The translations under genes and the position numbers were made by a program. A stretch of DNA of 64,000 bases from Acidobacteriota bacterium (GTDB lineage Bacteria > Acidobacteriota > Thermoanaerobaculia > Multivoradales > Multivoraceae): assembly GCA_039026915.1 (NCBI GenBank), contig JBCCLJ010000006.1, positions 5,000 to 68,999 of the forward strand. Direction: 5' to 3'. The notes beneath the pieces are model-generated. The model had not been told where the DNA came from. It did no database searches and was given only the letters and a program-made list of their open reading frames with translations. Shown here one piece after another: positions 1 to 64,000 of this stretch (positions are counted from its first letter, which is position 1; each line of letters starts with the position of its first letter).

Positions 1-65
1 CGAAAACTGTCAACTCTCCTCGACGGCCGGCAACGCATTGACTCACCGCCGAGGACGAGTCCGCA

Positions 66-1826
66 TCAGACGCTATCGGCGAACGGTCGCAGCTGCTCGG
101 CGCGCCTCGGATGACGCAGCTTGCGCAGAGCCTTCGACTCGATCTGGCGAATGCGCTCGCGCGTGACGTTGAACGACTTGCCGACCTCCTCGAGGGTGTG
201 CTCCGTACCTTCGCCGACGCCGAAGCGCATGCGCAGGACGAGCTCCTCGCGCGGGGTCAGACTGCCGAGGACTTCGCCGGTCTGCTCCTTGAGGCTGGCG
301 CCGATCACCGAGTCCATCGGCGACTGCGCGTTCTTGTCCTCGATGAAGTCACCGAGATGCGAGTCTTCCTCTTCGCCGATCGGCGTCTCGAGGGAGATGG
401 GCTCCTGCGCGATCTTCATGATCTTGCGCACCTTGGAGGTTTCCAGGTCCATGCGCTCGCCAATTTCCGCAGCCGTCGGCTCACGACCCAGCTCCTGCAC
501 CAGCGAACGGCTCGTGCGGGTCAGCTTGTTGATCGTCTCGATCATGTGCACGGGGATGCGAATCGTGCGCGCCTGATCGGCAATCGCACGGGTGATCGCC
601 TGACGGATCCACCAGGTGGCGTACGTCGAGAACTTGTAGCCGCGGCGGTACTCGAACTTCTCGACGGCCTTCATCAGGCCGATGTTGCCTTCCTGAATCA
701 GGTCCAGGAACTGAAGACCTCGGTTCGTGTACTTCTTGGCGATCGAGACGACGAGTCGCAGGTTCGCGACGATCAACTCTTCCTTCGCCTGCTCGCAGAA
801 AGCCTCGCCGCGACGGATCTTCTTGATCGTCGCCGACACCTGTGCGCGCGTCGTGCCGTAGCGCTCCTCGATGTCCTTGAGCTTGCCCCGGTACTTCGAA
901 ATGCGGCGACGGTGCAGCGCCTGGAGCTCCTTGTTCTTCTCGCGATCGAGTGCGAGTCGAGCACGGCGAATGTCGCGGTCGTAGCGACCGAGCTCGCGGT
1001 CGATCTCCTTGAGGAAGTCGACCATACGGTTGCGCGTCTGCAGGTTCACGTCGATCGAACGAATGTCCTTCGCGATCTTGCCGAGCTCGCGATCGATCTC
1101 GCGCTCGATCTGCAGGAAGCGATCCCCCTGCGGGCTGTAGCGCTTCTGCTTCTTGAGCAGCTTCTGCAGAGCCTTGTCGTGCCGGGCGATGCGATCGAAG
1201 ATCTTGAGGTTGTTCTTGACGCGCTCGGCCGCCTTGGCGTCGAGGCGCTGATCACTGCCCTCGGTGAGTAGCTCGCGCATGATGCGCGGGTCGCGCTGCG
1301 CCAGCTCGTTGAGGCGCAGAAGTTCTTTGAGCACGACCGAGTTGTCGCAGAGCGCCTCGTAGATCATCCACTCGCCGCGCTCGAGGCGCTGCGCGATCTC
1401 CACCTCGCCGTCGCGGTCGAGCAGAGGCACGGTCCCCATTTCGCGCAGGTACATGCGCACGGGATCGTTCGTCTTGTCCTGCTGGGCGAGTTGGAACTCG
1501 TTCGGCTCGGCGTCCTTCTTCTCGAAGGTCTCGGTCGGCTCTTCGGTGTCGCTCCGATTGCAGTGGCGCTCGGGACGGAGGATGACTCCGATCTCGAGCT
1601 CCACGAAGCGGTCGAGGATCTCGCCGAGATCTTCGTCCTGCGCCACCACTTCGTCGGGTAGCTGGTCCATGACCTCGTCGTGCAGCAGGTAACCCTTCTC
1701 TCGGCCCTGCTCGACGAGTTGCCGAACGGATGTGTAGCGCTTCTCGGCCGGAGCCGGAGCCTGCTTCGTCGCTGTGGATGCCTTAGTCAATGCAGCCTGC
1801 CCTCCACCATCGAGAATTGATCGCAC
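66..1826 (-). CDS. rpoD: RNA polymerase primary sigma factor (sigma-70, RpoD)
   Basis: 586-aa ORF. Region 2 '[54 protein letters not shown]'. Region 4.2 '[30 protein letters not shown]'. Lies downstream of dnaG as in the MMS operon. Confidence 0.97.
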
Positions 1827-1891
1827 ACTCTTCAGACGCCCGACGGGGGGTTCGGGTCACACTCGAAGAGTCGAAATCTTCAAAGTCGCTG

Positions 1892-3628
1892 TCAGCCTCG
1901 GGAGAGGCCGTGAACAGCTCGCGACAGCTCGGACTTCTCCACGAGGAGTCGTTCGAGCCTCTCCATGTCGCCGGCCTCCTCCGCAGCGGCGAGCTCCCTC
2001 GCCACAGTCCGTAGACGCTGCTTCTTCGACCGAAGAGTGAGCTCGTTGAAGCTTTCGACCAACTCTCCTTCATTGAAATCAGTTGCGTCTTCTAGCAAAA
2101 GCGCGGCGAGACGGTCAACAGACCCGCTGCCCACTTCGAGCCTCTCCAGAACCGCCTTGGAGCCCGCATCTTCAATGGATTCAAAAACTTCCGAGCAGGA
2201 GAGGATGGCGCGATAGATCTGTCGACATTCTTCGTCGAAAAAGAGCTCTTCGGCCGGCAGCGGTTCCGGCGGCGAGGCCCCCCGAAGCAGCAGTTGGAGG
2301 ACGCGCTCTTCGAGACTCTTCACTTGCCGCGCCTGACGCGGCGCGCGACGACGCTGCCGGCCGGGGTCCTCCGCCTCGAGCAGCAGCTCGACCGGAACGT
2401 CGAGCCGGTCGGCCGCGCGACGTCCGTAGGCGTAGCGCAGCACCCGGTCGCGAATCGGCGACAGGAGCTCACGCACCGCCTGGCTCGCGCGTGCCACCTC
2501 CTGAGGGGAGCGTGCTCCCGCACACGCGGAGCGTAGCTCGATCTCAACGAGGTCCTCTGCGCCTTCCAGGGTGTCGGCGACGGTCTCCGGCCCGTGATCG
2601 CAGCGCAGTGAATCCGGGTCCTGTCCCGCCGGAAACCGCGCCCGCCGGACGTCGAGGCCGGCCGCCAGAAGGAGAGGCAGGGACTTCCTCGCCGCCTCCT
2701 CGCCGGCACGGTCTCCGTCGTAGGCGACGATCACCGCGTCGGCATAGCGAGCCATCAGCTTGACCTGCTGCTGCGTCAGCGCCGTGCCCATCGACGCCAC
2801 GACGTTCGGGTATCCGCACAGTGCCACGGCGATGGCGTCGAAGTAGCCCTCTGTGAGAACGACGAGACCGCGCTCGCGAATGTGCCGCCGGGCGTGATGA
2901 AGACCATAGAGGATGAAGCTCTTCTGAAAGCGCTCCGTCTCGGCGGTGTTGATGTACTTCGCCCGATCGTCGCCGAGGGTCCGTCCACCGAAGCCCAGCA
3001 GCTGTCCCGTGGCGCTGCGGATGGGGAACATCAACCGATGGCGGAAGCGGTCGTAGAGACGATCGCCACCGCTGCGCGGCCGAGCGACGAGACCGGCCCG
3101 CTCCATGTCCTTCGGTTTCACCCGGCGACCGACGGCATCGAGCAGTCCCTGCCAGGCGTCCGGCGCGTAGCCGATCTCGAAGGTCTCGATCGCCTCCTGC
3201 GGGATCTTGCGACGCTTCAGGTACTCGAGCACCTCGGGCGAGCGGCGCAGCTGGTCGGTGAAGAAGCCGGCCGCGGCATCGAGGGCGTCGCTGGGACCGG
3301 AGTCGTACGGGACGTCGCTGGCGCTCGCCTCGGGAATCGGTACACCGTAACGACGGGCCAGGAACTCCATCGTGCCGGCAAAGTCGTCACCGGTGAGCTC
3401 CTGGTGGAACTTGATCGCGTCGCCACCTGCGCCGCAGCCGAAGCAGTAGTACAGCCCCTGCTCGGCGTCGATCGAGAACGACGGCGTCTTCTCCTGGTGA
3501 AAGGGGCAGAGCCCCACCCACCGACCGCCGCGCTCCGTGAGCTCGGTGTACTGACTCACCAGATCGACGGGATCCAGCGCATCGCGCACCGCCTGGACGA
3601 ATGCCGGGTCGAGCCGAATGCGGCTCAT
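1892..3628 (-). CDS. dnaG: DNA primase
   Basis: 578-aa ORF. CHC2 zinc finger 'CPFHQEKTPSFSIDAEQGLYYCFGCGAGGDAIKF'. TOPRIM motifs 'VVLTEGYFDAIA' and 'VAYDGDRAGEEAA'. Confidence 0.95.
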   Translation of the reverse strand: MSRIRLDPAFVQAVRDALDPVDLVSQYTELTERGGRWVGLCPFHQEKTPSFSIDAEQGLYYCFGCGAGGDAIKFHQELTGDDFAGTMEFLARRYGVPIPEASASDVPYDSGPSDALDAAAGFFTDQLRRSPEVLEYLKRRKIPQEAIETFEIGYAPDAWQGLLDAVGRRVKPKDMERAGLVARPRSGGDRLYDRFRHRLMFPIRSATGQLLGFGGRTLGDDRAKYINTAETERFQKSFILYGLHHARRHIRERGLVVLTEGYFDAIAVALCGYPNVVASMGTALTQQQVKLMARYADAVIVAYDGDRAGEEAARKSLPLLLAAGLDVRRARFPAGQDPDSLRCDHGPETVADTLEGAEDLVEIELRSACAGARSPQEVARASQAVRELLSPIRDRVLRYAYGRRAADRLDVPVELLLEAEDPGRQRRRAPRQARQVKSLEERVLQLLLRGASPPEPLPAEELFFDEECRQIYRAILSCSEVFESIEDAGSKAVLERLEVGSGSVDRLAALLLEDATDFNEGELVESFNELTLRSKKQRLRTVARELAAAEEAGDMERLERLLVEKSELSRAVHGLSRG

Positions 3629-3657
3629 TGCTCGCTCCCTCGCAGCGTCGCCGCCAC

Positions 3658-6105
3658 TCAGGCGCCCCGCAGTTTGGCGACGGTGGCTCCGTTGCCGCCC
3701 TCCCCAGCTTCGCCCGAGCGCATCTCGGCGACGGAAGGGTGGCGCTTCAGAAAGTCTCGCACGGCGTCTCGCAATCTACCGGAGCCGTGGCCGTGCACGA
3801 CGCGAAATGTGTGCAGCCCGCCCAGAACGGCTTGGTCGACATAGGCATCGAGACGGTCGAGCGCGGGCTCGACGCGCTCGCCGATGAGGTTGATCTCCGA
3901 AAGGGCGGTCGAGGAGCGCAGCTGCGTCGAGACCTTCGGCTTGCGCCGTTTCGGCAGAGCCTTGGCGCTCGCGACGAGCTTCTCGATCTCACCGAGCTTG
4001 CAGCGCAGCTTCTTGCCTCCTGCCGCGACGACGACGCGATCGCCCTCGACGCTCTCCAGGCGGCCCTTCCAGCCGAGGAGCTTGTGGCGCACGTCGTCAC
4101 CGACCGCGGGCGGAGCTTTGGAGACCGCAGCCGCCGGTTCGGGCAGCTGCGGAGTGGAGACTTCCTCGAAGACGCGCTTGACGGCGCGACGCGACACGTC
4201 TTTGCGCCGGCCGGCATCGAGCTCCCTGCGCATGCGCTGCTCGGCCTCTTCGAGCTGGCCGCGCACCTCGACCCGGAACTCCTCGAGACTCTTCTCGGCG
4301 ACCGAGCGCACCTTCCGTCGCTCGCTCTCGAGCTGCTCGAGCCGCTCGTCGATCTCCAGCGCGCGCGTCGCCGCCTGCTCTTGACTCTCGAGCAGCGCAG
4401 CGCGTCCCTCCTCGAGCTCTCGCTTGAGGGCTTCGGTCTCGGCGATCAGCGAGCGCAGTTTGCGGTGCTCGGACCCGAGCAGCTCGTCGGCGCGAGCCAG
4501 CAGCCGGGACGGGAGCTCGAGTCGCTGAGCGAGCTCCAGGGCGTGACTGCCGCCCGCCGCCTCGGCGCTCAGCCGATAGGTTGGCAGTCCGCGCTCGGCG
4601 TCGAACTCCATCGCCATGGCCAGTGCGCCGTCGAGCTCCGTCGCGAGAGCGGCCACCTGCACGAGATGAGTCGTCAGCAGGGCCAGGCAGTCGCGCTCCA
4701 GAAGCTCCTCTAGCAGGGCGCAGGCGAGCGCCGCACCTTCTTCGGGATTCGTGCCCGACCCGACCTCGTCGAGAAGGATCAGCGCACCGGGTCCGGCGAC
4801 GTCGAGAGCTTCCTTGATGCCGAGCAGCTGAGCGCTGAAGGTCGAGCGCCCTTCCAGCAGACTCTGCTCGTCGCCCACCTCGGCGACCAGATGACGCAGG
4901 GCGGGCAGAACGGTACCGTCCTCCGCAGGCACCGGCAGACCGGCGTGCGCGAGGGCCACGAAGAGTCCCAGCGTCTTGAGCGCCACCGTCTTGCCGCCGG
5001 CGTTCGGACCCGTGACGACGAGCACGTTCTCCGCGAGCTCGAGGTCGAGAGGCACGAGCCGATCGATTTGGACCCGGGTGCCGAGAGCGGACTCCCGCAG
5101 CTCCGCCAGGGCCGGCTCGAGCAGAGGATGGCGAGCCCCGAAGAGGCGTACCGACTCCCCCTGCAGCAGTGGGAAGACCGCGCGCGCCCGGGCGGCGAAG
5201 TAGGCGGTCGCCTGGAGGCTGTCGACGTAGGCGAGGAGTCGCCCCCGACGCACGAGCGCCGGCGCTCGCTCGCGCACCGCGCGCTCGAGCTCGCGCAGGA
5301 GACGGAGCCGCTCGGCCTCTTCCTCGGCGGTGGCCGCCTGCAGGCCGTTGTTCGCCTCGACGACCTCGAGCGGCTCGAAGTAGTAACTCTTGCCGGTACC
5401 GGAACGACCGTGGATCAAGCCCTGGAGGCGCCCGCGGCTTCCGGAAGAGAGCAGGACCGACAGCCGCCCGTCGCGCACCGTGACCGTGTCTTCTGCGAGG
5501 TTGTCAGCGTTGTTCCGGGTGTAGCTGGAGAGCGATTCGTAGAGCTCGTCGCGGTGACTGCGCACCTGCCGGCGCAGCTGACCGAGCTTCGGCGACGCGT
5601 CGTCGCGGACTCGTCCCTTGACATCCAGAGTGCGGCGAATGCGCAGCGCCAGCGCGGCGACCGTCGGCAGGTCCTCCTCGCTCTCTTCTTCCTCGGTCTC
5701 CTGCTGCGTCAGGCGACGCGCCGCGGCGGCCAGCACTTCGCTCTCGCCCAGGCGCTCGAGGAGCTGCTCGCTGGCTGTGACGAGGCGCGCGGCGAGCAGC
5801 ACCTCGGAGACCTCGAGATCGGCGCGCTCGTCGTCGAGACGATCGAGCAGCGGGCCGAGAGGCGTCTCCCACGAAGGCACGAGCGCCCCTCCCCGAGCGA
5901 CGAGATCGGCGGCCGCCAGGCTGTCCCGACGCCGCTCCTCGGCGTCGCCACCGGGTCGCAGCGACAGCAGCGTCTCGCGCCCGACGTCGGTCGACGCGAG
6001 GGCAGCACACACGGCGAGCGTCTCGAAGTACTGGAGAGCTTCCAGACTCGAGTCGCTGGCGAAGACCGCTCGGGCAGCGGCGGATGTGTGTCTACGCGTC
6101 TGCAT
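3658..6105 (-). CDS. mutS2: Endonuclease MutS2 (MutS family ATPase with C-terminal Smr domain)
   Basis: Walker A 'VTGPNAGGKTVALKT' and 'LLDEVGSGTNPEEG'. C-terminal Smr 'RVVHGHGSGRLRDAVRDFLKRHPSV'. The listed ORF runs to 6345. I place the start at ATG 6105 ('MQTRRHTS...LEALQYFETL') because the upstream extension would cross the rpsU terminator and has no MutS2-like sequence. A GGAG lies just upstream of that ATG. Confidence 0.88.
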   Translation of the reverse strand: MQTRRHTSAAARAVFASDSSLEALQYFETLAVCAALASTDVGRETLLSLRPGGDAEERRRDSLAAADLVARGGALVPSWETPLGPLLDRLDDERADLEVSEVLLAARLVTASEQLLERLGESEVLAAAARRLTQQETEEEESEEDLPTVAALALRIRRTLDVKGRVRDDASPKLGQLRRQVRSHRDELYESLSSYTRNNADNLAEDTVTVRDGRLSVLLSSGSRGRLQGLIHGRSGTGKSYYFEPLEVVEANNGLQAATAEEEAERLRLLRELERAVRERAPALVRRGRLLAYVDSLQATAYFAARARAVFPLLQGESVRLFGARHPLLEPALAELRESALGTRVQIDRLVPLDLELAENVLVVTGPNAGGKTVALKTLGLFVALAHAGLPVPAEDGTVLPALRHLVAEVGDEQSLLEGRSTFSAQLLGIKEALDVAGPGALILLDEVGSGTNPEEGAALACALLEELLERDCLALLTTHLVQVAALATELDGALAMAMEFDAERGLPTYRLSAEAAGGSHALELAQRLELPSRLLARADELLGSEHRKLRSLIAETEALKRELEEGRAALLESQEQAATRALEIDERLEQLESERRKVRSVAEKSLEEFRVEVRGQLEEAEQRMRRELDAGRRKDVSRRAVKRVFEEVSTPQLPEPAAAVSKAPPAVGDDVRHKLLGWKGRLESVEGDRVVVAAGGKKLRCKLGEIEKLVASAKALPKRRKPKVSTQLRSSTALSEINLIGERVEPALDRLDAYVDQAVLGGLHTFRVVHGHGSGRLRDAVRDFLKRHPSVAEMRSGEAGEGGNGATVAKLRGA

Positions 6106-6126
6106 GGACGGACTCCACAGGGGAAA

Positions 6127-6155
6127 CGAAAAAACGGGAGTGGCAAGCCACTCCC
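6127..6155 (-). terminator. Rho-independent terminator/attenuator between rpsU and mutS2
   Basis: Minus strand reads GGGAGTGG-CTTG-CCACTCCC (8-bp GC-rich stem at 6136-6143/6148-6155, tetraloop). It is followed directly by GTTTTTTCG (plus-strand A-tract 6128-6135). It lies 46 nt after the rpsU stop. Confidence 0.7.
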
Positions 6156-6200
6156 GTCCTTCGGGCGAACCGTAGGGATCGCCGTTCGCTGAAGCCGCGC

Positions 6201-6410
6201 TCAGCGCAGGCCCAGGCGACGCTCTTCGGCGAGCTTGCGCAACATCTTCTTGCGCGCCTGCAGCTCTTTGCGCTTGCGCTTGACCGAGGGCTTCTCGAAG
6301 TGCTGTCGCTTCTTCAGCTCGGTGAGAATGCCTTCTTTCTCGCACTTGCGCTTGAAGCGACGCAGTGCGTTCTCGAAGTTCTCCTCATCTCGTACTTGAA
6401 CCAGGGGCAT
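6201..6410 (-). CDS. rpsU: 30S ribosomal protein S21
   Basis: 69-aa basic ORF 'MPLVQVRDEENFENALRRFKRKCEKEGILTELKKRQHFEKPSVKRKRK'. Strong SD AAGAGGTGA upstream of the ATG. Confidence 0.95.
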   Translation of the reverse strand: MPLVQVRDEENFENALRRFKRKCEKEGILTELKKRQHFEKPSVKRKRKELQARKKMLRKLAEERRLGLR

Positions 6411-6716
6411 GTCTAGGAATCACCTCTTTCTGGACGGAACTTGCCCTTGAGATTTGGGTCTGGAGAGGACGCCGTCCGCTCCGAACCCGCAGCGCTACAT
6501 CTTGTGACGACATCGCTCGACCGTCAAGGTCTCAGGCGGTTGGGGCGAGCATGGACTCGCCATCAACCGACTTCGCCGGGGCGGACGGTCGTCTGCATCG
6601 AGGCTCGAGGGCGTGCGTCCACTCGACGCCGCCTCCGAGCACCGGAAGCCCGAGCGCCCGGTGCGGGGGTCGACCCACCGAGGAGCACCCCGGCAGATCG
6701 ACCGTTTCGAGGCTCT

Positions 6717-7478
6717 CTAGCTCTTCACTTCCCACTGCAGCTGCGAGACCTTCATCTCGCCGCCGCTCTCGCGGAAGAAAATGGCGGACGGGCCACCCGC
6801 GTCCTCGCCCTCGTCGTCCTTCTGGTAGAACCAGCCGACCGAGTTCTGCTCGGGATAGTCGCGGATGTTGCGGTGGAACGGAATGCCCACGGTGTCGCGG
6901 ACTTCCTGCTCCGTCATGCCCTTCTTGAGGGCGTCGAAGCGGGCCCGGTTGATGTAACGCCAGTCACTGAACTCGTCCATCGCCGCCTGCAGGTCGGCGT
7001 TCTCCGGGTCGAACTGCAGCTGCTGCTCGACGATCTGGATCGCACGACGGTAGTCGCCGCCGCGAGCGATGTAGTCGCGAGCGAGCAGAATGTCCTCGCC
7101 GCTCTTCATGCTGATCGCGGCCTTGAACTCCTCGGTCTCGGTGGCGTCCTGATCGACGCCCGAGTTGATGAATTGCACGACGGTGTTCGAGAAGTCATCG
7201 GCGGCCGAGTTGACGTCGTCCAGCTTGCCGCTGAGCTCGGTCTCCAGAGCCGCGAAGCCGTCCTCGTCGAGCTCGAGTGCCTCGGCGCCCTGAGCGATCT
7301 TCTCTTCGATCGCGGTCGCTTCGGCCCGCAGAGCCGCCAACGCGTCACGCTGCTCCTGCAATGCGGTGTACTCGTCCGCACGTGCCTGAGCTTGAATTTC
7401 TTCCTCGCTGGGGCCACAGGCCACCACCGTTCCCAACAACAGAGTCAGTCCGGCCAGGGCCGGAAGCACCTTGCGCAT
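6717..7478 (-). CDS. Lipoprotein with coiled-coil region and C-terminal SmpA/OmlA (BamE)-like domain
   Basis: Internal ATG at 7478 preceded by AAGGAG. The signal peptide plus lipobox 'MRKVLPALAGLTLLLGTVVAC|G' only appears from this start. C-terminus 'MTEQEVRDTVGIPFHRNIRDYPEQNSVGWFY' resembles BamE-type domains. The listed ORF (to 7895) has an implausible Arg/Pro-rich extension. Confidence 0.75.
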   Translation of the reverse strand: MRKVLPALAGLTLLLGTVVACGPSEEEIQAQARADEYTALQEQRDALAALRAEATAIEEKIAQGAEALELDEDGFAALETELSGKLDDVNSAADDFSNTVVQFINSGVDQDATETEEFKAAISMKSGEDILLARDYIARGGDYRRAIQIVEQQLQFDPENADLQAAMDEFSDWRYINRARFDALKKGMTEQEVRDTVGIPFHRNIRDYPEQNSVGWFYQKDDEGEDAGGPSAIFFRESGGEMKVSQLQWEVKS

Positions 7479-7656
7479 ACAAAGCTCCTTCGGTCGTCTT
7501 TCGATTCGAAGCATCGCGGTCTTCGGACCGCGGCGATATTGAGGCTGCAAACGCGCAGTATAGCACCGCTCGGCAGCCTCCGCTGGGGGTCCGGATGCTC
7601 CCTCGTCACTGGCCCTAAACGCCTCATCCTGCGTGGTTTGGGCAGCTCCCCTCAGC

Positions 7657-7685
7657 TTGACAGTGGTTTCCCACGACCGCACAAT
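7657..7685 (+). promoter_or_regulatory. Sigma-70-like promoter candidate for the 7763 gene
   Basis: Perfect -35 TTGACA (7657-7662), 17-nt spacer, -10 CACAAT (7680-7685). Sequence match only. Confidence 0.4.
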
Positions 7686-7689
7686 AGTC

Positions 7690-7724
7690 AGCTCGGGTGA
7701 GAGTCCTCGCCCGAGCTCTGTTTT
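7690..7724 (+). promoter_or_regulatory. Strong 5'-leader stem-loop with downstream T-tract (attenuator/terminator-like)
   Basis: AGCTCGGGTGAG-AGTC-CTCGCCCGAGCT: 12-bp stem (one G-U) at 7690-7701/7706-7717, tetraloop, then CTGTTTTCG (7718-7726). It lies between the candidate promoter and the RBS GGAGGA (7751-7756). Confidence 0.45.
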
Positions 7725-7762
7725 CGCCGCGGCAACGCCCGTGGCTCTTGGGAGGACGCGTG

Positions 7763-9835
7763 ATGGAGAGTGGCTTCGACGCCCTGCGCGAACAGATCGT
7801 CCGTCGTCTGCAGCAGACCGGAGAGGAGCTGCTCGGACTCGTCGAACAGCATCAGCAGGAGGCCCGTGAGGAGGCTCTCGAACGAGAGGCGCCACCGGAG
7901 CCGACGGATGCCGGACTGCGCCCTCTGCGGGCGGCCATCGCCTCCCTCGACGGAGCCGACAGCCAGGCCGAGATTCTTGCTCGGCTCCTGGAGGTCAGTT
8001 CCGCCTTCGCGTCCCGCTCGGCGCTCCTCCTGAGCAGCGACGCCGGCCTCAAGGTGTGGAGCAGTACCGGCTTCGATGAATCTCACGAGGGACAAGAGCT
8101 GGGCACGTTCGACGAAGAGCGCTGGGCCGAGGCCTGCTCCGGACGGGGCGCCACCCTGCTCGACAGCCGCGCCTGCGCCCATCTCGCCCAGGCGCTCGAA
8201 GCCGATCTGCCGAGTCAGGGTGCCCTCGTCCCGTTGGTCCTGCGTGACGAGGTGCCCGCGCTCCTCTACGCCGACACGGACAACGGCTCGGCGCCGAACC
8301 TCGAGGCTCTGCAGCTGCTGACCTATACCGCCGCACAGTGTCTGGAGACGCTGCCGCTCCGCTCCGAGCGACCCGTCTCGACTCTCGTTGCGCTCGAGCA
8401 GCAGCCCGCCGAGGCGGACGCCGCTCCGGCTCAGGACCTGACGGACGAAGAGAGCGCCGATGCGGACGACACGAACAGGGGCGGAGCCGCCGCGCTGGGC
8501 GCAGCCGCCGCAGGCACGGTCGCGGTCGCCGGGGCCCTCTCCGACGACGACGACGACGCCACGGTGAACGCCGCGAGCGAGGATCTCGAGACGGCCGAAG
8601 AGGGACTCGACGAGGAGGTCGCCGAGTCCGAGGCGACGGCTGAGGCCGAAGAGCCGGAGCCGGACGAGGTCGAGGTCGAGGTCGAGGTCGAGGTCGAAGC
8701 TTCACCCGTCGAAGAGCTGGCTGTCGAGGGCGCGGAGCTCGAAGAAGCCGCAGCCGACGAGGCTGAGTTCGAAGAGCCGGAGACCGAAGCGGTATCGCTC
8801 GAACCTCCCTCCTTCGAAGCGCCAGCTTCCGACACGGCAGAAGTCGAAGCGGAGGAAGAGGACGAGCTCGCCGCTGCCGAGGCTGCCACCGAAGAACCGG
8901 ACGAGCCGGAGGCAGGCGACGATCCGCTGCTCGGCGCGGAAACGCGACAGGTCCCGACGATGGATCTGCCGGATCTCGAGGACGAAGTCACGGGCTCTGA
9001 CGACGAGTCGACCCCGAAGATGGGCCTGCGGGACGACGACCCCGAAGAGACACCGGCCGGCCCGTCGATGTTCGGAATCGCAGAGAAGGCCGGCGCCGCC
9101 GCAGGAGCCGCCGCTCTCGCCGCGGGAAGCCGAATCTGGGGCGGCAGTGAAGAGGAAGACGGCGCCGGGACCGAGACGGCCGAGGCCGACGAGCCGGAGG
9201 TCGAAGAGCCCGCGATCGGCGATCCGCTCTCGACCCTGCAGACCGACGCGCCCGCCGAGCCCGCGAGTCGCTCCGTTTACGACGAGATGGGCGCTCTCGA
9301 CGCACCTGAGCCACCGAGTGTCGACCCGGTTTCGAGCCTCGAGACCCAGGTCATCCGCACCGGCGATCTGCCCTCGGAGCCGCCCGAGCCCGCGGCGCCG
9401 CGCGTCTTCGGCCCGCCGCCGCCGGTCACGCCGCCGCCGGCCCCCGAACCGGACGCCGAACCACAGCCCGAGGCGCCCCCTTCCAACAGCAACGAGGTCA
9501 TGCCTCCGGAAGACGTCCACGAGGGACCCGGCTGGGCCTTCACCGACAGCTCGAACGACGAGCCCGCCGGCGCTCCGACCGAAGGGCCGCTGCACGAAGA
9601 GGCACGCCGACTCGCCCGCCTCCTCGTCAGTGAGATCAAGCTCTACAACGAGGAGCAGATCGAAGAAGGACGCCGCCAGGGCAACATCTACGAGCAGCTC
9701 AAGGACGACATCGATCGCTCCAAGCGGATGTACGAAGAGCGCATCGACCAGACCGTACGCCAGTCGACGGATTACTTTCGCGACGAGCTGGTCCGCAGTC
9801 TGGCGGATGGCGACGCCCAGGTTCTCGGCCTCTAG
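7763..9835 (+). CDS. GAF-like N-terminal domain / long acidic low-complexity linker / conserved C-terminal helical domain protein
   Basis: ATG 7763 follows GGAGGA. N-terminal ~220 aa are globular ('LARLLEVSSAFASRSALLLSSDAGLKVWS...LVPLVLRDEVPALLYAD'). About 400 aa are D/E/A/P-rich, including 'EVEVEVEVEVE'. The C-terminus is 'EEARRLARLLVSEIKLYNEEQIEEGRRQGNIYEQLKDDIDRSKRMYEERID'. Confidence 0.8.
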   Translation: MESGFDALREQIVRRLQQTGEELLGLVEQHQQEAREEALEREAPPEPTDAGLRPLRAAIASLDGADSQAEILARLLEVSSAFASRSALLLSSDAGLKVWSSTGFDESHEGQELGTFDEERWAEACSGRGATLLDSRACAHLAQALEADLPSQGALVPLVLRDEVPALLYADTDNGSAPNLEALQLLTYTAAQCLETLPLRSERPVSTLVALEQQPAEADAAPAQDLTDEESADADDTNRGGAAALGAAAAGTVAVAGALSDDDDDATVNAASEDLETAEEGLDEEVAESEATAEAEEPEPDEVEVEVEVEVEASPVEELAVEGAELEEAAADEAEFEEPETEAVSLEPPSFEAPASDTAEVEAEEEDELAAAEAATEEPDEPEAGDDPLLGAETRQVPTMDLPDLEDEVTGSDDESTPKMGLRDDDPEETPAGPSMFGIAEKAGAAAGAAALAAGSRIWGGSEEEDGAGTETAEADEPEVEEPAIGDPLSTLQTDAPAEPASRSVYDEMGALDAPEPPSVDPVSSLETQVIRTGDLPSEPPEPAAPRVFGPPPPVTPPPAPEPDAEPQPEAPPSNSNEVMPPEDVHEGPGWAFTDSSNDEPAGAPTEGPLHEEARRLARLLVSEIKLYNEEQIEEGRRQGNIYEQLKDDIDRSKRMYEERIDQTVRQSTDYFRDELVRSLADGDAQVLGL
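8666..8695 (+). repeat. Perfect tandem hexanucleotide repeat (GAGGTC)x5 inside the CDS
   Basis: gaggtc repeated five times at 8666-8695. It encodes (EV)5 and stays in frame. Confidence 0.95.
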
Positions 9836-9848
9836 CCCCGGTGCGCCT

Positions 9849-9867
9849 CCGCCCCTTCCCGGGGCGG
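9849..9867 (+). terminator. GC hairpin downstream of the 7763-9835 gene (possible terminator, no U-tract)
   Basis: CCGCCCC-TTCCC-GGGGCGG, 7-bp stem, starting 14 nt after the stop codon. No T-tract follows, so function is uncertain. Confidence 0.3.
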
Positions 9868-9965
9868 TGAGCTTCCGTCGCGCGACCCGGCCGGCGCGCA
9901 GATCTCGCGCTTTCGCGACCCGACCCTCAAGGGTATACTGAAGGTCCTTCCTCAACGGGACCCAT

Positions 9966-10038
9966 GGGTCCATAGCTCAGCGGTTAGAGCTGCCGGCTCA
10001 TAACCGGTAGGTCCCTGGTTCGAATCCAGGTGGGCCCA
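9966..10038 (+). tRNA. tRNA with CAT anticodon (elongator Met or lysidine-modified Ile2; not initiator)
   Basis: Hand-folded cloverleaf: acceptor GGGTCCA/TGGGCCC, D-arm GCTC-AGCGGTTA-GAGC, anticodon arm GCCGG-CTCATAA-CCGGT, variable AGGTC, T-arm CCTGG-TTCGAAT-CCAGG, discriminator A. 73 nt with no encoded CCA. The 1:72 pair is G:C and there is no GGG/CCC anticodon stem, so it is not tRNA-fMet. Confidence 0.9.
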
Positions 10039-10181
10039 CGCTCGAACGCTGAATCGGAGGCATCCTGACGATTCAGGAAACATCCACGCCCGCCCGCCCC
10101 CTCGACGTCGTCGTCGAGCTGCAGTCCGTTCTCGAGCGCCTCGACGAGGGACGTCGGAAGCTGGACGGTGTCCCTGAATCG

Positions 10182-10820
10182 ATGCAGGAGCTCCACGCGG
10201 AGCATCAGCGCATCAAAGCCCGCATGGGGGAGTGTGAGGAGACTGCCTCGTCCGCGCTCCTCGAGCAGAAAGCCGCTGAAGGCAGTGCGCAGGAGCACCT
10301 CGCCAAAGCTGCGCACTACCAAGAGCAGATCGCGCAGGTGACGACCCAGCGCGAGTATGGTGCTCTGCTCAATGAGATCGACGCGGCAAAGAAGCTCGCC
10401 AGCGACTTCGAGGAGAAGGCGCTCGAGGCCATCGAGATCGTCGACACCGCGAACGCCGAGAAAGAGTCGCTGGAGACGGAGTTCCAGGAAGTCGACAGCA
10501 AGTACCAGATCGAGCTCGCTGAGTGGGAGGAGGAAAAGCCCCAGGTCGCTGAGGAGATGGATCGTCTCGAAGCCGAGGCCGATGTACTCCGCGCCAAGCT
10601 CCCCAAGCCCATTCTCCTCGCCTACGAACGTCTCTACGAGCGCCTCGGCGGCAACCCACTCGCCAAGATCCAGCCGCTCGGCGCCTCCGGATCCGGTTGG
10701 CGCTGCAGCACCTGCAACTACGCCATTCGTCCTCAGGTCGTCGTACAGCTGCGGGCCGCCAACGAGCTCGTGCCCTGCACCTGCGGACGTCAGCTCTACA
10801 TCGATCCGGCGGACGCCTAG
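10182..10820 (+). CDS. Coiled-coil / C4 zinc-ribbon protein (COG1579-like)
   Basis: Long coiled-coil followed by 'CSTCNYAIRPQVVVQLRAANELVPCTCGRQLY'. The frame is open from 10053, and the upstream residues 'LQSVLERLDEGRRKLDGVPES' look like part of the protein. The true start may therefore be a non-ATG codon near 10065-10071, after GGAGG (10056-10060). Confidence 0.8.
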   Translation: MQELHAEHQRIKARMGECEETASSALLEQKAAEGSAQEHLAKAAHYQEQIAQVTTQREYGALLNEIDAAKKLASDFEEKALEAIEIVDTANAEKESLETEFQEVDSKYQIELAEWEEEKPQVAEEMDRLEAEADVLRAKLPKPILLAYERLYERLGGNPLAKIQPLGASGSGWRCSTCNYAIRPQVVVQLRAANELVPCTCGRQLYIDPADA

Positions 10821-10851
10821 CGCGCTCCGCCTCTGCCCGCCGAAAGACAGA

Positions 10852-11553
10852 ATGACCGCCCCGTCGGAGGCGCAGCTCGCCGACGCGCGCGAGCGCTGGG
10901 CGGACCTCGAGCGTCGCGTCGCCAGCGCGTGTCGACGCTCCGGCCGCGAGCGGTCTGGCGTGACCCTGCTGGGCGCCTGCAAGCGCCAGCCGATCGAGCG
11001 CCTTCTCGCCGTCTACGAAGCGGGCCTGCGCGACTTCGCAGAGAACCAGGTGCAAAGCGGCGAGTCGAATCGGCCACAGCTGCCGGACGACGTGCGCTGG
11101 CACCTGATCGGGCCACTGCAGTCGAACAAAGCGAGGCGCGCCGCGGGAATCTTCGACACGTTCCACGCGGTCGACCGCATGAAGATCGCCCGAGCACTCG
11201 ATCGACACGCGGCGAGGCCCGAGCCTCTGCGCTGCTTTCTCGAGGTGAATCTCGGAGCCGAGGAGAGCAAACACGGCTTCCTCGCCGAGCAGATCGAAGA
11301 TGCCGCGCGTGAGCTGAGTCAGCTCGAACGTCTCGAAGTCGTCGGACTCATGGCGATCCCGCCGCGTGCGGAGAGCGAGGACGAGGCCCGCGGCTGGTTC
11401 CGTCAGCTGCGCGAGCTCCTCCCCGCCGCGGAGTTCGAGAGCCAGCGACCGCAGCTGCTGTCGATGGGCATGTCTTCGGATTTCGAAATCGCCATCGAAG
11501 AGGGTGCGACGCACGTGCGAATCGGCACTTCTCTCTTCGGCGCACGCGACTGA
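10852..11553 (+). CDS. yggS: YggS-family pyridoxal-phosphate homeostasis protein
   Basis: From ATG 10852: 'LLGACKRQPIERLLAVYEAGLRDFAENQVQ...WHLIGPLQSNKARRAA...FHAVDR...LSMGMSSDFEIAIEEGATHVRIGTSLFG'. The listed ORF start at 10357 is an out-of-context extension that overlaps the previous gene. Confidence 0.9.
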   Translation: MTAPSEAQLADARERWADLERRVASACRRSGRERSGVTLLGACKRQPIERLLAVYEAGLRDFAENQVQSGESNRPQLPDDVRWHLIGPLQSNKARRAAGIFDTFHAVDRMKIARALDRHAARPEPLRCFLEVNLGAEESKHGFLAEQIEDAARELSQLERLEVVGLMAIPPRAESEDEARGWFRQLRELLPAAEFESQRPQLLSMGMSSDFEIAIEEGATHVRIGTSLFGARD

Positions 11554-11631
11554 TCCAGTCCCCTGGGTAGCGGACCGCGTGCTAATCTTGGCGGTCGTTT
11601 CTCCCCCGAAAACCCCTCGGTAGGCGCTTCT

Positions 11632-13401
11632 GTGAAAACCCTCTCAGATCTCGTGTTCCACGTCCTCGACCACTCCGCGGGTCGTCCAGATCTGCTGGCT
11701 ACGAAGCGCAAGCGGAGGATCGAGGTGATGTCGACGAGCGACTTTCTCGGCAACATTCACGCGCTCGCGATCGCCCTCGAGAACCAGGGCGTGCAGCCTG
11801 GTCAGCGCGTCGCTCTCTTCTCGGAGAACCGCCCCGAGTGGCACGTGGTCGACTTCGCCTGCCACCTCCTGGGCGCCGTGCCGGTCCCCATCTACCCGAC
11901 GGTGCGTCCGCAGGAAGTGGCCTACATTCTGCGCAACTCGGGTGCCGACTGGATCTTCTTCAGCAGCAAGCAGAAGGGACAGGTGCTCGAAGAGATCGTT
12001 CCGACGCTCACGCGCCAGGTGACCTGCGTCTCTCTCGATGACGACGCCGGGTTCGGCCGGCCCCTCGTGCAGCTGCTCTCGGAAGGCGCCGAGGAACGCT
12101 CTCAAAAGCCGCTCGAGCGCTTTCGCGATCGGGTGAAGCCCGAGGATCTCGCCAGCATCATCTACACGAGTGGCACGACCGGCGATCCCAAGGGCGTAAT
12201 GCTGACGCACGCCAACTTCGTCTCGAATGTGCTGGCCTGCGGCAAGCTCTTTCCGATCACCGAGACCGACGTCGCGCTCTCCTTCCTGCCGCTGTCGCAC
12301 GTCTTCGAGCGCACGGTCGACTACCTCTTCTTTCGTCAGGGCGTGCATATCCACTACGCGCCCTCGATCGAGCGTGTTCCGCCGCTGCTCACCGAGGTAC
12401 GCCCGACCGTCTTGACGTCGGTGCCGCGGCTCTACGAGCGCGCCTACCTCCGCGTCACCTCCAACGTGCTCAAGGAGAAGCCCGGCAAGCAGCGCATCTT
12501 CAGCTGGGCGATGCGTGTGGGCGAGAAGCACGCGAACGCGACGCAGTCGAGCTTCGTCGGGCCGATCCTCGGTGCCCAACGCGCCGCGGCTGACCGTCTC
12601 GTGTATCGGAAGATCAAAGAGCGCTTCGGTGGCCGTCTGCGCTTCGCCATCTCCGGAGGCGCACCTCTCTCCCCGGACGTCGCTCAGTTCTTCGACGCCG
12701 TCGGCGTGAGGCTCTTTCAGGGATACGGACTCACCGAGACCGCCCCGGTCCTCGCCGTGAATTCACCGAAGGCGAGCCGCCTCGGCTCCGTTGGCCCGGC
12801 CGTGGAAGGCATCGAGCTGCAGCTCGCCGACGACGGAGAGATTCTGGCCAAGACTCCGGGTCTGATGAAAGGCTACTGGGAGAACCCGACGGCCACGGCC
12901 GAGGTCATCGACGAAGACGGCTGGTTTCACACCGGCGACATCGGCAAGATCGACGAAGAGGGTTTTCTCTTCATCACCGACCGGAAGAAGGACCTGTTGA
13001 TCACCAGCGGCGGCAAGAACGTCGCGCCGCAACCGATCGAGCAGCTTCTCGTCTCCCACTGGGCCATCGCCCAGGCGGTCGTCGTCGGCGATCGCTATCC
13101 GTACATCACCGCGCTCATCGTGCCGCGCTTCGAAGAGCTGCCGCCCGGACTGCAGCGGCTCTCGCAGAAAGAGGTCATCGAGCATTCTTCCCTGCAGAAG
13201 ATCATCAAGTCGGCGGTCGACGAGGTGAACGAGCGCCTCTCGGAGCACGAGCGCATCCGCAAGTTCGAACTCCTCGATCACGAACTCTCCCTCGAGGACG
13301 GCGAGATCACGCCGACGCTCAAGGTGCGCCGCAACGTCGTCATGGAAAACTACTCCGAGGCGATCGCCTCGATGTACCTCAAGACCCAGAAGGTCAGCTG
13401 A
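11632..13401 (+). CDS. Long-chain acyl-CoA synthetase (AMP-forming ligase family)
   Basis: 589 aa, GTG start. AMP-binding motifs 'IIYTSGTTGDPKGVMLTH', 'GYGLTETAP', 'WFHTGDIGKIDEEGFLFITDRKKDLLITSGGKNVAPQPIE'. Confidence 0.9.
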   Translation: MKTLSDLVFHVLDHSAGRPDLLATKRKRRIEVMSTSDFLGNIHALAIALENQGVQPGQRVALFSENRPEWHVVDFACHLLGAVPVPIYPTVRPQEVAYILRNSGADWIFFSSKQKGQVLEEIVPTLTRQVTCVSLDDDAGFGRPLVQLLSEGAEERSQKPLERFRDRVKPEDLASIIYTSGTTGDPKGVMLTHANFVSNVLACGKLFPITETDVALSFLPLSHVFERTVDYLFFRQGVHIHYAPSIERVPPLLTEVRPTVLTSVPRLYERAYLRVTSNVLKEKPGKQRIFSWAMRVGEKHANATQSSFVGPILGAQRAAADRLVYRKIKERFGGRLRFAISGGAPLSPDVAQFFDAVGVRLFQGYGLTETAPVLAVNSPKASRLGSVGPAVEGIELQLADDGEILAKTPGLMKGYWENPTATAEVIDEDGWFHTGDIGKIDEEGFLFITDRKKDLLITSGGKNVAPQPIEQLLVSHWAIAQAVVVGDRYPYITALIVPRFEELPPGLQRLSQKEVIEHSSLQKIIKSAVDEVNERLSEHERIRKFELLDHELSLEDGEITPTLKVRRNVVMENYSEAIASMYLKTQKVS

Positions 13402-13430
13402 CCCGACCCTTTCGAGCTAGGAGCTCTCCG

Positions 13431-13880
13431 ATGCGCCCACTCCTCGATTCCTCTTTGCGCGGCATGACTGCCCTACTGATCCTGCTCAGCCTCTTGGCGC
13501 CGGCGCTCCTCGCGCAGGAAGATGGCGACGACGTCGAATGGGTCGAGCTGAAGAAGGGGCTTTTCTACCAGGATCTGGTCGTCGGCGACGGCAACGAGGC
13601 CGGCCGCGGCAGCTTCGTGCAGGTGCGCTACGTCGGCACGCTCGAGGACGGCAGCATCTTCGACCAATCCAAGGAGAATGGCTTCGCCTTCAAGATGGGT
13701 GACGGGCGCGTCATCCGGGGCTGGGAGCTCGGTATCGCCGGCATGAAGGTCGGCGGAAAGCGGCGTCTCAAGATCCCGCCCAAGCTCGGCTATGGGAGCG
13801 CCGGTGTGAAAGGCCGCATTCCGAAAAAGGCGACGCTGCTCTTCGACATCGAGCTCATCTCGGCCAACAAGCCGCGCTGA
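13431..13880 (+). CDS. Secreted FKBP-type peptidyl-prolyl cis-trans isomerase
   Basis: Signal peptide 'MTALLILLSLLAPALLAQE'. FKBP core 'VQVRYVGTLEDGSIFDQS...FKMGDGRVIRGWELGIAGMKVGGKRRLKIPPKLGYG...LLFDIELI'. Confidence 0.9.
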   Translation: MRPLLDSSLRGMTALLILLSLLAPALLAQEDGDDVEWVELKKGLFYQDLVVGDGNEAGRGSFVQVRYVGTLEDGSIFDQSKENGFAFKMGDGRVIRGWELGIAGMKVGGKRRLKIPPKLGYGSAGVKGRIPKKATLLFDIELISANKPR

Positions 13881-13904
13881 GCGGACGTTGCAAGGCAGCA
13901 GCCG

Positions 13905-15707
13905 CTAAGAGAGCTGCTTCAGCATGCGGTCGAGCACCGCGAAGCCGCCGCGCCAGAAGTCCTTGTCTCGCGGGTCGATGCCCATTTCGCCGAGGGCGAC
14001 TTCCGGTCGCTCGGATCCGCCGTACGACAGCAGTCGCACGTAGCCCGGGATGAAGGCGTCGCCCTCCTCGCGAAAACGCTGGTAAAGCGCGAGCACGAGG
14101 AGCTGGCCAAAGCTGTAGGCGTAGCAGTAGAAGGGCACCGCGTAGATGTGGGGAATCGCCGTCCACTCGCCGCGAAATTCGTCGCTCACTTCGACGGCGT
14201 CGCCGAACTGCTCCGCGAGAGTGCCAAGGTAGATCTTCTCGAGATCGGCGAGCGCCGCACCCTCGCCGATCGCCTGGTGCGCCTCGCGCTCGAAGATGAC
14301 GAAGTACGCCTGGCGCGCAATCGTCGCGTACATGTCGTCCATCGACGAGGCTACGATCTCCCGGCGCGCCGTCTCGTCGTCTTCCTGCTCGAGCAGCCGC
14401 TCGGTGATCAGCATCTCAGCGAAAACCGAGGCGGTCTCGGCGAGCGGCAGGCACGGCTGGTGGGTGAAGACCGAGTGGTCCTCCGAGAGCATGCTGTGCA
14501 CGGCGTGGCCCATCTCGTGAGCGAGGGTCGCGACGTCGCGCATCGTGCCGTCGAAGTTGACGAGCACCCAGGGCGTCACGTCGGGCAGCGGTGAAGCGCA
14601 GAACGCGCCTCCGCGTTTGCCCGGCCGCGGCGGCACGTCGATGTGGCCTTCTGCGAAGACTCTTCTGGCGTGGTCGCCGATGGCGCCGTCGAAGTCGCCG
14701 AAGGTGTCGAGCACCAGGTCGACCGCCTTCGAATACTCCATGCGCCGGTCCGAGGTGCGCAGCGGCGCGTAGATGTCGTAGCGACGCAGCTTGTCCTGCT
14801 TGAGCCACCCCGCCTTGAGCTTGAAGTAGTCGCGGAAGACGCCGCTGCGCTCGCGAATGACGTCGAGCAGACTGTCGACCGCTTCGTCGCTGACGTCGTT
14901 GGCGACGTTGCGCACCGAGATCGGGCTGTCGAAGCCACGCAGTTGGAGGTTCTCGGAGGCCCAGTCGCGCACGCGATTGACGTACATCTGGCCCAGGACC
15001 GAGCGCTGCTCTCCATAGACGCGGTAGAGCTCTTTGTAGGCCCACTCGCGTTCGTCCGCCTCACTCGAAAGGGCAAGCGTCGTCAGCTGGTCTCGCGTCC
15101 ATTCTTCGCCCGCCGCGGCGGCCTCCGAATCCTTCGGCGGCTGGAAGTGAAAGCTGTTCGTCAGCAGCGAGTAGAGGGTCAGCACGGCGGAGATGCCGTC
15201 GGCGTTCTTCAGATTGATGATCTGCTCGGCGTCTTCCGAGAGGCGGTAGCGCGCCTTGCGCCGCTGATCCGCGAGGTAAAAACCGTAGTCGGCGTGACGC
15301 GCCTCGATGCCGGCCAGCAGTTCGGCTGCGCGCGCGTCGTCGAGGCCCTGCCACCAGAGGCCGAAGAAAAGCGTCTTGTTGGCAGCGCGGGTCATCGCCG
15401 CCTGGAGGCGGTTGCGACAGTCGAGCGCCTCGGCGCTCTGCGTGTCTTCGGAGAACCAGAGCGACGCGAAACCCATGACGCGCTGCACGTCGCGCTGCAG
15501 CCCCTCGTACGTCTCGAGCAGCGCGAAGAGACCGTCGACGTCAATGGTGTCGAGCTGTTCGCGCACCTCGGCAAAGGCGTCGATGCGCTCTGCGATGGCG
15601 GCGACCTCTGCGTCGACCGCCTCACGCTCGCGCGAGGACATCAGTTTGTCGAGGCGCCAGCCTGCCTCGGGCCAGGTTTCCGCTGCGCTGCCGTGCGTAT
15701 CGTCCAT
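13905..15707 (-). CDS. pepF: M3B oligoendopeptidase F family metallopeptidase
   Basis: Zinc motif 'LAHEMGHAVH'. Length and layout are typical of PepF. The start is set at ATG 15707 (GGAGA SD upstream). The longer listed ORF (to 15872) overlaps the neighbouring gene. Confidence 0.88.
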   Translation of the reverse strand: MDDTHGSAAETWPEAGWRLDKLMSSREREAVDAEVAAIAERIDAFAEVREQLDTIDVDGLFALLETYEGLQRDVQRVMGFASLWFSEDTQSAEALDCRNRLQAAMTRAANKTLFFGLWWQGLDDARAAELLAGIEARHADYGFYLADQRRKARYRLSEDAEQIINLKNADGISAVLTLYSLLTNSFHFQPPKDSEAAAAGEEWTRDQLTTLALSSEADEREWAYKELYRVYGEQRSVLGQMYVNRVRDWASENLQLRGFDSPISVRNVANDVSDEAVDSLLDVIRERSGVFRDYFKLKAGWLKQDKLRRYDIYAPLRTSDRRMEYSKAVDLVLDTFGDFDGAIGDHARRVFAEGHIDVPPRPGKRGGAFCASPLPDVTPWVLVNFDGTMRDVATLAHEMGHAVHSMLSEDHSVFTHQPCLPLAETASVFAEMLITERLLEQEDDETARREIVASSMDDMYATIARQAYFVIFEREAHQAIGEGAALADLEKIYLGTLAEQFGDAVEVSDEFRGEWTAIPHIYAVPFYCYAYSFGQLLVLALYQRFREEGDAFIPGYVRLLSYGGSERPEVALGEMGIDPRDKDFWRGGFAVLDRMLKQLS

Positions 15708-15825
15708 CGCTGTCTCCAGTCTCCCGCTCTCCCCACCCACGGTGGCGAAGAATACACTCCGCAAATCGTGGCTCGACGAAAAATCCGTCGCGTTCAGTCT
15801 GTGCGCTGCGGCTTTCTTCGAGGGC

Positions 15826-16137
15826 TCAGTGAACCGGTCCACCGATCGGATCCGGGGCGGCCTCGATCTCACCGTGAGCCTCTTCGTAGCGCTTCAGGTT
15901 GGCCGAAAGGGCGCCGATGATGCGCTTGAGGTGGCCTGGACTCGTCGCGATACGCGACGTGACGATGCCCTGCGGCGGCACCATGTGAATGAAGTCGAGG
16001 ATGAACTCCTCGCGGGTGTGGGTGATGCGCAGCAGATTCGAGTAGCGGCCCTTGAGCTCCTCGTCGTCGATCTTGATGTTGATCTGAGCCCCCTGGGGAG
16101 CTGCCGCCTGCTGCTGTCGTCGCGGATCGTCGGTCAT
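15826..16137 (-). CDS. DUF3467-family small protein
   Basis: 103 aa from ATG 16137: 'INIKIDDEELKGRYSNLLRITHTREEFILDFIHMVPP' matches my memory of DUF3467. It starts 2 nt after the wzt stop. The listed ORF (to 16419) overlaps wzt in another frame. Confidence 0.72.
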   Translation of the reverse strand: MTDDPRRQQQAAAPQGAQINIKIDDEELKGRYSNLLRITHTREEFILDFIHMVPPQGIVTSRIATSPGHLKRIIGALSANLKRYEEAHGEIEAAPDPIGGPVH

Positions 16138-16139
16138 CG

Positions 16140-17396
16140 TCAGGTCTCCTCGGCGCGCGGGGGTTTGACGCGAAGCCCCTCGAGCTGCCAGTCGTGTTGC
16201 GGAAAGTAGACGCCCACGCCCCGGTCGCGCGCACGAACGGTGAGGCGAAAGACGCCTTTGCGGTAGTCGTAAGGCGCGCCCGAGCGCGAATGCACGGCGA
16301 CGTCGACGAGGTACTCGCCGGGAGCGAGGCGCAGTTCGGGACAGCGCAGACGAACGGTCGCAGCCCCTTGCCAGCGCTCGGGTTCGAAGCCGGCGAGATC
16401 CGTGTTCGTACCCCAGCACTCCATGCCTCTCGGAGTCGAGACGGCGACGCCGAAGACGAAGTCGTCCAAGGGCTCCTCGCAGCGGGCGCTGATCTCGAAG
16501 GCGACCGCGTCGCCGGTGGCGAAGTCATAACGCTCCTCCCCGCCGACCAACAGGCGCGTCGACTCGATCCGCGCCTGGCCGGAGCCCCAGCGATCCTCGG
16601 GCGCTTCCTCTTCGTCGCGCTTCTTCTCTGCGAGGTGCGCTCGGCCCTCTTCGGCCGCGACCTGCTCCCGGTAGGCGTCAATCATGCGACGTGGCTCTCC
16701 GACGCCCTGGGAGTGCCCCTTCTCCAGCCACAGCACGCGATCGCAGAGGCTCTCCACGAGATCGAGACTGTGGCTCACCACCATCAGCGTGCGGCCGCGA
16801 CCGAGATGCTCTTCGATCTTGGCCAGGCAGCGATGAGCGAACTGCTCATCGCCGACCGCCAGGACCTCGTCGACGAGCAGCACTTCGGGATCCGTGTGAA
16901 TCGCGACGGCGAAGCCGAGGCGCACGTACATGCCACTCGAGTAGTTCTTGACCGGCTCTTCGATGAAATCGCCAAGGCCGGAAAACTCGACGATCTCGTC
17001 GTAGCGTCGTTCGATGTCGCTGCGGCTCAGGCCGAGGATCGAGCCGTTGATGAAGACGTTCTCGCGCCCCGAGATCTCCGGATGGAAGCCGGCTCCCAGC
17101 TCGATCAGCGCCGCAACGCGCCCGTCGACGGCGAGCTTTCCCGACGTCGGCTGCAGGAGTCCGGCGACGAGCTTGAGGAGCGTCGACTTGCCCGAGCCGT
17201 TGCCGCCGATGACGCCGAAGGCTTCGCCGGCCGGGACCTCGAACGACAGACTCTCGATCGCCGTCACGGCCTCACCGGGGCGCAGTCCCCGCACCAGGCT
17301 GCGGTCGAGCAGAGCACTCTTGAGGGTGCGCATCTTGAAACCCGCCGATGTCCGCCGATAGAGCTTGCTGAGCCCCTCTGCGCGAATCGCGCTCAT
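16140..17396 (-). CDS. wzt: Polysaccharide/O-antigen ABC exporter ATPase with C-terminal beta-sandwich (Wzt_C-like) domain
   Basis: Walker A 'GGNGSGKSTLL', signature 'YSSGMYVRLGFA', Walker B 'LLVDEVLAVGD'. An extra ~165-aa C-terminal domain follows ('RIESTRLLVGGEERYDFATGD...LRLAPGEYLVDVAVH'). ATG 17396 overlaps the wzm stop (ATGA). Confidence 0.9.
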   Translation of the reverse strand: MSAIRAEGLSKLYRRTSAGFKMRTLKSALLDRSLVRGLRPGEAVTAIESLSFEVPAGEAFGVIGGNGSGKSTLLKLVAGLLQPTSGKLAVDGRVAALIELGAGFHPEISGRENVFINGSILGLSRSDIERRYDEIVEFSGLGDFIEEPVKNYSSGMYVRLGFAVAIHTDPEVLLVDEVLAVGDEQFAHRCLAKIEEHLGRGRTLMVVSHSLDLVESLCDRVLWLEKGHSQGVGEPRRMIDAYREQVAAEEGRAHLAEKKRDEEEAPEDRWGSGQARIESTRLLVGGEERYDFATGDAVAFEISARCEEPLDDFVFGVAVSTPRGMECWGTNTDLAGFEPERWQGAATVRLRCPELRLAPGEYLVDVAVHSRSGAPYDYRKGVFRLTVRARDRGVGVYFPQHDWQLEGLRVKPPRAEET

Positions 17397-18193
17397 ACGG
17401 CCTCCGCCACGGTCTCGCGCAGTCGCGTGAAGATCCAACTGCCCAGGAGCCAGCTCAGCACCGACCAGCCGGCCATTTCCAGCCAGATCGTCGCCGGCGG
17501 CAGCGTGCCTCCGTAGAGAAGGCTCTGATAGGCCAACGTGAACGGGGTGAATGGATTCAAGTGCAGCCAGCGTCCGTAGCGACCGGCGAACTCGATCGAG
17601 TAGATGATCGGCGCCAGGAAGAACAGGAGCTGCAGAACGTTGGCCAGGAGGTCACGCACATCCTTGAAGTGCACGCTCAGCGAAGAGAGCCCCAGGACCA
17701 TGCCGCTGAGCATCAACAGGTGTAGAGCGATGGCCACCGGAACCAACAGCGACGGCAGTCCGAGGACCGAGTAACCGAGGAGCCTGCCGAGGACCAGAGC
17801 GAGGACGAGGATCGGAAGCGCCAGCAAAAAGTGCACGAGCTGCGCCGACACCGTCACCGCCGGCAGGATCTCGAGCGGAAACGAAGCGCGGCGGATGAGA
17901 CCGGCGTTCGAGGACAGCGACTGCGTTCCCTCGAGCAGTGTGTTGTTGGTCCAGATCCAGGGGAAGAGGCCGCACACCAAAAAGAGCACGAAGGGGTGCG
18001 GGGCACTCGCGTCTCCCGCGCGAGGCCCGAGGAAGAGGCCGAAAACCGCAGCGAAGACGGCCAGCAGAAGCAGCGGGTTGGCCAGAGACCAGAGAAAGCC
18101 CAGAGCACTGCCGCGATAACGCGCCTTGAGCTCGCGGCCGGTGAGGGCGACGAGCAAGCCGCGATAGCGCAGCACGGTTCTGAGTGTCTTCAT
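17393..18193 (-). CDS. wzm: ABC-2 type polysaccharide exporter permease
   Basis: 266 aa. 'LTGRELKARYRGSALGFLWSLANPLL' plus six hydrophobic segments. Stop/start overlap with wzt. Confidence 0.87.
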   Translation of the reverse strand: MKTLRTVLRYRGLLVALTGRELKARYRGSALGFLWSLANPLLLLAVFAAVFGLFLGPRAGDASAPHPFVLFLVCGLFPWIWTNNTLLEGTQSLSSNAGLIRRASFPLEILPAVTVSAQLVHFLLALPILVLALVLGRLLGYSVLGLPSLLVPVAIALHLLMLSGMVLGLSSLSVHFKDVRDLLANVLQLLFFLAPIIYSIEFAGRYGRWLHLNPFTPFTLAYQSLLYGGTLPPATIWLEMAGWSVLSWLLGSWIFTRLRETVAEAV

Positions 18194-18388
18194 AGTGACG
18201 TCGACGGAGTCTTCGCAGCAGTGCGCCGCGGCCTGGCGCCTTCGTGCCCTCCTGCGCTACCGCACGTCTTCGCGACGGAGGAGGTGCCGCGCCAGAGGGC
18301 CGATCCGGGCGATTCTATGGCTCCTACCGGACATTTCGCGCGGTGACGTGGTGCTAACCTCCAACGCGATGGACGCGAGAAGCCAGCG

Positions 18389-18697
18389 ATGAGCGACCGC
18401 AGCCGCCTGCAGGTCGACTGTCCCTGCTGCGAAGCGCAGCTCGCCATCGATCGCGAGACGGGAGCGGTGATCTCCCACACGGCCGCAGAGGCGCCGGTCG
18501 CGGGCGGCGCCGACTTCGAGGATCTGCTCGCCGATCTCGATCGGCAGAAGGCGCGCGCCGAACAGCTCTTCGAGCAGGAGAAGGCGGCGATGGCCGATCG
18601 CGATCGCGTTCTCGACGAGCGCTTCGCCGAAGCCTTGCGCAAGGCCGAAGAAGAACCGGACGACGCTCCGCCGCCCCGACCCTTCGACCTCGACTGA
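18389..18697 (+). CDS. Small zinc-ribbon / coiled-coil protein, function unknown
   Basis: 102 aa: 'LQVDCPCCEAQLAIDRETGAVISH', then a charged helical tail. It is the only plausible ORF in this interval and lies on the strand opposite both neighbours. Confidence 0.55.
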   Translation: MSDRSRLQVDCPCCEAQLAIDRETGAVISHTAAEAPVAGGADFEDLLADLDRQKARAEQLFEQEKAAMADRDRVLDERFAEALRKAEEEPDDAPPPRPFDLD

Positions 18698-18707
18698 CGA
18701 GGCGCCA

Positions 18708-20942
18708 TCACGCCGCGCTGACCGCCTCTTCGCTGAGCAGGAAGATCGGCCGGCGGCCGAGCTCCAGAGTTCCATCGACCCGGCGAGCATCTCCACCGAT
18801 CTCCTGCAGCGCCACGAAGCCGCCGGGCGGCTCGAAGGATCGGCGCTCCGACGCGGTCGTCCAGGCAACCAGGACCTGACTCGCGTTGTCTCCGACAAAG
18901 CGATGAAGGTGAACGTCTTCGGCACTGTCGAGGCGGCCAGCGTAGGTGCGCCCGCGCAGATGCCGGAGGAGATCGCGCAGCGCGTAGAACGAAGGCCGGC
19001 GGCGCAGCGAATCACCGGTCGGATCGATCAGCCCGTAGCCCTTGGCGATCGGCTGCCACCAGAAGACCCTCTCGACCAGGCCCGTCGCGAGCACCAGCAC
19101 GTAGTAGCGCACGAGGTAGTCCGCTTGCTCGTCTTCTCCGACCGCGACGTCGCGACCCGCCGGCGAATGCGGACCCTCGCGCAGCGGCCAGTTCATCTCG
19201 GTGATCCAGACGCGGCCACTAGGGCAGTTGCGTGACGTCTCGGCAATGCTCTTCAGCAGCTCGACCTTGCCGACCGTGTCGAGTCCCATTTGGAGGTTCT
19301 CGGGCGCGCCACGGCGATCGACGTAGAGGAGGCTCGCGACAGCGTCGAAGTGGGCCGCCTCGTTCTTCGAGCTCAGCAGGGCGACGAGGAGGTGAAACTC
19401 GAAATCGATGATCGGCGGGCCGAGGATCTCCACGTCGGAACGCGCGGCACGCAGCTCTTCCGCTGCGCTGGCAAGGAGCTGTAGATACTCGCCTGGATGC
19501 CAGACCCCCCACTTCGAGCGGTTGATCGCCTGCCCGACCTGGAAGGCGCGACCGAACGGCGCGAAGGTCGTCGCGAGCCGCCGGACCGACGCGCGCCAGC
19601 GCTCGGGATCCTTCACCAAGACTCGATTCTGAGGGAGCGCAAAGGAAAGCTCGATACCGCGCTGCTCGAGCTCGCGGGCCAGCACGAGCTCTTCCTCGTG
19701 CTCGTCCTCCCACGGATGCAGGCGCAGGAGCGCATGTCGCACTCCCAGATCTTCGACGGCCGAAAGAAGGCCCTCGCGATCCCCAGGGTAGGGACGCAGC
19801 GCCACTCCGGCGCCGACGAAGGGCGCGCCGATCCGCGGCTCGCGCACGATCTCCTTGAATCGTCTGCGGATCTGCGGCGCTCCGGTCAGGACGGCCGCTG
19901 CGGTCGACAGATGGCGGGGGCTGTCGCCGAGACGCACCAGCGTCTTCTCGAAGCGGCTCGCGTGCTGGTGGGGTTGATCCGAAAGGTTGTCCCAGACGAT
20001 CTTGTCGCGGCGCGAGGCGCTCGCATCGGCTTCGGGGATGTGCGTGTGAGCAGAGCGCCGCGGCAGCACGGTCTCGAGCACGCTGCGGAGACCGCCGCGC
20101 ACCGTCTTCTTCGTCGAGTTCTTGAGCAGAAACGAGCGATGGTAGAAGCGGTAGAGCCCGACGCCCAGCGACCGAGACGCTTTCGAGAGTCCGGCGCGCT
20201 CGAAGTAGGCATCGAGATAGATCTGCTGATCTTCTGCACGGAAGATCGGCATGCGCGAGAGATCGCGCATGCGCTCGCTGAGCGACAGCGACCGCCCGCA
20301 GCGCGCCCGACTGAGATCGATGAAGGTCAGAGGCGGTGCCGTCCCCGGATCGACCTGGGCGTGCGAGAAGGCCGTGGGCGAAAGCAGCACGTTGCCACTC
20401 GTCATGTCGCGATGCCAGATGCCGGCATCGTGGAGCTGACCGAGCGCTGCACCCAGAGAGCCGAGAAAGCGGGCCGCGTCGAGATCCGGGAACTCCTCCG
20501 AAGCACGGTCGGCGTTGAGCGCGCGCAGCAGGTAGCGCGCTTCCATGCGGTCCTCGTCGTAGCGACAGACGTAGAACGCCGGACCGTCGGCTTCGGCGTG
20601 GTCGACGTAGAGCACGGGCTCCGGCGTGGCCAGTCCGGCCTCCGTCAGCGCTTCCGCCGATTGCCACGAGCGTGCCGCTTTGGTGCCGCGCATCGCGCGC
20701 CGCAGTCGCGGTTTGAGACTGTCGTGACGGAATTGCTTGACGACCACGTCGAACGTCTCGTCCGGCGTGCTCAGCTCGGCAACGTACAGATAGTTCCGCC
20801 CCCAGTGCAGCGTCGTCTTGGCGCTGCCAGCATCGACGAGCGGCTCCAGAATGGAGCGCCAGTCGAGCCCCGCGTAGCGCTCCGCAACCTCTCCATGCAG
20901 GTCGTCGACGACCAGCGGCTTCGTCGCTCCGAAGCCGCTCAT
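18708..20942 (-). CDS. Fusion protein: N-terminal Kdo/WaaP-family (LPS kinase-like) domain + C-terminal glycoside-hydrolase-like TIM-barrel domain
   Basis: N-terminus 'VVKQFRHDSLKPRLRRAMRGTKAARSW...LGQLHDAGIWHRDMTSGNVLL' has a kinase-type catalytic loop. C-terminus 'GRVWITEMNWPL...ADYLVRYYVLVLATGLVERVFWWQ' resembles clan GH-A catalytic cores. ATG 20942 overlaps the rng stop (ATGA). Confidence 0.8.
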   Translation of the reverse strand: MSGFGATKPLVVDDLHGEVAERYAGLDWRSILEPLVDAGSAKTTLHWGRNYLYVAELSTPDETFDVVVKQFRHDSLKPRLRRAMRGTKAARSWQSAEALTEAGLATPEPVLYVDHAEADGPAFYVCRYDEDRMEARYLLRALNADRASEEFPDLDAARFLGSLGAALGQLHDAGIWHRDMTSGNVLLSPTAFSHAQVDPGTAPPLTFIDLSRARCGRSLSLSERMRDLSRMPIFRAEDQQIYLDAYFERAGLSKASRSLGVGLYRFYHRSFLLKNSTKKTVRGGLRSVLETVLPRRSAHTHIPEADASASRRDKIVWDNLSDQPHQHASRFEKTLVRLGDSPRHLSTAAAVLTGAPQIRRRFKEIVREPRIGAPFVGAGVALRPYPGDREGLLSAVEDLGVRHALLRLHPWEDEHEEELVLARELEQRGIELSFALPQNRVLVKDPERWRASVRRLATTFAPFGRAFQVGQAINRSKWGVWHPGEYLQLLASAAEELRAARSDVEILGPPIIDFEFHLLVALLSSKNEAAHFDAVASLLYVDRRGAPENLQMGLDTVGKVELLKSIAETSRNCPSGRVWITEMNWPLREGPHSPAGRDVAVGEDEQADYLVRYYVLVLATGLVERVFWWQPIAKGYGLIDPTGDSLRRRPSFYALRDLLRHLRGRTYAGRLDSAEDVHLHRFVGDNASQVLVAWTTASERRSFEPPGGFVALQEIGGDARRVDGTLELGRRPIFLLSEEAVSAA

Positions 20943-22504
20943 ACGTCCGTCAGGCTGAAGCTCTCATGGTGCAGCTCCGCGTCTCCCTGCACCAGGATGT
21001 TCGACCCGAGGGACCCTTGAAGCTCTTCGAGAATCGGGCGCTCCTCCGTCTGCAGCGCGGCAGCCACCTCCGGATGCACGCGCAGCAGCAGCTCGCGCAC
21101 CGGCGCACCCGAGCGCATCAACCGCAGCACCTCGCGACGGATCTTGAAGCAGATCGTCGACAGGGTCAGGATGCGCCCCTGGCCCTGGCAGTAGGGGCAG
21201 CGCCTCGTCAGGCTCCTCTCGAGATTGGCATGGCTGCGCTTACGCGTCAGCTCGATGAGTCCGAACTCCGAGATGCTGAGCACCTTGCTCTTGGCTCGGT
21301 CGAGACGCAGCTCGCTCTCGAAGGCCTCGAAGACTTCGAGGCGGTGGTCCTCCTCATCCATGTCGATGAGGTCGATGATGATGATGCCGCTGAGATCACG
21401 AAGCCTGATCTGGCGGACGATCTCGCGCACCGCCTCGAGATTCGTGCGCAGCACCGTCTGCTCGAGACTCGTCTGCCCGACGTAGCGACCGGTGTTGACG
21501 TCGATCGCGACCAGAGCCTCCGTCTGGTTGATCACCAGATAGCCACCCGACTTGAGCCAGACCTTGCTGGCGAGGGCAGCATCGATCTCATCTTCGACCT
21601 TGAAACGATCGAAGAGCGTCGCCTCTTCACGGTCGAGCTTGACCCGACCAACGAGCGCCGGCTGCACGTGGTCGAGAAACTCGACGATGCGCTGATAGCT
21701 CTCTTCGCCGTCGGCCCAGAGAACCGAGTACTCGTGATTGAAGACGTCGCGCACGACGCGCAGCGCCAGATCGAGATCCTGATGCACCAGAACGGGTGCG
21801 CGCACCTTCTCGGCTGAACGACGGATGCGACCCCAGAGATCGATCAGGTAGTTCCGGTCTTCGAAAAAGCTCTCGAGATCCTGACCTTCGCCGGCGGTGC
21901 GCACGATCAGGCCAGCCCGATCCACGGCAACGCTGTCCAGAACCCGCAGCAGACGCTCACGCTCTGCCTCATCCTCGATGCGACGCGAGATGCCGTCATG
22001 CTGCACCGTGGGAAGCAGCACGAGATAGCGACTCGGCAGCGTAATGTGCGTAGTGACTCGAGCACCCTTGTTGGCCAGCGCATCTTTGGTCACTTGGACG
22101 ACGAGCTCCTGTCCATCCTTGAGGAGTTCGTCGATGGACCGCATGCGCGGCTCGGCGGGCTCGGCGTCCGGTTCCTGCCCCCCGCCCAGGGACGAGATCT
22201 GTTCGTCCTCATCGAGGCTGCCGGCGCCGACCTCGACCACGTCGCTGACGTAGAGAAACGCGTCGCGCTCCAAACCGATGTCGACGAATGCCGCCTGCAT
22301 ACCGGGCAGGACTCGGGTCACCCGCCCCTTGTAGATGTTGCCGACGACGCCGCGCTGGGTCTTGCGCTCGACGAAGATCTCGACCGCACGATCGTTCTCG
22401 AGCACGGCGATGCGCGTCTGATGAGGGTCGCTCTCGACGAGCATCTTGCGCGCGACGGTGGCCGGCTCGCGCCGCCGTTCAGGCGCTGTTGCTTTCTGGG
22501 TCAT
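20939..22504 (-). CDS. rng: Ribonuclease G (Rne/Rng family)
   Basis: S1 domain 'GNIYKGRVTRVLPGMQAAFVDIGLERDAFLYVSD'. Catalytic core 'GGYLVINQTEALVAIDVNTGRYVG'. An alternative start at 22444 ('MLVESDPHQTRIAVLE') is possible. Confidence 0.9.
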   Translation of the reverse strand: MTQKATAPERRREPATVARKMLVESDPHQTRIAVLENDRAVEIFVERKTQRGVVGNIYKGRVTRVLPGMQAAFVDIGLERDAFLYVSDVVEVGAGSLDEDEQISSLGGGQEPDAEPAEPRMRSIDELLKDGQELVVQVTKDALANKGARVTTHITLPSRYLVLLPTVQHDGISRRIEDEAERERLLRVLDSVAVDRAGLIVRTAGEGQDLESFFEDRNYLIDLWGRIRRSAEKVRAPVLVHQDLDLALRVVRDVFNHEYSVLWADGEESYQRIVEFLDHVQPALVGRVKLDREEATLFDRFKVEDEIDAALASKVWLKSGGYLVINQTEALVAIDVNTGRYVGQTSLEQTVLRTNLEAVREIVRQIRLRDLSGIIIIDLIDMDEEDHRLEVFEAFESELRLDRAKSKVLSISEFGLIELTRKRSHANLERSLTRRCPYCQGQGRILTLSTICFKIRREVLRLMRSGAPVRELLLRVHPEVAAALQTEERPILEELQGSLGSNILVQGDAELHHESFSLTDV

Positions 22505-22529
22505 GGGGGTTGTCCGGCGAGCGCGTCGC

Positions 22530-23666
22530 TCAGCGATTCACGTAGCGTCGTCGCTCGACGTTCAGCACGAGGCCCGTGACGAAAAAGGTGAAGAGAGTGA
22601 ACGATCCGCCGTAGCTCAGGAAGGGAATCGGGATGCCGGTGACGGGCACGAGGCCGATCACCATCGCACTATTGTAAAGAACATAGGTGCAGAGAACGGC
22701 CAGGAGTCCTGAGCTCAGCAGCACACCCTCGCGATCCCGCGCCCGGGACGCGATCTTGACGCCGCCCGCGAAGTACACGATGTAGAAGAACAGGACGAGG
22801 CCAACGCCGACGAACCCGCGCTCCTCCGCGAGGACGGCGAAGATGAAGTCGGTGTGACGCGCCGGCAGGAATCTCAACTGGCTCTGCGTTCCCTGCATGT
22901 AGCCCTTGCCGAGAACGCCGCCCGAGCCGACCGCGATTTTGCTCTGGCGGACCTGATAGCCGTCGCCCAGCGGGTCGCGGTCCGGCGAAAGAAAGCTGAG
23001 AACGCGGTCACGCTGGTAGTCCTGGGTGCCGAAAACCCAAATGCCGGCCAACAGCACGACGCCGACGAGCGCCATGCGCGCCATGAGACGCGGACGAACC
23101 CCGGCAAGCAGCGTCATGCCGCCGAACATGGGCAGGAACATGACGGCTCCGCCGTAGTCCGGCTGCAGCGCGATCAGAAACATCGGTGGAGCGATGATGG
23201 CGACGCAGACGAGAAGGTGCGGGAGCTCCAGGTAGCCCTGACGGACCCCGGCCAGATAGCGCGCCAGGAACAGGCCGGTGGTGATCTTGGCGAGGTCCGA
23301 CGGCTGACCGCCGAGACCGGCGATGCCCACCCAGCTGCGAGCGCCGCCCGCCTCGTGGCCAAAAAGCAGGATCAGAGTGATCGCGAGCAGACCGAAGAGG
23401 TAGAGGGGCGTCGCCCAGCGCATCAGCGCCCGGTAGTTGACGAAGGTGCCGAGCAGAAGCGCAAGACAGCCCAGGGCCAGGAAGGCGAGCTGACGCGGCA
23501 GGTAGTCGATGGCGAGCTCGGCGCTCGCCGAACGTACCGTGACGACGCCGATGAGCGACAGCACGGAGGTGCTGCTCAGGACGGCCCAGAAGACGCCCGG
23601 TACGCGGCCGAGGAGCGAGGGCTCCTCAGGAAGCGTCAGGCCGCCGACTGCCGAAGTATCTCTCAT
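22530..23666 (-). CDS. rodA: Rod-shape-determining peptidoglycan polymerase RodA (SEDS family)
   Basis: Multi-TM protein: 'DYGGAVMFLP', 'RDPLGDGYQVRQSKIAVGSGGVLGKGYMQGTQSQLRFLPARHTDFIFAV', 'TGIPIPFLSYGGS'. The start is uncertain: ATG 23666 overlaps the mrdA 3' end by 41 nt. Confidence 0.88.
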   Translation of the reverse strand: MRDTSAVGGLTLPEEPSLLGRVPGVFWAVLSSTSVLSLIGVVTVRSASAELAIDYLPRQLAFLALGCLALLLGTFVNYRALMRWATPLYLFGLLAITLILLFGHEAGGARSWVGIAGLGGQPSDLAKITTGLFLARYLAGVRQGYLELPHLLVCVAIIAPPMFLIALQPDYGGAVMFLPMFGGMTLLAGVRPRLMARMALVGVVLLAGIWVFGTQDYQRDRVLSFLSPDRDPLGDGYQVRQSKIAVGSGGVLGKGYMQGTQSQLRFLPARHTDFIFAVLAEERGFVGVGLVLFFYIVYFAGGVKIASRARDREGVLLSSGLLAVLCTYVLYNSAMVIGLVPVTGIPIPFLSYGGSFTLFTFFVTGLVLNVERRRYVNR

Positions 23667-25416
23667 ACAGTTTTCTCGCAATGGGCGCTGCGCTGCGCGA
23701 ACCCTGGCCACCGTGCTCGACGAAAACGACGACCACCAGCTCGGGAGCGTCGGCCGGAGCATAGGAGGCGAACCACGCGTGATCGCGGTGCTCGTAGGGC
23801 AGCGAATCCGAAGACGTCCACGTCTTCTGCTCGATCACCTGGGCGGTGCCGGTCTTGCCGCCGATCCGCACCGCTTCGAGCCGCGCCGAGGCGCCCGAGC
23901 CCAGATCGTTGACCACCGCCTCGAGCGCGCGGCGGACCTCGGCGAGCTCGTCCTCGCCGAGCTGCAGGTTCTTCGCCGCCTGGGCGTGCTCGTCGACGAG
24001 GTAGGGCGTCACGAGCCGACCGCCGTTGACCACCGCCGCCAGCATGACCGCCGCCTGAAGAGGGGTGACCAGGAGCGGCCCCTGCCCGATGGCTACGGAG
24101 ACGGTCTCTCCCGGGTACCAGCGCGTGTTGCGAACGCGCTGGCTCCAAGCGGCGTCCGGAACGAGTCCGGCGCGCTCACCGTCGAGGTCGATTCCCGTCC
24201 GCTGGCCCAGTCCGAGCTTGCGCGCGTACTCGGCGATCTTGTCGATGCCGAGCTCTTGGCCCTTCTGGTAGAAGTAGATGTCGCAGCTGTGCTTGATCGC
24301 ATCGTGCAGGTCGACCCAGCCGTGCCCTCGAGACAGGTGGCAGCGTCGCCGACGGTCGTGCAAGCGCACCGAGCCGCCACACCAGACCTTGTCGTAGGCG
24401 TCGAGCCCCTCGGACAGCTGAGCGATCGCCAGAACGATCTTGAAGACCGAGCCGGGCGGATAGCTGTTCTGGATCGCGCGGTTCTGGAGCGGATGGAAGG
24501 GCGAGGAAACGAGTGCATCCCACTCGTCCTTCTGCAGGCGACGAGCGAACTTGTTCGGATCGTAGGAGGGCGAGGACAGCAGCACCCGCACCGCGCCGTC
24601 GCGCGGATCGAGGGCGACGACGGCCCCGACGCGATCGCCCAGCGCCTCTTCCGCTTCCTGCTGGAGCTCGAGATCGAGCGTCAGCTCCAGGTTCTCGCCC
24701 GCGGTGGCCGGCGCTTCGACGAACTCGTCGATGCGTCGACCGCGACTGTCGACCACCAGAACACGTTCGCCGTCGCTGCCGCGCAGCTCGTCGTCGAAGT
24801 TGTACTCGAGTCCCTTCTTACCCACCAGGTGCCCGGAGCGCAGACCACGCTCGCGGTCCCTCAGGTCTTCTTCGGTGACCTCACCGAGGTAGCCGAGCAC
24901 GTGAGCGGTATGTGCACCGTGGCGGTAGAGACGGCGGTGCAGCACTTCGATCGAGAACTCTGGGTGCTCGAGGCTCGCGACTTCGAAACGAGAGACCTGG
25001 TTGAGGCTCAGGTCCTCCGCAAGAAGAACGGGCTTGAAGTCCGGGACCGATCCAACCTCGGCGAGACGACGCTGCAGCTCTTCCGTCTCGACCTCGAGAA
25101 CGTTGGCTGCAAAGACGAGGCTGGCGTCGCGATCGTCGGCCGCCGAGCGATCGAAATGAAGTCGGTAGCTCGGCACGTTCTCGACCAGACGACGGCCTTC
25201 GACGTCGGTGATCAGGCCTCGTGGAGCGCTGATCGGTCCCTTGCGCAGCCGGTTGTTCTCCGACAGCGCGCGGTACTCGCTCGCCTCCAGGATCTGGAGC
25301 GACCAGTAGCCTGCAATGACCGCTGCAAAGAACGCCGCCGCGATCCAAGCGAGGCGACGCAGGCGTACCTGAAGCTCTTCGAGATAGAGGCCTTCGCGAT
25401 GGTCGAACGTCGTCAT
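23626..25416 (-). CDS. mrdA: Penicillin-binding protein 2 (elongasome transpeptidase)
   Basis: 596 aa with an N-terminal TM anchor. SxxK 'PPGSVFKIV' and KTG 'GGKTGTAQV'. Lies between mreD and rodA. Confidence 0.93.
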   Translation of the reverse strand: MTTFDHREGLYLEELQVRLRRLAWIAAAFFAAVIAGYWSLQILEASEYRALSENNRLRKGPISAPRGLITDVEGRRLVENVPSYRLHFDRSAADDRDASLVFAANVLEVETEELQRRLAEVGSVPDFKPVLLAEDLSLNQVSRFEVASLEHPEFSIEVLHRRLYRHGAHTAHVLGYLGEVTEEDLRDRERGLRSGHLVGKKGLEYNFDDELRGSDGERVLVVDSRGRRIDEFVEAPATAGENLELTLDLELQQEAEEALGDRVGAVVALDPRDGAVRVLLSSPSYDPNKFARRLQKDEWDALVSSPFHPLQNRAIQNSYPPGSVFKIVLAIAQLSEGLDAYDKVWCGGSVRLHDRRRRCHLSRGHGWVDLHDAIKHSCDIYFYQKGQELGIDKIAEYARKLGLGQRTGIDLDGERAGLVPDAAWSQRVRNTRWYPGETVSVAIGQGPLLVTPLQAAVMLAAVVNGGRLVTPYLVDEHAQAAKNLQLGEDELAEVRRALEAVVNDLGSGASARLEAVRIGGKTGTAQVIEQKTWTSSDSLPYEHRDHAWFASYAPADAPELVVVVFVEHGGQGSRSAAPIARKLYERYFGSRRPDAS

Positions 25417-25511
25417 GCCAGGGGGACGCGGGAGTCAGCAGCAACCTGTGAAGGTAGCAAAGGGCCGCAAGAGCCACAAGGCGCTGAGCTGACGAGCTTT
25501 AGGCCTCGGCC

Positions 25512-26036
25512 TCAAGAGGAGTCGCCCAGACGCATTCGCACGCGCCGCATCTGGCGCCAGCGCTCGAGCCGGCCGCTCAGGCGGCGACGCAGAATCACCA
25601 GAGCCAGGCCGAGAGCGCCCGAGGTGAGGACCCGAGCACCGACCCACAAGGGATCGGAAGGATTCGCCGCGTCGACGAACAGAAAGACCAGCAGCGCGCG
25701 GGCCGCCTCTTCCACTGCGACGCCGAGCGCGAAGAAGACACCGACGACCGACAGCTGCGTCGACTCGATCTGGAGCGCGACACGCGCCACGAAGTAGCCG
25801 GCCAGCGTGCCGGCAAAGCCGTTGAGTCCGAGCGGGCTCGAAGAGGCCAGATCGTGCACCAGGCCTGCCGCCATCCCGAAGAGAAGTCCGCCGGCGCTTC
25901 CCGAGCTCATGGCGAAGTAGACGAGAACCAGACCGAAGACGTCGGTGGCGCGCGCCGCCGAGGGGAAGACGCGGGTCAAGGTGACGTACACCACGAAAGC
26001 AGCGACGAGCGCCAGGAGAAAGCGGAGGACTCTCAC
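25512..26036 (-). CDS. mreD: Rod shape-determining protein MreD
   Basis: 174-aa polytopic membrane protein immediately after mreC (4-nt overlap). The call rests on position and hydrophobic profile. Confidence 0.8.
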   Translation of the reverse strand: MRVLRFLLALVAAFVVYVTLTRVFPSAARATDVFGLVLVYFAMSSGSAGGLLFGMAAGLVHDLASSSPLGLNGFAGTLAGYFVARVALQIESTQLSVVGVFFALGVAVEEAARALLVFLFVDAANPSDPLWVGARVLTSGALGLALVILRRRLSGRLERWRQMRRVRMRLGDSS

Positions 26037-26869
26037 TGAATGCCCTCGGGCAGCTCGGGCGCGCGCTCGAGTACGTAGACCTGCGTCAGCAGGCCGAAGT
26101 CGACCGCCGGCACGACGCGGACGCTGTGAAAGAGCTCACCGCCGTCGCTCACCTCCAGCACCTGGCCGACGGGAATGCCGCGTGAGTAGACGCCATCGAT
26201 GCCGGCCGTGACGACGCGATCGCCCGGCTGTACGCTCGCCTGCAGCGGTACGTAGTCGAGCGACAGGAAGCCGTCGAGGTCTCCACGCACGACGCCCTGG
26301 CGCCGCGTGCGACCGATCATCGAGCCGACGCTCGACGCGCGGTCGGTGATGAGCTGCACTCGAATGTGGTTGCCGCTGCGCGAGTAGACCCGACCGACGA
26401 GTCCTGCGTCCGTAGTCACCGGCGAACCGACGCCGAACTCCTCCGGAGCGGTCTCGGGCAGATAGGCGATCAAGCTCTTGCGGAAGGCGTTGTGATCGAC
26501 GAGGACGACGTCGGCGACGACCAGGTCTCCCTCGACCGGCGGCTCGTAGTCGACCGCTTCGAGCAGCAGATCGAGACGCTCTTCGATGCCCTGGAGGCGC
26601 GCGCGCTCCTGGCGCAGCCCCAGGACTTCGTCGCGCAGACGCTCGTTCTCACGACGCAGCGACGTCATGGTCTGTACGCGGGTGCGAAGATCCGTCGTTC
26701 GTTCCATCGAGCCCGATACGAGCTGCGCCACCGGTGCGGTGACACGCAGGAGTATTCCCTCCAGAGCGCTGGCGTCGTCGACCGTGCGATCCGGCACCTG
26801 AGCGCTGACCAGGCCCAGCTGCGCCAACAGAACGATGATCAGCAGTGCAACCGCGCGGCGCTCAGACAC
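26033..26869 (-). CDS. mreC: Rod shape-determining protein MreC
   Basis: N-terminal TM, coiled-coil 'LRRENERLRDEVLGLRQERARLQ', beta-rich C-terminus 'PGDRVVTAGIDGVYSRGIPVGQV'. Confidence 0.9.
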   Translation of the reverse strand: MSERRAVALLIIVLLAQLGLVSAQVPDRTVDDASALEGILLRVTAPVAQLVSGSMERTTDLRTRVQTMTSLRRENERLRDEVLGLRQERARLQGIEERLDLLLEAVDYEPPVEGDLVVADVVLVDHNAFRKSLIAYLPETAPEEFGVGSPVTTDAGLVGRVYSRSGNHIRVQLITDRASSVGSMIGRTRRQGVVRGDLDGFLSLDYVPLQASVQPGDRVVTAGIDGVYSRGIPVGQVLEVSDGGELFHSVRVVPAVDFGLLTQVYVLERAPELPEGIQ

Positions 26870-26937
26870 GTCGAAGCCCGCATTCGGCTGGCACGACGGC
26901 TGAGCGCACGGCCGACACTCTCGTCCTCAGTGCGTGC

Positions 26938-27969
26938 TCAGTGAATCTGGACCTTCCTCAGAAGGTCCATGTTCTCGAGCAGTTTTCCGGTGCCGAGCAC
27001 AACCGACGCGAGCGGATCCTCGGCCGGCACGACCGGCAGCCCGGTCTCGTCGCGGAGGCGCTGATCGAGGCTGCGCAACAGGGCGCCGCCGCCGGAGAGC
27101 ACGATGCCCTTGTCCATGATGTCGGCCGAGAGCTCGGGAGGAGTGCGCTCGAGGGCCATGCGGACGACTTCGACGATCGTCGAGACCGGTTCGGCGAGTG
27201 CCTCGCGAATCTCCTCGTCGCAGATCTCCTGTGTGCGTGGAACGCCTTCGACCAGGTCTCGACCCTTGATCTCGAGTCGCATCTCCTCCTTGAGAGGGTA
27301 GGCCGAGCCGATCTCGATCTTGATCTGCTCGGCCGAGCGTTCGCCGATCAGCAGGTTGTACTTGCGCTTCAGGTACTGGATGATCGCCGCGTCCATCTCG
27401 TTGCCGGCGACGCGCACCGAGCGCGAGTAGACGGTTCCGGACAGCGAAATGACGGCGACATCGGTCGTGCCGCCGCCGATGTCGACGACCATGTTGCCCG
27501 AGGGCTCGGTGATCGGTAGACCCGCTCCGATCGCCGCCATCATCGCCTGCTCGACGAGGAAGACCTCGGCTGCCCCGGCGCTCATTGCCGACTCTTTGAC
27601 GGCGCGCTTCTCGACCGGCGTGATCTCTGAAGGAACGCCAATGACGATGCGCGGCCGTGCCGGAAAGCGCCGTCCGCCGTGCGCTTGACGGATGAAGTAC
27701 TTGAGCATCTGCTCGGTGACTTCGAAGTCAGCGATGACGCCGTCCTTCATCGGGCGCACCGACTGCACGTTGCCGGGCGTACGACCGAGCATCTCCTTGG
27801 CCTCCTTGCCGACGGCCTCGATCCGGTTCGTGCGCTTGTTGATCACGACCATGGAGGGCTCGCGAACCACGATGCCGCCGCTGCGCGTGAAGACCAGAGT
27901 GTTCGCGGTGCCCAGATCGATCGCCAGGTCGTTGGAAAACCAGTTGAGGAAAAGAGATCGCATGGACAT
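26938..27969 (-). CDS. mreB: Actin-like rod shape-determining protein MreB
   Basis: 'DLAIDLGTANTLVF', 'NMVVDIGGGTTDVAVISL', 'GIVLSGGGALLRSLDQRLRDETGLPV'. Confidence 0.97.
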   Translation of the reverse strand: MSMRSLFLNWFSNDLAIDLGTANTLVFTRSGGIVVREPSMVVINKRTNRIEAVGKEAKEMLGRTPGNVQSVRPMKDGVIADFEVTEQMLKYFIRQAHGGRRFPARPRIVIGVPSEITPVEKRAVKESAMSAGAAEVFLVEQAMMAAIGAGLPITEPSGNMVVDIGGGTTDVAVISLSGTVYSRSVRVAGNEMDAAIIQYLKRKYNLLIGERSAEQIKIEIGSAYPLKEEMRLEIKGRDLVEGVPRTQEICDEEIREALAEPVSTIVEVVRMALERTPPELSADIMDKGIVLSGGGALLRSLDQRLRDETGLPVVPAEDPLASVVLGTGKLLENMDLLRKVQIH

Positions 27970-28059
27970 CGTCGGGTCTCGGAGAGCTCGGCAGCGCTCG
28001 GGTCGGGGTGGAACGCCCGCTCGGATTGGGGGCGGCTAGGCGGGTTGTACCACGGGGTC

Positions 28060-29604
28060 TCAGCTCTCGTCCACGTAGACCCAGCGGCGGGCCGTCGAAC
28101 TGTTGCCGGCGGCATCTCGCGCCCGGAACACGAGCGGCACCTGGCCGGTCTCGAAGACCACTTGAGACGTGGAAAAGGTGCCGTCGGCAGCGAGCTCGAT
28201 GGACTCGCCGTTGACCTCCAGTTTGGAGCCGGGCTCGCACCGCCCGGTGAGGATCGCGATGTTGCCGTTCATCACCACATCGACTTCGATCGTCGGCGGT
28301 ACGTCGTCGCCTTCGATCGCCAGATTGCGGAAAGAGGCGACGCGGAAGGTCCTCGGCTCACTCCAGGGCCCCAGCGTGCCGGAGGCGTTGTAGGCCGCAA
28401 CGCGCCAGCTGTAGCTGCCCTGCTCGGCCAAACCGAGCGTCGCCGCGGGCTGGATCCGCTGGTCCGTATCGATGATGTTGTCGCCGAAGAGGCGGCTGCG
28501 CGAGACCTGAAGTGCATAGCGCCGAGCGCCGGAGACCTCGCGCCAGGCGAGTTCCAAGCGATCGGTCGCGTCGATGTTCACCGTCTGGTTGTCCTCGGGC
28601 CGCTCGAGCAGAGCAAGGCCCGGCAGCGGCTGAATGTCGGAGAAGGTGTCCGCGGTGAGGCTGACCTGCTGCAGTTCTCCCAGCTGCCGCACCTCGCCGC
28701 TGGCGGCCGACGTGACGCTGGCCGTACCGCGACGCACGCGAACCCTCGAGGTGTTGCCGTCGTCATCGAGAGCGATCGAAGCGCTCGAGTTGACGCCCAC
28801 CTCGAGCTTCGAGGTTGGCGTGTCGACGCCGCTGCGCGCACCGGAGGTATCCAGAGCGACCCAGCCGTACTCGACGAAACCGAGGGAGGAGCCACTGCCG
28901 GGCCGCCGATCCGACAGCTTGATCAACGAGCCGGGACGCAGTGTGAAGCGCGCCTGCTCCTTGCGAAAGTGGATCTCAGCCGAAGCGCGGTTACCCGAGC
29001 GAACGTAGTCCCCCTCGGAAAGCAGCCCTTGGGGATAGGCCCTCTGGAACTCACCCTCTTCGCCCTTGCGGTAGCGCACGTCTCCCTCGATGCCGACGAA
29101 CCAGGCCACGGCTCCTTCAGCCCGCAGGCGGTTGCTGATGGAGTCGAAGTTCTCCCAGCTCTCTTCGGCAAGCGCGCTGGCGCGCACGAAGTCGCGGTCC
29201 TGCAGCGCCGAGGAGGCTTCGCCCAGGAGAGCCCTCCCCGTATCGAAGAGCGAGCGAAACTCGGTCAGGCCATCCTGACCGACGAGGGCATCGGAAGCAG
29301 TGCGTGCTCGCGACACCCACTCGTGTGCCTGCTGTTCGACCCGAAACTCACGCCACTGTCGGAATCCAAAGAAGAGACCGACGAGGGTCAGAACGAAGAC
29401 GGCGACGCCGAGCCAGAGCCGGACGCTCTCCACCGACAGCGTGTACCAGTCCTCCTGGCGGCGACTGCGTGGATTCGAGGGATTCGTACTCATGGCCGGA
29501 GCGTCGGTCGGGGGTCTGCGGCGAGGCGCCTTGCGCGCTGTGCCGAGAGTATCGTCGAAGATATCGAAGATCGTCTCTGGTTTGAAGGTCTGCGCCTCTT
29601 GCAA
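28060..29604 (-). CDS. Single-pass membrane protein with FecR-like, FN3-like and Ig-like domains
   Basis: TM 'LWLGVAVFVLTLVGLFFGF'. FecR-like 'GDYVRSGNRASAEIHFRKEQARFTLRPGSLIKL'. FN3-like 'YSWRVAAYNASGTLGPWSEPRTFRV'. An alternative start is ATG 29493 ('MSTNPS'). Confidence 0.72.
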   Translation of the reverse strand: MQEAQTFKPETIFDIFDDTLGTARKAPRRRPPTDAPAMSTNPSNPRSRRQEDWYTLSVESVRLWLGVAVFVLTLVGLFFGFRQWREFRVEQQAHEWVSRARTASDALVGQDGLTEFRSLFDTGRALLGEASSALQDRDFVRASALAEESWENFDSISNRLRAEGAVAWFVGIEGDVRYRKGEEGEFQRAYPQGLLSEGDYVRSGNRASAEIHFRKEQARFTLRPGSLIKLSDRRPGSGSSLGFVEYGWVALDTSGARSGVDTPTSKLEVGVNSSASIALDDDGNTSRVRVRRGTASVTSAASGEVRQLGELQQVSLTADTFSDIQPLPGLALLERPEDNQTVNIDATDRLELAWREVSGARRYALQVSRSRLFGDNIIDTDQRIQPAATLGLAEQGSYSWRVAAYNASGTLGPWSEPRTFRVASFRNLAIEGDDVPPTIEVDVVMNGNIAILTGRCEPGSKLEVNGESIELAADGTFSTSQVVFETGQVPLVFRARDAAGNSSTARRWVYVDES

Positions 29605-29730
29605 ACCCCAGAAAAATCAGGGGTCTGTCCTGCTTCGGACTGCTCGCCGCCGGTTGCCCGAACCTCGGAGCCGTTGGTACACTGCCGCTCTTCACCGACT
29701 CGCACTCCCACCCCCGCTGAGGGTTCCCCA

Positions 29731-31689
29731 ATGCTCAATGTCTTTCGCAACAATCTGAAGCGTTTCGCTCCGATCCTCTGGATCGTCATTGCGGTTTTCG
29801 TTCTCCTGGTCTTCACCGACTACTCGAACAACGACCGCGTCGGCTCCTCGGCCGACACCGCCGCCACGGTCGGCGACTACGACATCAGTTTCGCCGAGGT
29901 GCAGAACAGCTACAGCGCCTTGGAGCAGCAGTTCCGCGGAGCCTATGGAGAGGTCTTCGACCAGCTGAAGGATCAGCTGAATCTGCCGGTGCAAGCGGTG
30001 AACCGCGTCGTCGCCAACAAGATCCAGCGCGAAGACGCCGCAGCGCTCGGGCTCGGTGCGACTTCGGGCGAACTGCGCGAGCGGATCCTCCTGGACCCCG
30101 CCTTCCAGAACGAGACCGGCGGCTTCGTCGGTGAGGACGAGTACCGCCGCATCCTGCAGCGCAACCGCCTCTCGGTCGACGAGTTCGAGACCCGACAGCG
30201 GGAGTTCCTCGTCGAAAACAAATTCCGCACGATCCTCGCCGACACCGCCTGGGTCTCCGACAGCGATCTGGAGCAGAGCGCTCGCGACGATGCCGAGCGC
30301 GCCAAGGTTCGTTACGTCTCTCTCGACGGCTCGACGCTCGCCGACGAGGTCGAAGTGAGCGACGCCGACATCGCCACCTACTTCGACGAGAACCAGAGCG
30401 ACTACGAGCTCCCCGAGCGTCGCCGCGCCGCTTACCTGAGCGTCAACGTCAACAGCGTGCGCGCCGAGCTCGACATCCCCGACGAAGAAGTTCGCGCCTA
30501 CTTCGATGCGAACCCGGGCGAGTTCACCCAGGAAGAGCAGGTTCGCGCCCGCCACATCCTCCTCTTCGTCAACGAGGAGCGGACGGCAGACGAGGCGCGC
30601 GCCGAGCTCGAAGCGATCAAAGCACGCGTTGCCGCCGGTGAAGACTTCGGTGCGATTGCACAGCAGGTTTCGGAGGACGAAGCCTCCAAACCCCAGGGCG
30701 GCGACCTCGGCTTCTTCCCGCGCGGCCGGATGACCCAGCCCTTCGAGCTCGCCGCCTTCGGTGGCTCTCAAGGTGAGATCGTCGGGCCGATCGAGAATCA
30801 GCTCGGTGCCCGCACCGGATTCCACCTGATCGAGATCATCGCGCGGCGCGACGGCGGCGTTCAGCCCTACGAAGAGGTCTCCAACCGCATTCTCGTGCGC
30901 ATGCTCAACGAGCGCGCCCGCACCGAGGCGGAGAACCGCGCCCAGGCCCTCTCGACCCGCGTCGCCGGCTCGCCTCCGGTCGGTGAAGAGGCTCTTCGAG
31001 CCCTCGCCGAGGAAGAGGGCGTCGCGCTCGAGATTCTCGATCCCTTCGCACTCACCGACAATCTCCCCGGACTGGGACGGTCGACGCAGCTGGCCACGGC
31101 CCTCTTCGACGCCGAGACCGGCGCTCTCACGGAGCCGATCGAGCTGGCCAGCGGCTGGGCTCTCGGACAGGTCCTCGAGGTGCAGGAACCGCGGATCCCG
31201 GCCCTCGACGAAGTACGAGACGACGTGCGTGGCGCCCTGGTCGCCGAACGTCAGAACGACCTCGCGGAAGACCGTCTGGCGGCGGTACAGACGCGCCTCG
31301 CCGCGGAGGAGCTGACCTTCGACGAAGCCGCTGAGGAGCTCGGACTCGACGTGCAGGAGAGCAGCGAGTTCGGTGCTCTCGAGTCCTTTGCCGCCGTTCC
31401 GGGCGTCGACGATCTTGCCGAAGCGGCTCTGGCTCTCGACACCGGAGACATCGGCGGGCCGCTGCGCAGCGTCACAGGAGCGATGATCTTCGAGGTCAGC
31501 GAGCGCAAGCGCTTCGACCCGGTCGCCTTTGCTGCCAGCAAGAACACGACGAGCGAACAGGAGCGAGCGAATCGTACGGCAACGATCGTCGGCTCCTGGA
31601 TTCAGACGAAACTGGAAGACCTCGACGTGCGCTTCACGCCGCAGATGATCGAAATGTTCGATCTGGGCGGTCAGCTGGGCGACTCCTGA
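29731..31689 (+). CDS. ppiD: Membrane-anchored periplasmic chaperone / parvulin-type PPIase (PpiD-like)
   Basis: ATG 29731: 'MLNVFRNNLKRFAPILWIVIAVFVLLVF' (TM anchor). Parvulin domain 'VRARHILLFV...GGDLGFFPRGRMTQPFELAAF'. The listed 1336-aa ORF (27679..31689) is this gene fused in frame to 2 kb of antisense sequence. Confidence 0.85.
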   Translation: MLNVFRNNLKRFAPILWIVIAVFVLLVFTDYSNNDRVGSSADTAATVGDYDISFAEVQNSYSALEQQFRGAYGEVFDQLKDQLNLPVQAVNRVVANKIQREDAAALGLGATSGELRERILLDPAFQNETGGFVGEDEYRRILQRNRLSVDEFETRQREFLVENKFRTILADTAWVSDSDLEQSARDDAERAKVRYVSLDGSTLADEVEVSDADIATYFDENQSDYELPERRRAAYLSVNVNSVRAELDIPDEEVRAYFDANPGEFTQEEQVRARHILLFVNEERTADEARAELEAIKARVAAGEDFGAIAQQVSEDEASKPQGGDLGFFPRGRMTQPFELAAFGGSQGEIVGPIENQLGARTGFHLIEIIARRDGGVQPYEEVSNRILVRMLNERARTEAENRAQALSTRVAGSPPVGEEALRALAEEEGVALEILDPFALTDNLPGLGRSTQLATALFDAETGALTEPIELASGWALGQVLEVQEPRIPALDEVRDDVRGALVAERQNDLAEDRLAAVQTRLAAEELTFDEAAEELGLDVQESSEFGALESFAAVPGVDDLAEAALALDTGDIGGPLRSVTGAMIFEVSERKRFDPVAFAASKNTTSEQERANRTATIVGSWIQTKLEDLDVRFTPQMIEMFDLGGQLGDS

Positions 31690-31738
31690 TCCCCTTCAGG
31701 GCACCGGGCCACCGACTTCCCGTTCGCGGATCGCTTCC

Positions 31739-32365
31739 TTGATCGCGCACCTCCATGGGCGCGTCCTGGAGTTCGAGACGGATCGCCTCGTGCTCGACGT
31801 CGGCGGCGTCGGCTACGAGGTCCGCATTCCTCTGTCGACCTACTACGCACTGGCACCGAGTCGTCCCGACGGGCTGCCGGAAGGCGACGTCGCCCTCAAG
31901 ATCCACACGCACGTGCGCGAGGATGCCCTCGAGCTCTTCGGCTTCTTCACCGCCGAGGAGAAGGCGCTCTTCGAGAGACTCATCGCGGTCAGCGGGATCG
32001 GCCCGAAGCTCGCTCAGGTGGTGCTCTCCGGTATGGCGCCGCTCGAGGTGCTGCAGGCCCTCGCTGGCGGTGACGTGGCCACGCTCACCCGCATTCCCGG
32101 CATCGGCAAGAAGACGGCGGAGCGCATGGTCGTGGAGCTGCGCGACAAGGCCGGAGAGATGGTCGAGGAGGCCGGCGCCGAGCGTCCCACCGAGGGCGGC
32201 ACTCCAGCGGGCTCGCAAACCGACCTCGTTCTGGCGCTGGTCAACCTCGGCTACCGCCAGAACGTCGCCGAGCGCGCGGTGCAGAAGGTCGCCAAGGAGC
32301 TGGGAGAGGGCGCCTCCTTTCAGGATCTGCTGAAGCGCGCCCTGCAGAGCTTGTCGCGAGCCTAG
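31739..32365 (+). CDS. ruvA: Holliday junction helicase subunit RuvA
   Basis: TTG start. 'MIAHLHGRVLEFETDRLVLDVGGVGYEVRIPLSTY'. HhH motifs 'VSGIGPKLAQ' and 'IPGIGKKTAERM'. Confidence 0.93.
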   Translation: MIAHLHGRVLEFETDRLVLDVGGVGYEVRIPLSTYYALAPSRPDGLPEGDVALKIHTHVREDALELFGFFTAEEKALFERLIAVSGIGPKLAQVVLSGMAPLEVLQALAGGDVATLTRIPGIGKKTAERMVVELRDKAGEMVEEAGAERPTEGGTPAGSQTDLVLALVNLGYRQNVAERAVQKVAKELGEGASFQDLLKRALQSLSRA

Positions 32366-32413
32366 CGGCGCCCGCGGTAGGGCACCCTCGCCGGCCGCTA
32401 TGATGGCCTCACG

Positions 32414-33484
32414 ATGACCGTGACTGTCGACGACCCCTGGGACGACGAAGACTTGCCGGACGACGAAGATCGCGAGCTGCTCTCCGGGCAGGCGCATGCC
32501 GACGACCTCGGCGTCGAAGCGACGCTGCGGCCGCAGAGCATCGCCGACTACGTCGGCCAGAGCAAGATCACCGACAACCTCGAGGTGTTCATCCAAGCGG
32601 CGAAGGCGCGCGGTGAGTCGCTCGACCACGTGCTGCTCTTCGGGCCTCCGGGACTCGGCAAAACGACGCTCGCCAACATCGTTGCCCACGAGATGGGAGC
32701 GCCGCTGCGCTCGACCTCCGGACCGGTGCTCGAGCGCGCCGGCGACCTCGCGGCGATCCTCACCAACCTCGAACCGGGCGACGTGCTCTTCATCGACGAG
32801 ATCCACCGCCTCGGGCCGACGGTCGAGGAGATCCTCTATCCCGCCCTCGAGGACTTTCAGCTCGATCTCGTCATCGGACAGGGTGCGGGCGCCAAGACCT
32901 TCAAGATCGATTTGCCGCGCTTCACGCTCGTCGGCGCCACGACGCGGGCCGGCCTGATCACCGAGCCGCTGCGCGCTCGCTTTGGCATCGTCAACCGGCT
33001 CGACTTCTACTCGCCGGACGATCTCTGCAAGATCGTCCTGCGCTCGGCCGGCATTCTCGAAGTCGACATCGACGACGATGCGGCCGCAGAGCTGTCGCAG
33101 CGCAGCAGGGGCACGCCCCGCATCGCCAACCGCCTGCTGCGCCGCGTCCGCGACTTCGCTCAAGTCGCCCAGGAGACGCGCGTCAGCCTGGCAACGACCC
33201 GCCGTGCTCTCGAAGCTCTCGAAGTCGACCGCTTCGGCTTCGACGAGGTCGACCGCAAGATCCTGGGTACGCTCATCGAGCACTACGACGGAGGCCCGGC
33301 CGGCGTCAAAGCGCTCGCGGCGGCCGTCGGCGAGGATCAGGGCACGCTCGAAGATCTCTACGAGCCCTTTCTGATCCAAGAGGGCTTTCTGCAGCGCACG
33401 CGGCGCGGCCGCGTTGCGACTCGCCGCGCCTACGAGCATCTCGGCGTCCCATTCAACGGTCCCGAGTCGCCGCGACTCTTCTGA
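32414..33484 (+). CDS. ruvB: Holliday junction helicase subunit RuvB
   Basis: '[12 protein letters not shown]', Walker A '[11 protein letters not shown]', 'LFIDEIHRL', '[18 protein letters not shown]'. Confidence 0.97.
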
Positions 33485-33489
33485 CCGGC

Positions 33490-34413
33490 GTGACGAACGC
33501 CGCGCTTCTCATCGCCAACCCACGGGCGGGCGGCGGCCGCTTCGTCGACGGTGAGCGACCCGGACCGCGACTCGAAGCCGTTGCGAGCGATCTGCGAGGC
33601 GCCGGCTTCGACCTCGAGGTGGCCGTGACGCGGCACGCCGAAGAGGCGAAGGAGCTCGCCGAGCGAGCCCGGGAGCAGCGACTCCACACCGTCTTCGCGC
33701 TCGGTGGAGACGGCACCTTCCGCGAGATCGCAAGTTCCCTCGTCGGTTCTTCGGTACACCTCGGCATCCTCGGAGGTGGCACGACGAACGTGCTGCCACT
33801 GTCGCTCGGACTTCCGCGCCTCGCGGGCCCGATGGCGAGTGCGCTCCGCCAGAGCTGGGCCTCCGCGAGACTCGACGTCGGCCGGCTGCGCGATGGCAAA
33901 GGGCGCGAGGAGCTCTTCCTGATGATGGTCTCGCGCGGTCTCGACGCGCGTGTGCTGGCGGCGACTCCGCCCGAGCGCAAACGCAGGCTCGGCCGGCTGG
34001 GCATCGGACTCACCGCGCTCGAGCACTGGGTCGGCAACGCCGAGGAGGCCATCGACGTCACCGTCGACGGAACCCAGGATCTTGCCCGCTTCGTCGCCGT
34101 GCAGAACATCCAGCACTACGGTGGTCGACGTCGCATGGCCCCTGGCGCCCTGCCAGACGACGGACTCTTCGACGTCGTCTCGCTCGAGACTTCCGGGCGG
34201 CTTGCGCTTCTCCGCTTCGCGGCGGGAGTGTTGACGACGACGCATCCGCGCCTGCACGATGTCGAGCTGAGACCCGCGAGCGTCGTCCATTTCGGCGGTT
34301 GCGGACCAGGCGCGCTGCAGGTCGACGGCGACCCGCTGACGCTCGAGCTTCCCGTTCGCGTCGACCTCCTCCCGAGGGCGATCTCCTGGCTTCGACCCAA
34401 GTCTGTCGAGTGA
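33490..34413 (+). CDS. Diacylglycerol/lipid kinase family protein (YegS/BmrU-like)
   Basis: GTG start 5 nt after ruvB. 'LLIANPRAGGG' and catalytic 'FALGGDGTFREI'. Confidence 0.83.
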   Translation: MTNAALLIANPRAGGGRFVDGERPGPRLEAVASDLRGAGFDLEVAVTRHAEEAKELAERAREQRLHTVFALGGDGTFREIASSLVGSSVHLGILGGGTTNVLPLSLGLPRLAGPMASALRQSWASARLDVGRLRDGKGREELFLMMVSRGLDARVLAATPPERKRRLGRLGIGLTALEHWVGNAEEAIDVTVDGTQDLARFVAVQNIQHYGGRRRMAPGALPDDGLFDVVSLETSGRLALLRFAAGVLTTTHPRLHDVELRPASVVHFGGCGPGALQVDGDPLTLELPVRVDLLPRAISWLRPKSVE

Positions 34414-34480
34414 CGCGTCGGCGCTCTGAAGGTCGCTGGAGCTGTAGTACTCTTGCGCACCCCAAGGAGCCCGTCTTTCC

Positions 34481-36958
34481 ATGAAAGTGCTGAAGTTCGG
34501 CGGATCGTCGGTGCGCGACGCCAGCCGCATCCTACGAGTCGCCGAGCTCATCGAAGCGTCGCTCGACGACGCTCGTCCCCCGGCCGTCGTCGTTTCGGCC
34601 CTCGGCGGCATCACCGACGACCTCAAAGCCCTTCCGGCCCTGGCTCTCGCCGACGTCGACGAGGCTTACAGTCACCTGGCCCGGCTGGAACAGCGGCACG
34701 TCGACACGCTCGAAGCTCTCGCTCCCGGATCGACCGACGAGCAACAGCGCCTGAACGACGCCTTCGACCGGCTGCGCAAGATCGCCGGTGGCATCCACCT
34801 CCTGCAGGAAAGTTCGGCACGCACGCTCGACGAGGTCATCACCTACGGCGAGCTGCTGTCGGCCCCGATCGTCGCGGCCGCTCTTCGTGCCAGAGGACAC
34901 CGAGCCGAGGCCTACGACACGCGCGAGCTCGTCGTGACGCACCACCGCTTCGGCGGCGCGCGCGCCCTGCTGGAGCCTACGTTCGCGCGTTTGCGGGCCG
35001 CACTCACTCCCTCGACGGACCGCTCCGAGTCGCCGTCGATACCGGTGATCAGCGGCTTCGTCGCGCGCTCGGATCGCGGCGCGACGACCCATCTCGGTCG
35101 CGGCGGTTCCGACCTGACGGCTGCGCTCGTCGCCGCTGCGCTCGAGGTCGACGCACTCGAGATCTGGACGGACGTCGACGGCGTGCTGACCGCCGATCCG
35201 AGGGACGTTCCCGAAGCCCGATCGATTCGACAGATGAGCTTCGAGGAGCTGATGGAGCTCTCTCATTTCGGCGCCAAAGTCGTCTACCCACCAACGGTGC
35301 AGCCGGTGCGCGCCGCGGGCATCGCGCTCTCCATCCACAGCACGCTCGAGCCCGACTCACCCGGCACGCGCATCGTCGAGCAGCGTTCGGAAGATGTGCC
35401 GGGCAACCCGGTGGTCGGCGTCGCTGCGATCGACCACGTCAGTCTGCTGCGTCTCGAAGGCGACGGCATGATCGGCATCCCGGGGACCGCCGGGCGCCTC
35501 TTCCAGGCCCTCGCCCGGAAAGAGATCAGCGTCATCCTCATCTCCCAGGCTTCGTCCGAGCACTCCATCTGCTTCGCCATCGACCCGCAGCAGAGCCATC
35601 GCGCCCGCCAGGTGGTCGACGCCGAGTTCGAACTCGAGCGACGCGCCGGCGTCATCAACCCGCTGATCGTCGAAGACGACTGTGCCGTCGTGGCAGCGGT
35701 CGGCGCCGGCATGTGCAGCGAGCCAGGGATCGCGGGCCGCGTCTTCCGGGTTCTCGGAGAGCGTGGAATCAACGTGCGGGCGATCGCACAAGGGTCGTCC
35801 GAGCGCAACATCTCCCTGGTCATCGATCGGTCGCAGAAGGGCCGGGCGGTGCGCGTCGTGCACCGTGCCTTCTTCGGCGAGCTGCCGAAACGCGTACGCG
35901 TCGGGCTCGTCGGCGTCGGTGGTGTCGGATCGGAGCTGCTTCGACAGCTGGGTCCAGGGACCCACGCATCGCGGCACCTCGAGGTCGTGGCAACCGCAAG
36001 CTCGCGTCGTGCGTGGTGTGGAGAGCTCGAAGGTGAGTGGCCCACCGACTGGCGCGCTTTTCTCGAGGAGCACGGCGCGGAAGGTGACGCGAAAGCACTC
36101 GCCGCCGAGCTGATCCAGCTCGACGGACCTCGTCTCTTCATCGACTGCAGCGCTTCGGACGACGTCGCGGAGCTCTATCCTGAGCTTCTGGCGGCAGGAA
36201 TCGGAGTCGTCGCAGCCAACAAAAAGGGCTTCGCCGACCGCTCCGAGAAGAGCGCCGCTCTGTTCACCGCTGACGGCATCTACCTCGAGGCCACCGTCGG
36301 TGCCGGGCTGCCGGTGCTGTCGACACTCCGAGACCTCGTCACCACGGGGGACGAGGTAAAGACCATCGACGGCGTGCTCTCCGGCACCCTGGCCTTCGTC
36401 CTCGATCGCCTGCTGGCAGGGGAGACACTGTCGGCAGCGGTGCGAGAGGCACATCAGGCCGGCTACACCGAGCCCGATCCGCGCGAGGACCTCTCTGGCC
36501 AGGACGTCGCACGCAAGCTGCTGATCTTGGCGCGCGGCGCCGGCTTCGGTCTCGAGCCCGGAGACCTGGACGTCGAGCCTCTCGTCGACGTCTCGGGCGA
36601 AGCCAGCGTCGAGGAGTTCCTCGGCGGCCTGGCAGATCTCGACGAAGAGTTCCGGCAGAAGGTGGAAGCAGCCCGCGATCGCGACGAGAAGCTCTGCTAC
36701 CTCGCGCGCTTCGACGGCGAGCGAGCGACGGTCGGTCTGCAGTCGATCGCCGGCGACCACCCGGCCTTCGCACTCAGCGGAACCGACAATCTGATCGCCT
36801 TCGCGACGCGACGCTACGACGCGACACCGCTCGTCGTTCGCGGACCCGGAGCCGGTACTGCAGTCACCGCCGCGGGCGTCCTCGGCGATGCGCTGCGCGC
36901 CGCGCGAGAGATGCGCCGCTCGCCGCCCAAGCCGATGCGCCGCCGGGGAGTGTCGTGA
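34481..36958 (+). CDS. thrA: Bifunctional aspartokinase / homoserine dehydrogenase
   Basis: 'MKVLKFGGSSVRDA', 'GRGGSDLTAA', ACT-region repeats. C-terminal HSDH 'VGLVGVGGVGSELL' and 'GYTEPDPREDLSGQDVARKLLILAR'. AAGGAG SD upstream. Confidence 0.93.
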   Translation: MKVLKFGGSSVRDASRILRVAELIEASLDDARPPAVVVSALGGITDDLKALPALALADVDEAYSHLARLEQRHVDTLEALAPGSTDEQQRLNDAFDRLRKIAGGIHLLQESSARTLDEVITYGELLSAPIVAAALRARGHRAEAYDTRELVVTHHRFGGARALLEPTFARLRAALTPSTDRSESPSIPVISGFVARSDRGATTHLGRGGSDLTAALVAAALEVDALEIWTDVDGVLTADPRDVPEARSIRQMSFEELMELSHFGAKVVYPPTVQPVRAAGIALSIHSTLEPDSPGTRIVEQRSEDVPGNPVVGVAAIDHVSLLRLEGDGMIGIPGTAGRLFQALARKEISVILISQASSEHSICFAIDPQQSHRARQVVDAEFELERRAGVINPLIVEDDCAVVAAVGAGMCSEPGIAGRVFRVLGERGINVRAIAQGSSERNISLVIDRSQKGRAVRVVHRAFFGELPKRVRVGLVGVGGVGSELLRQLGPGTHASRHLEVVATASSRRAWCGELEGEWPTDWRAFLEEHGAEGDAKALAAELIQLDGPRLFIDCSASDDVAELYPELLAAGIGVVAANKKGFADRSEKSAALFTADGIYLEATVGAGLPVLSTLRDLVTTGDEVKTIDGVLSGTLAFVLDRLLAGETLSAAVREAHQAGYTEPDPREDLSGQDVARKLLILARGAGFGLEPGDLDVEPLVDVSGEASVEEFLGGLADLDEEFRQKVEAARDRDEKLCYLARFDGERATVGLQSIAGDHPAFALSGTDNLIAFATRRYDATPLVVRGPGAGTAVTAAGVLGDALRAAREMRRSPPKPMRRRGVS

Positions 36959-37917
36959 GTCCGCCATCGGCCGGAGTGCTCTCGCAGGTCCGCGCCTTCG
37001 CACCGGGCTCCGTTTCCAACGTCGGCTGCGGCTTCGATGCCCTCGGCTTCGCCATCGCCGGAGTCGGTGACGAGGTCATCGCTCGTCGCGTCGACGGCTC
37101 CGCGCAGGTCTCCATCCGAGCGATCCACGGCGAGGGTGGGCGGCTGCCGCTCGAGGCCGGGAAGAACACGGCGGGCAAGGCGGCGCTCGCAGTGCAGTCG
37201 AGGGCCACCGAAGCGCCTGCCGTCGAGCTCGAGATCTTCAAGAAGATGCCTCTGTCCAGCGGGCTGGGATCGAGCGCGGCATCCGCCGTCGCGGCAGTCG
37301 TCGCCGTCGATCGGCTGCTCGGTACGGAGCTCCCGTCAGCCGAGCTTCTCGAATGCGCGCTCGAAGGTGAGCAGATCGCGAGCGGCGCACGCCACGCCGA
37401 CAACGTCGCACCATCGCTCCTCGGCGATCTGCTTCTCGTGCGAAGCCTCGATCCCGAGCCGGACATCGTGCTGCTGCCCTGCCTCGAAGATCTGCACTGT
37501 GTCGTTCTGCGACCCGACGTGCCCATCAACACCGCCGAATCGAGGCGCCTGCTCGGCGACACGGTGCAGCTGCCGCAGGCGATTCAGCAGTGGGCCAACC
37601 TCGGTGGCTTCGTCGCGGCGCTGTACAAGGGCGACGCCGAGCTCTTGTCGCGATGTCTCATCGATGTTGTGGCCGAGCCGGTCCGAGGACCCCAGGTTCC
37701 CGACTTCGCTCGCATTCAGGCCGCCGCCCTGGAGGCGAGGGCGCTCGGCTGCAGTCTGTCCGGAAGCGGTCCAGCGATCTTCGCCCTGGCGCTCGGCAAA
37801 GAGAGCGCGAAGAGCGTTGCCGGAGCCATGAACGCTGCCCTCTCTGCCGAGATCGAGCGCGATCTGCTCGTCTCGTCTCTGCCCTGTCGCGGCGCGCACG
37901 TGATCGAGGAGTCGTAG
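36955..37917 (+). CDS. thrB: Homoserine kinase
   Basis: GHMP-kinase motif 'KKMPLSSGLGSSAASAVAAV'. GTG start overlaps the thrA stop (GTGA). Confidence 0.9.
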   Translation: MSPPSAGVLSQVRAFAPGSVSNVGCGFDALGFAIAGVGDEVIARRVDGSAQVSIRAIHGEGGRLPLEAGKNTAGKAALAVQSRATEAPAVELEIFKKMPLSSGLGSSAASAVAAVVAVDRLLGTELPSAELLECALEGEQIASGARHADNVAPSLLGDLLLVRSLDPEPDIVLLPCLEDLHCVVLRPDVPINTAESRRLLGDTVQLPQAIQQWANLGGFVAALYKGDAELLSRCLIDVVAEPVRGPQVPDFARIQAAALEARALGCSLSGSGPAIFALALGKESAKSVAGAMNAALSAEIERDLLVSSLPCRGAHVIEES

Positions 37918-39224
37918 TGCGGTGCATTTCGACGGACGGCACCTGTCCTGAGACGGACCTCGCCGAGGCTCTTTACACCGGACTTGCACCGGACGGCAGC
38001 CTCTACATGCCGCGGCAGCTCGATCCTCTCGAGGAGGCGGATCTTCGACGCCTCGCGCCGCTGCCGCTTCCTGAGTCCGCCACCGTCGTCGCGCGGCATC
38101 TGCTCCGCGACGCTCTCGAACCCACCGCGGTCGAGTCGCTGATTCACGACACGCTCGACTTCGAGATCCCTCTCGTGCCGGTCGAAGAAGGCCACTACGT
38201 ACTGGAGCTCTTCCACGGCCCGACGCTCGCCTTCAAGGACGTCGGCGCGCGCTTCATGGCCCGGCTGATGCGCGCCCTACAGCCCCCGTCGCACGAACGA
38301 CTGACGATTCTGGTCGCGACGAGCGGCGACACCGGCAGCGCGGTGGCTCACGCCTTCGCCGGCCTCGAGGGCTTCGACGTAGCGGTCCTCTTTCCCCACG
38401 GGAAGGTGAGCGAAGCGCAGCAGAAGCTGTTCACGACGATCGGCGGCAACGTGCGCTCCTTCGCCGTCGACGGAACCTTCGACGACTGCCAGAGGATGGT
38501 CAAGGAGTGCTTCGCCGACGCCGACCTGCGAGCACGCAGACCGTTGGGCTCGGCCAACTCGATCAATCTCGGCAGGCTGCTGCCGCAGTCGTTCTACTAC
38601 CTGCACCTCCTGCACGAGCTGACAGAACAGGGTCTCGACCCCTGGTCGATCGATTTGCGGATCGTCACACCGAGCGGCAACTTCGGCAACCTCACTGCCG
38701 GCCTCTTCGCCCGCCGCCTCGGTCTACCCTGCCGTTTTGTCGCGGCGACGAACGCCAACGACGTCGTGCCACAGTTCCTCGACGGCCGCCCGTACCAGCC
38801 TCGACCGTCCGTGAGAACGCTGTCGAACGCGATGGACGTCGGCGCTCCGAGCAACTTCGACCGCATCCTCCATCTCTACCAAGGCGACGAGGAGGCGCTC
38901 CGTAAGGACGTGGCCGGCGTCTCCGTCGACGACGAGCTCACTCTGGAGACGATCGCAGCCGTCTTTCAGCGCACCGGGTACGTACTCGATCCCCACACGG
39001 CGGTCGGCTATCTCGCACTGGAGAAGGCGGTACCGCCGGGCGCCACGGGCGTCGTTCTCGCGACGGCGCATCCGGCGAAGTTCGCGAACGTCGTCGAGCG
39101 GGCGACCGGCCGGCCCGTGGTCCTGCCGCCGGCGCTCGCGGACTGCCTCGACCGCGAGGAGTTCGTCACCGCGCTGCCGCCCGAAGCGTCGGCGCTGCGC
39201 GAAGAGCTGCTCGGCACAGGTTGA
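37917..39224 (+). CDS. thrC: Threonine synthase
   Basis: GTG 37917 overlaps the thrB TAG. 'ELFHGPTLAFKDVGARFMA' (PLP lysine), 'TSGDTGSAVA', 'GSANSINLGRLLPQ'. The listed ORF start at 37590 lies inside thrB. Confidence 0.9.
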   Translation: MRCISTDGTCPETDLAEALYTGLAPDGSLYMPRQLDPLEEADLRRLAPLPLPESATVVARHLLRDALEPTAVESLIHDTLDFEIPLVPVEEGHYVLELFHGPTLAFKDVGARFMARLMRALQPPSHERLTILVATSGDTGSAVAHAFAGLEGFDVAVLFPHGKVSEAQQKLFTTIGGNVRSFAVDGTFDDCQRMVKECFADADLRARRPLGSANSINLGRLLPQSFYYLHLLHELTEQGLDPWSIDLRIVTPSGNFGNLTAGLFARRLGLPCRFVAATNANDVVPQFLDGRPYQPRPSVRTLSNAMDVGAPSNFDRILHLYQGDEEALRKDVAGVSVDDELTLETIAAVFQRTGYVLDPHTAVGYLALEKAVPPGATGVVLATAHPAKFANVVERATGRPVVLPPALADCLDREEFVTALPPEASALREELLGTG

Positions 39225-39232
39225 GCGCTGTT

Positions 39233-40369
39233 TCAGGCCCTGAGCAGCGACCCGAGCAGCTTGACGCCCGGCCGCGCGAGCGCTGCGACGGTCGGCTCCC
39301 CCGTCGATAGAACGTCGAGGAACTCCGAGAAGCCCTGCGGGTTGCGGGCGAAGGAGCGCAGCGTGCGTCGGCGCAGCCGGGGCCAGCGGGCGAGCAGCAG
39401 CGTCATCTCGGTGAGCGTCTCCGGAACGCGGCGCTGACGACGCTGCGCCGCGCCGTACTGCGGCAGTCGGCCGTCGGCGATGGCGCCCGCCAGCAGGGGA
39501 GCCTGCTGTGCCGCGAGGCCCAGTCCTTCACCGGTGATCGCGTCGACGTAGCCCGAGGCATCTCCCACGAGAGCAGCATTGCCGCGCACGACGCCGCGAA
39601 CCGGCTGGCGCAACGGACCACAGCCGAGGGGTCGCGTCGCTTCGCACCCCTCGAGCTTCTCGGCCAGCCAGGGGAAGGCGGCCAGCTGATCGTCGAAGCG
39701 GCGCGACGACCGCTCCTCCGTCTCCGTCCATAGAAGCGCGACGCCGATTTCTCCCTCGCCGACCGGCGTGACGTACGCCTCGGCACCCTCCGTCCAGTGC
39801 ACTTCGACGGCATCGCTCCAGGGTGCTCGCGCGTAGTGACGCCGAACGCCGAAGCGGCGGCGCCCCGAGGCTCGTTTCCGTTCCAGCTCCAGGGTGCGTC
39901 GCGTCGCACTGCGCAGACCGTCGGCAGCGACGACGAAACGACTTCCACACGATCCTCGAGGTGTCTTCACCACGAAGGCGCCGGACGGCCCGCGCTCGCA
40001 GCGTGCGGCCTCGCCCCAGACGATCTCCACGCCGTTCCGTTCGGCCGTTTCGAGGAGGCGAAGGGAGAGCTCCGTGCGCCGCACACCGAGACCGTCGCCG
40101 CCGCGAAAGTCCGCGCGCGCCTCGGTCGCCTCATCGCGATAGACGATCGCGCGAAAGGGATGGCCCAGACCCTCCACATCGACGCCGAGCTCTTCGAGGG
40201 CCGCCAGACAGAACGGCATCAGCCCTTCGCCGCACGGTTTGTCGAGGCCGTCTCCCGAAGCCTTGCGCTTCTCGAACAGGCGAACCGAAAGACCGCGCTG
40301 ACGCAGCGCAAGTGCGGTCAGCAGACCGCCCGGTCCGCCACCGATGATGGCTACGTCGGGCTGATTCAC
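39233..40369 (-). CDS. FAD-dependent oxidoreductase/hydroxylase (geranylgeranyl-reductase-like; SrsC/FtpE-type position)
   Basis: GTG 40369 overlaps the upstream stop (GTGA). 'VAIIGGGPGGLLTALALRQRGLSVRLFEKR' dinucleotide fold; 'GNAALVGDASGYVDAITGEG'. The listed ORF extension to 40873 lies inside the ligase gene. Confidence 0.85.
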   Translation of the reverse strand: MNQPDVAIIGGGPGGLLTALALRQRGLSVRLFEKRKASGDGLDKPCGEGLMPFCLAALEELGVDVEGLGHPFRAIVYRDEATEARADFRGGDGLGVRRTELSLRLLETAERNGVEIVWGEAARCERGPSGAFVVKTPRGSCGSRFVVAADGLRSATRRTLELERKRASGRRRFGVRRHYARAPWSDAVEVHWTEGAEAYVTPVGEGEIGVALLWTETEERSSRRFDDQLAAFPWLAEKLEGCEATRPLGCGPLRQPVRGVVRGNAALVGDASGYVDAITGEGLGLAAQQAPLLAGAIADGRLPQYGAAQRRQRRVPETLTEMTLLLARWPRLRRRTLRSFARNPQGFSEFLDVLSTGEPTVAALARPGVKLLGSLLRA

Positions 40370-42096
40370 TCGGCAGTCCCTTCGAGTCGTCCGGAGAAGT
40401 AGTGCTCTGCGGCCGCTTGCCGGCGGAGTTTCCCCGACGACGTGCGCGGCAGATCGCCCGGTTGGAAGAGCGCCACGCGCTCCGCGCGCAGTCCGGTCTC
40501 CCGGAGAACTGCTCGGCGCACGTCGTCGACGATCTCTGACGCGGGGCGAGCGGCAGGCAGGCTGCGCTCGGCGAGCACGACGAGGCGCTCTCCATCGTCG
40601 GCACCGAGCTCCCAGCTCGCGGCCACGACTCCGCCCCAGAGCACACCCTCCGCCGCTGCGACAGCGCGTTCGACCCACGTCGGATCGATGTTGCGGCCGT
40701 TGAGCACCAGAACGTCTTTGTCGCGCCCGCAGAGGAACAATTCGCCGTCGTCGAAGAAGCCGAGGTCGCCGGTGTTCATCCACCCTTCCTGCAGGGTCGC
40801 AGCCGTTGCCTCGGGCTGACCGAGATACTCGGCGAAGAGCGACGGACCTCTCGCCCAGACCGATCCCACGCATCCCTCGGGCGCAGGCTTTCCTGAAACG
40901 TCACGGATCTCCACCTCGAAGTGCGGCACCGGCCGACCGACGGAGACGATGTCGACGCCATCGGCGCTCGGACGCGCGGTTCCCGCCTCGAGTGAGGATC
41001 GCTCGAAGCGCCGCGCGACGAACGAAGTCTCAGGAGCGCTGAAGGTCACGGCCAGAGCCGCCTCCGCCAGACCGTACACCGGCGTCAAGGCCTCGGGTCG
41101 CAGACCCCAAGGCGCAAAGCGCTCGCCGAACTGCTGAAGAGTGCGAGACGAGACCGCTTCCGCACCGTTGAGAGCGAAGCGCCAGGTCGAGAGATCGACA
41201 CCCTCCAACTGATCGTCGCGCACGCGCTCGACGCAGAGTCGGTAAGCGAAGTCGGGCGCTGCCGACACCGTCGCGCGCTTGCGCGAGATCGTCTGAAGCC
41301 AGAGAGCCGGGCGCGACACGAAGCTCTCGGGACTCAAGAGACTGAGTCTCGAAGGGCGCAACAGGACCGGAAGCAGACCGCCGACGAGGCCCATGTCGTG
41401 GTAGAGCGGCAGCCAGCTGACGCCGCTGTGGCTCGGGCCGTCCGCCTCGTCGGGCCAAAAGGAGTTGAGGATGCGGGCTTGCGCGAGCAGAGCACGGTGC
41501 GTCAGGGCGACCGGGCGCGGGGACCCCGTCGTGCCGGAACTGAACTGGACCAGGGCGAAGTCCTCGGGGTCTCTGGCGACGCCTCGTGCCTCGGTCGAGC
41601 CCTCGAGCTCGTCGACGTCGAGAACGACGAGCTCTTTGACGTCCTCGAGCACCGACCGCAGACGCTTCCGCAGCCTCGCATCGGTCACCAGCCAGCACGC
41701 ATCGACTGCGGCGAGCATCGCGCAGGTGCGGGCGGCGTAGTCGGCCGGGCCACCGAGACGAACCGGAGGATAGAGCGGGACCGGCACCGCTCCAACCTCG
41801 GAGGCCGCCAGGAGAAGCTCGAAGAACTCGACCGACGTCTGCAGCACCAGGGCGAGGCGATCTCCAGGCCGAACTCCTCGATCGCGCAGACCGGCGGCAC
41901 GCCGACGTACGCGCTGCCGCAGCTCGTGCCAGGAGACGGCGCGGGCCGTGGCCCCGCGTCGGTCGAGGAGCTCGAGCCCGAGGAATCGCGAGTCGCCCGC
42001 CGACCGCTCCGCCGCCAGGTCGAGTGCTTCGGAGAGGTGCCAAGGGGCCGAAGCCTCGAGGCTCTCGTGATCGAGAACGGCGGGCGGCACGTTCAA
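40366..42096 (-). CDS. Fatty acyl-AMP ligase-like adenylating enzyme
   Basis: TTG start overlapping the ACP stop (TTGA). 'LVQFSSGTTGSPRPVALTHRALL', 'YGLAEAALAVTF', 'WMNTGDLGFFDDGELFLCGRDKDVLVLNGRN', 'LPRTSSGKLRR'. Sits directly after a stand-alone ACP. Confidence 0.87.
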   Translation of the reverse strand: MNVPPAVLDHESLEASAPWHLSEALDLAAERSAGDSRFLGLELLDRRGATARAVSWHELRQRVRRRAAGLRDRGVRPGDRLALVLQTSVEFFELLLAASEVGAVPVPLYPPVRLGGPADYAARTCAMLAAVDACWLVTDARLRKRLRSVLEDVKELVVLDVDELEGSTEARGVARDPEDFALVQFSSGTTGSPRPVALTHRALLAQARILNSFWPDEADGPSHSGVSWLPLYHDMGLVGGLLPVLLRPSRLSLLSPESFVSRPALWLQTISRKRATVSAAPDFAYRLCVERVRDDQLEGVDLSTWRFALNGAEAVSSRTLQQFGERFAPWGLRPEALTPVYGLAEAALAVTFSAPETSFVARRFERSSLEAGTARPSADGVDIVSVGRPVPHFEVEIRDVSGKPAPEGCVGSVWARGPSLFAEYLGQPEATAATLQEGWMNTGDLGFFDDGELFLCGRDKDVLVLNGRNIDPTWVERAVAAAEGVLWGGVVAASWELGADDGERLVVLAERSLPAARPASEIVDDVRRAVLRETGLRAERVALFQPGDLPRTSSGKLRRQAAAEHYFSGRLEGTAE

Positions 42097-42347
42097 GAGG
42101 CGCCGCCCTTCTTGTGGCGAACGACGTCGACCAAGTCACGTACCGTCGCGATCGCCTCTTCGTCCTCGGGATCGAGGAGCACACGGAAGTGATTCTCGAC
42201 CTCAGCCGCCAAGGTCATCAGCTGCAGCGAGTCGAGCTGCAGATCTTCGACCAGGTGGGCGTCGAGCGGCAGTGGACCCTGGTGGTCCAGGTGCTCGGCG
42301 GCCACCTGCCGGACGCCGGCAAGGATCTCTTCTCGGGTCGAGGTCAT
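42093..42347 (-). CDS. Stand-alone acyl carrier protein
   Basis: 84 aa. Phosphopantetheine-site motif 'LQLDSLQLMTL'. ATGA overlap with the upstream gene. Confidence 0.85.
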   Translation of the reverse strand: MTSTREEILAGVRQVAAEHLDHQGPLPLDAHLVEDLQLDSLQLMTLAAEVENHFRVLLDPEDEEAIATVRDLVDVVRHKKGGAS

Positions 42348-42919
42348 CGTTGACCCGGGAGGCCGGCGCCGAAGACGCCGTCGTAGTCGCAGTGCTCACG
42401 CAGGGCGGTTTCTTCGACGTCGATGCGCACTTTGAGAAGGGTGGCGTTGGCGATGCTGAAGAGCAGGGCGGTCGCCCAGGCGCCGTGCACCAGTGGCAGC
42501 GCCAGTATCTCGAGTACGACAGCGACGTAGTTCGGGTGTCGGAAGAACCGGTAGGGGCCCCGCCGCACGGCGGGCGCTCCGGGCTCGACGAGTACGCGGG
42601 TGTTCCAGCGATCGCCGAGACTCGAGATCGCCCAGTAGCGAAGTGCCATCGACAGCACGATGAAGCCGAGCGCCAGAGCACTCACACCTCGAATCGGACT
42701 CCGACCGAGCGCCACGACCTCGACGAAGCAGGACATCAGAAAGAGCGTGTGCAGCACGACCATGAAGCCGTAGTGACGCTGCCCGACTTCGAGGCCTCCG
42801 CGCGAGCGCACGCGTCGTGCGTTGCGCGTCGACAGGACGAGCTCCACAAGCCGCTCCACGCCGACCGCGGCCAGAAGCAGCAAGTAGAGCTGCACGCTCG
42901 TCGTCAGGGTCAAGTTCAA
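42344..42919 (-). CDS. Membrane ICMT-family (isoprenylcysteine carboxyl methyltransferase-like) methyltransferase
   Basis: 191 aa, about 5 TM segments, 'GPYRFFRHPNYVAVVLEILALPLVHGAW'. TTG start overlaps the PKS stop (TTGA). Confidence 0.85.
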   Translation of the reverse strand: MNLTLTTSVQLYLLLLAAVGVERLVELVLSTRNARRVRSRGGLEVGQRHYGFMVVLHTLFLMSCFVEVVALGRSPIRGVSALALGFIVLSMALRYWAISSLGDRWNTRVLVEPGAPAVRRGPYRFFRHPNYVAVVLEILALPLVHGAWATALLFSIANATLLKVRIDVEETALREHCDYDGVFGAGLPGQR

Positions 42920-43971
42920 AACCTCAAAAGCACCAGTTCCGAGCAGAATCCGGGGCCCATCGCCAGGAGCACGCCGAAGCTACCGGCGGGAGGTGGATCG
43001 GCGAGGGTTTCTTCGAGGACCATGAGCACCGACGTCGACGAGAGATTGCCCACTTCGCGCAGCCCCTTCCACGTGAGATCGAAGGCAGACTCGTCGACCT
43101 CGAGCGCTTCAGCCATTGCCTGAAGAACCTTGGGTCCACCCGGGTGGCAGATCCAAGTGCCGATGTCTCGGCGACGCAGTCCCTCTTCGGCGAGGAAGGC
43201 GTCGACGTCGGCGCGCAGGTGATCAGCCACCATCTGAGGCACCCGCGCGGAGAGGACGATCTCGAACCCGTTCTCACCGATGGTCCAACCCATGACGTCT
43301 TCGCTGTCGGGATAGAGCACGGAGCGGGTCGCGATGACTTCGGGGCCCGAGGAGAGGGCCGGTGCCGCCGAGCTGCCGCCGAGCACGACAGCGGCGGCGC
43401 CGTCACCGAAGAGGCCGGTGGCGATCAAATTCGGAATGGACAGATCCTCGCGCTGCACCGTCAGCGAGCAGAGCTCGACGGAGAGCAGAGCCGCGGTGTG
43501 CTCGGGGAAGGCGCGCACGTAGTCCGCGGCGCGTGCTACGCCGGCCGCGCCGGCGACGCAGCCGAGGCCGAAGATGGGCGTTCGCTTGACCGACGGGTTG
43601 AGACCCAGCCGATGTACGAGGCGAGCATCGAGCGAGGGTACGGCGAGGCCCGTCACCGAGACGAAGAAGAGCGCGTCGAGCGACTCTGGGGCGACGCCAG
43701 CCAGCGACAGAGCCTGCTCGAGCGCACGTCCGCCGACATCGATTCCCACGCGAATCCAAGCGTCGTTGGCGTCCCCGAAACCGCCGAGAGCATCGAACTC
43801 CTCGAGTGGCAGCGCCAGGTGGCGACCACCGACGAGCACGTTCTGATGCAGGCGACGAAGTCTCTCCGTGTTGAAGTGACGGTCTCCCCACTCCTGCTCC
43901 AGGCGACTCACGATCGTCTCCTGGTCGTAGAAGTTGTCGGGAAGCGCACTCGCCACGCTGCAGATCCGCAT
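42916..43971 (-). CDS. Type III polyketide synthase (chalcone/stilbene synthase superfamily)
   Basis: Cys-His-Asn triad contexts 'PIFGLGCVAGAAG', 'WICHPGGPKVL' and 'VGNLSSTSVLMVL', plus C-terminal 'LAMGPGF'. GGAG SD 9 nt upstream. Confidence 0.93.
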   Translation of the reverse strand: MRICSVASALPDNFYDQETIVSRLEQEWGDRHFNTERLRRLHQNVLVGGRHLALPLEEFDALGGFGDANDAWIRVGIDVGGRALEQALSLAGVAPESLDALFFVSVTGLAVPSLDARLVHRLGLNPSVKRTPIFGLGCVAGAAGVARAADYVRAFPEHTAALLSVELCSLTVQREDLSIPNLIATGLFGDGAAAVVLGGSSAAPALSSGPEVIATRSVLYPDSEDVMGWTIGENGFEIVLSARVPQMVADHLRADVDAFLAEEGLRRRDIGTWICHPGGPKVLQAMAEALEVDESAFDLTWKGLREVGNLSSTSVLMVLEETLADPPPAGSFGVLLAMGPGFCSELVLLRF

Positions 43972-43987
43972 CAGACGTTGCTCCGGT

Positions 43988-45055
43988 TCAAGGCGTGGCT
44001 CCCTGAGGAACTTCGATCGGAGTGTAAACGAGCTGGCCGACGACCGAGTCGCGCCCTGCCGGATCGCGCCCCGAAGAAAGCGGCGTCACCAGGCGACGGT
44101 CGAGTCCGGTGCCCGCGGGAAGCACGACGCCGGGTGCGACGAGGGAGTCCTTGAGTCGGCAGCCGGCCTCGAGACGAGCCCCCGGAAGCACTGCGCTCGT
44201 CTCGACCCGGCAGTCCTCTTCGAGGACGACCTCGTGCTCGATCACGGCACGTCGGATCTTGCTTCGCGCACCCAGAGTGGCTCGATCACTGATCCAGGAG
44301 CTGCGCAGGGGGCTCGCCCGGCCCGCCGTCTGCACCAGCGCCTGAAGGTAGCGCCAAGGCGTACCGAGATCGTGCCAGGGTCTCTTCGTACGCACGGCAC
44401 GCAGGTTCTCGCGGTCGTCGAGCAGGGGCTCGTAGAGCTCGCCGACGATGTCGGCCGGCTCGCTGCGGCCCGCGACGCGATCGAGCAGCCGAGGCGAGAG
44501 GACCTGGGCCCCGCCGAAGACGAGCTCGGAGCCCGCAACGCCGTCGCTGGGGAGGCGGCGGTCGTGCCTGAGCTGCAGCAGGCGTCCGTCCTTCGAGACG
44601 GCGACGTTGCCCCTGAAAGGAGCCCTCTCGGCGATCAGCAACGTCGCGATCGCATCGTGGCGGAGGTGCTCCTTGACCATCTTCGAGAGCGGCCATCGGC
44701 AGAGCGAGTCCGAGTTGATGAGGAGCGCGGCATCGCTGTCCGCCAGCTGCCGAGCAATCGGTCCCAACGCGCCAAGGGTGCCTAGAATCTCCTCTTCCTC
44801 GGAGTAGCGGATCTCCATGCCGTCGACGTCGGTACCGACCGCTTCGCGAACCTGCTCGCCGAGAAAGTGCAGGTTCAGAAAAGCGCTCTCGCAGCCGAGT
44901 CGAGCCAGCCCCTGGAGCGTGCGCACGACGGAGCTCTTCCCCAAAACGGGCAGAAGCGGCTTGGGGATCTGTTGAGTGAGAGGCCTCAGCCGCTGACCGA
45001 AGCCGGCCGAGAGCACCAGAGCTCGAAGCCTGTGCTGTCGCCGTCCCCAGGCCAC
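43988..45055 (-). CDS. Sugar-phosphate nucleotidyltransferase with C-terminal left-handed beta-helix region
   Basis: GTG 45055 lies 1 nt after the CYTH stop. 'LVLSAGFGQRLRPLTQQIPKPLLPVLG' NTP-transferase signature. The listed ORF extension to 45367 overlaps the CYTH gene. Confidence 0.83.
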   Translation of the reverse strand: MAWGRRQHRLRALVLSAGFGQRLRPLTQQIPKPLLPVLGKSSVVRTLQGLARLGCESAFLNLHFLGEQVREAVGTDVDGMEIRYSEEEEILGTLGALGPIARQLADSDAALLINSDSLCRWPLSKMVKEHLRHDAIATLLIAERAPFRGNVAVSKDGRLLQLRHDRRLPSDGVAGSELVFGGAQVLSPRLLDRVAGRSEPADIVGELYEPLLDDRENLRAVRTKRPWHDLGTPWRYLQALVQTAGRASPLRSSWISDRATLGARSKIRRAVIEHEVVLEEDCRVETSAVLPGARLEAGCRLKDSLVAPGVVLPAGTGLDRRLVTPLSSGRDPAGRDSVVGQLVYTPIEVPQGATP

Positions 45056-45056
45056 G

Positions 45057-45626
45057 TCAGAGCCGCTCCGTTGGATCTTCGCGAGCCGAAGGCGGGAAGA
45101 CCATGTCGACGCCGAGCGCCGGATTCGCCGCTCTCGCCTCGAGCCAGAGACCGACGTAGCTGAGGCGCTCGGGCTCGGCATCCGCGAGACCCAGGCCTTC
45201 CAGATGCTCGAGCGGTCTCTCCGCCTCGACTTCGACGAAGTCCCCGAGCGGCGTGTGATCGAGGGCCACGACGGCGCCGTCGAACCGCCACTGCTCGCGG
45301 TCCTTCTCGTAACGCAGGGTGGCGCGGAGACCGAGAGCCACAAGAATCTCCTCGAGCCGGTCCGCATCGCCGACGGAGGTCTCGAGCTCTGTCCGGCTCT
45401 TCACCTGCTGCTCGTAGACGGCGGGTCCCTTGAACGTCACCTTTGCTCCCTGTCCATCGCGGCGAACGCGCAGCACGCAGCCGTGCCCCCGCAGCTCCCC
45501 TTCGCGATCGAACAGCGTGTTGCTCTCGCGCGATTTCGGTTCGAGCAGTTCGGCTCCCGCCTCGATGAGGCGCGAGCGCACTGCGTCCAGATCCTCGACG
45601 CGCACTTTGACCTCGCGCTCGATCAA
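45057..45626 (-). CDS. CYTH-domain protein (CyaB-type class IV adenylyl cyclase / triphosphatase fold)
   Basis: 189 aa. N-terminal ExExK motif 'MIEREVKVRV'. Length is typical of CYTH. Confidence 0.82.
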   Translation of the reverse strand: MIEREVKVRVEDLDAVRSRLIEAGAELLEPKSRESNTLFDREGELRGHGCVLRVRRDGQGAKVTFKGPAVYEQQVKSRTELETSVGDADRLEEILVALGLRATLRYEKDREQWRFDGAVVALDHTPLGDFVEVEAERPLEHLEGLGLADAEPERLSYVGLWLEARAANPALGVDMVFPPSAREDPTERL

Positions 45627-45628
45627 CG

Positions 45629-47026
45629 TCAGGAGGCTCCGGAGATCTCCGCCGCGCGATCGAGGAGCCGTGCGGTCGTGCGAATGCCTTGGTAGTAGTG
45701 CGAGAGGTTGAACTTCTCGTTGGGCGAGTGCAGCCGATCGTCACTGAGGCCGAAACCCATGAGGAGGGTCGGCGCTCCCAGCACCTCGTTCAGCGTACCG
45801 ACGATGGGGATCGAGCCGCCTTCGCGGACCTTCACGGGCGGCTTGCCCCAGACGTCCTGCATCGCCGACATCGCGGCAGCGGCAAAGGGGCCTTCGATGT
45901 CGACGAGGAGCGGTCCCGCGCCGTGAAGAACGTCGACCTCCACCGTCGCGCCGTCGGTCGGCATCTGGGCGACGAAGGCCTCGAGGCTGCGTCCGATCTC
46001 GTCTGGATCCTGGTCCGGCACGAGGCGCATTGAAACCTTGGCCCCGGAAATGGCCGGCAGGACGGTCTTGGCTCCCGGCCCCTGATAGCCGCTCCACAGA
46101 CCGTTCACGTCGAGGGTCGGTCGTGCCCACGAGCGCTCCAGAGTCGAGTAGCCCTCTTCGCCGAATGTCGCAGCGATGCCGAGATCCTTGCGGTACTCCT
46201 CCTCGTCGAGCGGCAGGGCGGCGAACTCCTTTCGCTCCCAGTCCTCGAGAGGTCGCACGGAGTCGTAGAAGCCGGGAATCAGAATGCGTCCCGTCTCGGG
46301 ATCGCGCAGTCGCGCGACGATGTCGGCGATCGTGTTGCCGGGGTTACGCACGGCGCCGCCGAAGGTCCCGGAGTGCAGATCGCGGTTCGGTCCGGTGACG
46401 CGGATCTCGACGTACAGGATGCCCTTGAGACCGTAGAGCAGGCTCGGTTGACCCGGCGCGTACATCGACGAGTCCGAGACCACGACCGCGTCCGCGCCGA
46501 GCCGCTCGCGCCCGGGTTCGCTGCGCACATAGTGCTCGATCGCTTCGCCGCCCGACTCCTCTTCACCTTCGACCAGGAACTTGACGTTCACCGGCAGTTC
46601 ATCGCGCGTAGCCAATAGCGCGTCGATGGCTTTCACGTGAGCGTACGACTGCCCCTTGTCGTCGGTCGCACCGCGGGCGACCAGCAGATCGCCCTCGACG
46701 GTCGGCTCGAAGGGCGGGTTGCGCCACTCCTCGAGCGGGTCCGGCGGCTGAACGTCGTAGTGGCCGTAGAAGAGGAGCGTCGGCAGAGCGTCGGAGACGT
46801 GGCGCTCGGCGAGCACCAGAGGATGCCCCTGCGTTTCGATGATCTCCGCCTGCAGGCCGGAGGCTTCCATGCGCGTGCGCAGAAAGTCCGCGCAGCGGGC
46901 CACGTCGGCGGCAAAGGCAGGATCGGTCGAAACCGAGGGAATCCTCAGGTAGTCCTTGAGCTCTTCGAGGTAGCGCTCGCTGTCGCGCTCGATCGTTGCG
47001 AAGACGTCCGACGTCGAATGGGTCAT
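45629..47026 (-). CDS. M20-family metallo-dipeptidase
   Basis: 465 aa: 'LLFYGHYDVQPPDP', 'ARGATDDKGQ', 'FLVEGEEESGG'. GAGGGGA SD upstream. Confidence 0.88.
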   Translation of the reverse strand: MTHSTSDVFATIERDSERYLEELKDYLRIPSVSTDPAFAADVARCADFLRTRMEASGLQAEIIETQGHPLVLAERHVSDALPTLLFYGHYDVQPPDPLEEWRNPPFEPTVEGDLLVARGATDDKGQSYAHVKAIDALLATRDELPVNVKFLVEGEEESGGEAIEHYVRSEPGRERLGADAVVVSDSSMYAPGQPSLLYGLKGILYVEIRVTGPNRDLHSGTFGGAVRNPGNTIADIVARLRDPETGRILIPGFYDSVRPLEDWERKEFAALPLDEEEYRKDLGIAATFGEEGYSTLERSWARPTLDVNGLWSGYQGPGAKTVLPAISGAKVSMRLVPDQDPDEIGRSLEAFVAQMPTDGATVEVDVLHGAGPLLVDIEGPFAAAAMSAMQDVWGKPPVKVREGGSIPIVGTLNEVLGAPTLLMGFGLSDDRLHSPNEKFNLSHYYQGIRTTARLLDRAAEISGAS

Positions 47027-47095
47027 GAGTGCTTCCCCTCACGTTGTTCCGAACGACAAGAGTAAGCGACGAGGATTGCCTTTGGCGACATCCCC

Positions 47096-47584
47096 TCAGA
47101 ATCTTTCCAACGATCCGCGGGACAGACGTCCGAGACCGATCGCGTTGACCGCGACGTGAGCAACGATCGGAGCCATCAGGTTCTGACGCCACTCGAAGAG
47201 GCTGCCCAGTCCAAGGCCGCCGAGCAGTGCGAAGAGCGTCCAGACGAGATAGATCTTCGACGGTCCGGAGTGCACGATCGCGAAGAGGAGCGTCGTTCCG
47301 ACGAGACCGAGGGACGGCTGCATCGCACCCCGGAAGAAGAGCTCTTCTCCGACGCCGGACAAAAGAGCCAGACCCAGCGCCTCAGAGGTCGTGAGAGGGC
47401 CGATCCGAGCAGCCAGTTCGCGCTCGAGAGCCCCGACGGGCCCGACAAACCTCGCAATCAGTTGCCAGGAGAGCGCCACCACCACGCCTCCCCCGACTCC
47501 GAGGGCAAGATCGAGTGGAAGCGAGGGTGCGCGAACGAAGAGATCGGCGGTGATCCCGCCGTCGCGCAGGCCGATCCACAGCAA
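47096..47584 (-). CDS. CPBP-family intramembrane glutamic endopeptidase (CAAX protease/Abi-like)
   Basis: 'GVGEELFFRG', 'FAIVHSG', 'VAHVAVN' motif triad within a polytopic membrane protein. Confidence 0.75.
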   Translation of the reverse strand: MLWIGLRDGGITADLFVRAPSLPLDLALGVGGGVVVALSWQLIARFVGPVGALERELAARIGPLTTSEALGLALLSGVGEELFFRGAMQPSLGLVGTTLLFAIVHSGPSKIYLVWTLFALLGGLGLGSLFEWRQNLMAPIVAHVAVNAIGLGRLSRGSLERF

Positions 47585-47639
47585 AGCTGCGATCGCCAGG
47601 AGGAGATAGAAGCCCCAACCGAAGCGGTAGAGCTCGGAG

Positions 47640-48299
47640 CTACTCTTCGTCGAAGGAGCGACCGGTCGCCTCCCAATCCGCCAGGAAACCGGCGAGACCG
47701 CGATCGGTCAGCGGGTGCTTGTAGAGCTGCTCGAGGGTCTTGAACGGCAGGGTGGCGGTGTCTGCACCGAGCCGTGCCGACTCGAACATATGGGCAGGGC
47801 TTCTCACCGACGCGACGAGGACTTTGGTGGTGAAGGCGTAGTTGGCGTAGATGCCGACGATGTCGGCGATCAGCTCCATGCCGTTCAATCCGATGTCGTC
47901 GAGCCGACCGACGAAGGGTGAAATGTAAGTGGCGCCGGCCTTGGCGGCGACGAGAGCCTGGTTCGCGGAGAAGCAGAGCGTGACGTTCGTCTTGATTCCC
48001 TGCTCGGTCAGCTGCGCCACCACCTGCAGGCCCTGCGGAAGCAGCGGGATCTTGACGACGACGTTCTCTGCCAGTCCGGCGAGGCGCTTGCCCTCTTCGA
48101 GCATGCCGGCGGCATCCGTCGCGATCACCTCACCGCTGACCGGCCCGGGGACGAGCTCGGCGATCTCCCGCACGGTCGGCAGATAGGCCTTGCCCTGCTT
48201 CGCGATCAGGGACGGATTGGTGGTGACGCCGTCGACCATGCCCCACTCGAGGCCGGTTCGAATCTGCTCGATATCTGCGGTGTCGAGAAAGAACTCCAT
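47640..48299 (-). CDS. tal: Short-form transaldolase / fructose-6-phosphate aldolase family
   Basis: 219 aa: '[13 protein letters not shown]...[10 protein letters not shown]', '[10 protein letters not shown]', 'TNVTLCFS', '[12 protein letters not shown]'. Confidence 0.92.
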
Positions 48300-48472
48300 C
48301 GGTCACTCCGTCAGTGTGTTGCTGGTAGCCGGGCCCGGGCATCGTACCGCGCGACCGAGCTGGGGGAAGGGCCAATTCTGCCGCGAGGACATGCGGCTGA
48401 GGGGATCCGAGATTCGAACCCTGCAAAGGGCTCGAGTCGACCGGTGAACGATCGGGCCGCCGGCCGCCGGAG

Positions 48473-51007
48473 CTATTCCTCGGAGTCGTCCGGAGCGTCG
48501 TCGCTGGGAGCCGTCTCTTCGCCGTCGTCCGGCTCTGAGACGCCCTCGTCTTCATCCTCATCCTCGTCGCGCTCGGGAATCCGAGCCGCCGCGACGATCC
48601 GATCGTCACCGTCGAGATCCATGATCTTGACGCCCTGGGTCGAGCGACCGATGCGCGACACCGAGGAGGACTCGATGCGGATGATCTTGCCTTCCTGCGT
48701 GATGATGACGATGCCGTCTTCGATGACCTCTTTGGCAGCGATGACCTCGCCCGTCTTGTCGCTGACTTTGAGGTTGATGATGCCCATGCCGCCGCGGCCT
48801 TGCCGTCGATACTCGTCGATCGCCGTGCGCTTGCCGAAGCCCTTCTCGGTCATGCTGAAGAGGTCGCCGCCGCGCTCCAGAGACTCCATGGAAACGACGC
48901 GGTCCCCGTCGCGAAGATTGATGCCGCGCACGCCCCGCGAGACCCGGCCCATCGGACGAACGTCGGTCTCAGGGAAGCGCACGGCGTAGCCCCGAGCGGT
49001 CGCCAGGACGACGTCGCGTTCACCGTCGGTTACGCGCACGGCGAGGAGACGGTCGTCTTCGTCGACGCGGGCCGCGATGATGCCGTCGGCCCTCGGTCGC
49101 GAAAACGCGGAGAGACTCGTCTTCTTGATGGTGCCGCCCTCGGTCGCGAAGATCAGGAAGAGGTCCTCCGGGAACTCGCGCACCGCAATCGTCGTGGCGA
49201 TGCGTTCGTCGGCGTCGAGGTTGAGCAGGTTGACGATCGCCTTGCCGCGCGCCGCCGGGCCCATCTCAGGGATGCCGTGCACCTTGATCCAGTACAGCTG
49301 GCCACGCTCGGTGACCGCCAGGATGTAGCTGTGTGCCGAGGCGACGAAGACATTTTCGACGAAGTCTTCTTCCTTCGTCTCCATGCCCTTGCGGCCTTTG
49401 CCACCGCGATTCTGGGCACGGTAGAGCGCCAGCGGCGAGCGTTTGATGTAACCGGAGTTGGTGACCGTAATCACCATGTCCTCGTCGGCGATCATGTCCT
49501 CGATGCTGATGTCGCCGCTGTGCTCGAGGATCTCGGTACGGCGCTCGTCCCCGTACTTGTCCTTGAGCTCGACCAGCTCGTCGCGAATCACCTCGAGCAC
49601 CAGCTCGTCGGAGTTGAGGATCGCGCGCAGACGCTCGATCGTCTGCATCAGCTCCTCGTACTCCTCGAGGATCTTCTCGCGCTCGAGCCCGGTCAGTCGC
49701 TGCAGGCGCATCTCGAGGATGGCCTGGGCCTGCGGCTCGGTGAAACCGAAGCCCTCCATCAGATTCGCGCGCGCTTCGGGAGGCGTTCGACTCGAGCGGA
49801 TCGTGGCGATGACCTCGTCGAGGTGATCGAGGGCCTTGAGCAGGCCTTCCAAAATGTGCGCCCGCTCTTCCGCCTTGCGCAGGTCGAAACGCGAGCGACG
49901 GATGATCACCGTCTTGCGATGGTTCAGAAAATGCGTCAGCAGCTCGCGCAGCTCGAGGGTTTGAGGCCGACCGTCGACGATCGCCAGCATGTTCATGCCG
50001 AACGAGACCTGCATCTGCGTCATCTTGTAGAGCGTGTTCAAGATGACTTCGGGCACCTCACCACGCTTCAGATCGACGACGACGCGAATGCCGTTGCGGT
50101 CCGATTCGTCGCGCAGGTCCGAGATGCCTTCGAGCTTCTTGTCGCGCACCAGCTCGGCGATCTTCTCGATGAGCCGCGCCTTGTTCACCTGGTAGGGAAT
50201 CTCGTCGACGATGATCGAGTGGCGATCGCCCTTGCGCTCTTCGAAGTGGGCCTTGGCGCGCACCTGAATCGTGCCGCGGCCGGTGGCGTACCCGGACCGG
50301 ATTCCCTGTGACCCGTGGATCGAGCCTCCCGTCGGAAAGTCGGGTCCAGGCAGCGACTCCATCAGGTCGAGCGAGGTGGCTTCCGGGTTCGCGATCAGCT
50401 GGAGCGTAGCGTCGATCACCTCGCTCAGATTGTGCGGAGGGATGTTCGTCGCCATGCCAACGGCGATGCCCGCAGAGCCGTTGACCAGGAGGTTCGGGAA
50501 GCGGGCAGGGAGCGGCATCGGCTCCGACTCGGAGCCGTCGTAGTTTTCGATCCAGTCGACGGTCTCTTTGTCGATGTCCTCGCGGAGCATCTCTTCCGCG
50601 ATCTTGGTCATGCGCACTTCGGTGTAGCGCATCGCTGCGGCGTTGTCGCCGTCGAGCGAGCCGAAGTTGCCCTGACCATCAACGAGCGGATAGCGCATCG
50701 AGAAGTCCTGCGCCATCCGCACGACCGTGTCGTAGATCGCCGAGTCGCCGTGAGGGTGGTACTTACCCATGACGTCACCGACGATTCGGGCCGACTTCTT
50801 GTAGGCACGGTTCGAGTAGTTGCCGGCCTCCCACATGCCGTAGAGCACGCGGCGATGCACGGGCTTGAGGCCGTCTCGCACGTCGGGAAGCGCACGCCCG
50901 ACGATGACGCTCATCGCGTAGTCGAGATAGCTCCGCTTCATCTCCTCTTCGAGATCGACTGGAATCGAACCGAGAGGCGGAAGGATCTCGTCGTCGTGCT
51001 CGCTCAT
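48473..51007 (-). CDS. gyrA: DNA gyrase subunit A
   Basis: 844 aa: '[12 protein letters not shown]', '[11 protein letters not shown]', active-site '[10 protein letters not shown]'. C-terminal beta-pinwheel repeats and an acidic tail. Confidence 0.98.
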
Positions 51008-51071
51008 CGGGTACTCCGAAACATCAAGAGAAACGCACCGGGCTCTGCGACCGGCGCGTCAGGGTCTCGAA

Positions 51072-53633
<2,562 letters not shown>

Positions 53634-53715
53634 CTAAGATTAGCACAGAGAGGCTCTCAGAACCAGCCTCACAGGCTCCGCTTGCAAGCGCCCGAAAGTA
53701 TTGATTTAACTGGGT

Positions 53716-54795
53716 TTATGGAGCTTCTACGCGGCCTGCGGCGACGGCCCACCGGCAGGCGATGGGCAGGTCCTCCCAGACCTCGGGTCGGTTGGAGCTC
53801 GCGAACACCTGATCGAGCTTGGAGAAGGCGCTCCAAACCCGGTAGAACGTGCGTCGATCGAGTTCGGTGTCGAGGTCGTCGAGCAGCAGCAGAGGCGGCC
53901 TTCCGGCCTGCTCGAGAAGCCGGCTCTGAGCGGCGAGGAGGCAGAGGCCGACGGCCTTGCGCTCCCCCGCCGAAGCGACCCGACCGACGGCGCGATCGCT
54001 CCAGAGGATCTCGATACGATCTCGGTGGGAGCCGAGAAGGCAGCGCTGGCGCGCGACTTCGTCCGCGGCCTTGGCACTCAGAGCCGCCAAGACGGCGTCG
54101 TAGCTCTCGAGAGCGACCCGGGGCGACGGGCGGTAGGAGACGCTCAGCTGTGGAAAACCAAGCTCGCACTCGGTCGCCACTTCGCCGAGAGCCGCCGACA
54201 GGCGCTCGCAGTGGCTGTGCCGCTCGCACGCCACGCGATGGATCGACTGCGCAAGCAGATCGTTCCAGCTCTCGAGATCCTGCGGCCGTCCGTGGCGGGA
54301 AGTCGACAGGAGGGAGCGCTTCTGACCGAGGACCTTGCGCAGTCGCTGGAGCGTTTCCAGGGCGGCGGGACGTTCGCCGACGACACCGCGATCGACGAAG
54401 CGGCGCCGCAGCTCGGGCTCGCCGGTGAGGACCTCGGTCTCGGCGCTGGTCCAAGCGAGGATCGGCTGAGCCGCAAGATGTTCCGACAGAGCGACCGTTT
54501 CGCCGTTGAGACGCCGCCAGAAGCCCTCAGAGCTCCATCCGACACCCAGTTGGCTGCGGGAGGACGTTTCGACCTCTGCGACGACGCTGAAGGCGCTCTC
54601 GCGGCCATCGCTGCGCAGGCAGTCTCGTAGCCGAGACGTGCGGAAGCTGCGCGTCGTGGTCGCCAGGTAGGCCGCTTCCAGGAGGGACGTCTTACCGCTG
54701 CCGGTGCCACCCAGCAGCAGGTTCGAGCCGGAGCCCGGTGCGAACGACTGCGTTTCCAGGTTGCGGAAGCCACTGACCTGCAGACCTCGAATCAC
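53716..54795 (-). CDS. recF: DNA replication and repair protein RecF
   Basis: 'LQVSGFRNL', Walker A 'GGTGSGKTSLLEA', Walker B 'LLLLDDLDTELD'. Position is between dnaN and gyrB. Confidence 0.92.
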   Translation of the reverse strand: MIRGLQVSGFRNLETQSFAPGSGSNLLLGGTGSGKTSLLEAAYLATTTRSFRTSRLRDCLRSDGRESAFSVVAEVETSSRSQLGVGWSSEGFWRRLNGETVALSEHLAAQPILAWTSAETEVLTGEPELRRRFVDRGVVGERPAALETLQRLRKVLGQKRSLLSTSRHGRPQDLESWNDLLAQSIHRVACERHSHCERLSAALGEVATECELGFPQLSVSYRPSPRVALESYDAVLAALSAKAADEVARQRCLLGSHRDRIEILWSDRAVGRVASAGERKAVGLCLLAAQSRLLEQAGRPPLLLLDDLDTELDRRTFYRVWSAFSKLDQVFASSNRPEVWEDLPIACRWAVAAGRVEAP

Positions 54796-54877
54796 GTCGG
54801 GCTCCGTGCCGCAGTCTCATCTGCCTCCCGACGCACCTGCGCCCGCCGAACGATCCGCTGCGGACGAGACGTCGCCG

Positions 54878-55978
54878 TCAGAGGCGCATCGGCATGATGA
54901 CGCAGAGGTACCGCTCGTCGTCCGATTCCTCGGCCGGAGCACCGATGCACTGGCTGTTCTCGTCCTTGAGCTTGAGGAGGACGTCGTCCGACTCGACCAC
55001 CGAAAGGAACTGGCCGAGGTAGTCCGGGTTGATCCCGAGCTCGAGGGTCGGACCCTCGTACTCGCACTCGATCTCCTCGACCGCCTCTCCGAGGTCGGGA
55101 TTCGCGGCAGAGACCACGAGCTGCTGATCCTCGAACGCCATACGCACGGCCCGAGCGCGGTCGCCCGTGAGCAGTGCAACGCGGCTGACGACCTCGCCGA
55201 GGCCCTTGCGCGGAAAGGAGACGACCTTGTCGTTGTCCTTGGAAATGACCTTCTCGTAGTCGGGGAAGGTGCCTTCGAGGATCCGGCAGATCAACTCCCT
55301 GCGACCGACGCCGAAGGAGAGATGATGCTCGCCTCGACGAAAGGTGACCGCATCGTCGCCGTCGAAGCGCTGCAGCTCCTGCAGCGCCTTGCGCGGCACC
55401 AGAACCCCTTCACTCTCCTCCACGCCCGCCACCGGCGTCTCGACGAGGGCCAGGCGATGACCGTCCGTGGCCACCATCTCCAGAGAGCCGGACTTCGGCT
55501 TGAGCAGAGCACCGTTCAGCTGGAAGCGTGACTCTTCAGCCGAAACGGCGAAGAAGATCTTGCTGATCATCTTGCGGAAGTCGCCGTGGGGCAGCTCGAT
55601 CTGAGCTCCTTCGCCGACCTCGGGAAGCGTCGGGAAGTCGTCCGAGGAGAGGCCGCGAATCTTGAAGCGCGACTTGCCGGAGGTGATGCGAAGACCGTGG
55701 TTGTCCTCTTCCACGAGATGGACTTCGTCTCCAACCATGGCGCGCACGATCTCGAGGAACTTCCGCGCCTGAACAGCGACTGCGCCTTCGCGATCCGTCG
55801 CGGCGTCGCACCACGACGTCAACGAGACGTCGAGATCGGTGGCTGCGATGTGGAGCTTGCCGTCTTTCGCCTTGAGGAGAATGTGCGAAAGCACCGGGAT
55901 CGTCGACTTACGCTCGACGATGCCCTGCATGGGGGCGAGCTCGGTCAGAAGCTCTGCGCGATTGATACGGATTTCCAT
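54878..55978 (-). CDS. dnaN: DNA polymerase III beta sliding clamp
   Basis: 366 aa: 'RAELLTELAPMQGIVERKSTIPVLSHILL' and 'ATDGHRLA'. Lies immediately downstream of dnaA. Confidence 0.95.
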   Translation of the reverse strand: MEIRINRAELLTELAPMQGIVERKSTIPVLSHILLKAKDGKLHIAATDLDVSLTSWCDAATDREGAVAVQARKFLEIVRAMVGDEVHLVEEDNHGLRITSGKSRFKIRGLSSDDFPTLPEVGEGAQIELPHGDFRKMISKIFFAVSAEESRFQLNGALLKPKSGSLEMVATDGHRLALVETPVAGVEESEGVLVPRKALQELQRFDGDDAVTFRRGEHHLSFGVGRRELICRILEGTFPDYEKVISKDNDKVVSFPRKGLGEVVSRVALLTGDRARAVRMAFEDQQLVVSAANPDLGEAVEEIECEYEGPTLELGINPDYLGQFLSVVESDDVLLKLKDENSQCIGAPAEESDDERYLCVIMPMRL

Positions 55979-56304
55979 AGAGGCGCTCTGGTCCTAAGAA
56001 GTCTGAAAGGAATATAACTAATCTACAGTCGTAGTCATAGGTGCTGTGGAGTCTTCGGAGGAATCCTTCAACACCTTTGTTGACAGGGGTTTGAACTCAC
56101 CCGAGCCTGCGGATTGCGGTGTGGATCGACGGCGCTTTTTCTGCGGAGATTCGGTGATTCTCGCCGACTGTGGAAGTTCTTGAGGGTTTTCCACCGCGTT
56201 GTCCGCAGGGTCGGCTCGCAGCGTCGGAACGGCGTGCTGCAGACAGGCGGCAGCGACGGCGCGCTGCGCCGTTGCCCAATGCATCGCGCTCGACCGGATC
56301 GAGC
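55979..56304. other. Candidate chromosomal replication origin (oriC) in the dnaA-dnaN spacer
   Basis: A ~33% GC stretch (55994-56040) in a ~67% GC background. Five DnaA-box-like 9-mers: TGTGGAGTC 56045-53, TGTGGATCG 56120-28, TGTGGAAGT 56169-77, TTTTCCACC 56187-95, TTGTCCGCA 56199-207. Flanked by the canonical dnaA-dnaN-recF-gyrBA context. Confidence 0.5.
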
Positions 56305-57591
56305 TCAGCAGAGCTCGGTCTCGAGGCGCTGCAGGGTCCGATCGAGATCGCCGTCGCCCTGCCGCAACGTCTCGATCTTGTCGACCGAGTACATCACCGT
56401 CGAGTGATGCTTGTCGTTGAAGTGCTTGCCGATCTCGGGGTACGAGAGGTCGGTGAGGCGCTTGCAGAGGAACATTGCGACCTGGCGCGGAAAAGCGATC
56501 TGCTTCGAATTGTTCTTGCTCTTGATCTCGCCGACCTTGAGACCGTAGTGGTGCGCCACCTTCTTGATGATCTCGGGCGCACCGAGCTTCTGCTCCTCGG
56601 GCGGAAGGATGTCGCGCAGCGTCTCGCGGGCCATCTCGAGATCCAACTCTCTTCCGGTCATCGACGAGAACGCAGCGACGCGGTTCAGCATGCCTTCGAG
56701 CTCGCGCACGTTGGATTTCACCTGTTGGGCGATGAACTCGGCGACGGCCGGAGGCAGGTGAACGCCGAAGGTCTCGGCCTTGCGCCGCAGGATGGCCACC
56801 TTGGTCTCGAGGTCGGGCGACTGGATGTCCGCGATCAGCCCCCATTCGAAGCGGCTTCGCAGTCTCTCTTCCAGAGTCGGAATGTTCTTCGGCGAGGCGT
56901 CCGACGACAGGATGATCTGTTTCTGCGACGTGTAGAGCGTATTGAAGGTGTGGAAAAACTCCTCCTGGGTTCGCTCTTTGTTCGCTAGGAACTGGATGTC
57001 GTCGATGAGAAGAACGTCGATCGTGCGATAGCGATCGCGAAAGTCGACCATGCGCTCGTAGCGGATCGAGTTGATCAGTTCGTTGACGAACTGTTCCGCC
57101 GAGAGGTAGCGAACCTTGGCGCTCGGCTCCCGCTCTTCGATCTCCTGAGCGATCGCGTGCAGCAGGTGCGTTTTGCCGAGACCGACACCGCCGTAGAGAA
57201 AGAGCGGGTTGTAGCTCTGTCCGGGACTCTCGGCGACGGCTCGCGCTGCGGCGTAGGCGAACTGGTTCGAGTTGCCGACGACGAACGAGTCGAAGCGATA
57301 GCGCGGATTGAAAGTGCGCTTTCCCTTCGCCTCGGGCTCGCCTGGTGTGGCGTCATCGACGGAAAAGAGCACTTCGAACTCGCCGCCGCGCAGGCCGGCG
57401 ATCGCTCGATCGACCACCGTACGGTAGCTTTCTTCGAGCGTGTTCAGGAAGCGCCGATTGGGTGCCGTGAGGACGAGTTTCTGGGACTCCTCCGAGCGCA
57501 CTCGGAGAGGCTTGAACCAAGTTTGGAACTCGTCCGCCGGAATCGACTCCTGCAGCTCTTTCTGAAGATTAAACCAAAGAGAGTCAGCCAT
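56305..57591 (-). CDS. dnaA: Chromosomal replication initiator DnaA
   Basis: ATG 57591: 'MADSLWFNLQKELQESIPADEFQTWFKPL'. Walker A 'GGVGLGKTHLLHAI', 'LLIDDIQFLANKERTQEEFFHTFN'. DNA-binding C-terminus 'IAFPRQVAMFLCKRLTDLSYPEIGKHFNDKHHSTVMYS'. The listed ORF start at 57660 adds a non-DnaA-like extension. Confidence 0.95.
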   Translation of the reverse strand: MADSLWFNLQKELQESIPADEFQTWFKPLRVRSEESQKLVLTAPNRRFLNTLEESYRTVVDRAIAGLRGGEFEVLFSVDDATPGEPEAKGKRTFNPRYRFDSFVVGNSNQFAYAAARAVAESPGQSYNPLFLYGGVGLGKTHLLHAIAQEIEEREPSAKVRYLSAEQFVNELINSIRYERMVDFRDRYRTIDVLLIDDIQFLANKERTQEEFFHTFNTLYTSQKQIILSSDASPKNIPTLEERLRSRFEWGLIADIQSPDLETKVAILRRKAETFGVHLPPAVAEFIAQQVKSNVRELEGMLNRVAAFSSMTGRELDLEMARETLRDILPPEEQKLGAPEIIKKVAHHYGLKVGEIKSKNNSKQIAFPRQVAMFLCKRLTDLSYPEIGKHFNDKHHSTVMYSVDKIETLRQGDGDLDRTLQRLETELC

Positions 57592-57612
57592 TTGGAAGCA
57601 GGAAGGGGCAAT

Positions 57613-57644
57613 CGCTCCACAAGTTTTCCGCAACCTGCGGAAAA
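57613..57644. promoter_or_regulatory. Three adjacent DnaA-box-like 9-mers, including a perfect inverted pair, upstream of dnaA
   Basis: CGCTCCACA (57613-21), then TTTTCCGCA (57624-32) - ACC - TGCGGAAAA (57636-44). The last two form a perfect 9-nt inverted repeat, 33-53 nt upstream of the dnaA ATG. Confidence 0.45.
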
Positions 57645-57803
57645 GCGGAGACCGCGTCAAAATCAGTTAGGAAGGCCCGGCGAGAAGAGACGGGAGCATA
57701 CCAATCCGCTCGTTCGCGGAGCAAGGAAAAAGTGGTCCGGTGAAGGCGCGCTTCGGACTAAGCTGCGTCGCTCCATGAAGTTAGCGTCAAGAAAAAGTTT
57801 CGA

Positions 57804-58916
57804 GTGATGAACGACCCACAGAGGCGGCTGCGCGAGGACCTTCTGGACTGGTTCGACGCCAACCACCGCACGCTGCCGTGGCGTGGCTCGCGAGACCCCT
57901 ACCGGATTCTGCTGTCCGAGGTGATGAGTCAGCAGACGCGGATTCTGGTGGTCGTCGACTACTTTCATCGCTTCCTCGATCGCTTCCCGAACGTGGAGGC
58001 GCTTGCCGCGGCCGAGGAGTCCGAGGTCCTGGCTCTCTGGTCGGGTCTCGGCTACTACCAGCGCGCTCGACGACTGCACGCTGCGGCGCGCGAGGTGGTC
58101 TCGAGGGGTGGCTTTCCGACCTCGTTCGAGGGACTCAAGTCCTTGCCTGGCATCGGTGACTACACCGCTGCAGCGGTGGGCAGTATCGCGTTCGACGTCG
58201 TCGAGCCCGTGCTCGATGGCAACGTGGAGAGAGTCCTCACGCGGTGGCTGCGACTGGGAGGCGATCCCAAGCGCGTCGCGGTGCGTCGTCGCCTCCGCGA
58301 GACCGCTGCGACCCTGCTCGACGCGCAGCGCCCCGGCGACAGCAATCAAGCGATGATGGAGCTCGGCGCGACGATCTGCACGCCGCGCTCCCCGCGCTGC
58401 GGCGACTGTCCGCTCGCAGAGAGCTGCCGGGCCTTCCGCGACGGTGTGCCGACGGAGTACCCCGAGTCGAAGCCGAAGAACGTCACCAAGGTCCTCGAAG
58501 TCTGGATCGCCGTCGTCGTCCAGCGTGACGACCGCCTGCTCCTCGCGCGGCGCTCCGCAGAGTCGGAGGTCTTGGCCGGCGCCTGGATGGTTCCGAGTGT
58601 GCGCCTGAGCTCGGAAGAGTTCAAGAAGGGCCGACGAGCTCGATGGACTTGGCGGGCTGACGGAGTGGCTCGGAATCTGACACGGTCGTTCGGCGGTCGC
58701 TGGAGCGTCGATCGTCCCGTGGCTCAGGTGAAGCACGGCATCACCTTTCGCTCTCTCGAGGTGCACTGCTCACGCGCCCGGGTGGATCGCCTGCCGCGGC
58801 GCGACGATCTCGTCTGGGTGACGCCGCCCGAGCTCGAGGCGCTGCACACCTCTTCGCTCGTCGCCAAGATCCTCTCGGCTCAGTCGTCGTCGCTCGACTT
58901 GGGAGCGGAGCTCTGA
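57804..58916 (+). CDS. mutY: A/G-specific adenine DNA glycosylase MutY
   Basis: 'LPWRGSRDPYRILLSEVMSQQTR', HhH-GPD 'LPGIGDYTAAAV', 4Fe-4S 'CTPRSPRCGDCPLAESC'. NUDIX-like C-terminal domain. Confidence 0.92.
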   Translation: MMNDPQRRLREDLLDWFDANHRTLPWRGSRDPYRILLSEVMSQQTRILVVVDYFHRFLDRFPNVEALAAAEESEVLALWSGLGYYQRARRLHAAAREVVSRGGFPTSFEGLKSLPGIGDYTAAAVGSIAFDVVEPVLDGNVERVLTRWLRLGGDPKRVAVRRRLRETAATLLDAQRPGDSNQAMMELGATICTPRSPRCGDCPLAESCRAFRDGVPTEYPESKPKNVTKVLEVWIAVVVQRDDRLLLARRSAESEVLAGAWMVPSVRLSSEEFKKGRRARWTWRADGVARNLTRSFGGRWSVDRPVAQVKHGITFRSLEVHCSRARVDRLPRRDDLVWVTPPELEALHTSSLVAKILSAQSSSLDLGAEL

Positions 58917-59941
58917 TGCGGTAGCCCCTCTCGGTGACTGCCACCAGAGAGGATGTACCAACCGATGATCTTCTCGTTCGTCTCACGAAGGCGTTTGGCG
59001 AGCAGCTTCGTCATGACCTTGAGCAGTCGGATGGACGAGGCGCGGTCGATGTCGAGAATCTTCGAGAGAACCTCGCGTCGGATCGAAAGCAGCAGGGCAC
59101 CTCCCGCATCGGCGGCCGCATCGGCGGATCGCGGGAGATCGTCGATCAGCGACATCTCACCGAAGAACTCGCCGCGTCCGAGGAAGGCCATGGCTTCCTC
59201 GCCGGCTCCGGGGATGATCTTGCTGATCATGATGCGCCCTTCGACCACCACGTACATGCGATCACCGTCGTCTCCGTCGGCAAAGACGAGCTGACCGGGG
59301 CGGAAGCGACGCGCCTCGCAGAGCGAGCCGAGGTAGTTGACCTCCATATTGGAGAGTCCCTGCTCGCGGAAGACGGCGCGCTTGTCTTCGATGTCGATCT
59401 TGGTGTCCTCGACCGATTCGGCCATGGCTCGTGGAGCGTCGTTGGCGGCGGTCTCGTCGATGAAGAACCGGCTGAGATTGTTGTTCGTCTGACGCAGCTT
59501 CGCGGAGAGGCTCTTCCACAGCGTCCAGGTGAAGGCGACTTCGAAGGCCGGGTCTTCCGCGCACAGCTGTTCGAGACGCACCGGGTTGAGAACCAGGAGA
59601 TCGCAGGGTGCCAGAGTGAGCGCGTCGACCGACCTCGTATCGCCGTCGACGAAGTTCATCTCACCGAAGAGCTGGCCCGGCGTGAGCCGTGTGACTTCAA
59701 AGCTGCCGTACGAGGTCTGGCGCTGCAGACTGACCTCCCCCGACTCCACGACGAACGCCTCTCGCGTCGTTTCGCGCTCCTGGATCACCACCGCGCCCTC
59801 GGGATACTGATGTCGGAAGGCGCAACCACGCAGCTGCTCGAGCTGCGCATCCGAGAAGTGCTTGAAGTGGGGTAGCTGGCGAAGGGCTTCGAGCATGGAA
59901 GTGACCGTCGAGAGTCGGTTGGGTCGACGGGCCGCCTCCAT
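58880..59941 (-). CDS. Protein with two tandem cyclic-nucleotide-binding (CAP_ED) domains and no recognisable output domain
   Basis: Two copies of the cNMP cassette: 'GQLFGEMNFVDGDTRSVDALT' and 'GEFFGEMSLIDDLPRSADAAA'. No HTH seen. An alternative start is 59896. The 3' end overlaps mutY convergently by 37 nt. Confidence 0.83.
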   Translation of the reverse strand: MEAARRPNRLSTVTSMLEALRQLPHFKHFSDAQLEQLRGCAFRHQYPEGAVVIQERETTREAFVVESGEVSLQRQTSYGSFEVTRLTPGQLFGEMNFVDGDTRSVDALTLAPCDLLVLNPVRLEQLCAEDPAFEVAFTWTLWKSLSAKLRQTNNNLSRFFIDETAANDAPRAMAESVEDTKIDIEDKRAVFREQGLSNMEVNYLGSLCEARRFRPGQLVFADGDDGDRMYVVVEGRIMISKIIPGAGEEAMAFLGRGEFFGEMSLIDDLPRSADAAADAGGALLLSIRREVLSKILDIDRASSIRLLKVMTKLLAKRLRETNEKIIGWYILSGGSHREGLPHQSSAPKSSDDD

Positions 59942-60186
59942 TCTGGCTCATGCACGCCCGTCGAGCGAATCACTCCGTGCGGCATTCGTCCTGGGGTCTC
60001 GTCAAACGACGCGAAACACGCGCAATTTCCCTGGAATGAGCAGCTTGTGGCTGCTGACCGAAGTGTCGAGCCTGACGTACACTGCGTCGGTACGGACGAG
60101 AAAAAAGAGACCACTCCTTGAACCCTGCCAACGCGAGCGGCGGCACACACGGAGGCCGTGACCACCGTCGTCGGCCTCGCGTCGTA

Positions 60187-63100
60187 ATGCTGCTGGCCAA
60201 TCCGTTCACCCACGACACGCGCGTCAACAAGCAGGCGCGCGCCCTGGTGACTTGGGCGTGCGACGTCACGATCGTCGCCCGCGATGGGAAAGAACTGCCG
60301 GCGTTCGAGACCCGGGATCAGATCGACATCGAGCGCGTGCCGTTTGCCGAGGCGTCGCTGGTCGACTCGTTTCGGTTGCTGAACCTGGTCGCCGTCGGTG
60401 CGCAGGACCGAGTCGCCCGGATCCTCGGCTCGCAAGAACCCGCACGCCTCAAAGAGCGGCCTTTGCTCCGCTCTCGACTCTCCTGGGTCGGCCTACCGTC
60501 GCTGCTGGTGGTCTTCTTCTTCGGAGCGCTGGTGGCTCTGGCCCAGGGCTCGTTCCGTCTCTTGCGAGCGCTGATGCGCGGCGGTGTCGCAGCCATGCGT
60601 GCCGTGGGACGGGCTTTCCTCGACGGCTTCCGTCTGGCGGCGCGCCTGCCGGGGACCCTCGTCCGATCAGCATTCCGAGGCGGGCTGGTCCTCCTTCGGG
60701 GAACGAGGTCGATCGCAGCTCTCTTCGTTCACGGTGTGGCCGCGGTGGCGCGTTTCGCCGGTCGCGCAGCTTCCGTCGCTCTGCCGTCGGCGGTCTACCA
60801 GCCTCTGGCCAAACGACTCTTCGCCTCTGCTCGTACGCTGCGCAACGCCGTGCGGTGGCGTTGGAATCGCTTCGAGCAGTTCTTTCGCGGCCGGGCCCGG
60901 GTCGGTGCGGGCGGCGCTCGTTCAGGAACGTCGCGGTTTCAGCGATTCGTCCAGTCTCTTCGTCGCTCGCTCGAGCGGCGCAGGGTGCTGCTGCGCAGTC
61001 GTTGGATTCGATGGTCGACTCCGAAGAAGCGAGCCGTGAACCGTCGCAAGACGCTGCTTCGGTCGGCAGCGAGGAAGCGGGTTCGTGCCCTCCTCCCGGC
61101 TCAAGCGCCGATCCTCGCCATGAACCTGCCGTTCGCCCGTCACGCGCTCCGCTACGAGCCGGAGATCGTCGTGGCACACGATCTCAACACGCTGCTGGCG
61201 GGCCTGGCTCTGAAAGAAACTCTCGGGTGCAAGCTCGTCTACGACTCTCATGAGCTGTATCTCGAACGCAACATCGGCGACCGCAACCGCTTCAAGGAAA
61301 ACCTCTTCTGGACGCCGCTCGAGCGCATGGCGATTGGTCAATGCGACGCCGTGCTCTCCGTTGCGGACGGCATCTGCAAGCACCTCGGCGATCTCTACCG
61401 CATTGAGAAGCCGCACCTGATCCGCAACGTTCAGCCGTACGAGCCGCCGGCCTTTCGGAGTGATCTGCTGGCCCAGTCCCTCGGAGTGTCCCCCTCTCTC
61501 CCCCTGGGTATCTATGCGGGAGCGATCACGATCAACCGCGGTATCGAACAGCTCATCGAAGCTGCGCGCTACCTGGAAGACGCGGCCTTCGTCGTCATGG
61601 GCTACGCGCTCAACCCGGCTTTCCTCGAAGGGCTCCAACAGCAGGCTCGGGACGCAGGTGTTCTGGGAAAGACGCTCTTCTTTCACGACGCCGTGCCGAT
61701 GGACCGCGTTGTCGAGTACGTCTCTTCCGCGAAGCTGAGCGTCGTGCCGACGAGGAACGTCTGCCTCAGTTACTACTTCGAGGCGAGTAACAAGATCTTC
61801 CACAGCCTGATGGCGGGTGTCCCCGTTGCCATGAGTGACCATCCGGAGAAGCGGTTGCTCGTCGAAGAGCACGACGTCGGGGTTCTCTTCGACGAGAACG
61901 ATCCGAAGGCGATCGCCGGAGCGGTTCAGGGCCTCCTGGCGGACGATGCGAGCTACGCCCGGAAGCGACAGAACTGTCTCGACGCCGCGCGCAGCCTCAA
62001 CTGGGAGAACGAGGAGTTCAAGCTGAGAAAGGTCTACGCAGGCCTCCTCGGAGATCGCGCGCCGCGGGTGCCTCCCGCGACACTGCCCTCGACGGAACTC
62101 GAAGCACAGCGGCCCGGTCGACGGCAGCGCCGTCGTTCCGGCGGCTTGAACCCTAGCTATGTCGATTACCTCGAGCATTTTGGACGCACCGTGACTCTGG
62201 CCGAGCTGCACGACTCCGACGAGCCGGGAATCGGCCTTCGGCATGACGTCGACCACGATCTCGACGCCGCGCTGGACATGGCCTACGTCGAGCAGCGCCG
62301 AGGCTGTCGGGCAACGTACTTTCTCCTGCACACGGCACCGTACTGGGAGGATCCTCGCTTCGAGTCCAAGTGCCGCCAGCTCCTCGACTACGGACACGAG
62401 ATCGGTCTGCATGTCGACGTCTTCTCGGAGCTCGCGGAGAATCCCGATTTCGAGCCTCGGGCGCGACTCGAAGAGTTGATCGATCGGCTGCGCGGCTTCG
62501 GGGCCACGGTCCGAGGAGTTGCAGCGCACGGCTCCCCGCAGTGCTACGAGCTCGGGTTCATCAACCACTGGTTCTGGGAGGAACTGCGCGGCGACCATCC
62601 GGAGCAGACGGAGAGCGTGCTCAACGCCGAGGGCATCTCCGCCGTCGATCCGAATTACCGGGTTCCCTATCCGCTCTCCGGCTCCGTCGAGGTCGCGGAG
62701 GGTAAAAGGGTCCATCTCTGGTCCGTCTCCATGTCGTCTCTCGGAGTCAGCTACGAGGCGGCCAGGATCCCCGTCGACGAGTACTGGACCGACACCGGCG
62801 GCGATTGGAAGCGAAGCGGAGATCCTCTCGAAGCGGATCTGACGCGAGGAAGGCACCAGGTTCTCTTTCATCCGGTCTGGTGGAGAGGCACGGCCCGAAA
62901 GATCTTCGTTCTGTCGACGGCGCGCTCGGGGAGCAAGTGGCTCACCGCAGCCATCGATCGCGCGACATCGGCTCGAGCAGTTCATGAGTGGACGCTGAAT
63001 CATCACGAGAGAGACGGCGTCGTCGAGCAGGACAAACGCACGACGGTCTTTCAGGATCTTCTGGATCAACGGCCTCTGGCGTTGGCTCGTCTGAGAGAAG

Positions 63101-64000
63101 GTCTGCGCCTTCAGCGAGCTCAGGGCGGAACCGTGGTCGAAGCCAACGTCTATCTTCCGTTCTTTCTCGACGAGCTTCTGCAGATGGAGAACGAAGCGGA
63201 GATCGTGCACCTCTACCGAGACGGGAGGGAGGTCGTTCGCTCTCTCGTGGAGCGTGGCTGGTACTCGACGCCCGACGATCGAAATCACCCGAGAATCGAC
63301 ACCGCACACTGGGAGTCACTCGGCCAGGTCGAGCGCTGCGCGGCTTACATCCGTTGGGTCCATGAGGAGATCGCACCCCGAGCGACGGCCCGTCTGCAGT
63401 TCGAGCGCATGATCCAAGACGCTGACTATCTCGCGAGGGTCCTCGAGGATCTCGGTCTCTTCGTGCACCGCCGGCTGTTGGACGAGGAGTTCGGTGAGGT
63501 CTTGGATTCGACCGGCCGCTGGACCGTACCCCCGTTCGATGAATGGCGCCCGTCGCTGCAGCGCGAGTTCTTCGACACTTGCGGTCCCGCGCAGCGAGCG
63601 CTCGGCTACTTCTCGGAGGACTCGGGCGAGTTGGCTCTCCGCCCGGCGTTGTCCGAACCGCTCGAGAGTCGGCAGGTACTTTCTCTCGAGACCTTCGACT
63701 GGAGCCGTTGCGGCGGGCGCGGCGTCGCCGTGACCGAAGCCGAGAGCGGTGTCGAGTTCGCACTCGAAGGACCGAGCGGCCCGCGCCACCAGATGCTCGC
63801 GCCGGGAGGCTGGCACAACGTGGCGCGCGAGGAAGGCCTCGAGCTGGAGCCAGGCTACTACTACGTTGGTCGCATGCTCGGGGCGGTCCGTGACGGCGAT
63901 TCGGTGCGTGTCTTCGCCCTCTTCTACGACGAGGAGGGGTCTCTGGTCCGTCGCACGCTCGTGCATACCTGGCGCTCGGAAGCGACAGCGGCCTTCTTCT
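60187..64000 (+). CDS. Partial (3'-open) giant multidomain protein: GT4 glycosyltransferase with large basic insertion - CE4/NodB-like deacetylase - sulfotransferase - unknown C-terminal region
   Basis: Hand translation of frame 1 gives no stop from TGA 60073-75 to 64000. It is not in the ORF track because it is unterminated. Candidate starts are ATG 60187 and in-frame TTG 60118 after AAGAGA. Motifs, in order:
- GT4: 'MLLANPFTHDTRVNKQARALV', 'EIVVAHDLNTLLAG...KLVYDSHELYLE', 'YYFEASNKIFHSLMAGVPV'.
- CE4-like: 'GLRHDVDHD' (62236-62259), 'GHEIGLH', 'VLFHPVWW'.
- Sulfotransferase: 5'-PSB 'KIFVLSTARSGSKWL' (~62897-62941) and 3'-PB 'IVHLYRDGREVVRSL' (~63201-63245). Confidence 0.85.
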   Translation, partial: MLLANPFTHDTRVNKQARALVTWACDVTIVARDGKELPAFETRDQIDIERVPFAEASLVDSFRLLNLVAVGAQDRVARILGSQEPARLKERPLLRSRLSWVGLPSLLVVFFFGALVALAQGSFRLLRALMRGGVAAMRAVGRAFLDGFRLAARLPGTLVRSAFRGGLVLLRGTRSIAALFVHGVAAVARFAGRAASVALPSAVYQPLAKRLFASARTLRNAVRWRWNRFEQFFRGRARVGAGGARSGTSRFQRFVQSLRRSLERRRVLLRSRWIRWSTPKKRAVNRRKTLLRSAARKRVRALLPAQAPILAMNLPFARHALRYEPEIVVAHDLNTLLAGLALKETLGCKLVYDSHELYLERNIGDRNRFKENLFWTPLERMAIGQCDAVLSVADGICKHLGDLYRIEKPHLIRNVQPYEPPAFRSDLLAQSLGVSPSLPLGIYAGAITINRGIEQLIEAARYLEDAAFVVMGYALNPAFLEGLQQQARDAGVLGKTLFFHDAVPMDRVVEYVSSAKLSVVPTRNVCLSYYFEASNKIFHSLMAGVPVAMSDHPEKRLLVEEHDVGVLFDENDPKAIAGAVQGLLADDASYARKRQNCLDAARSLNWENEEFKLRKVYAGLLGDRAPRVPPATLPSTELEAQRPGRRQRRRSGGLNPSYVDYLEHFGRTVTLAELHDSDEPGIGLRHDVDHDLDAALDMAYVEQRRGCRATYFLLHTAPYWEDPRFESKCRQLLDYGHEIGLHVDVFSELAENPDFEPRARLEELIDRLRGFGATVRGVAAHGSPQCYELGFINHWFWEELRGDHPEQTESVLNAEGISAVDPNYRVPYPLSGSVEVAEGKRVHLWSVSMSSLGVSYEAARIPVDEYWTDTGGDWKRSGDPLEADLTRGRHQVLFHPVWWRGTARKIFVLSTARSGSKWLTAAIDRATSARAVHEWTLNHHERDGVVEQDKRTTVFQDLLDQRPLALARLREGLRLQRAQGGTVVEANVYLPFFLDELLQMENEAEIVHLYRDGREVVRSLVERGWYSTPDDRNHPRIDTAHWESLGQVERCAAYIRWVHEEIAPRATARLQFERMIQDADYLARVLEDLGLFVHRRLLDEEFGEVLDSTGRWTVPPFDEWRPSLQREFFDTCGPAQRALGYFSEDSGELALRPALSEPLESRQVLSLETFDWSRCGGRGVAVTEAESGVEFALEGPSGPRHQMLAPGGWHNVAREEGLELEPGYYYVGRMLGAVRDGDSVRVFALFYDEEGSLVRRTLVHTWRSEATAAFF

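Follow-up and report, generated by a model that had tools for sequence, protein, structure and literature searches.

In the cytoplasmic Nod, Msh and Bsh pathways of bacteria, a glycosyltransferase works together with a de-N-acetylase, and a further modification comes later. In Nod-factor synthesis, the glycosyltransferase NodC, the CE4 deacetylase NodB and the sulfotransferase NodH are separate proteins, and NodH O-sulfates a different residue. In the MshA/MshB and BshA/BshB pairs, as well as in PIG-A/PIG-L, a GT4 enzyme transfers GlcNAc, deacetylation follows, and the amine is then modified. To our knowledge, none of these is an N-sulfation system; most characterised bacterial glycan sulfotransferases, such as NodH and Stf0, are O-sulfotransferases.

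The deacetylase domain of the animal enzyme NDST1 has a (beta/alpha)7 fold and binds metal through an Asp-His-His site, and the sulfotransferase domain comes after it (PMC10864358). N-sulfated, glycosaminoglycan-like exopolymers of PVC bacteria and granular sludge have been described without assignment of the enzymes responsible (PMC7356697, PMC10483923). The synechan xss cluster (PMC8205485) and a putative sulfated-GAG cluster of Pontiella (PMC7356697) resemble the locus described here in being operons that mix GT4 and GT2 genes with several Sulfotransfer_1/3 genes; a deacetylase-like/sulfotransferase fusion is mentioned neither in the two abstracts nor in the passages on sulfotransferases, deacetylases and N-sulfation of PMC7356697.

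The locus described here lies at the end of the window, a term used below for the whole 64,000-nucleotide stretch of Acidobacteriota DNA that was analysed. An open-ended ORF on the plus strand (60118..64000) is a real single gene whose 1,350-aa product contains four domains: a GT4 glycosyltransferase, a (beta/alpha) barrel (MID), a PAPS-dependent sulfotransferase (ST) and a C-terminal CBM-like module. We give about even chances to the reading that this product is a cytoplasmic, membrane-associated, multi-step glycan-tailoring enzyme whose gene opens a sulfated-glycan operon and whose chemistry is an NDST-like N-sulfation. The proposed scheme, in which a GT4 acts before a deacetylase and the amine is modified last, is that of the Msh, Bsh and PIG pairs; the deacetylases of those systems and of the Nod pathway are, however, separate proteins that belong to other families (LmbE/PIG-L or canonical NodB).

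The original prediction compared the protein with animal NDST, and the likeness holds at the level of architecture: a single chain carries a barrel domain of the metal-deacetylase type, a PAPS sulfotransferase directly after it and an accessory glycan-binding domain (PMC10864358). The two-step chemistry proposed for the fused protein is also that of animal NDST. Homology, in contrast, was not detected: neither Pfam nor PDB sequences gave an HSNSD or NDST match, and no NDST chain appeared among the top 50 fold matches of MID or of ST. The ST domain is of the Sulfotransfer_3/TPST type, while that of NDST is of the NST type (Sulfotransfer_1); the metal motif combines H-x4-H with HDVD instead of D319-D320 with H389-x3-H393. 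Unlike NDST, the fused protein is bacterial, predicted to be cytoplasmic, and additionally carries a GT4 as well as a CBM-like module at its C-terminus. Recruitment of its domains was apparently independent of NDST.

Sulfotransferase domain and proposed chemistry

The ST domain occupies 62896..63609 on the plus strand and was assigned by Pfam, motifs and Foldseek. Its score against Sulfotransfer_3 (PF13469) is 29.7 bits when the domain is scanned alone (cutoff 27) and 23.6 bits within the whole protein. The 5'-PSB motif STARSGSKWL (62914-62943, plus strand) stands directly after strand 1, and the 3'-PB motif YRDGREVVRS is found at 63214-63243 on the same strand; in the forms S[TP]ARSGSKWL and HL[HY]RD-x3-VVRS, both are conserved across most of about 115 relatives. 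Several orthologues have a precomputed PF13469 match, and one is named a sulfotransferase by NCBI. Foldseek matched the domain to TPST1 and TPST2 (E 1e-6 to 1e-4, probability 1.00, TMt around 0.5), and the NST domain of NDST was absent from the best 50 of 130 matches with E <= 0.001; N- and O-sulfation are therefore not distinguished by the fold. These data bear out the original assignment of a PAPS-type sulfotransferase. Its location directly C-terminal to the deacetylase-type barrel on the same chain also proved correct, as MID ends at WWRG and strand 1 of ST (KIFVLS) begins about 6 residues further on.

The barrel and sulfotransferase domains were modelled separately, and the following sequence of steps can be envisaged. 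The GT4 would extend a membrane-bound acceptor, probably a lipid-linked one, by an N-acetyl-hexosamine, and the barrel would strip the N-acetyl group. The sulfotransferase, starting about 6 residues after the barrel, would then move sulfate from PAPS onto the freed amine, and the CBM-like module may hold the glycan. We infer that N-deacetylation followed by N-sulfation is a plausible activity of the fused protein.

On the contig of the sister assembly GCA_038748275.1, the downstream genes encode, in this order, a GT4, a 284-aa sulfotransferase, another GT4 and a 304-aa barrel paralogue. This gene set, with its two additional GT4s, further sulfotransferase and barrel paralogue, points to a sulfated-glycan operon. 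Genes for PAPS supply or export, which had been suggested as something to look for downstream, were not found within 10 kb on that contig.

An alternative, unlikely but with an appreciable share of the probability, is that the barrel either takes off a blocking group, of the O-acyl or another kind, or trims the glycan, and that ST then O-sulfates a hydroxyl, without NDST-like N-sulfation. TPST, the closest match of the ST fold, is an O-sulfotransferase, as are most of the characterised bacterial enzymes acting on glycans, and the CE4-type fold also has O-acetyl esterases, including the acetylxylan esterase 2cc0 found among the top Foldseek matches of MID; however, a tight fusion of a hydrolase-like barrel with a sulfotransferase is simplest if both act on the same atom, and the operon already has a separate, stand-alone sulfotransferase.

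A broader proposal can be made tentatively, with somewhat less than even chances: prokaryotes would have in the MID-ST(-CBM) family a natural N-deacetylase/N-sulfotransferase, independent of animal NDST in its origin, that builds N-sulfo-hexosamine glycans with its cognate GT4. Were this true, the family would account for the N-sulfated 'glycosaminoglycan-like' exopolymers of PVC bacteria and of anammox and granular sludges, it would provide a bacterially expressible NDST for engineered heparin, and the four-domain protein would be a single-chain machine that adds, deacetylates and N-sulfates.

The deacetylase-like barrel

The MID domain (62146..62889, plus strand) was characterised by its AF2 model, Foldseek and conservation, and is predicted to form a CE4-like (beta/alpha) barrel (pLDDT 90.9). 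It had been labelled NodB/CE4-type and ArnD-like. The CE4 label receives weak support from Foldseek: the top 10 matches are all CE4, with 2vyo as the best (E 1.6e-4, TM 0.39/0.51) and the only one of the ten to reach E <= 1e-3. The ArnD label was not upheld, as no specific ArnD similarity was found in MID; furthermore, the domain scanned alone had no Pfam match even at E <= 10 and none in NCBIfam. Matches to PF01522 occur in only 3 of 117 family members (best E 0.007), and a profile comparison with the chitin deacetylase 2y8u was marginal (E 0.21, over the 'RATYF...GHExGxH' region).

The CE4/NodB family (PF01522; NodB, PgdA, PdaC, chitin deacetylases, ArnD) appears to have a related barrel fold and provides the best structural matches. 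The layout is also similar: an Asp motif follows strand 1, strands 2 and 3 carry 'ATYF' and 'GHExGxH', and a His comes behind the final strand. In contrast to CE4 proteins, MID falls below every HMM threshold and carries an insert of about 70 residues (170-240). The CE4 motifs are altered: TFDD is replaced by HDVD, H[ST]xxH by HEIGLH (H-x4-H) and RxPY by AAHG, while LFH is compatible with the LxH of MT5. Acidic and His residues are conserved, in a pattern that is not canonical for CE4. In P0001, the public record of the complete protein, they are H709, D710 and D712 (HDVD), H738, H760 and H765 (HEIGLH), H804 (AAHG), D892 and H918 (FHPVWW).

A total of 429 MID homologues were found. One may ask if the barrel is a non-catalytic scaffold that binds glycan or lipid, or a pseudo-enzyme, and presents the substrate to the GT4 and ST domains. 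The set of canonical CE4 motifs is incomplete, the best structural match (2vyo) is a CE4 family member, and the CE4 pseudo-enzyme 6hm9 is also near the top of the matches. We nevertheless consider a non-catalytic barrel improbable: 12 columns, including H62, D63, D65, H118 and H157, are invariant across 117 diverse MID sequences (alignment A1), H113 and H271 (domain numbering) are nearly so, and in the model successive strands bear the conserved His and Asp residues at their C-terminal ends, as is typical of a barrel active site. Stand-alone MID versions of 255 aa, abundant among the homologues, also argue against a non-catalytic role. Relatives L006, L007, L036 and L037 keep the same GT4 partner and have an ST domain that is degenerate or absent; the role of the barrel is therefore not dependent on sulfation.

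Terminal domains and the fusion junction

The GT4 part begins with the first strand-helix units of an N-terminal Rossmann domain (60187..60342, plus strand; MLLANPFTHDTRV...), whose product shares 57% identity with the N-terminal end of the separate GT4 encoded at locus L005; this piece was found by tblastn in at least 20 loci. An insert of about 240 aa follows within the N-domain (60343..61056, plus strand), recognised by composition and hydropathy. Arg, Ala and Leu are abundant in this insert (18% Arg), which contains the strongly hydrophobic 19-mer VGLPSLLVVFFFGALVALA at 60487-60543 (Kyte-Doolittle 2.44) and is common to orthologous GT4s of 700-745 aa. Judging from these sequence features, its role is presumed to be membrane association. 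The catalytic core spans 61066..61974 on the plus strand, with Glyco_transf_4 at 61066-61428 (Pfam E 1.1e-9) and Glycos_transf_1 at 61504-61974 (E 1.2e-12). Gathering scores were exceeded by PF13439 (38.9 bits, cutoff 28.5), PF00534 (48.1, cutoff 26.4) and PF13692 (47.5, cutoff 27), in agreement with the GT-B/GT4 domain that had been predicted; the closest solved relatives of the core are the sucrose-phosphate synthase Tll1590, GlgM, MshA and GlgA. The E-x7-E site of the C-terminal domain reads FEASNKIFHSLMAGVPV, with the first Glu kept and His at the second position, and the GT4s of relatives carry the same subfamily signature, NK-x-F-[EH].

At the other end of the protein, the tail of at least 160 beta-rich residues that had been left unassigned is indeed beta-rich, but it can be assigned: it is the first part of a 186-aa sandwich with a CBM-like jelly-roll fold, cut by the window end (63610..64000, plus strand; AF2 pLDDT about 85-95 across the sandwich). 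No sequence-family match was obtained for it, and Foldseek retrieved CBM22, CBM16, CBM15, CBM4, CBM6, CBM61 and a porphyran-binding CBM (E 6.5e-6 to 2e-4, TMt 0.46-0.60). On the strength of this model, the module presumably binds glycan.

The gene for the 1,350-aa protein is a fusion of two genes that lie next to each other in relatives and are translationally coupled there. One encodes a GT4 with a basic and hydrophobic insert, and the other a protein of three domains, in which a metal-hydrolase-like (beta/alpha) barrel precedes a PAPS sulfotransferase and a sandwich of the CBM-like type. The MID-ST unit is a widespread, uncharacterised family of more than 100 clusters from many phyla, mostly Planctomycetota. 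In 26 of 34 non-redundant loci, the MID-ST(-CT) gene is immediately preceded by a separate gene for the orthologous GT4 (33-61% identity by tblastn), in most cases with an ATGA overlap at the junction; judged by their record names, these loci come from several phyla. Hence, the three-part architecture thought to be undescribed is special to this species as regards the GT4 fusion, but the pairing of a deacetylase-like domain with a sulfotransferase is not rare.

The junction itself is a non-conserved, Pro/Arg-rich linker, APRVPPATLPSTELEAQRPGRRQRRRSGG (62059..62149, plus strand), with model pLDDT below 60. At 62146-62149, TTGA occupies exactly the site of the stop/start overlap of relatives, and a single indel in the non-conserved tail of about 60 nt would fuse the frames. 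Since the other 26 loci all lack the fusion, and the long-read contigs with the other apparent fusions (P0206 and P0002) have a coverage of 1.77x and 5x, respectively, we considered that the fusion might be an assembly or sequencing artefact, the true locus being a GT4 gene and a MID-ST-CBM gene as in relatives. This is very improbable. The downstream part starts with TTG, not ATG, and the independent sister assembly (99.65% DNA identity; 48 substitutions and 0 gaps over 13.9 kb) carries the same fusion with an identical junction and no indel. The fusion is therefore not an assembly error, and the gene is not split by a stop or a frameshift. The sister copy, P0280, is likewise a 1,350-aa product, identical to P0001 at 1345 of 1350 residues.

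Reading frame and strand

Frame 1 of the plus strand has no stop from 60076, after the TGA at 60073-75, to the window end at 64000, and 1,271 codons were counted from ATG 60187, in accordance with the more than 1,270 predicted. P0001 is annotated from a TTG at 60118, 23 codons 5' of that alternative start, and supplies the extension that had been called for, with a stop 56 codons past the window end. All seven peptide motifs quoted in the original prediction (7/7) were found where expected. As it had also pointed out, the mechanical ORF list contains the closed antisense ORFs 60922..63309 and 63316..63966 and lacks the open-ended sense ORF.

The sense frame has a coding-type composition (GC1/2/3 of 0.70/0.46/0.77), and its differences from the sister genome comprise 10 synonymous and 5 non-synonymous changes. 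That the 795-aa antisense ORF (60922..63309) is the true gene has a negligible probability in spite of its long closed frame, as its GC1 (0.76) exceeds its GC3 (0.69) in the manner of a codon-position shadow of the sense frame, it differs from the sister genome by 1 synonymous change as opposed to 6 non-synonymous ones, and it is the sense frame that has hundreds of homologues and encodes four folded domains.

Reading frame and sister assembly

When plus-strand frame 1 was translated over window positions 60073-64000, a TGA was followed by 1,308 sense codons up to the window end; counted from the ATG at 60187, the frame has 1,271 codons within the window. The public protein collection holds the complete product (P0001), a protein of 1,350 aa with an annotated start at TTG 60118 and an end 56 residues past the window. 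The single unbroken frame of the original prediction is thus confirmed, and all the motifs quoted there are found in the frame 1 translation. As also predicted, the sense ORF is absent from the ORF track and antisense ORFs (60922..63309 and 63316..63966) are listed instead, because the lister takes closed ORFs only.

The base composition of the sense ORF (GC1/2/3 of 0.70/0.46/0.77) is of the type expected of a real gene in a genome with 66% G+C. The antisense ORF (GC1 0.76, GC3 0.69) is the mirror image of the sense frame.

P0001 shares its 90% cluster with a further protein, P0280, encoded in a sister assembly (GCA_038748275.1, contig JBCDJB010000001.1, 125 kb). It is also 1,350 aa long, and 1345/1350 residues are identical. 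At the DNA level, the sister contig is 99.65% identical to window 50118-64000 (13,883 bases, 48 substitutions, 0 gaps), and its gene order is that of the window: gyrA, gyrB, recF, dnaN, dnaA, mutY and a cNMP-binding protein gene. Because the sister assembly carries the same gap-free 1,350-aa frame, the fusion of the glycosyltransferase with the domain that follows it is no random assembly error. The differences between both copies also bear on the possibility, raised in the original prediction, that the antisense ORF might be the real gene. Inside the sense ORF, 10 of 15 differences are synonymous, whereas 6 of the 7 found in the span of the antisense ORF, read in its frame, change an amino acid. 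Hence the antisense ORF is rejected as the gene, and its mirror-image composition likewise speaks against it.

Domains of the fusion protein

The polypeptide is made of a GT4 glycosyltransferase, a conserved hydrolase-like barrel (hereafter MID), a PAPS sulfotransferase (ST) and a C-terminal module resembling carbohydrate-binding modules (CT). The predicted GT4 enzyme was readily recognized, as Glyco_transf_4 and Glycos_transf_1 both match P0001 over their Pfam cutoffs. Its nearest solved relatives are the retaining GT-B enzymes Tll1590, GlgM, MshA and GlgA. An insert of ~240 aa splits the N-terminal Rossmann domain after ~52 residues. Arg, Ala and Leu abound in this insert, which harbors one strongly hydrophobic 19-mer and is common to orthologues of 700-745 aa.

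MID, encoded at 62146-62889 (+), is modelled as a barrel whose best, though weak, fold matches are CE4 enzymes. It has no match in Pfam or NCBIfam even at E 10, and a phmmer search of PDB with the C-terminal 647 aa gave no match. Nor does NCBIfam contain a model for ST-CT, for stand-alone MID proteins or for three unknown proteins encoded downstream. MID defines a large protein family without a Pfam or NCBIfam model: 429 homologues were found in a 90%-clustered collection, and most are stand-alone "hypothetical proteins" of ~255 aa. In an alignment of 117 sequences (A1), H62, D63, D65, H118 and H157 are invariant, and H91, H113, D245 and H271 nearly so. An AlphaFold2 model built from A1 was confident (pLDDT 90.9, pTM 0.86); in it, successive beta strands carry these His and Asp residues at their C-terminal ends, the pattern expected of a barrel active site.

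When the MID model was compared with PDB using Foldseek, ranks 1-10 were all CE4 enzymes (chitin, peptidoglycan and chito-oligosaccharide deacetylases, and acetylxylan esterase), with weak scores (best E 1.6e-4, TM 0.39/0.51). The match of the MID profile to PDB sequences was marginal (chitin deacetylase 2y8u, E 0.21, over 'RATYFvL...GHEvGfH'), and PF01522 was weakly touched by 3 of the 117 family members. The motif set (HDVD, HEIGLH, AAHG, FHPxWW) is re-drawn relative to CE4. Our reading is that MID may be a very divergent relative of the CE4/metal-dependent deacetylase barrel, lying outside CE4 as defined. The deacetylase assignment draws on fold-level evidence and not on any Pfam or NCBIfam match of the window domain. 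The label "ArnD-like" was discarded, as no specific likeness to ArnD was found in support of that identity.

The PAPS-type sulfotransferase is upheld. Scanned alone, ST matches Sulfotransfer_3 at 29.7 bits (cutoff 27), and both the 5'-PSB motif S[TP]ARSGSKWL and the 3'-PB motif HL[HY]RDxxxVVRS are kept in most of ~115 relatives. The AF2 model (pLDDT 83.5) finds its best Foldseek matches in tyrosylprotein sulfotransferases (TPST, E ~1e-6), and the match of the ST profile to PDB is marginal (TPST, E 0.55). CT is a beta-sandwich of 186 residues that matches CBM22, CBM16, CBM15, CBM4, CBM6, CBM61 and a porphyran-binding CBM in Foldseek.

Family, partner gene and origin of the fusion

Of the 2,234 representative proteins that an exhaustive HMMER search with MID, ST and CT together retrieved at E ≤ 1e-3, 130 also passed E ≤ 1e-30. 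Domain mapping of 279 retrieved proteins identified 62 with the architecture MID-ST, 40 with MID-ST-CT, a few with MID-ST-CT-MID (~990 aa) and many stand-alone MID proteins. P0143, P0145 and P0151 are of the ~990-aa type, with a second barrel at the C-terminus. Exactly one protein, that of the window, showed the order GT-MID-ST-CT. Among GTDB representatives, MID-ST is found mostly in Planctomycetota (Phycisphaerales, Anaerohalosphaeraceae, Ca. Brocadia), and also in Coleofasciculus, Acidobacteriota, Chromatiaceae (including the cultured Halochromatium glycolicum DSM 11080), Thermodesulfovibrionia, Thermoleophilaceae, deltaproteobacteria and a Woesearchaeota bin. The uniqueness suggested for the three-part architecture therefore holds for the glycosyltransferase fusion only, while MID-ST itself is a widespread family.

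The four domains of the window protein were used as tblastn queries against all fetched loci. Upstream sequence was sufficient in 34 non-redundant loci. In 26 of these, a same-strand orthologue of the window GT4 (33-61% identity) is found immediately upstream, and in all 26 it is a separate gene. GT4 and MID-ST are thus an evolutionarily conserved, translationally coupled pair: in loci of the Phycisphaerales type, the GT4 gene ends in a TGA that shares bases with the start ATG of the MID gene (ATGA). One separate GT4 (locus L005) is 52% identical to the window GT part, insert included. At the same junction, window 62146-62149 reads TTGA, with TTG in the ORF frame and TGA in the +1 frame, and the GT part reaches it in the ORF frame via a non-conserved Pro/Arg-rich tail. 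For these reasons, the simplest explanation of the fusion is that the tail underwent a frame change and that the ATG became TTG. In this species, the fusion of GT4 and MID is fixed.

Two other candidates for independent fusions were rejected. One (P0206, locus L057, GT-MID-ST) is encoded on a long-read contig with 1.77x coverage, and its GT is broken by an overlapping ORF; the other (P0002, locus L058), which joins a GT4 to a paralogous barrel of a 304-aa type described below, lies on a 5x long-read contig. Both are probably frameshift artefacts, and the window protein is the only credible single-chain form of the three-activity module.

Loss of ST was also observed. Downstream of the same GT4, four loci (L006:10208-12118, L007:10097-11902, L036 and L037) keep MID with 45-53% identity, and the gene has lost the ST motifs or the entire ST domain, as in L037 (Isosphaeraceae), whose GT4-linked MID gene lacks ST. 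Such genes could encode pseudo-sulfotransferases or a different tail.

Proposed pathway and genomic surroundings

Since the cytoplasm is where nucleotide sugars and PAPS occur, all domains would act on the cytoplasmic side of the membrane; the basic and hydrophobic GT4 insert may anchor the enzyme. GT4 would add a HexNAc, the barrel would de-N-acetylate it, and ST would N-sulfate the freed amine. That the two domains act in sequence on a single substrate is favored by the spacing of only 6 residues between the barrel and ST and by family-wide conservation of both catalytic-type residue sets. MshA/MshB, BshA/BshB and PIG-A/PIG-L are pairs in which a GT4 is followed by a deacetylase, and the scheme resembles them. 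It also resembles NDST1, the animal N-deacetylase/N-sulfotransferase to which the protein had been likened, where a (beta/alpha)7 deacetylase with an Asp/His/His site precedes a sulfotransferase (PMC10864358). However, no NDST-specific homology was detected in Pfam, among PDB sequence matches or in the best 50 fold matches. This result, the TPST-like fold that sets the window ST apart from NDST and the degeneration of ST in some GT4-linked relatives weaken a strict NDST-like reading. We consider deacetylation followed by sulfation to have about an even chance of being broadly right; N-sulfation specifically is somewhat doubtful.

The components are of known kinds, and their combination is not described in the papers that were searched; new are a domain family that lacks annotation and a conserved module of three activities. 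The original description was largely right. A 2020 paper states that glycosaminoglycan sulfotransferases were not known in prokaryotes (PMC7356697), and bacterial routes to sulfated GAG-like polymers were described as not well known in 2023 (PMC10483923). Chemical evidence for sulfated or N-sulfated glycans in PVC bacteria and wastewater granules is presented in these sources, with no enzymes assigned (PMC7356697, PMC10483923). Heparin bioengineering is hampered by the want of a bacterially functional NDST, and artificial CE4-NST fusions were engineered in 2024-2026 for that reason (PMC13353177, PMC11069525). The MID-ST family, natural, widespread and genetically locked to a specific GT4, is a concrete candidate for N-sulfated glycan synthesis, and the window gene is a "Rosetta-stone" fusion that ties the three predicted activities to one pathway.

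On the sister contig (L056), the fusion gene overlaps (GTGA) a downstream gene for a 408-aa GT4, followed by genes for a 284-aa sulfotransferase (Sulfotransfer_1/3, E ~1e-17) and a 394-aa GT4. A 304-aa protein without Pfam or NCBIfam match is encoded at L056:17343-18257, ~3.3 kb past the window end. Its motifs follow the order of MID (QHDVD...GYHQN...PHGG...HPQRW), and its homologues, with 47-67% identity, occur in at least 9 distinct related loci, sometimes in two copies; they form a second barrel family, likewise unannotated, in these clusters. Related loci also contain further sulfotransferases, methyltransferases, a Bac_transf initiating transferase and a WbpB/D/E-like set for di-N-acetylated sugars (GFO oxidoreductase, DegT aminotransferase, hexapeptide acetyltransferase). 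The locus is a sulfated-glycan biosynthesis operon. No genes for PAPS supply or export were seen within reach downstream on the sister contig.

Two further L056 genes adjoin an Orn/DAP decarboxylase gene, and neither product matches Pfam: a 518-aa multi-pass membrane protein conserved in 6 related loci (18263-19819, −), and a 647-aa protein with an SGGRDS PP-loop and an asparagine-synthetase-like look (19822-21765, −). The L005 cluster also has Asn_synthase genes.

Upstream of the fusion gene lies the chromosomal origin region and no glycan cluster. Window 48473-57660, with gyrA, gyrB, recF, dnaN and dnaA in a row on the minus strand, is the replication-origin neighborhood; mutY (+) and a gene for a protein with two cNMP-binding domains (−) follow. 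E. coli-type DnaA boxes show no enrichment here (2 matches vs 1.7 expected). G+C falls to ~0.60 at 55.5-57.5 kb.

A Wzt-type ABC-transporter ATPase with a Wzt_C glycan-binding domain (16140-17651, −) and a 751-aa protein with a Kdo/WaaP-like kinase domain (18708-20963, −) are encoded ~40 kb from the fusion gene, and this segment is a possible glycan export route. A 715-aa ORF (7688-9835, +) has coding-type composition and no Pfam match; it is followed by a tRNA-Met (CAT) gene (9966-10039), the sole Rfam/ARAGORN match in the window. A type III polyketide synthase gene (42916-44085, −) is flanked on the same strand by genes for an AMP-binding enzyme (40366-42135) and an NTP-transferase/LbH protein (43988-45400). 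Rod-shape machinery is encoded at 22530-28035 (−) by a block of rodA (FtsW/RodA), PBP2, mreC and mreB that adjoins the RNase G gene.
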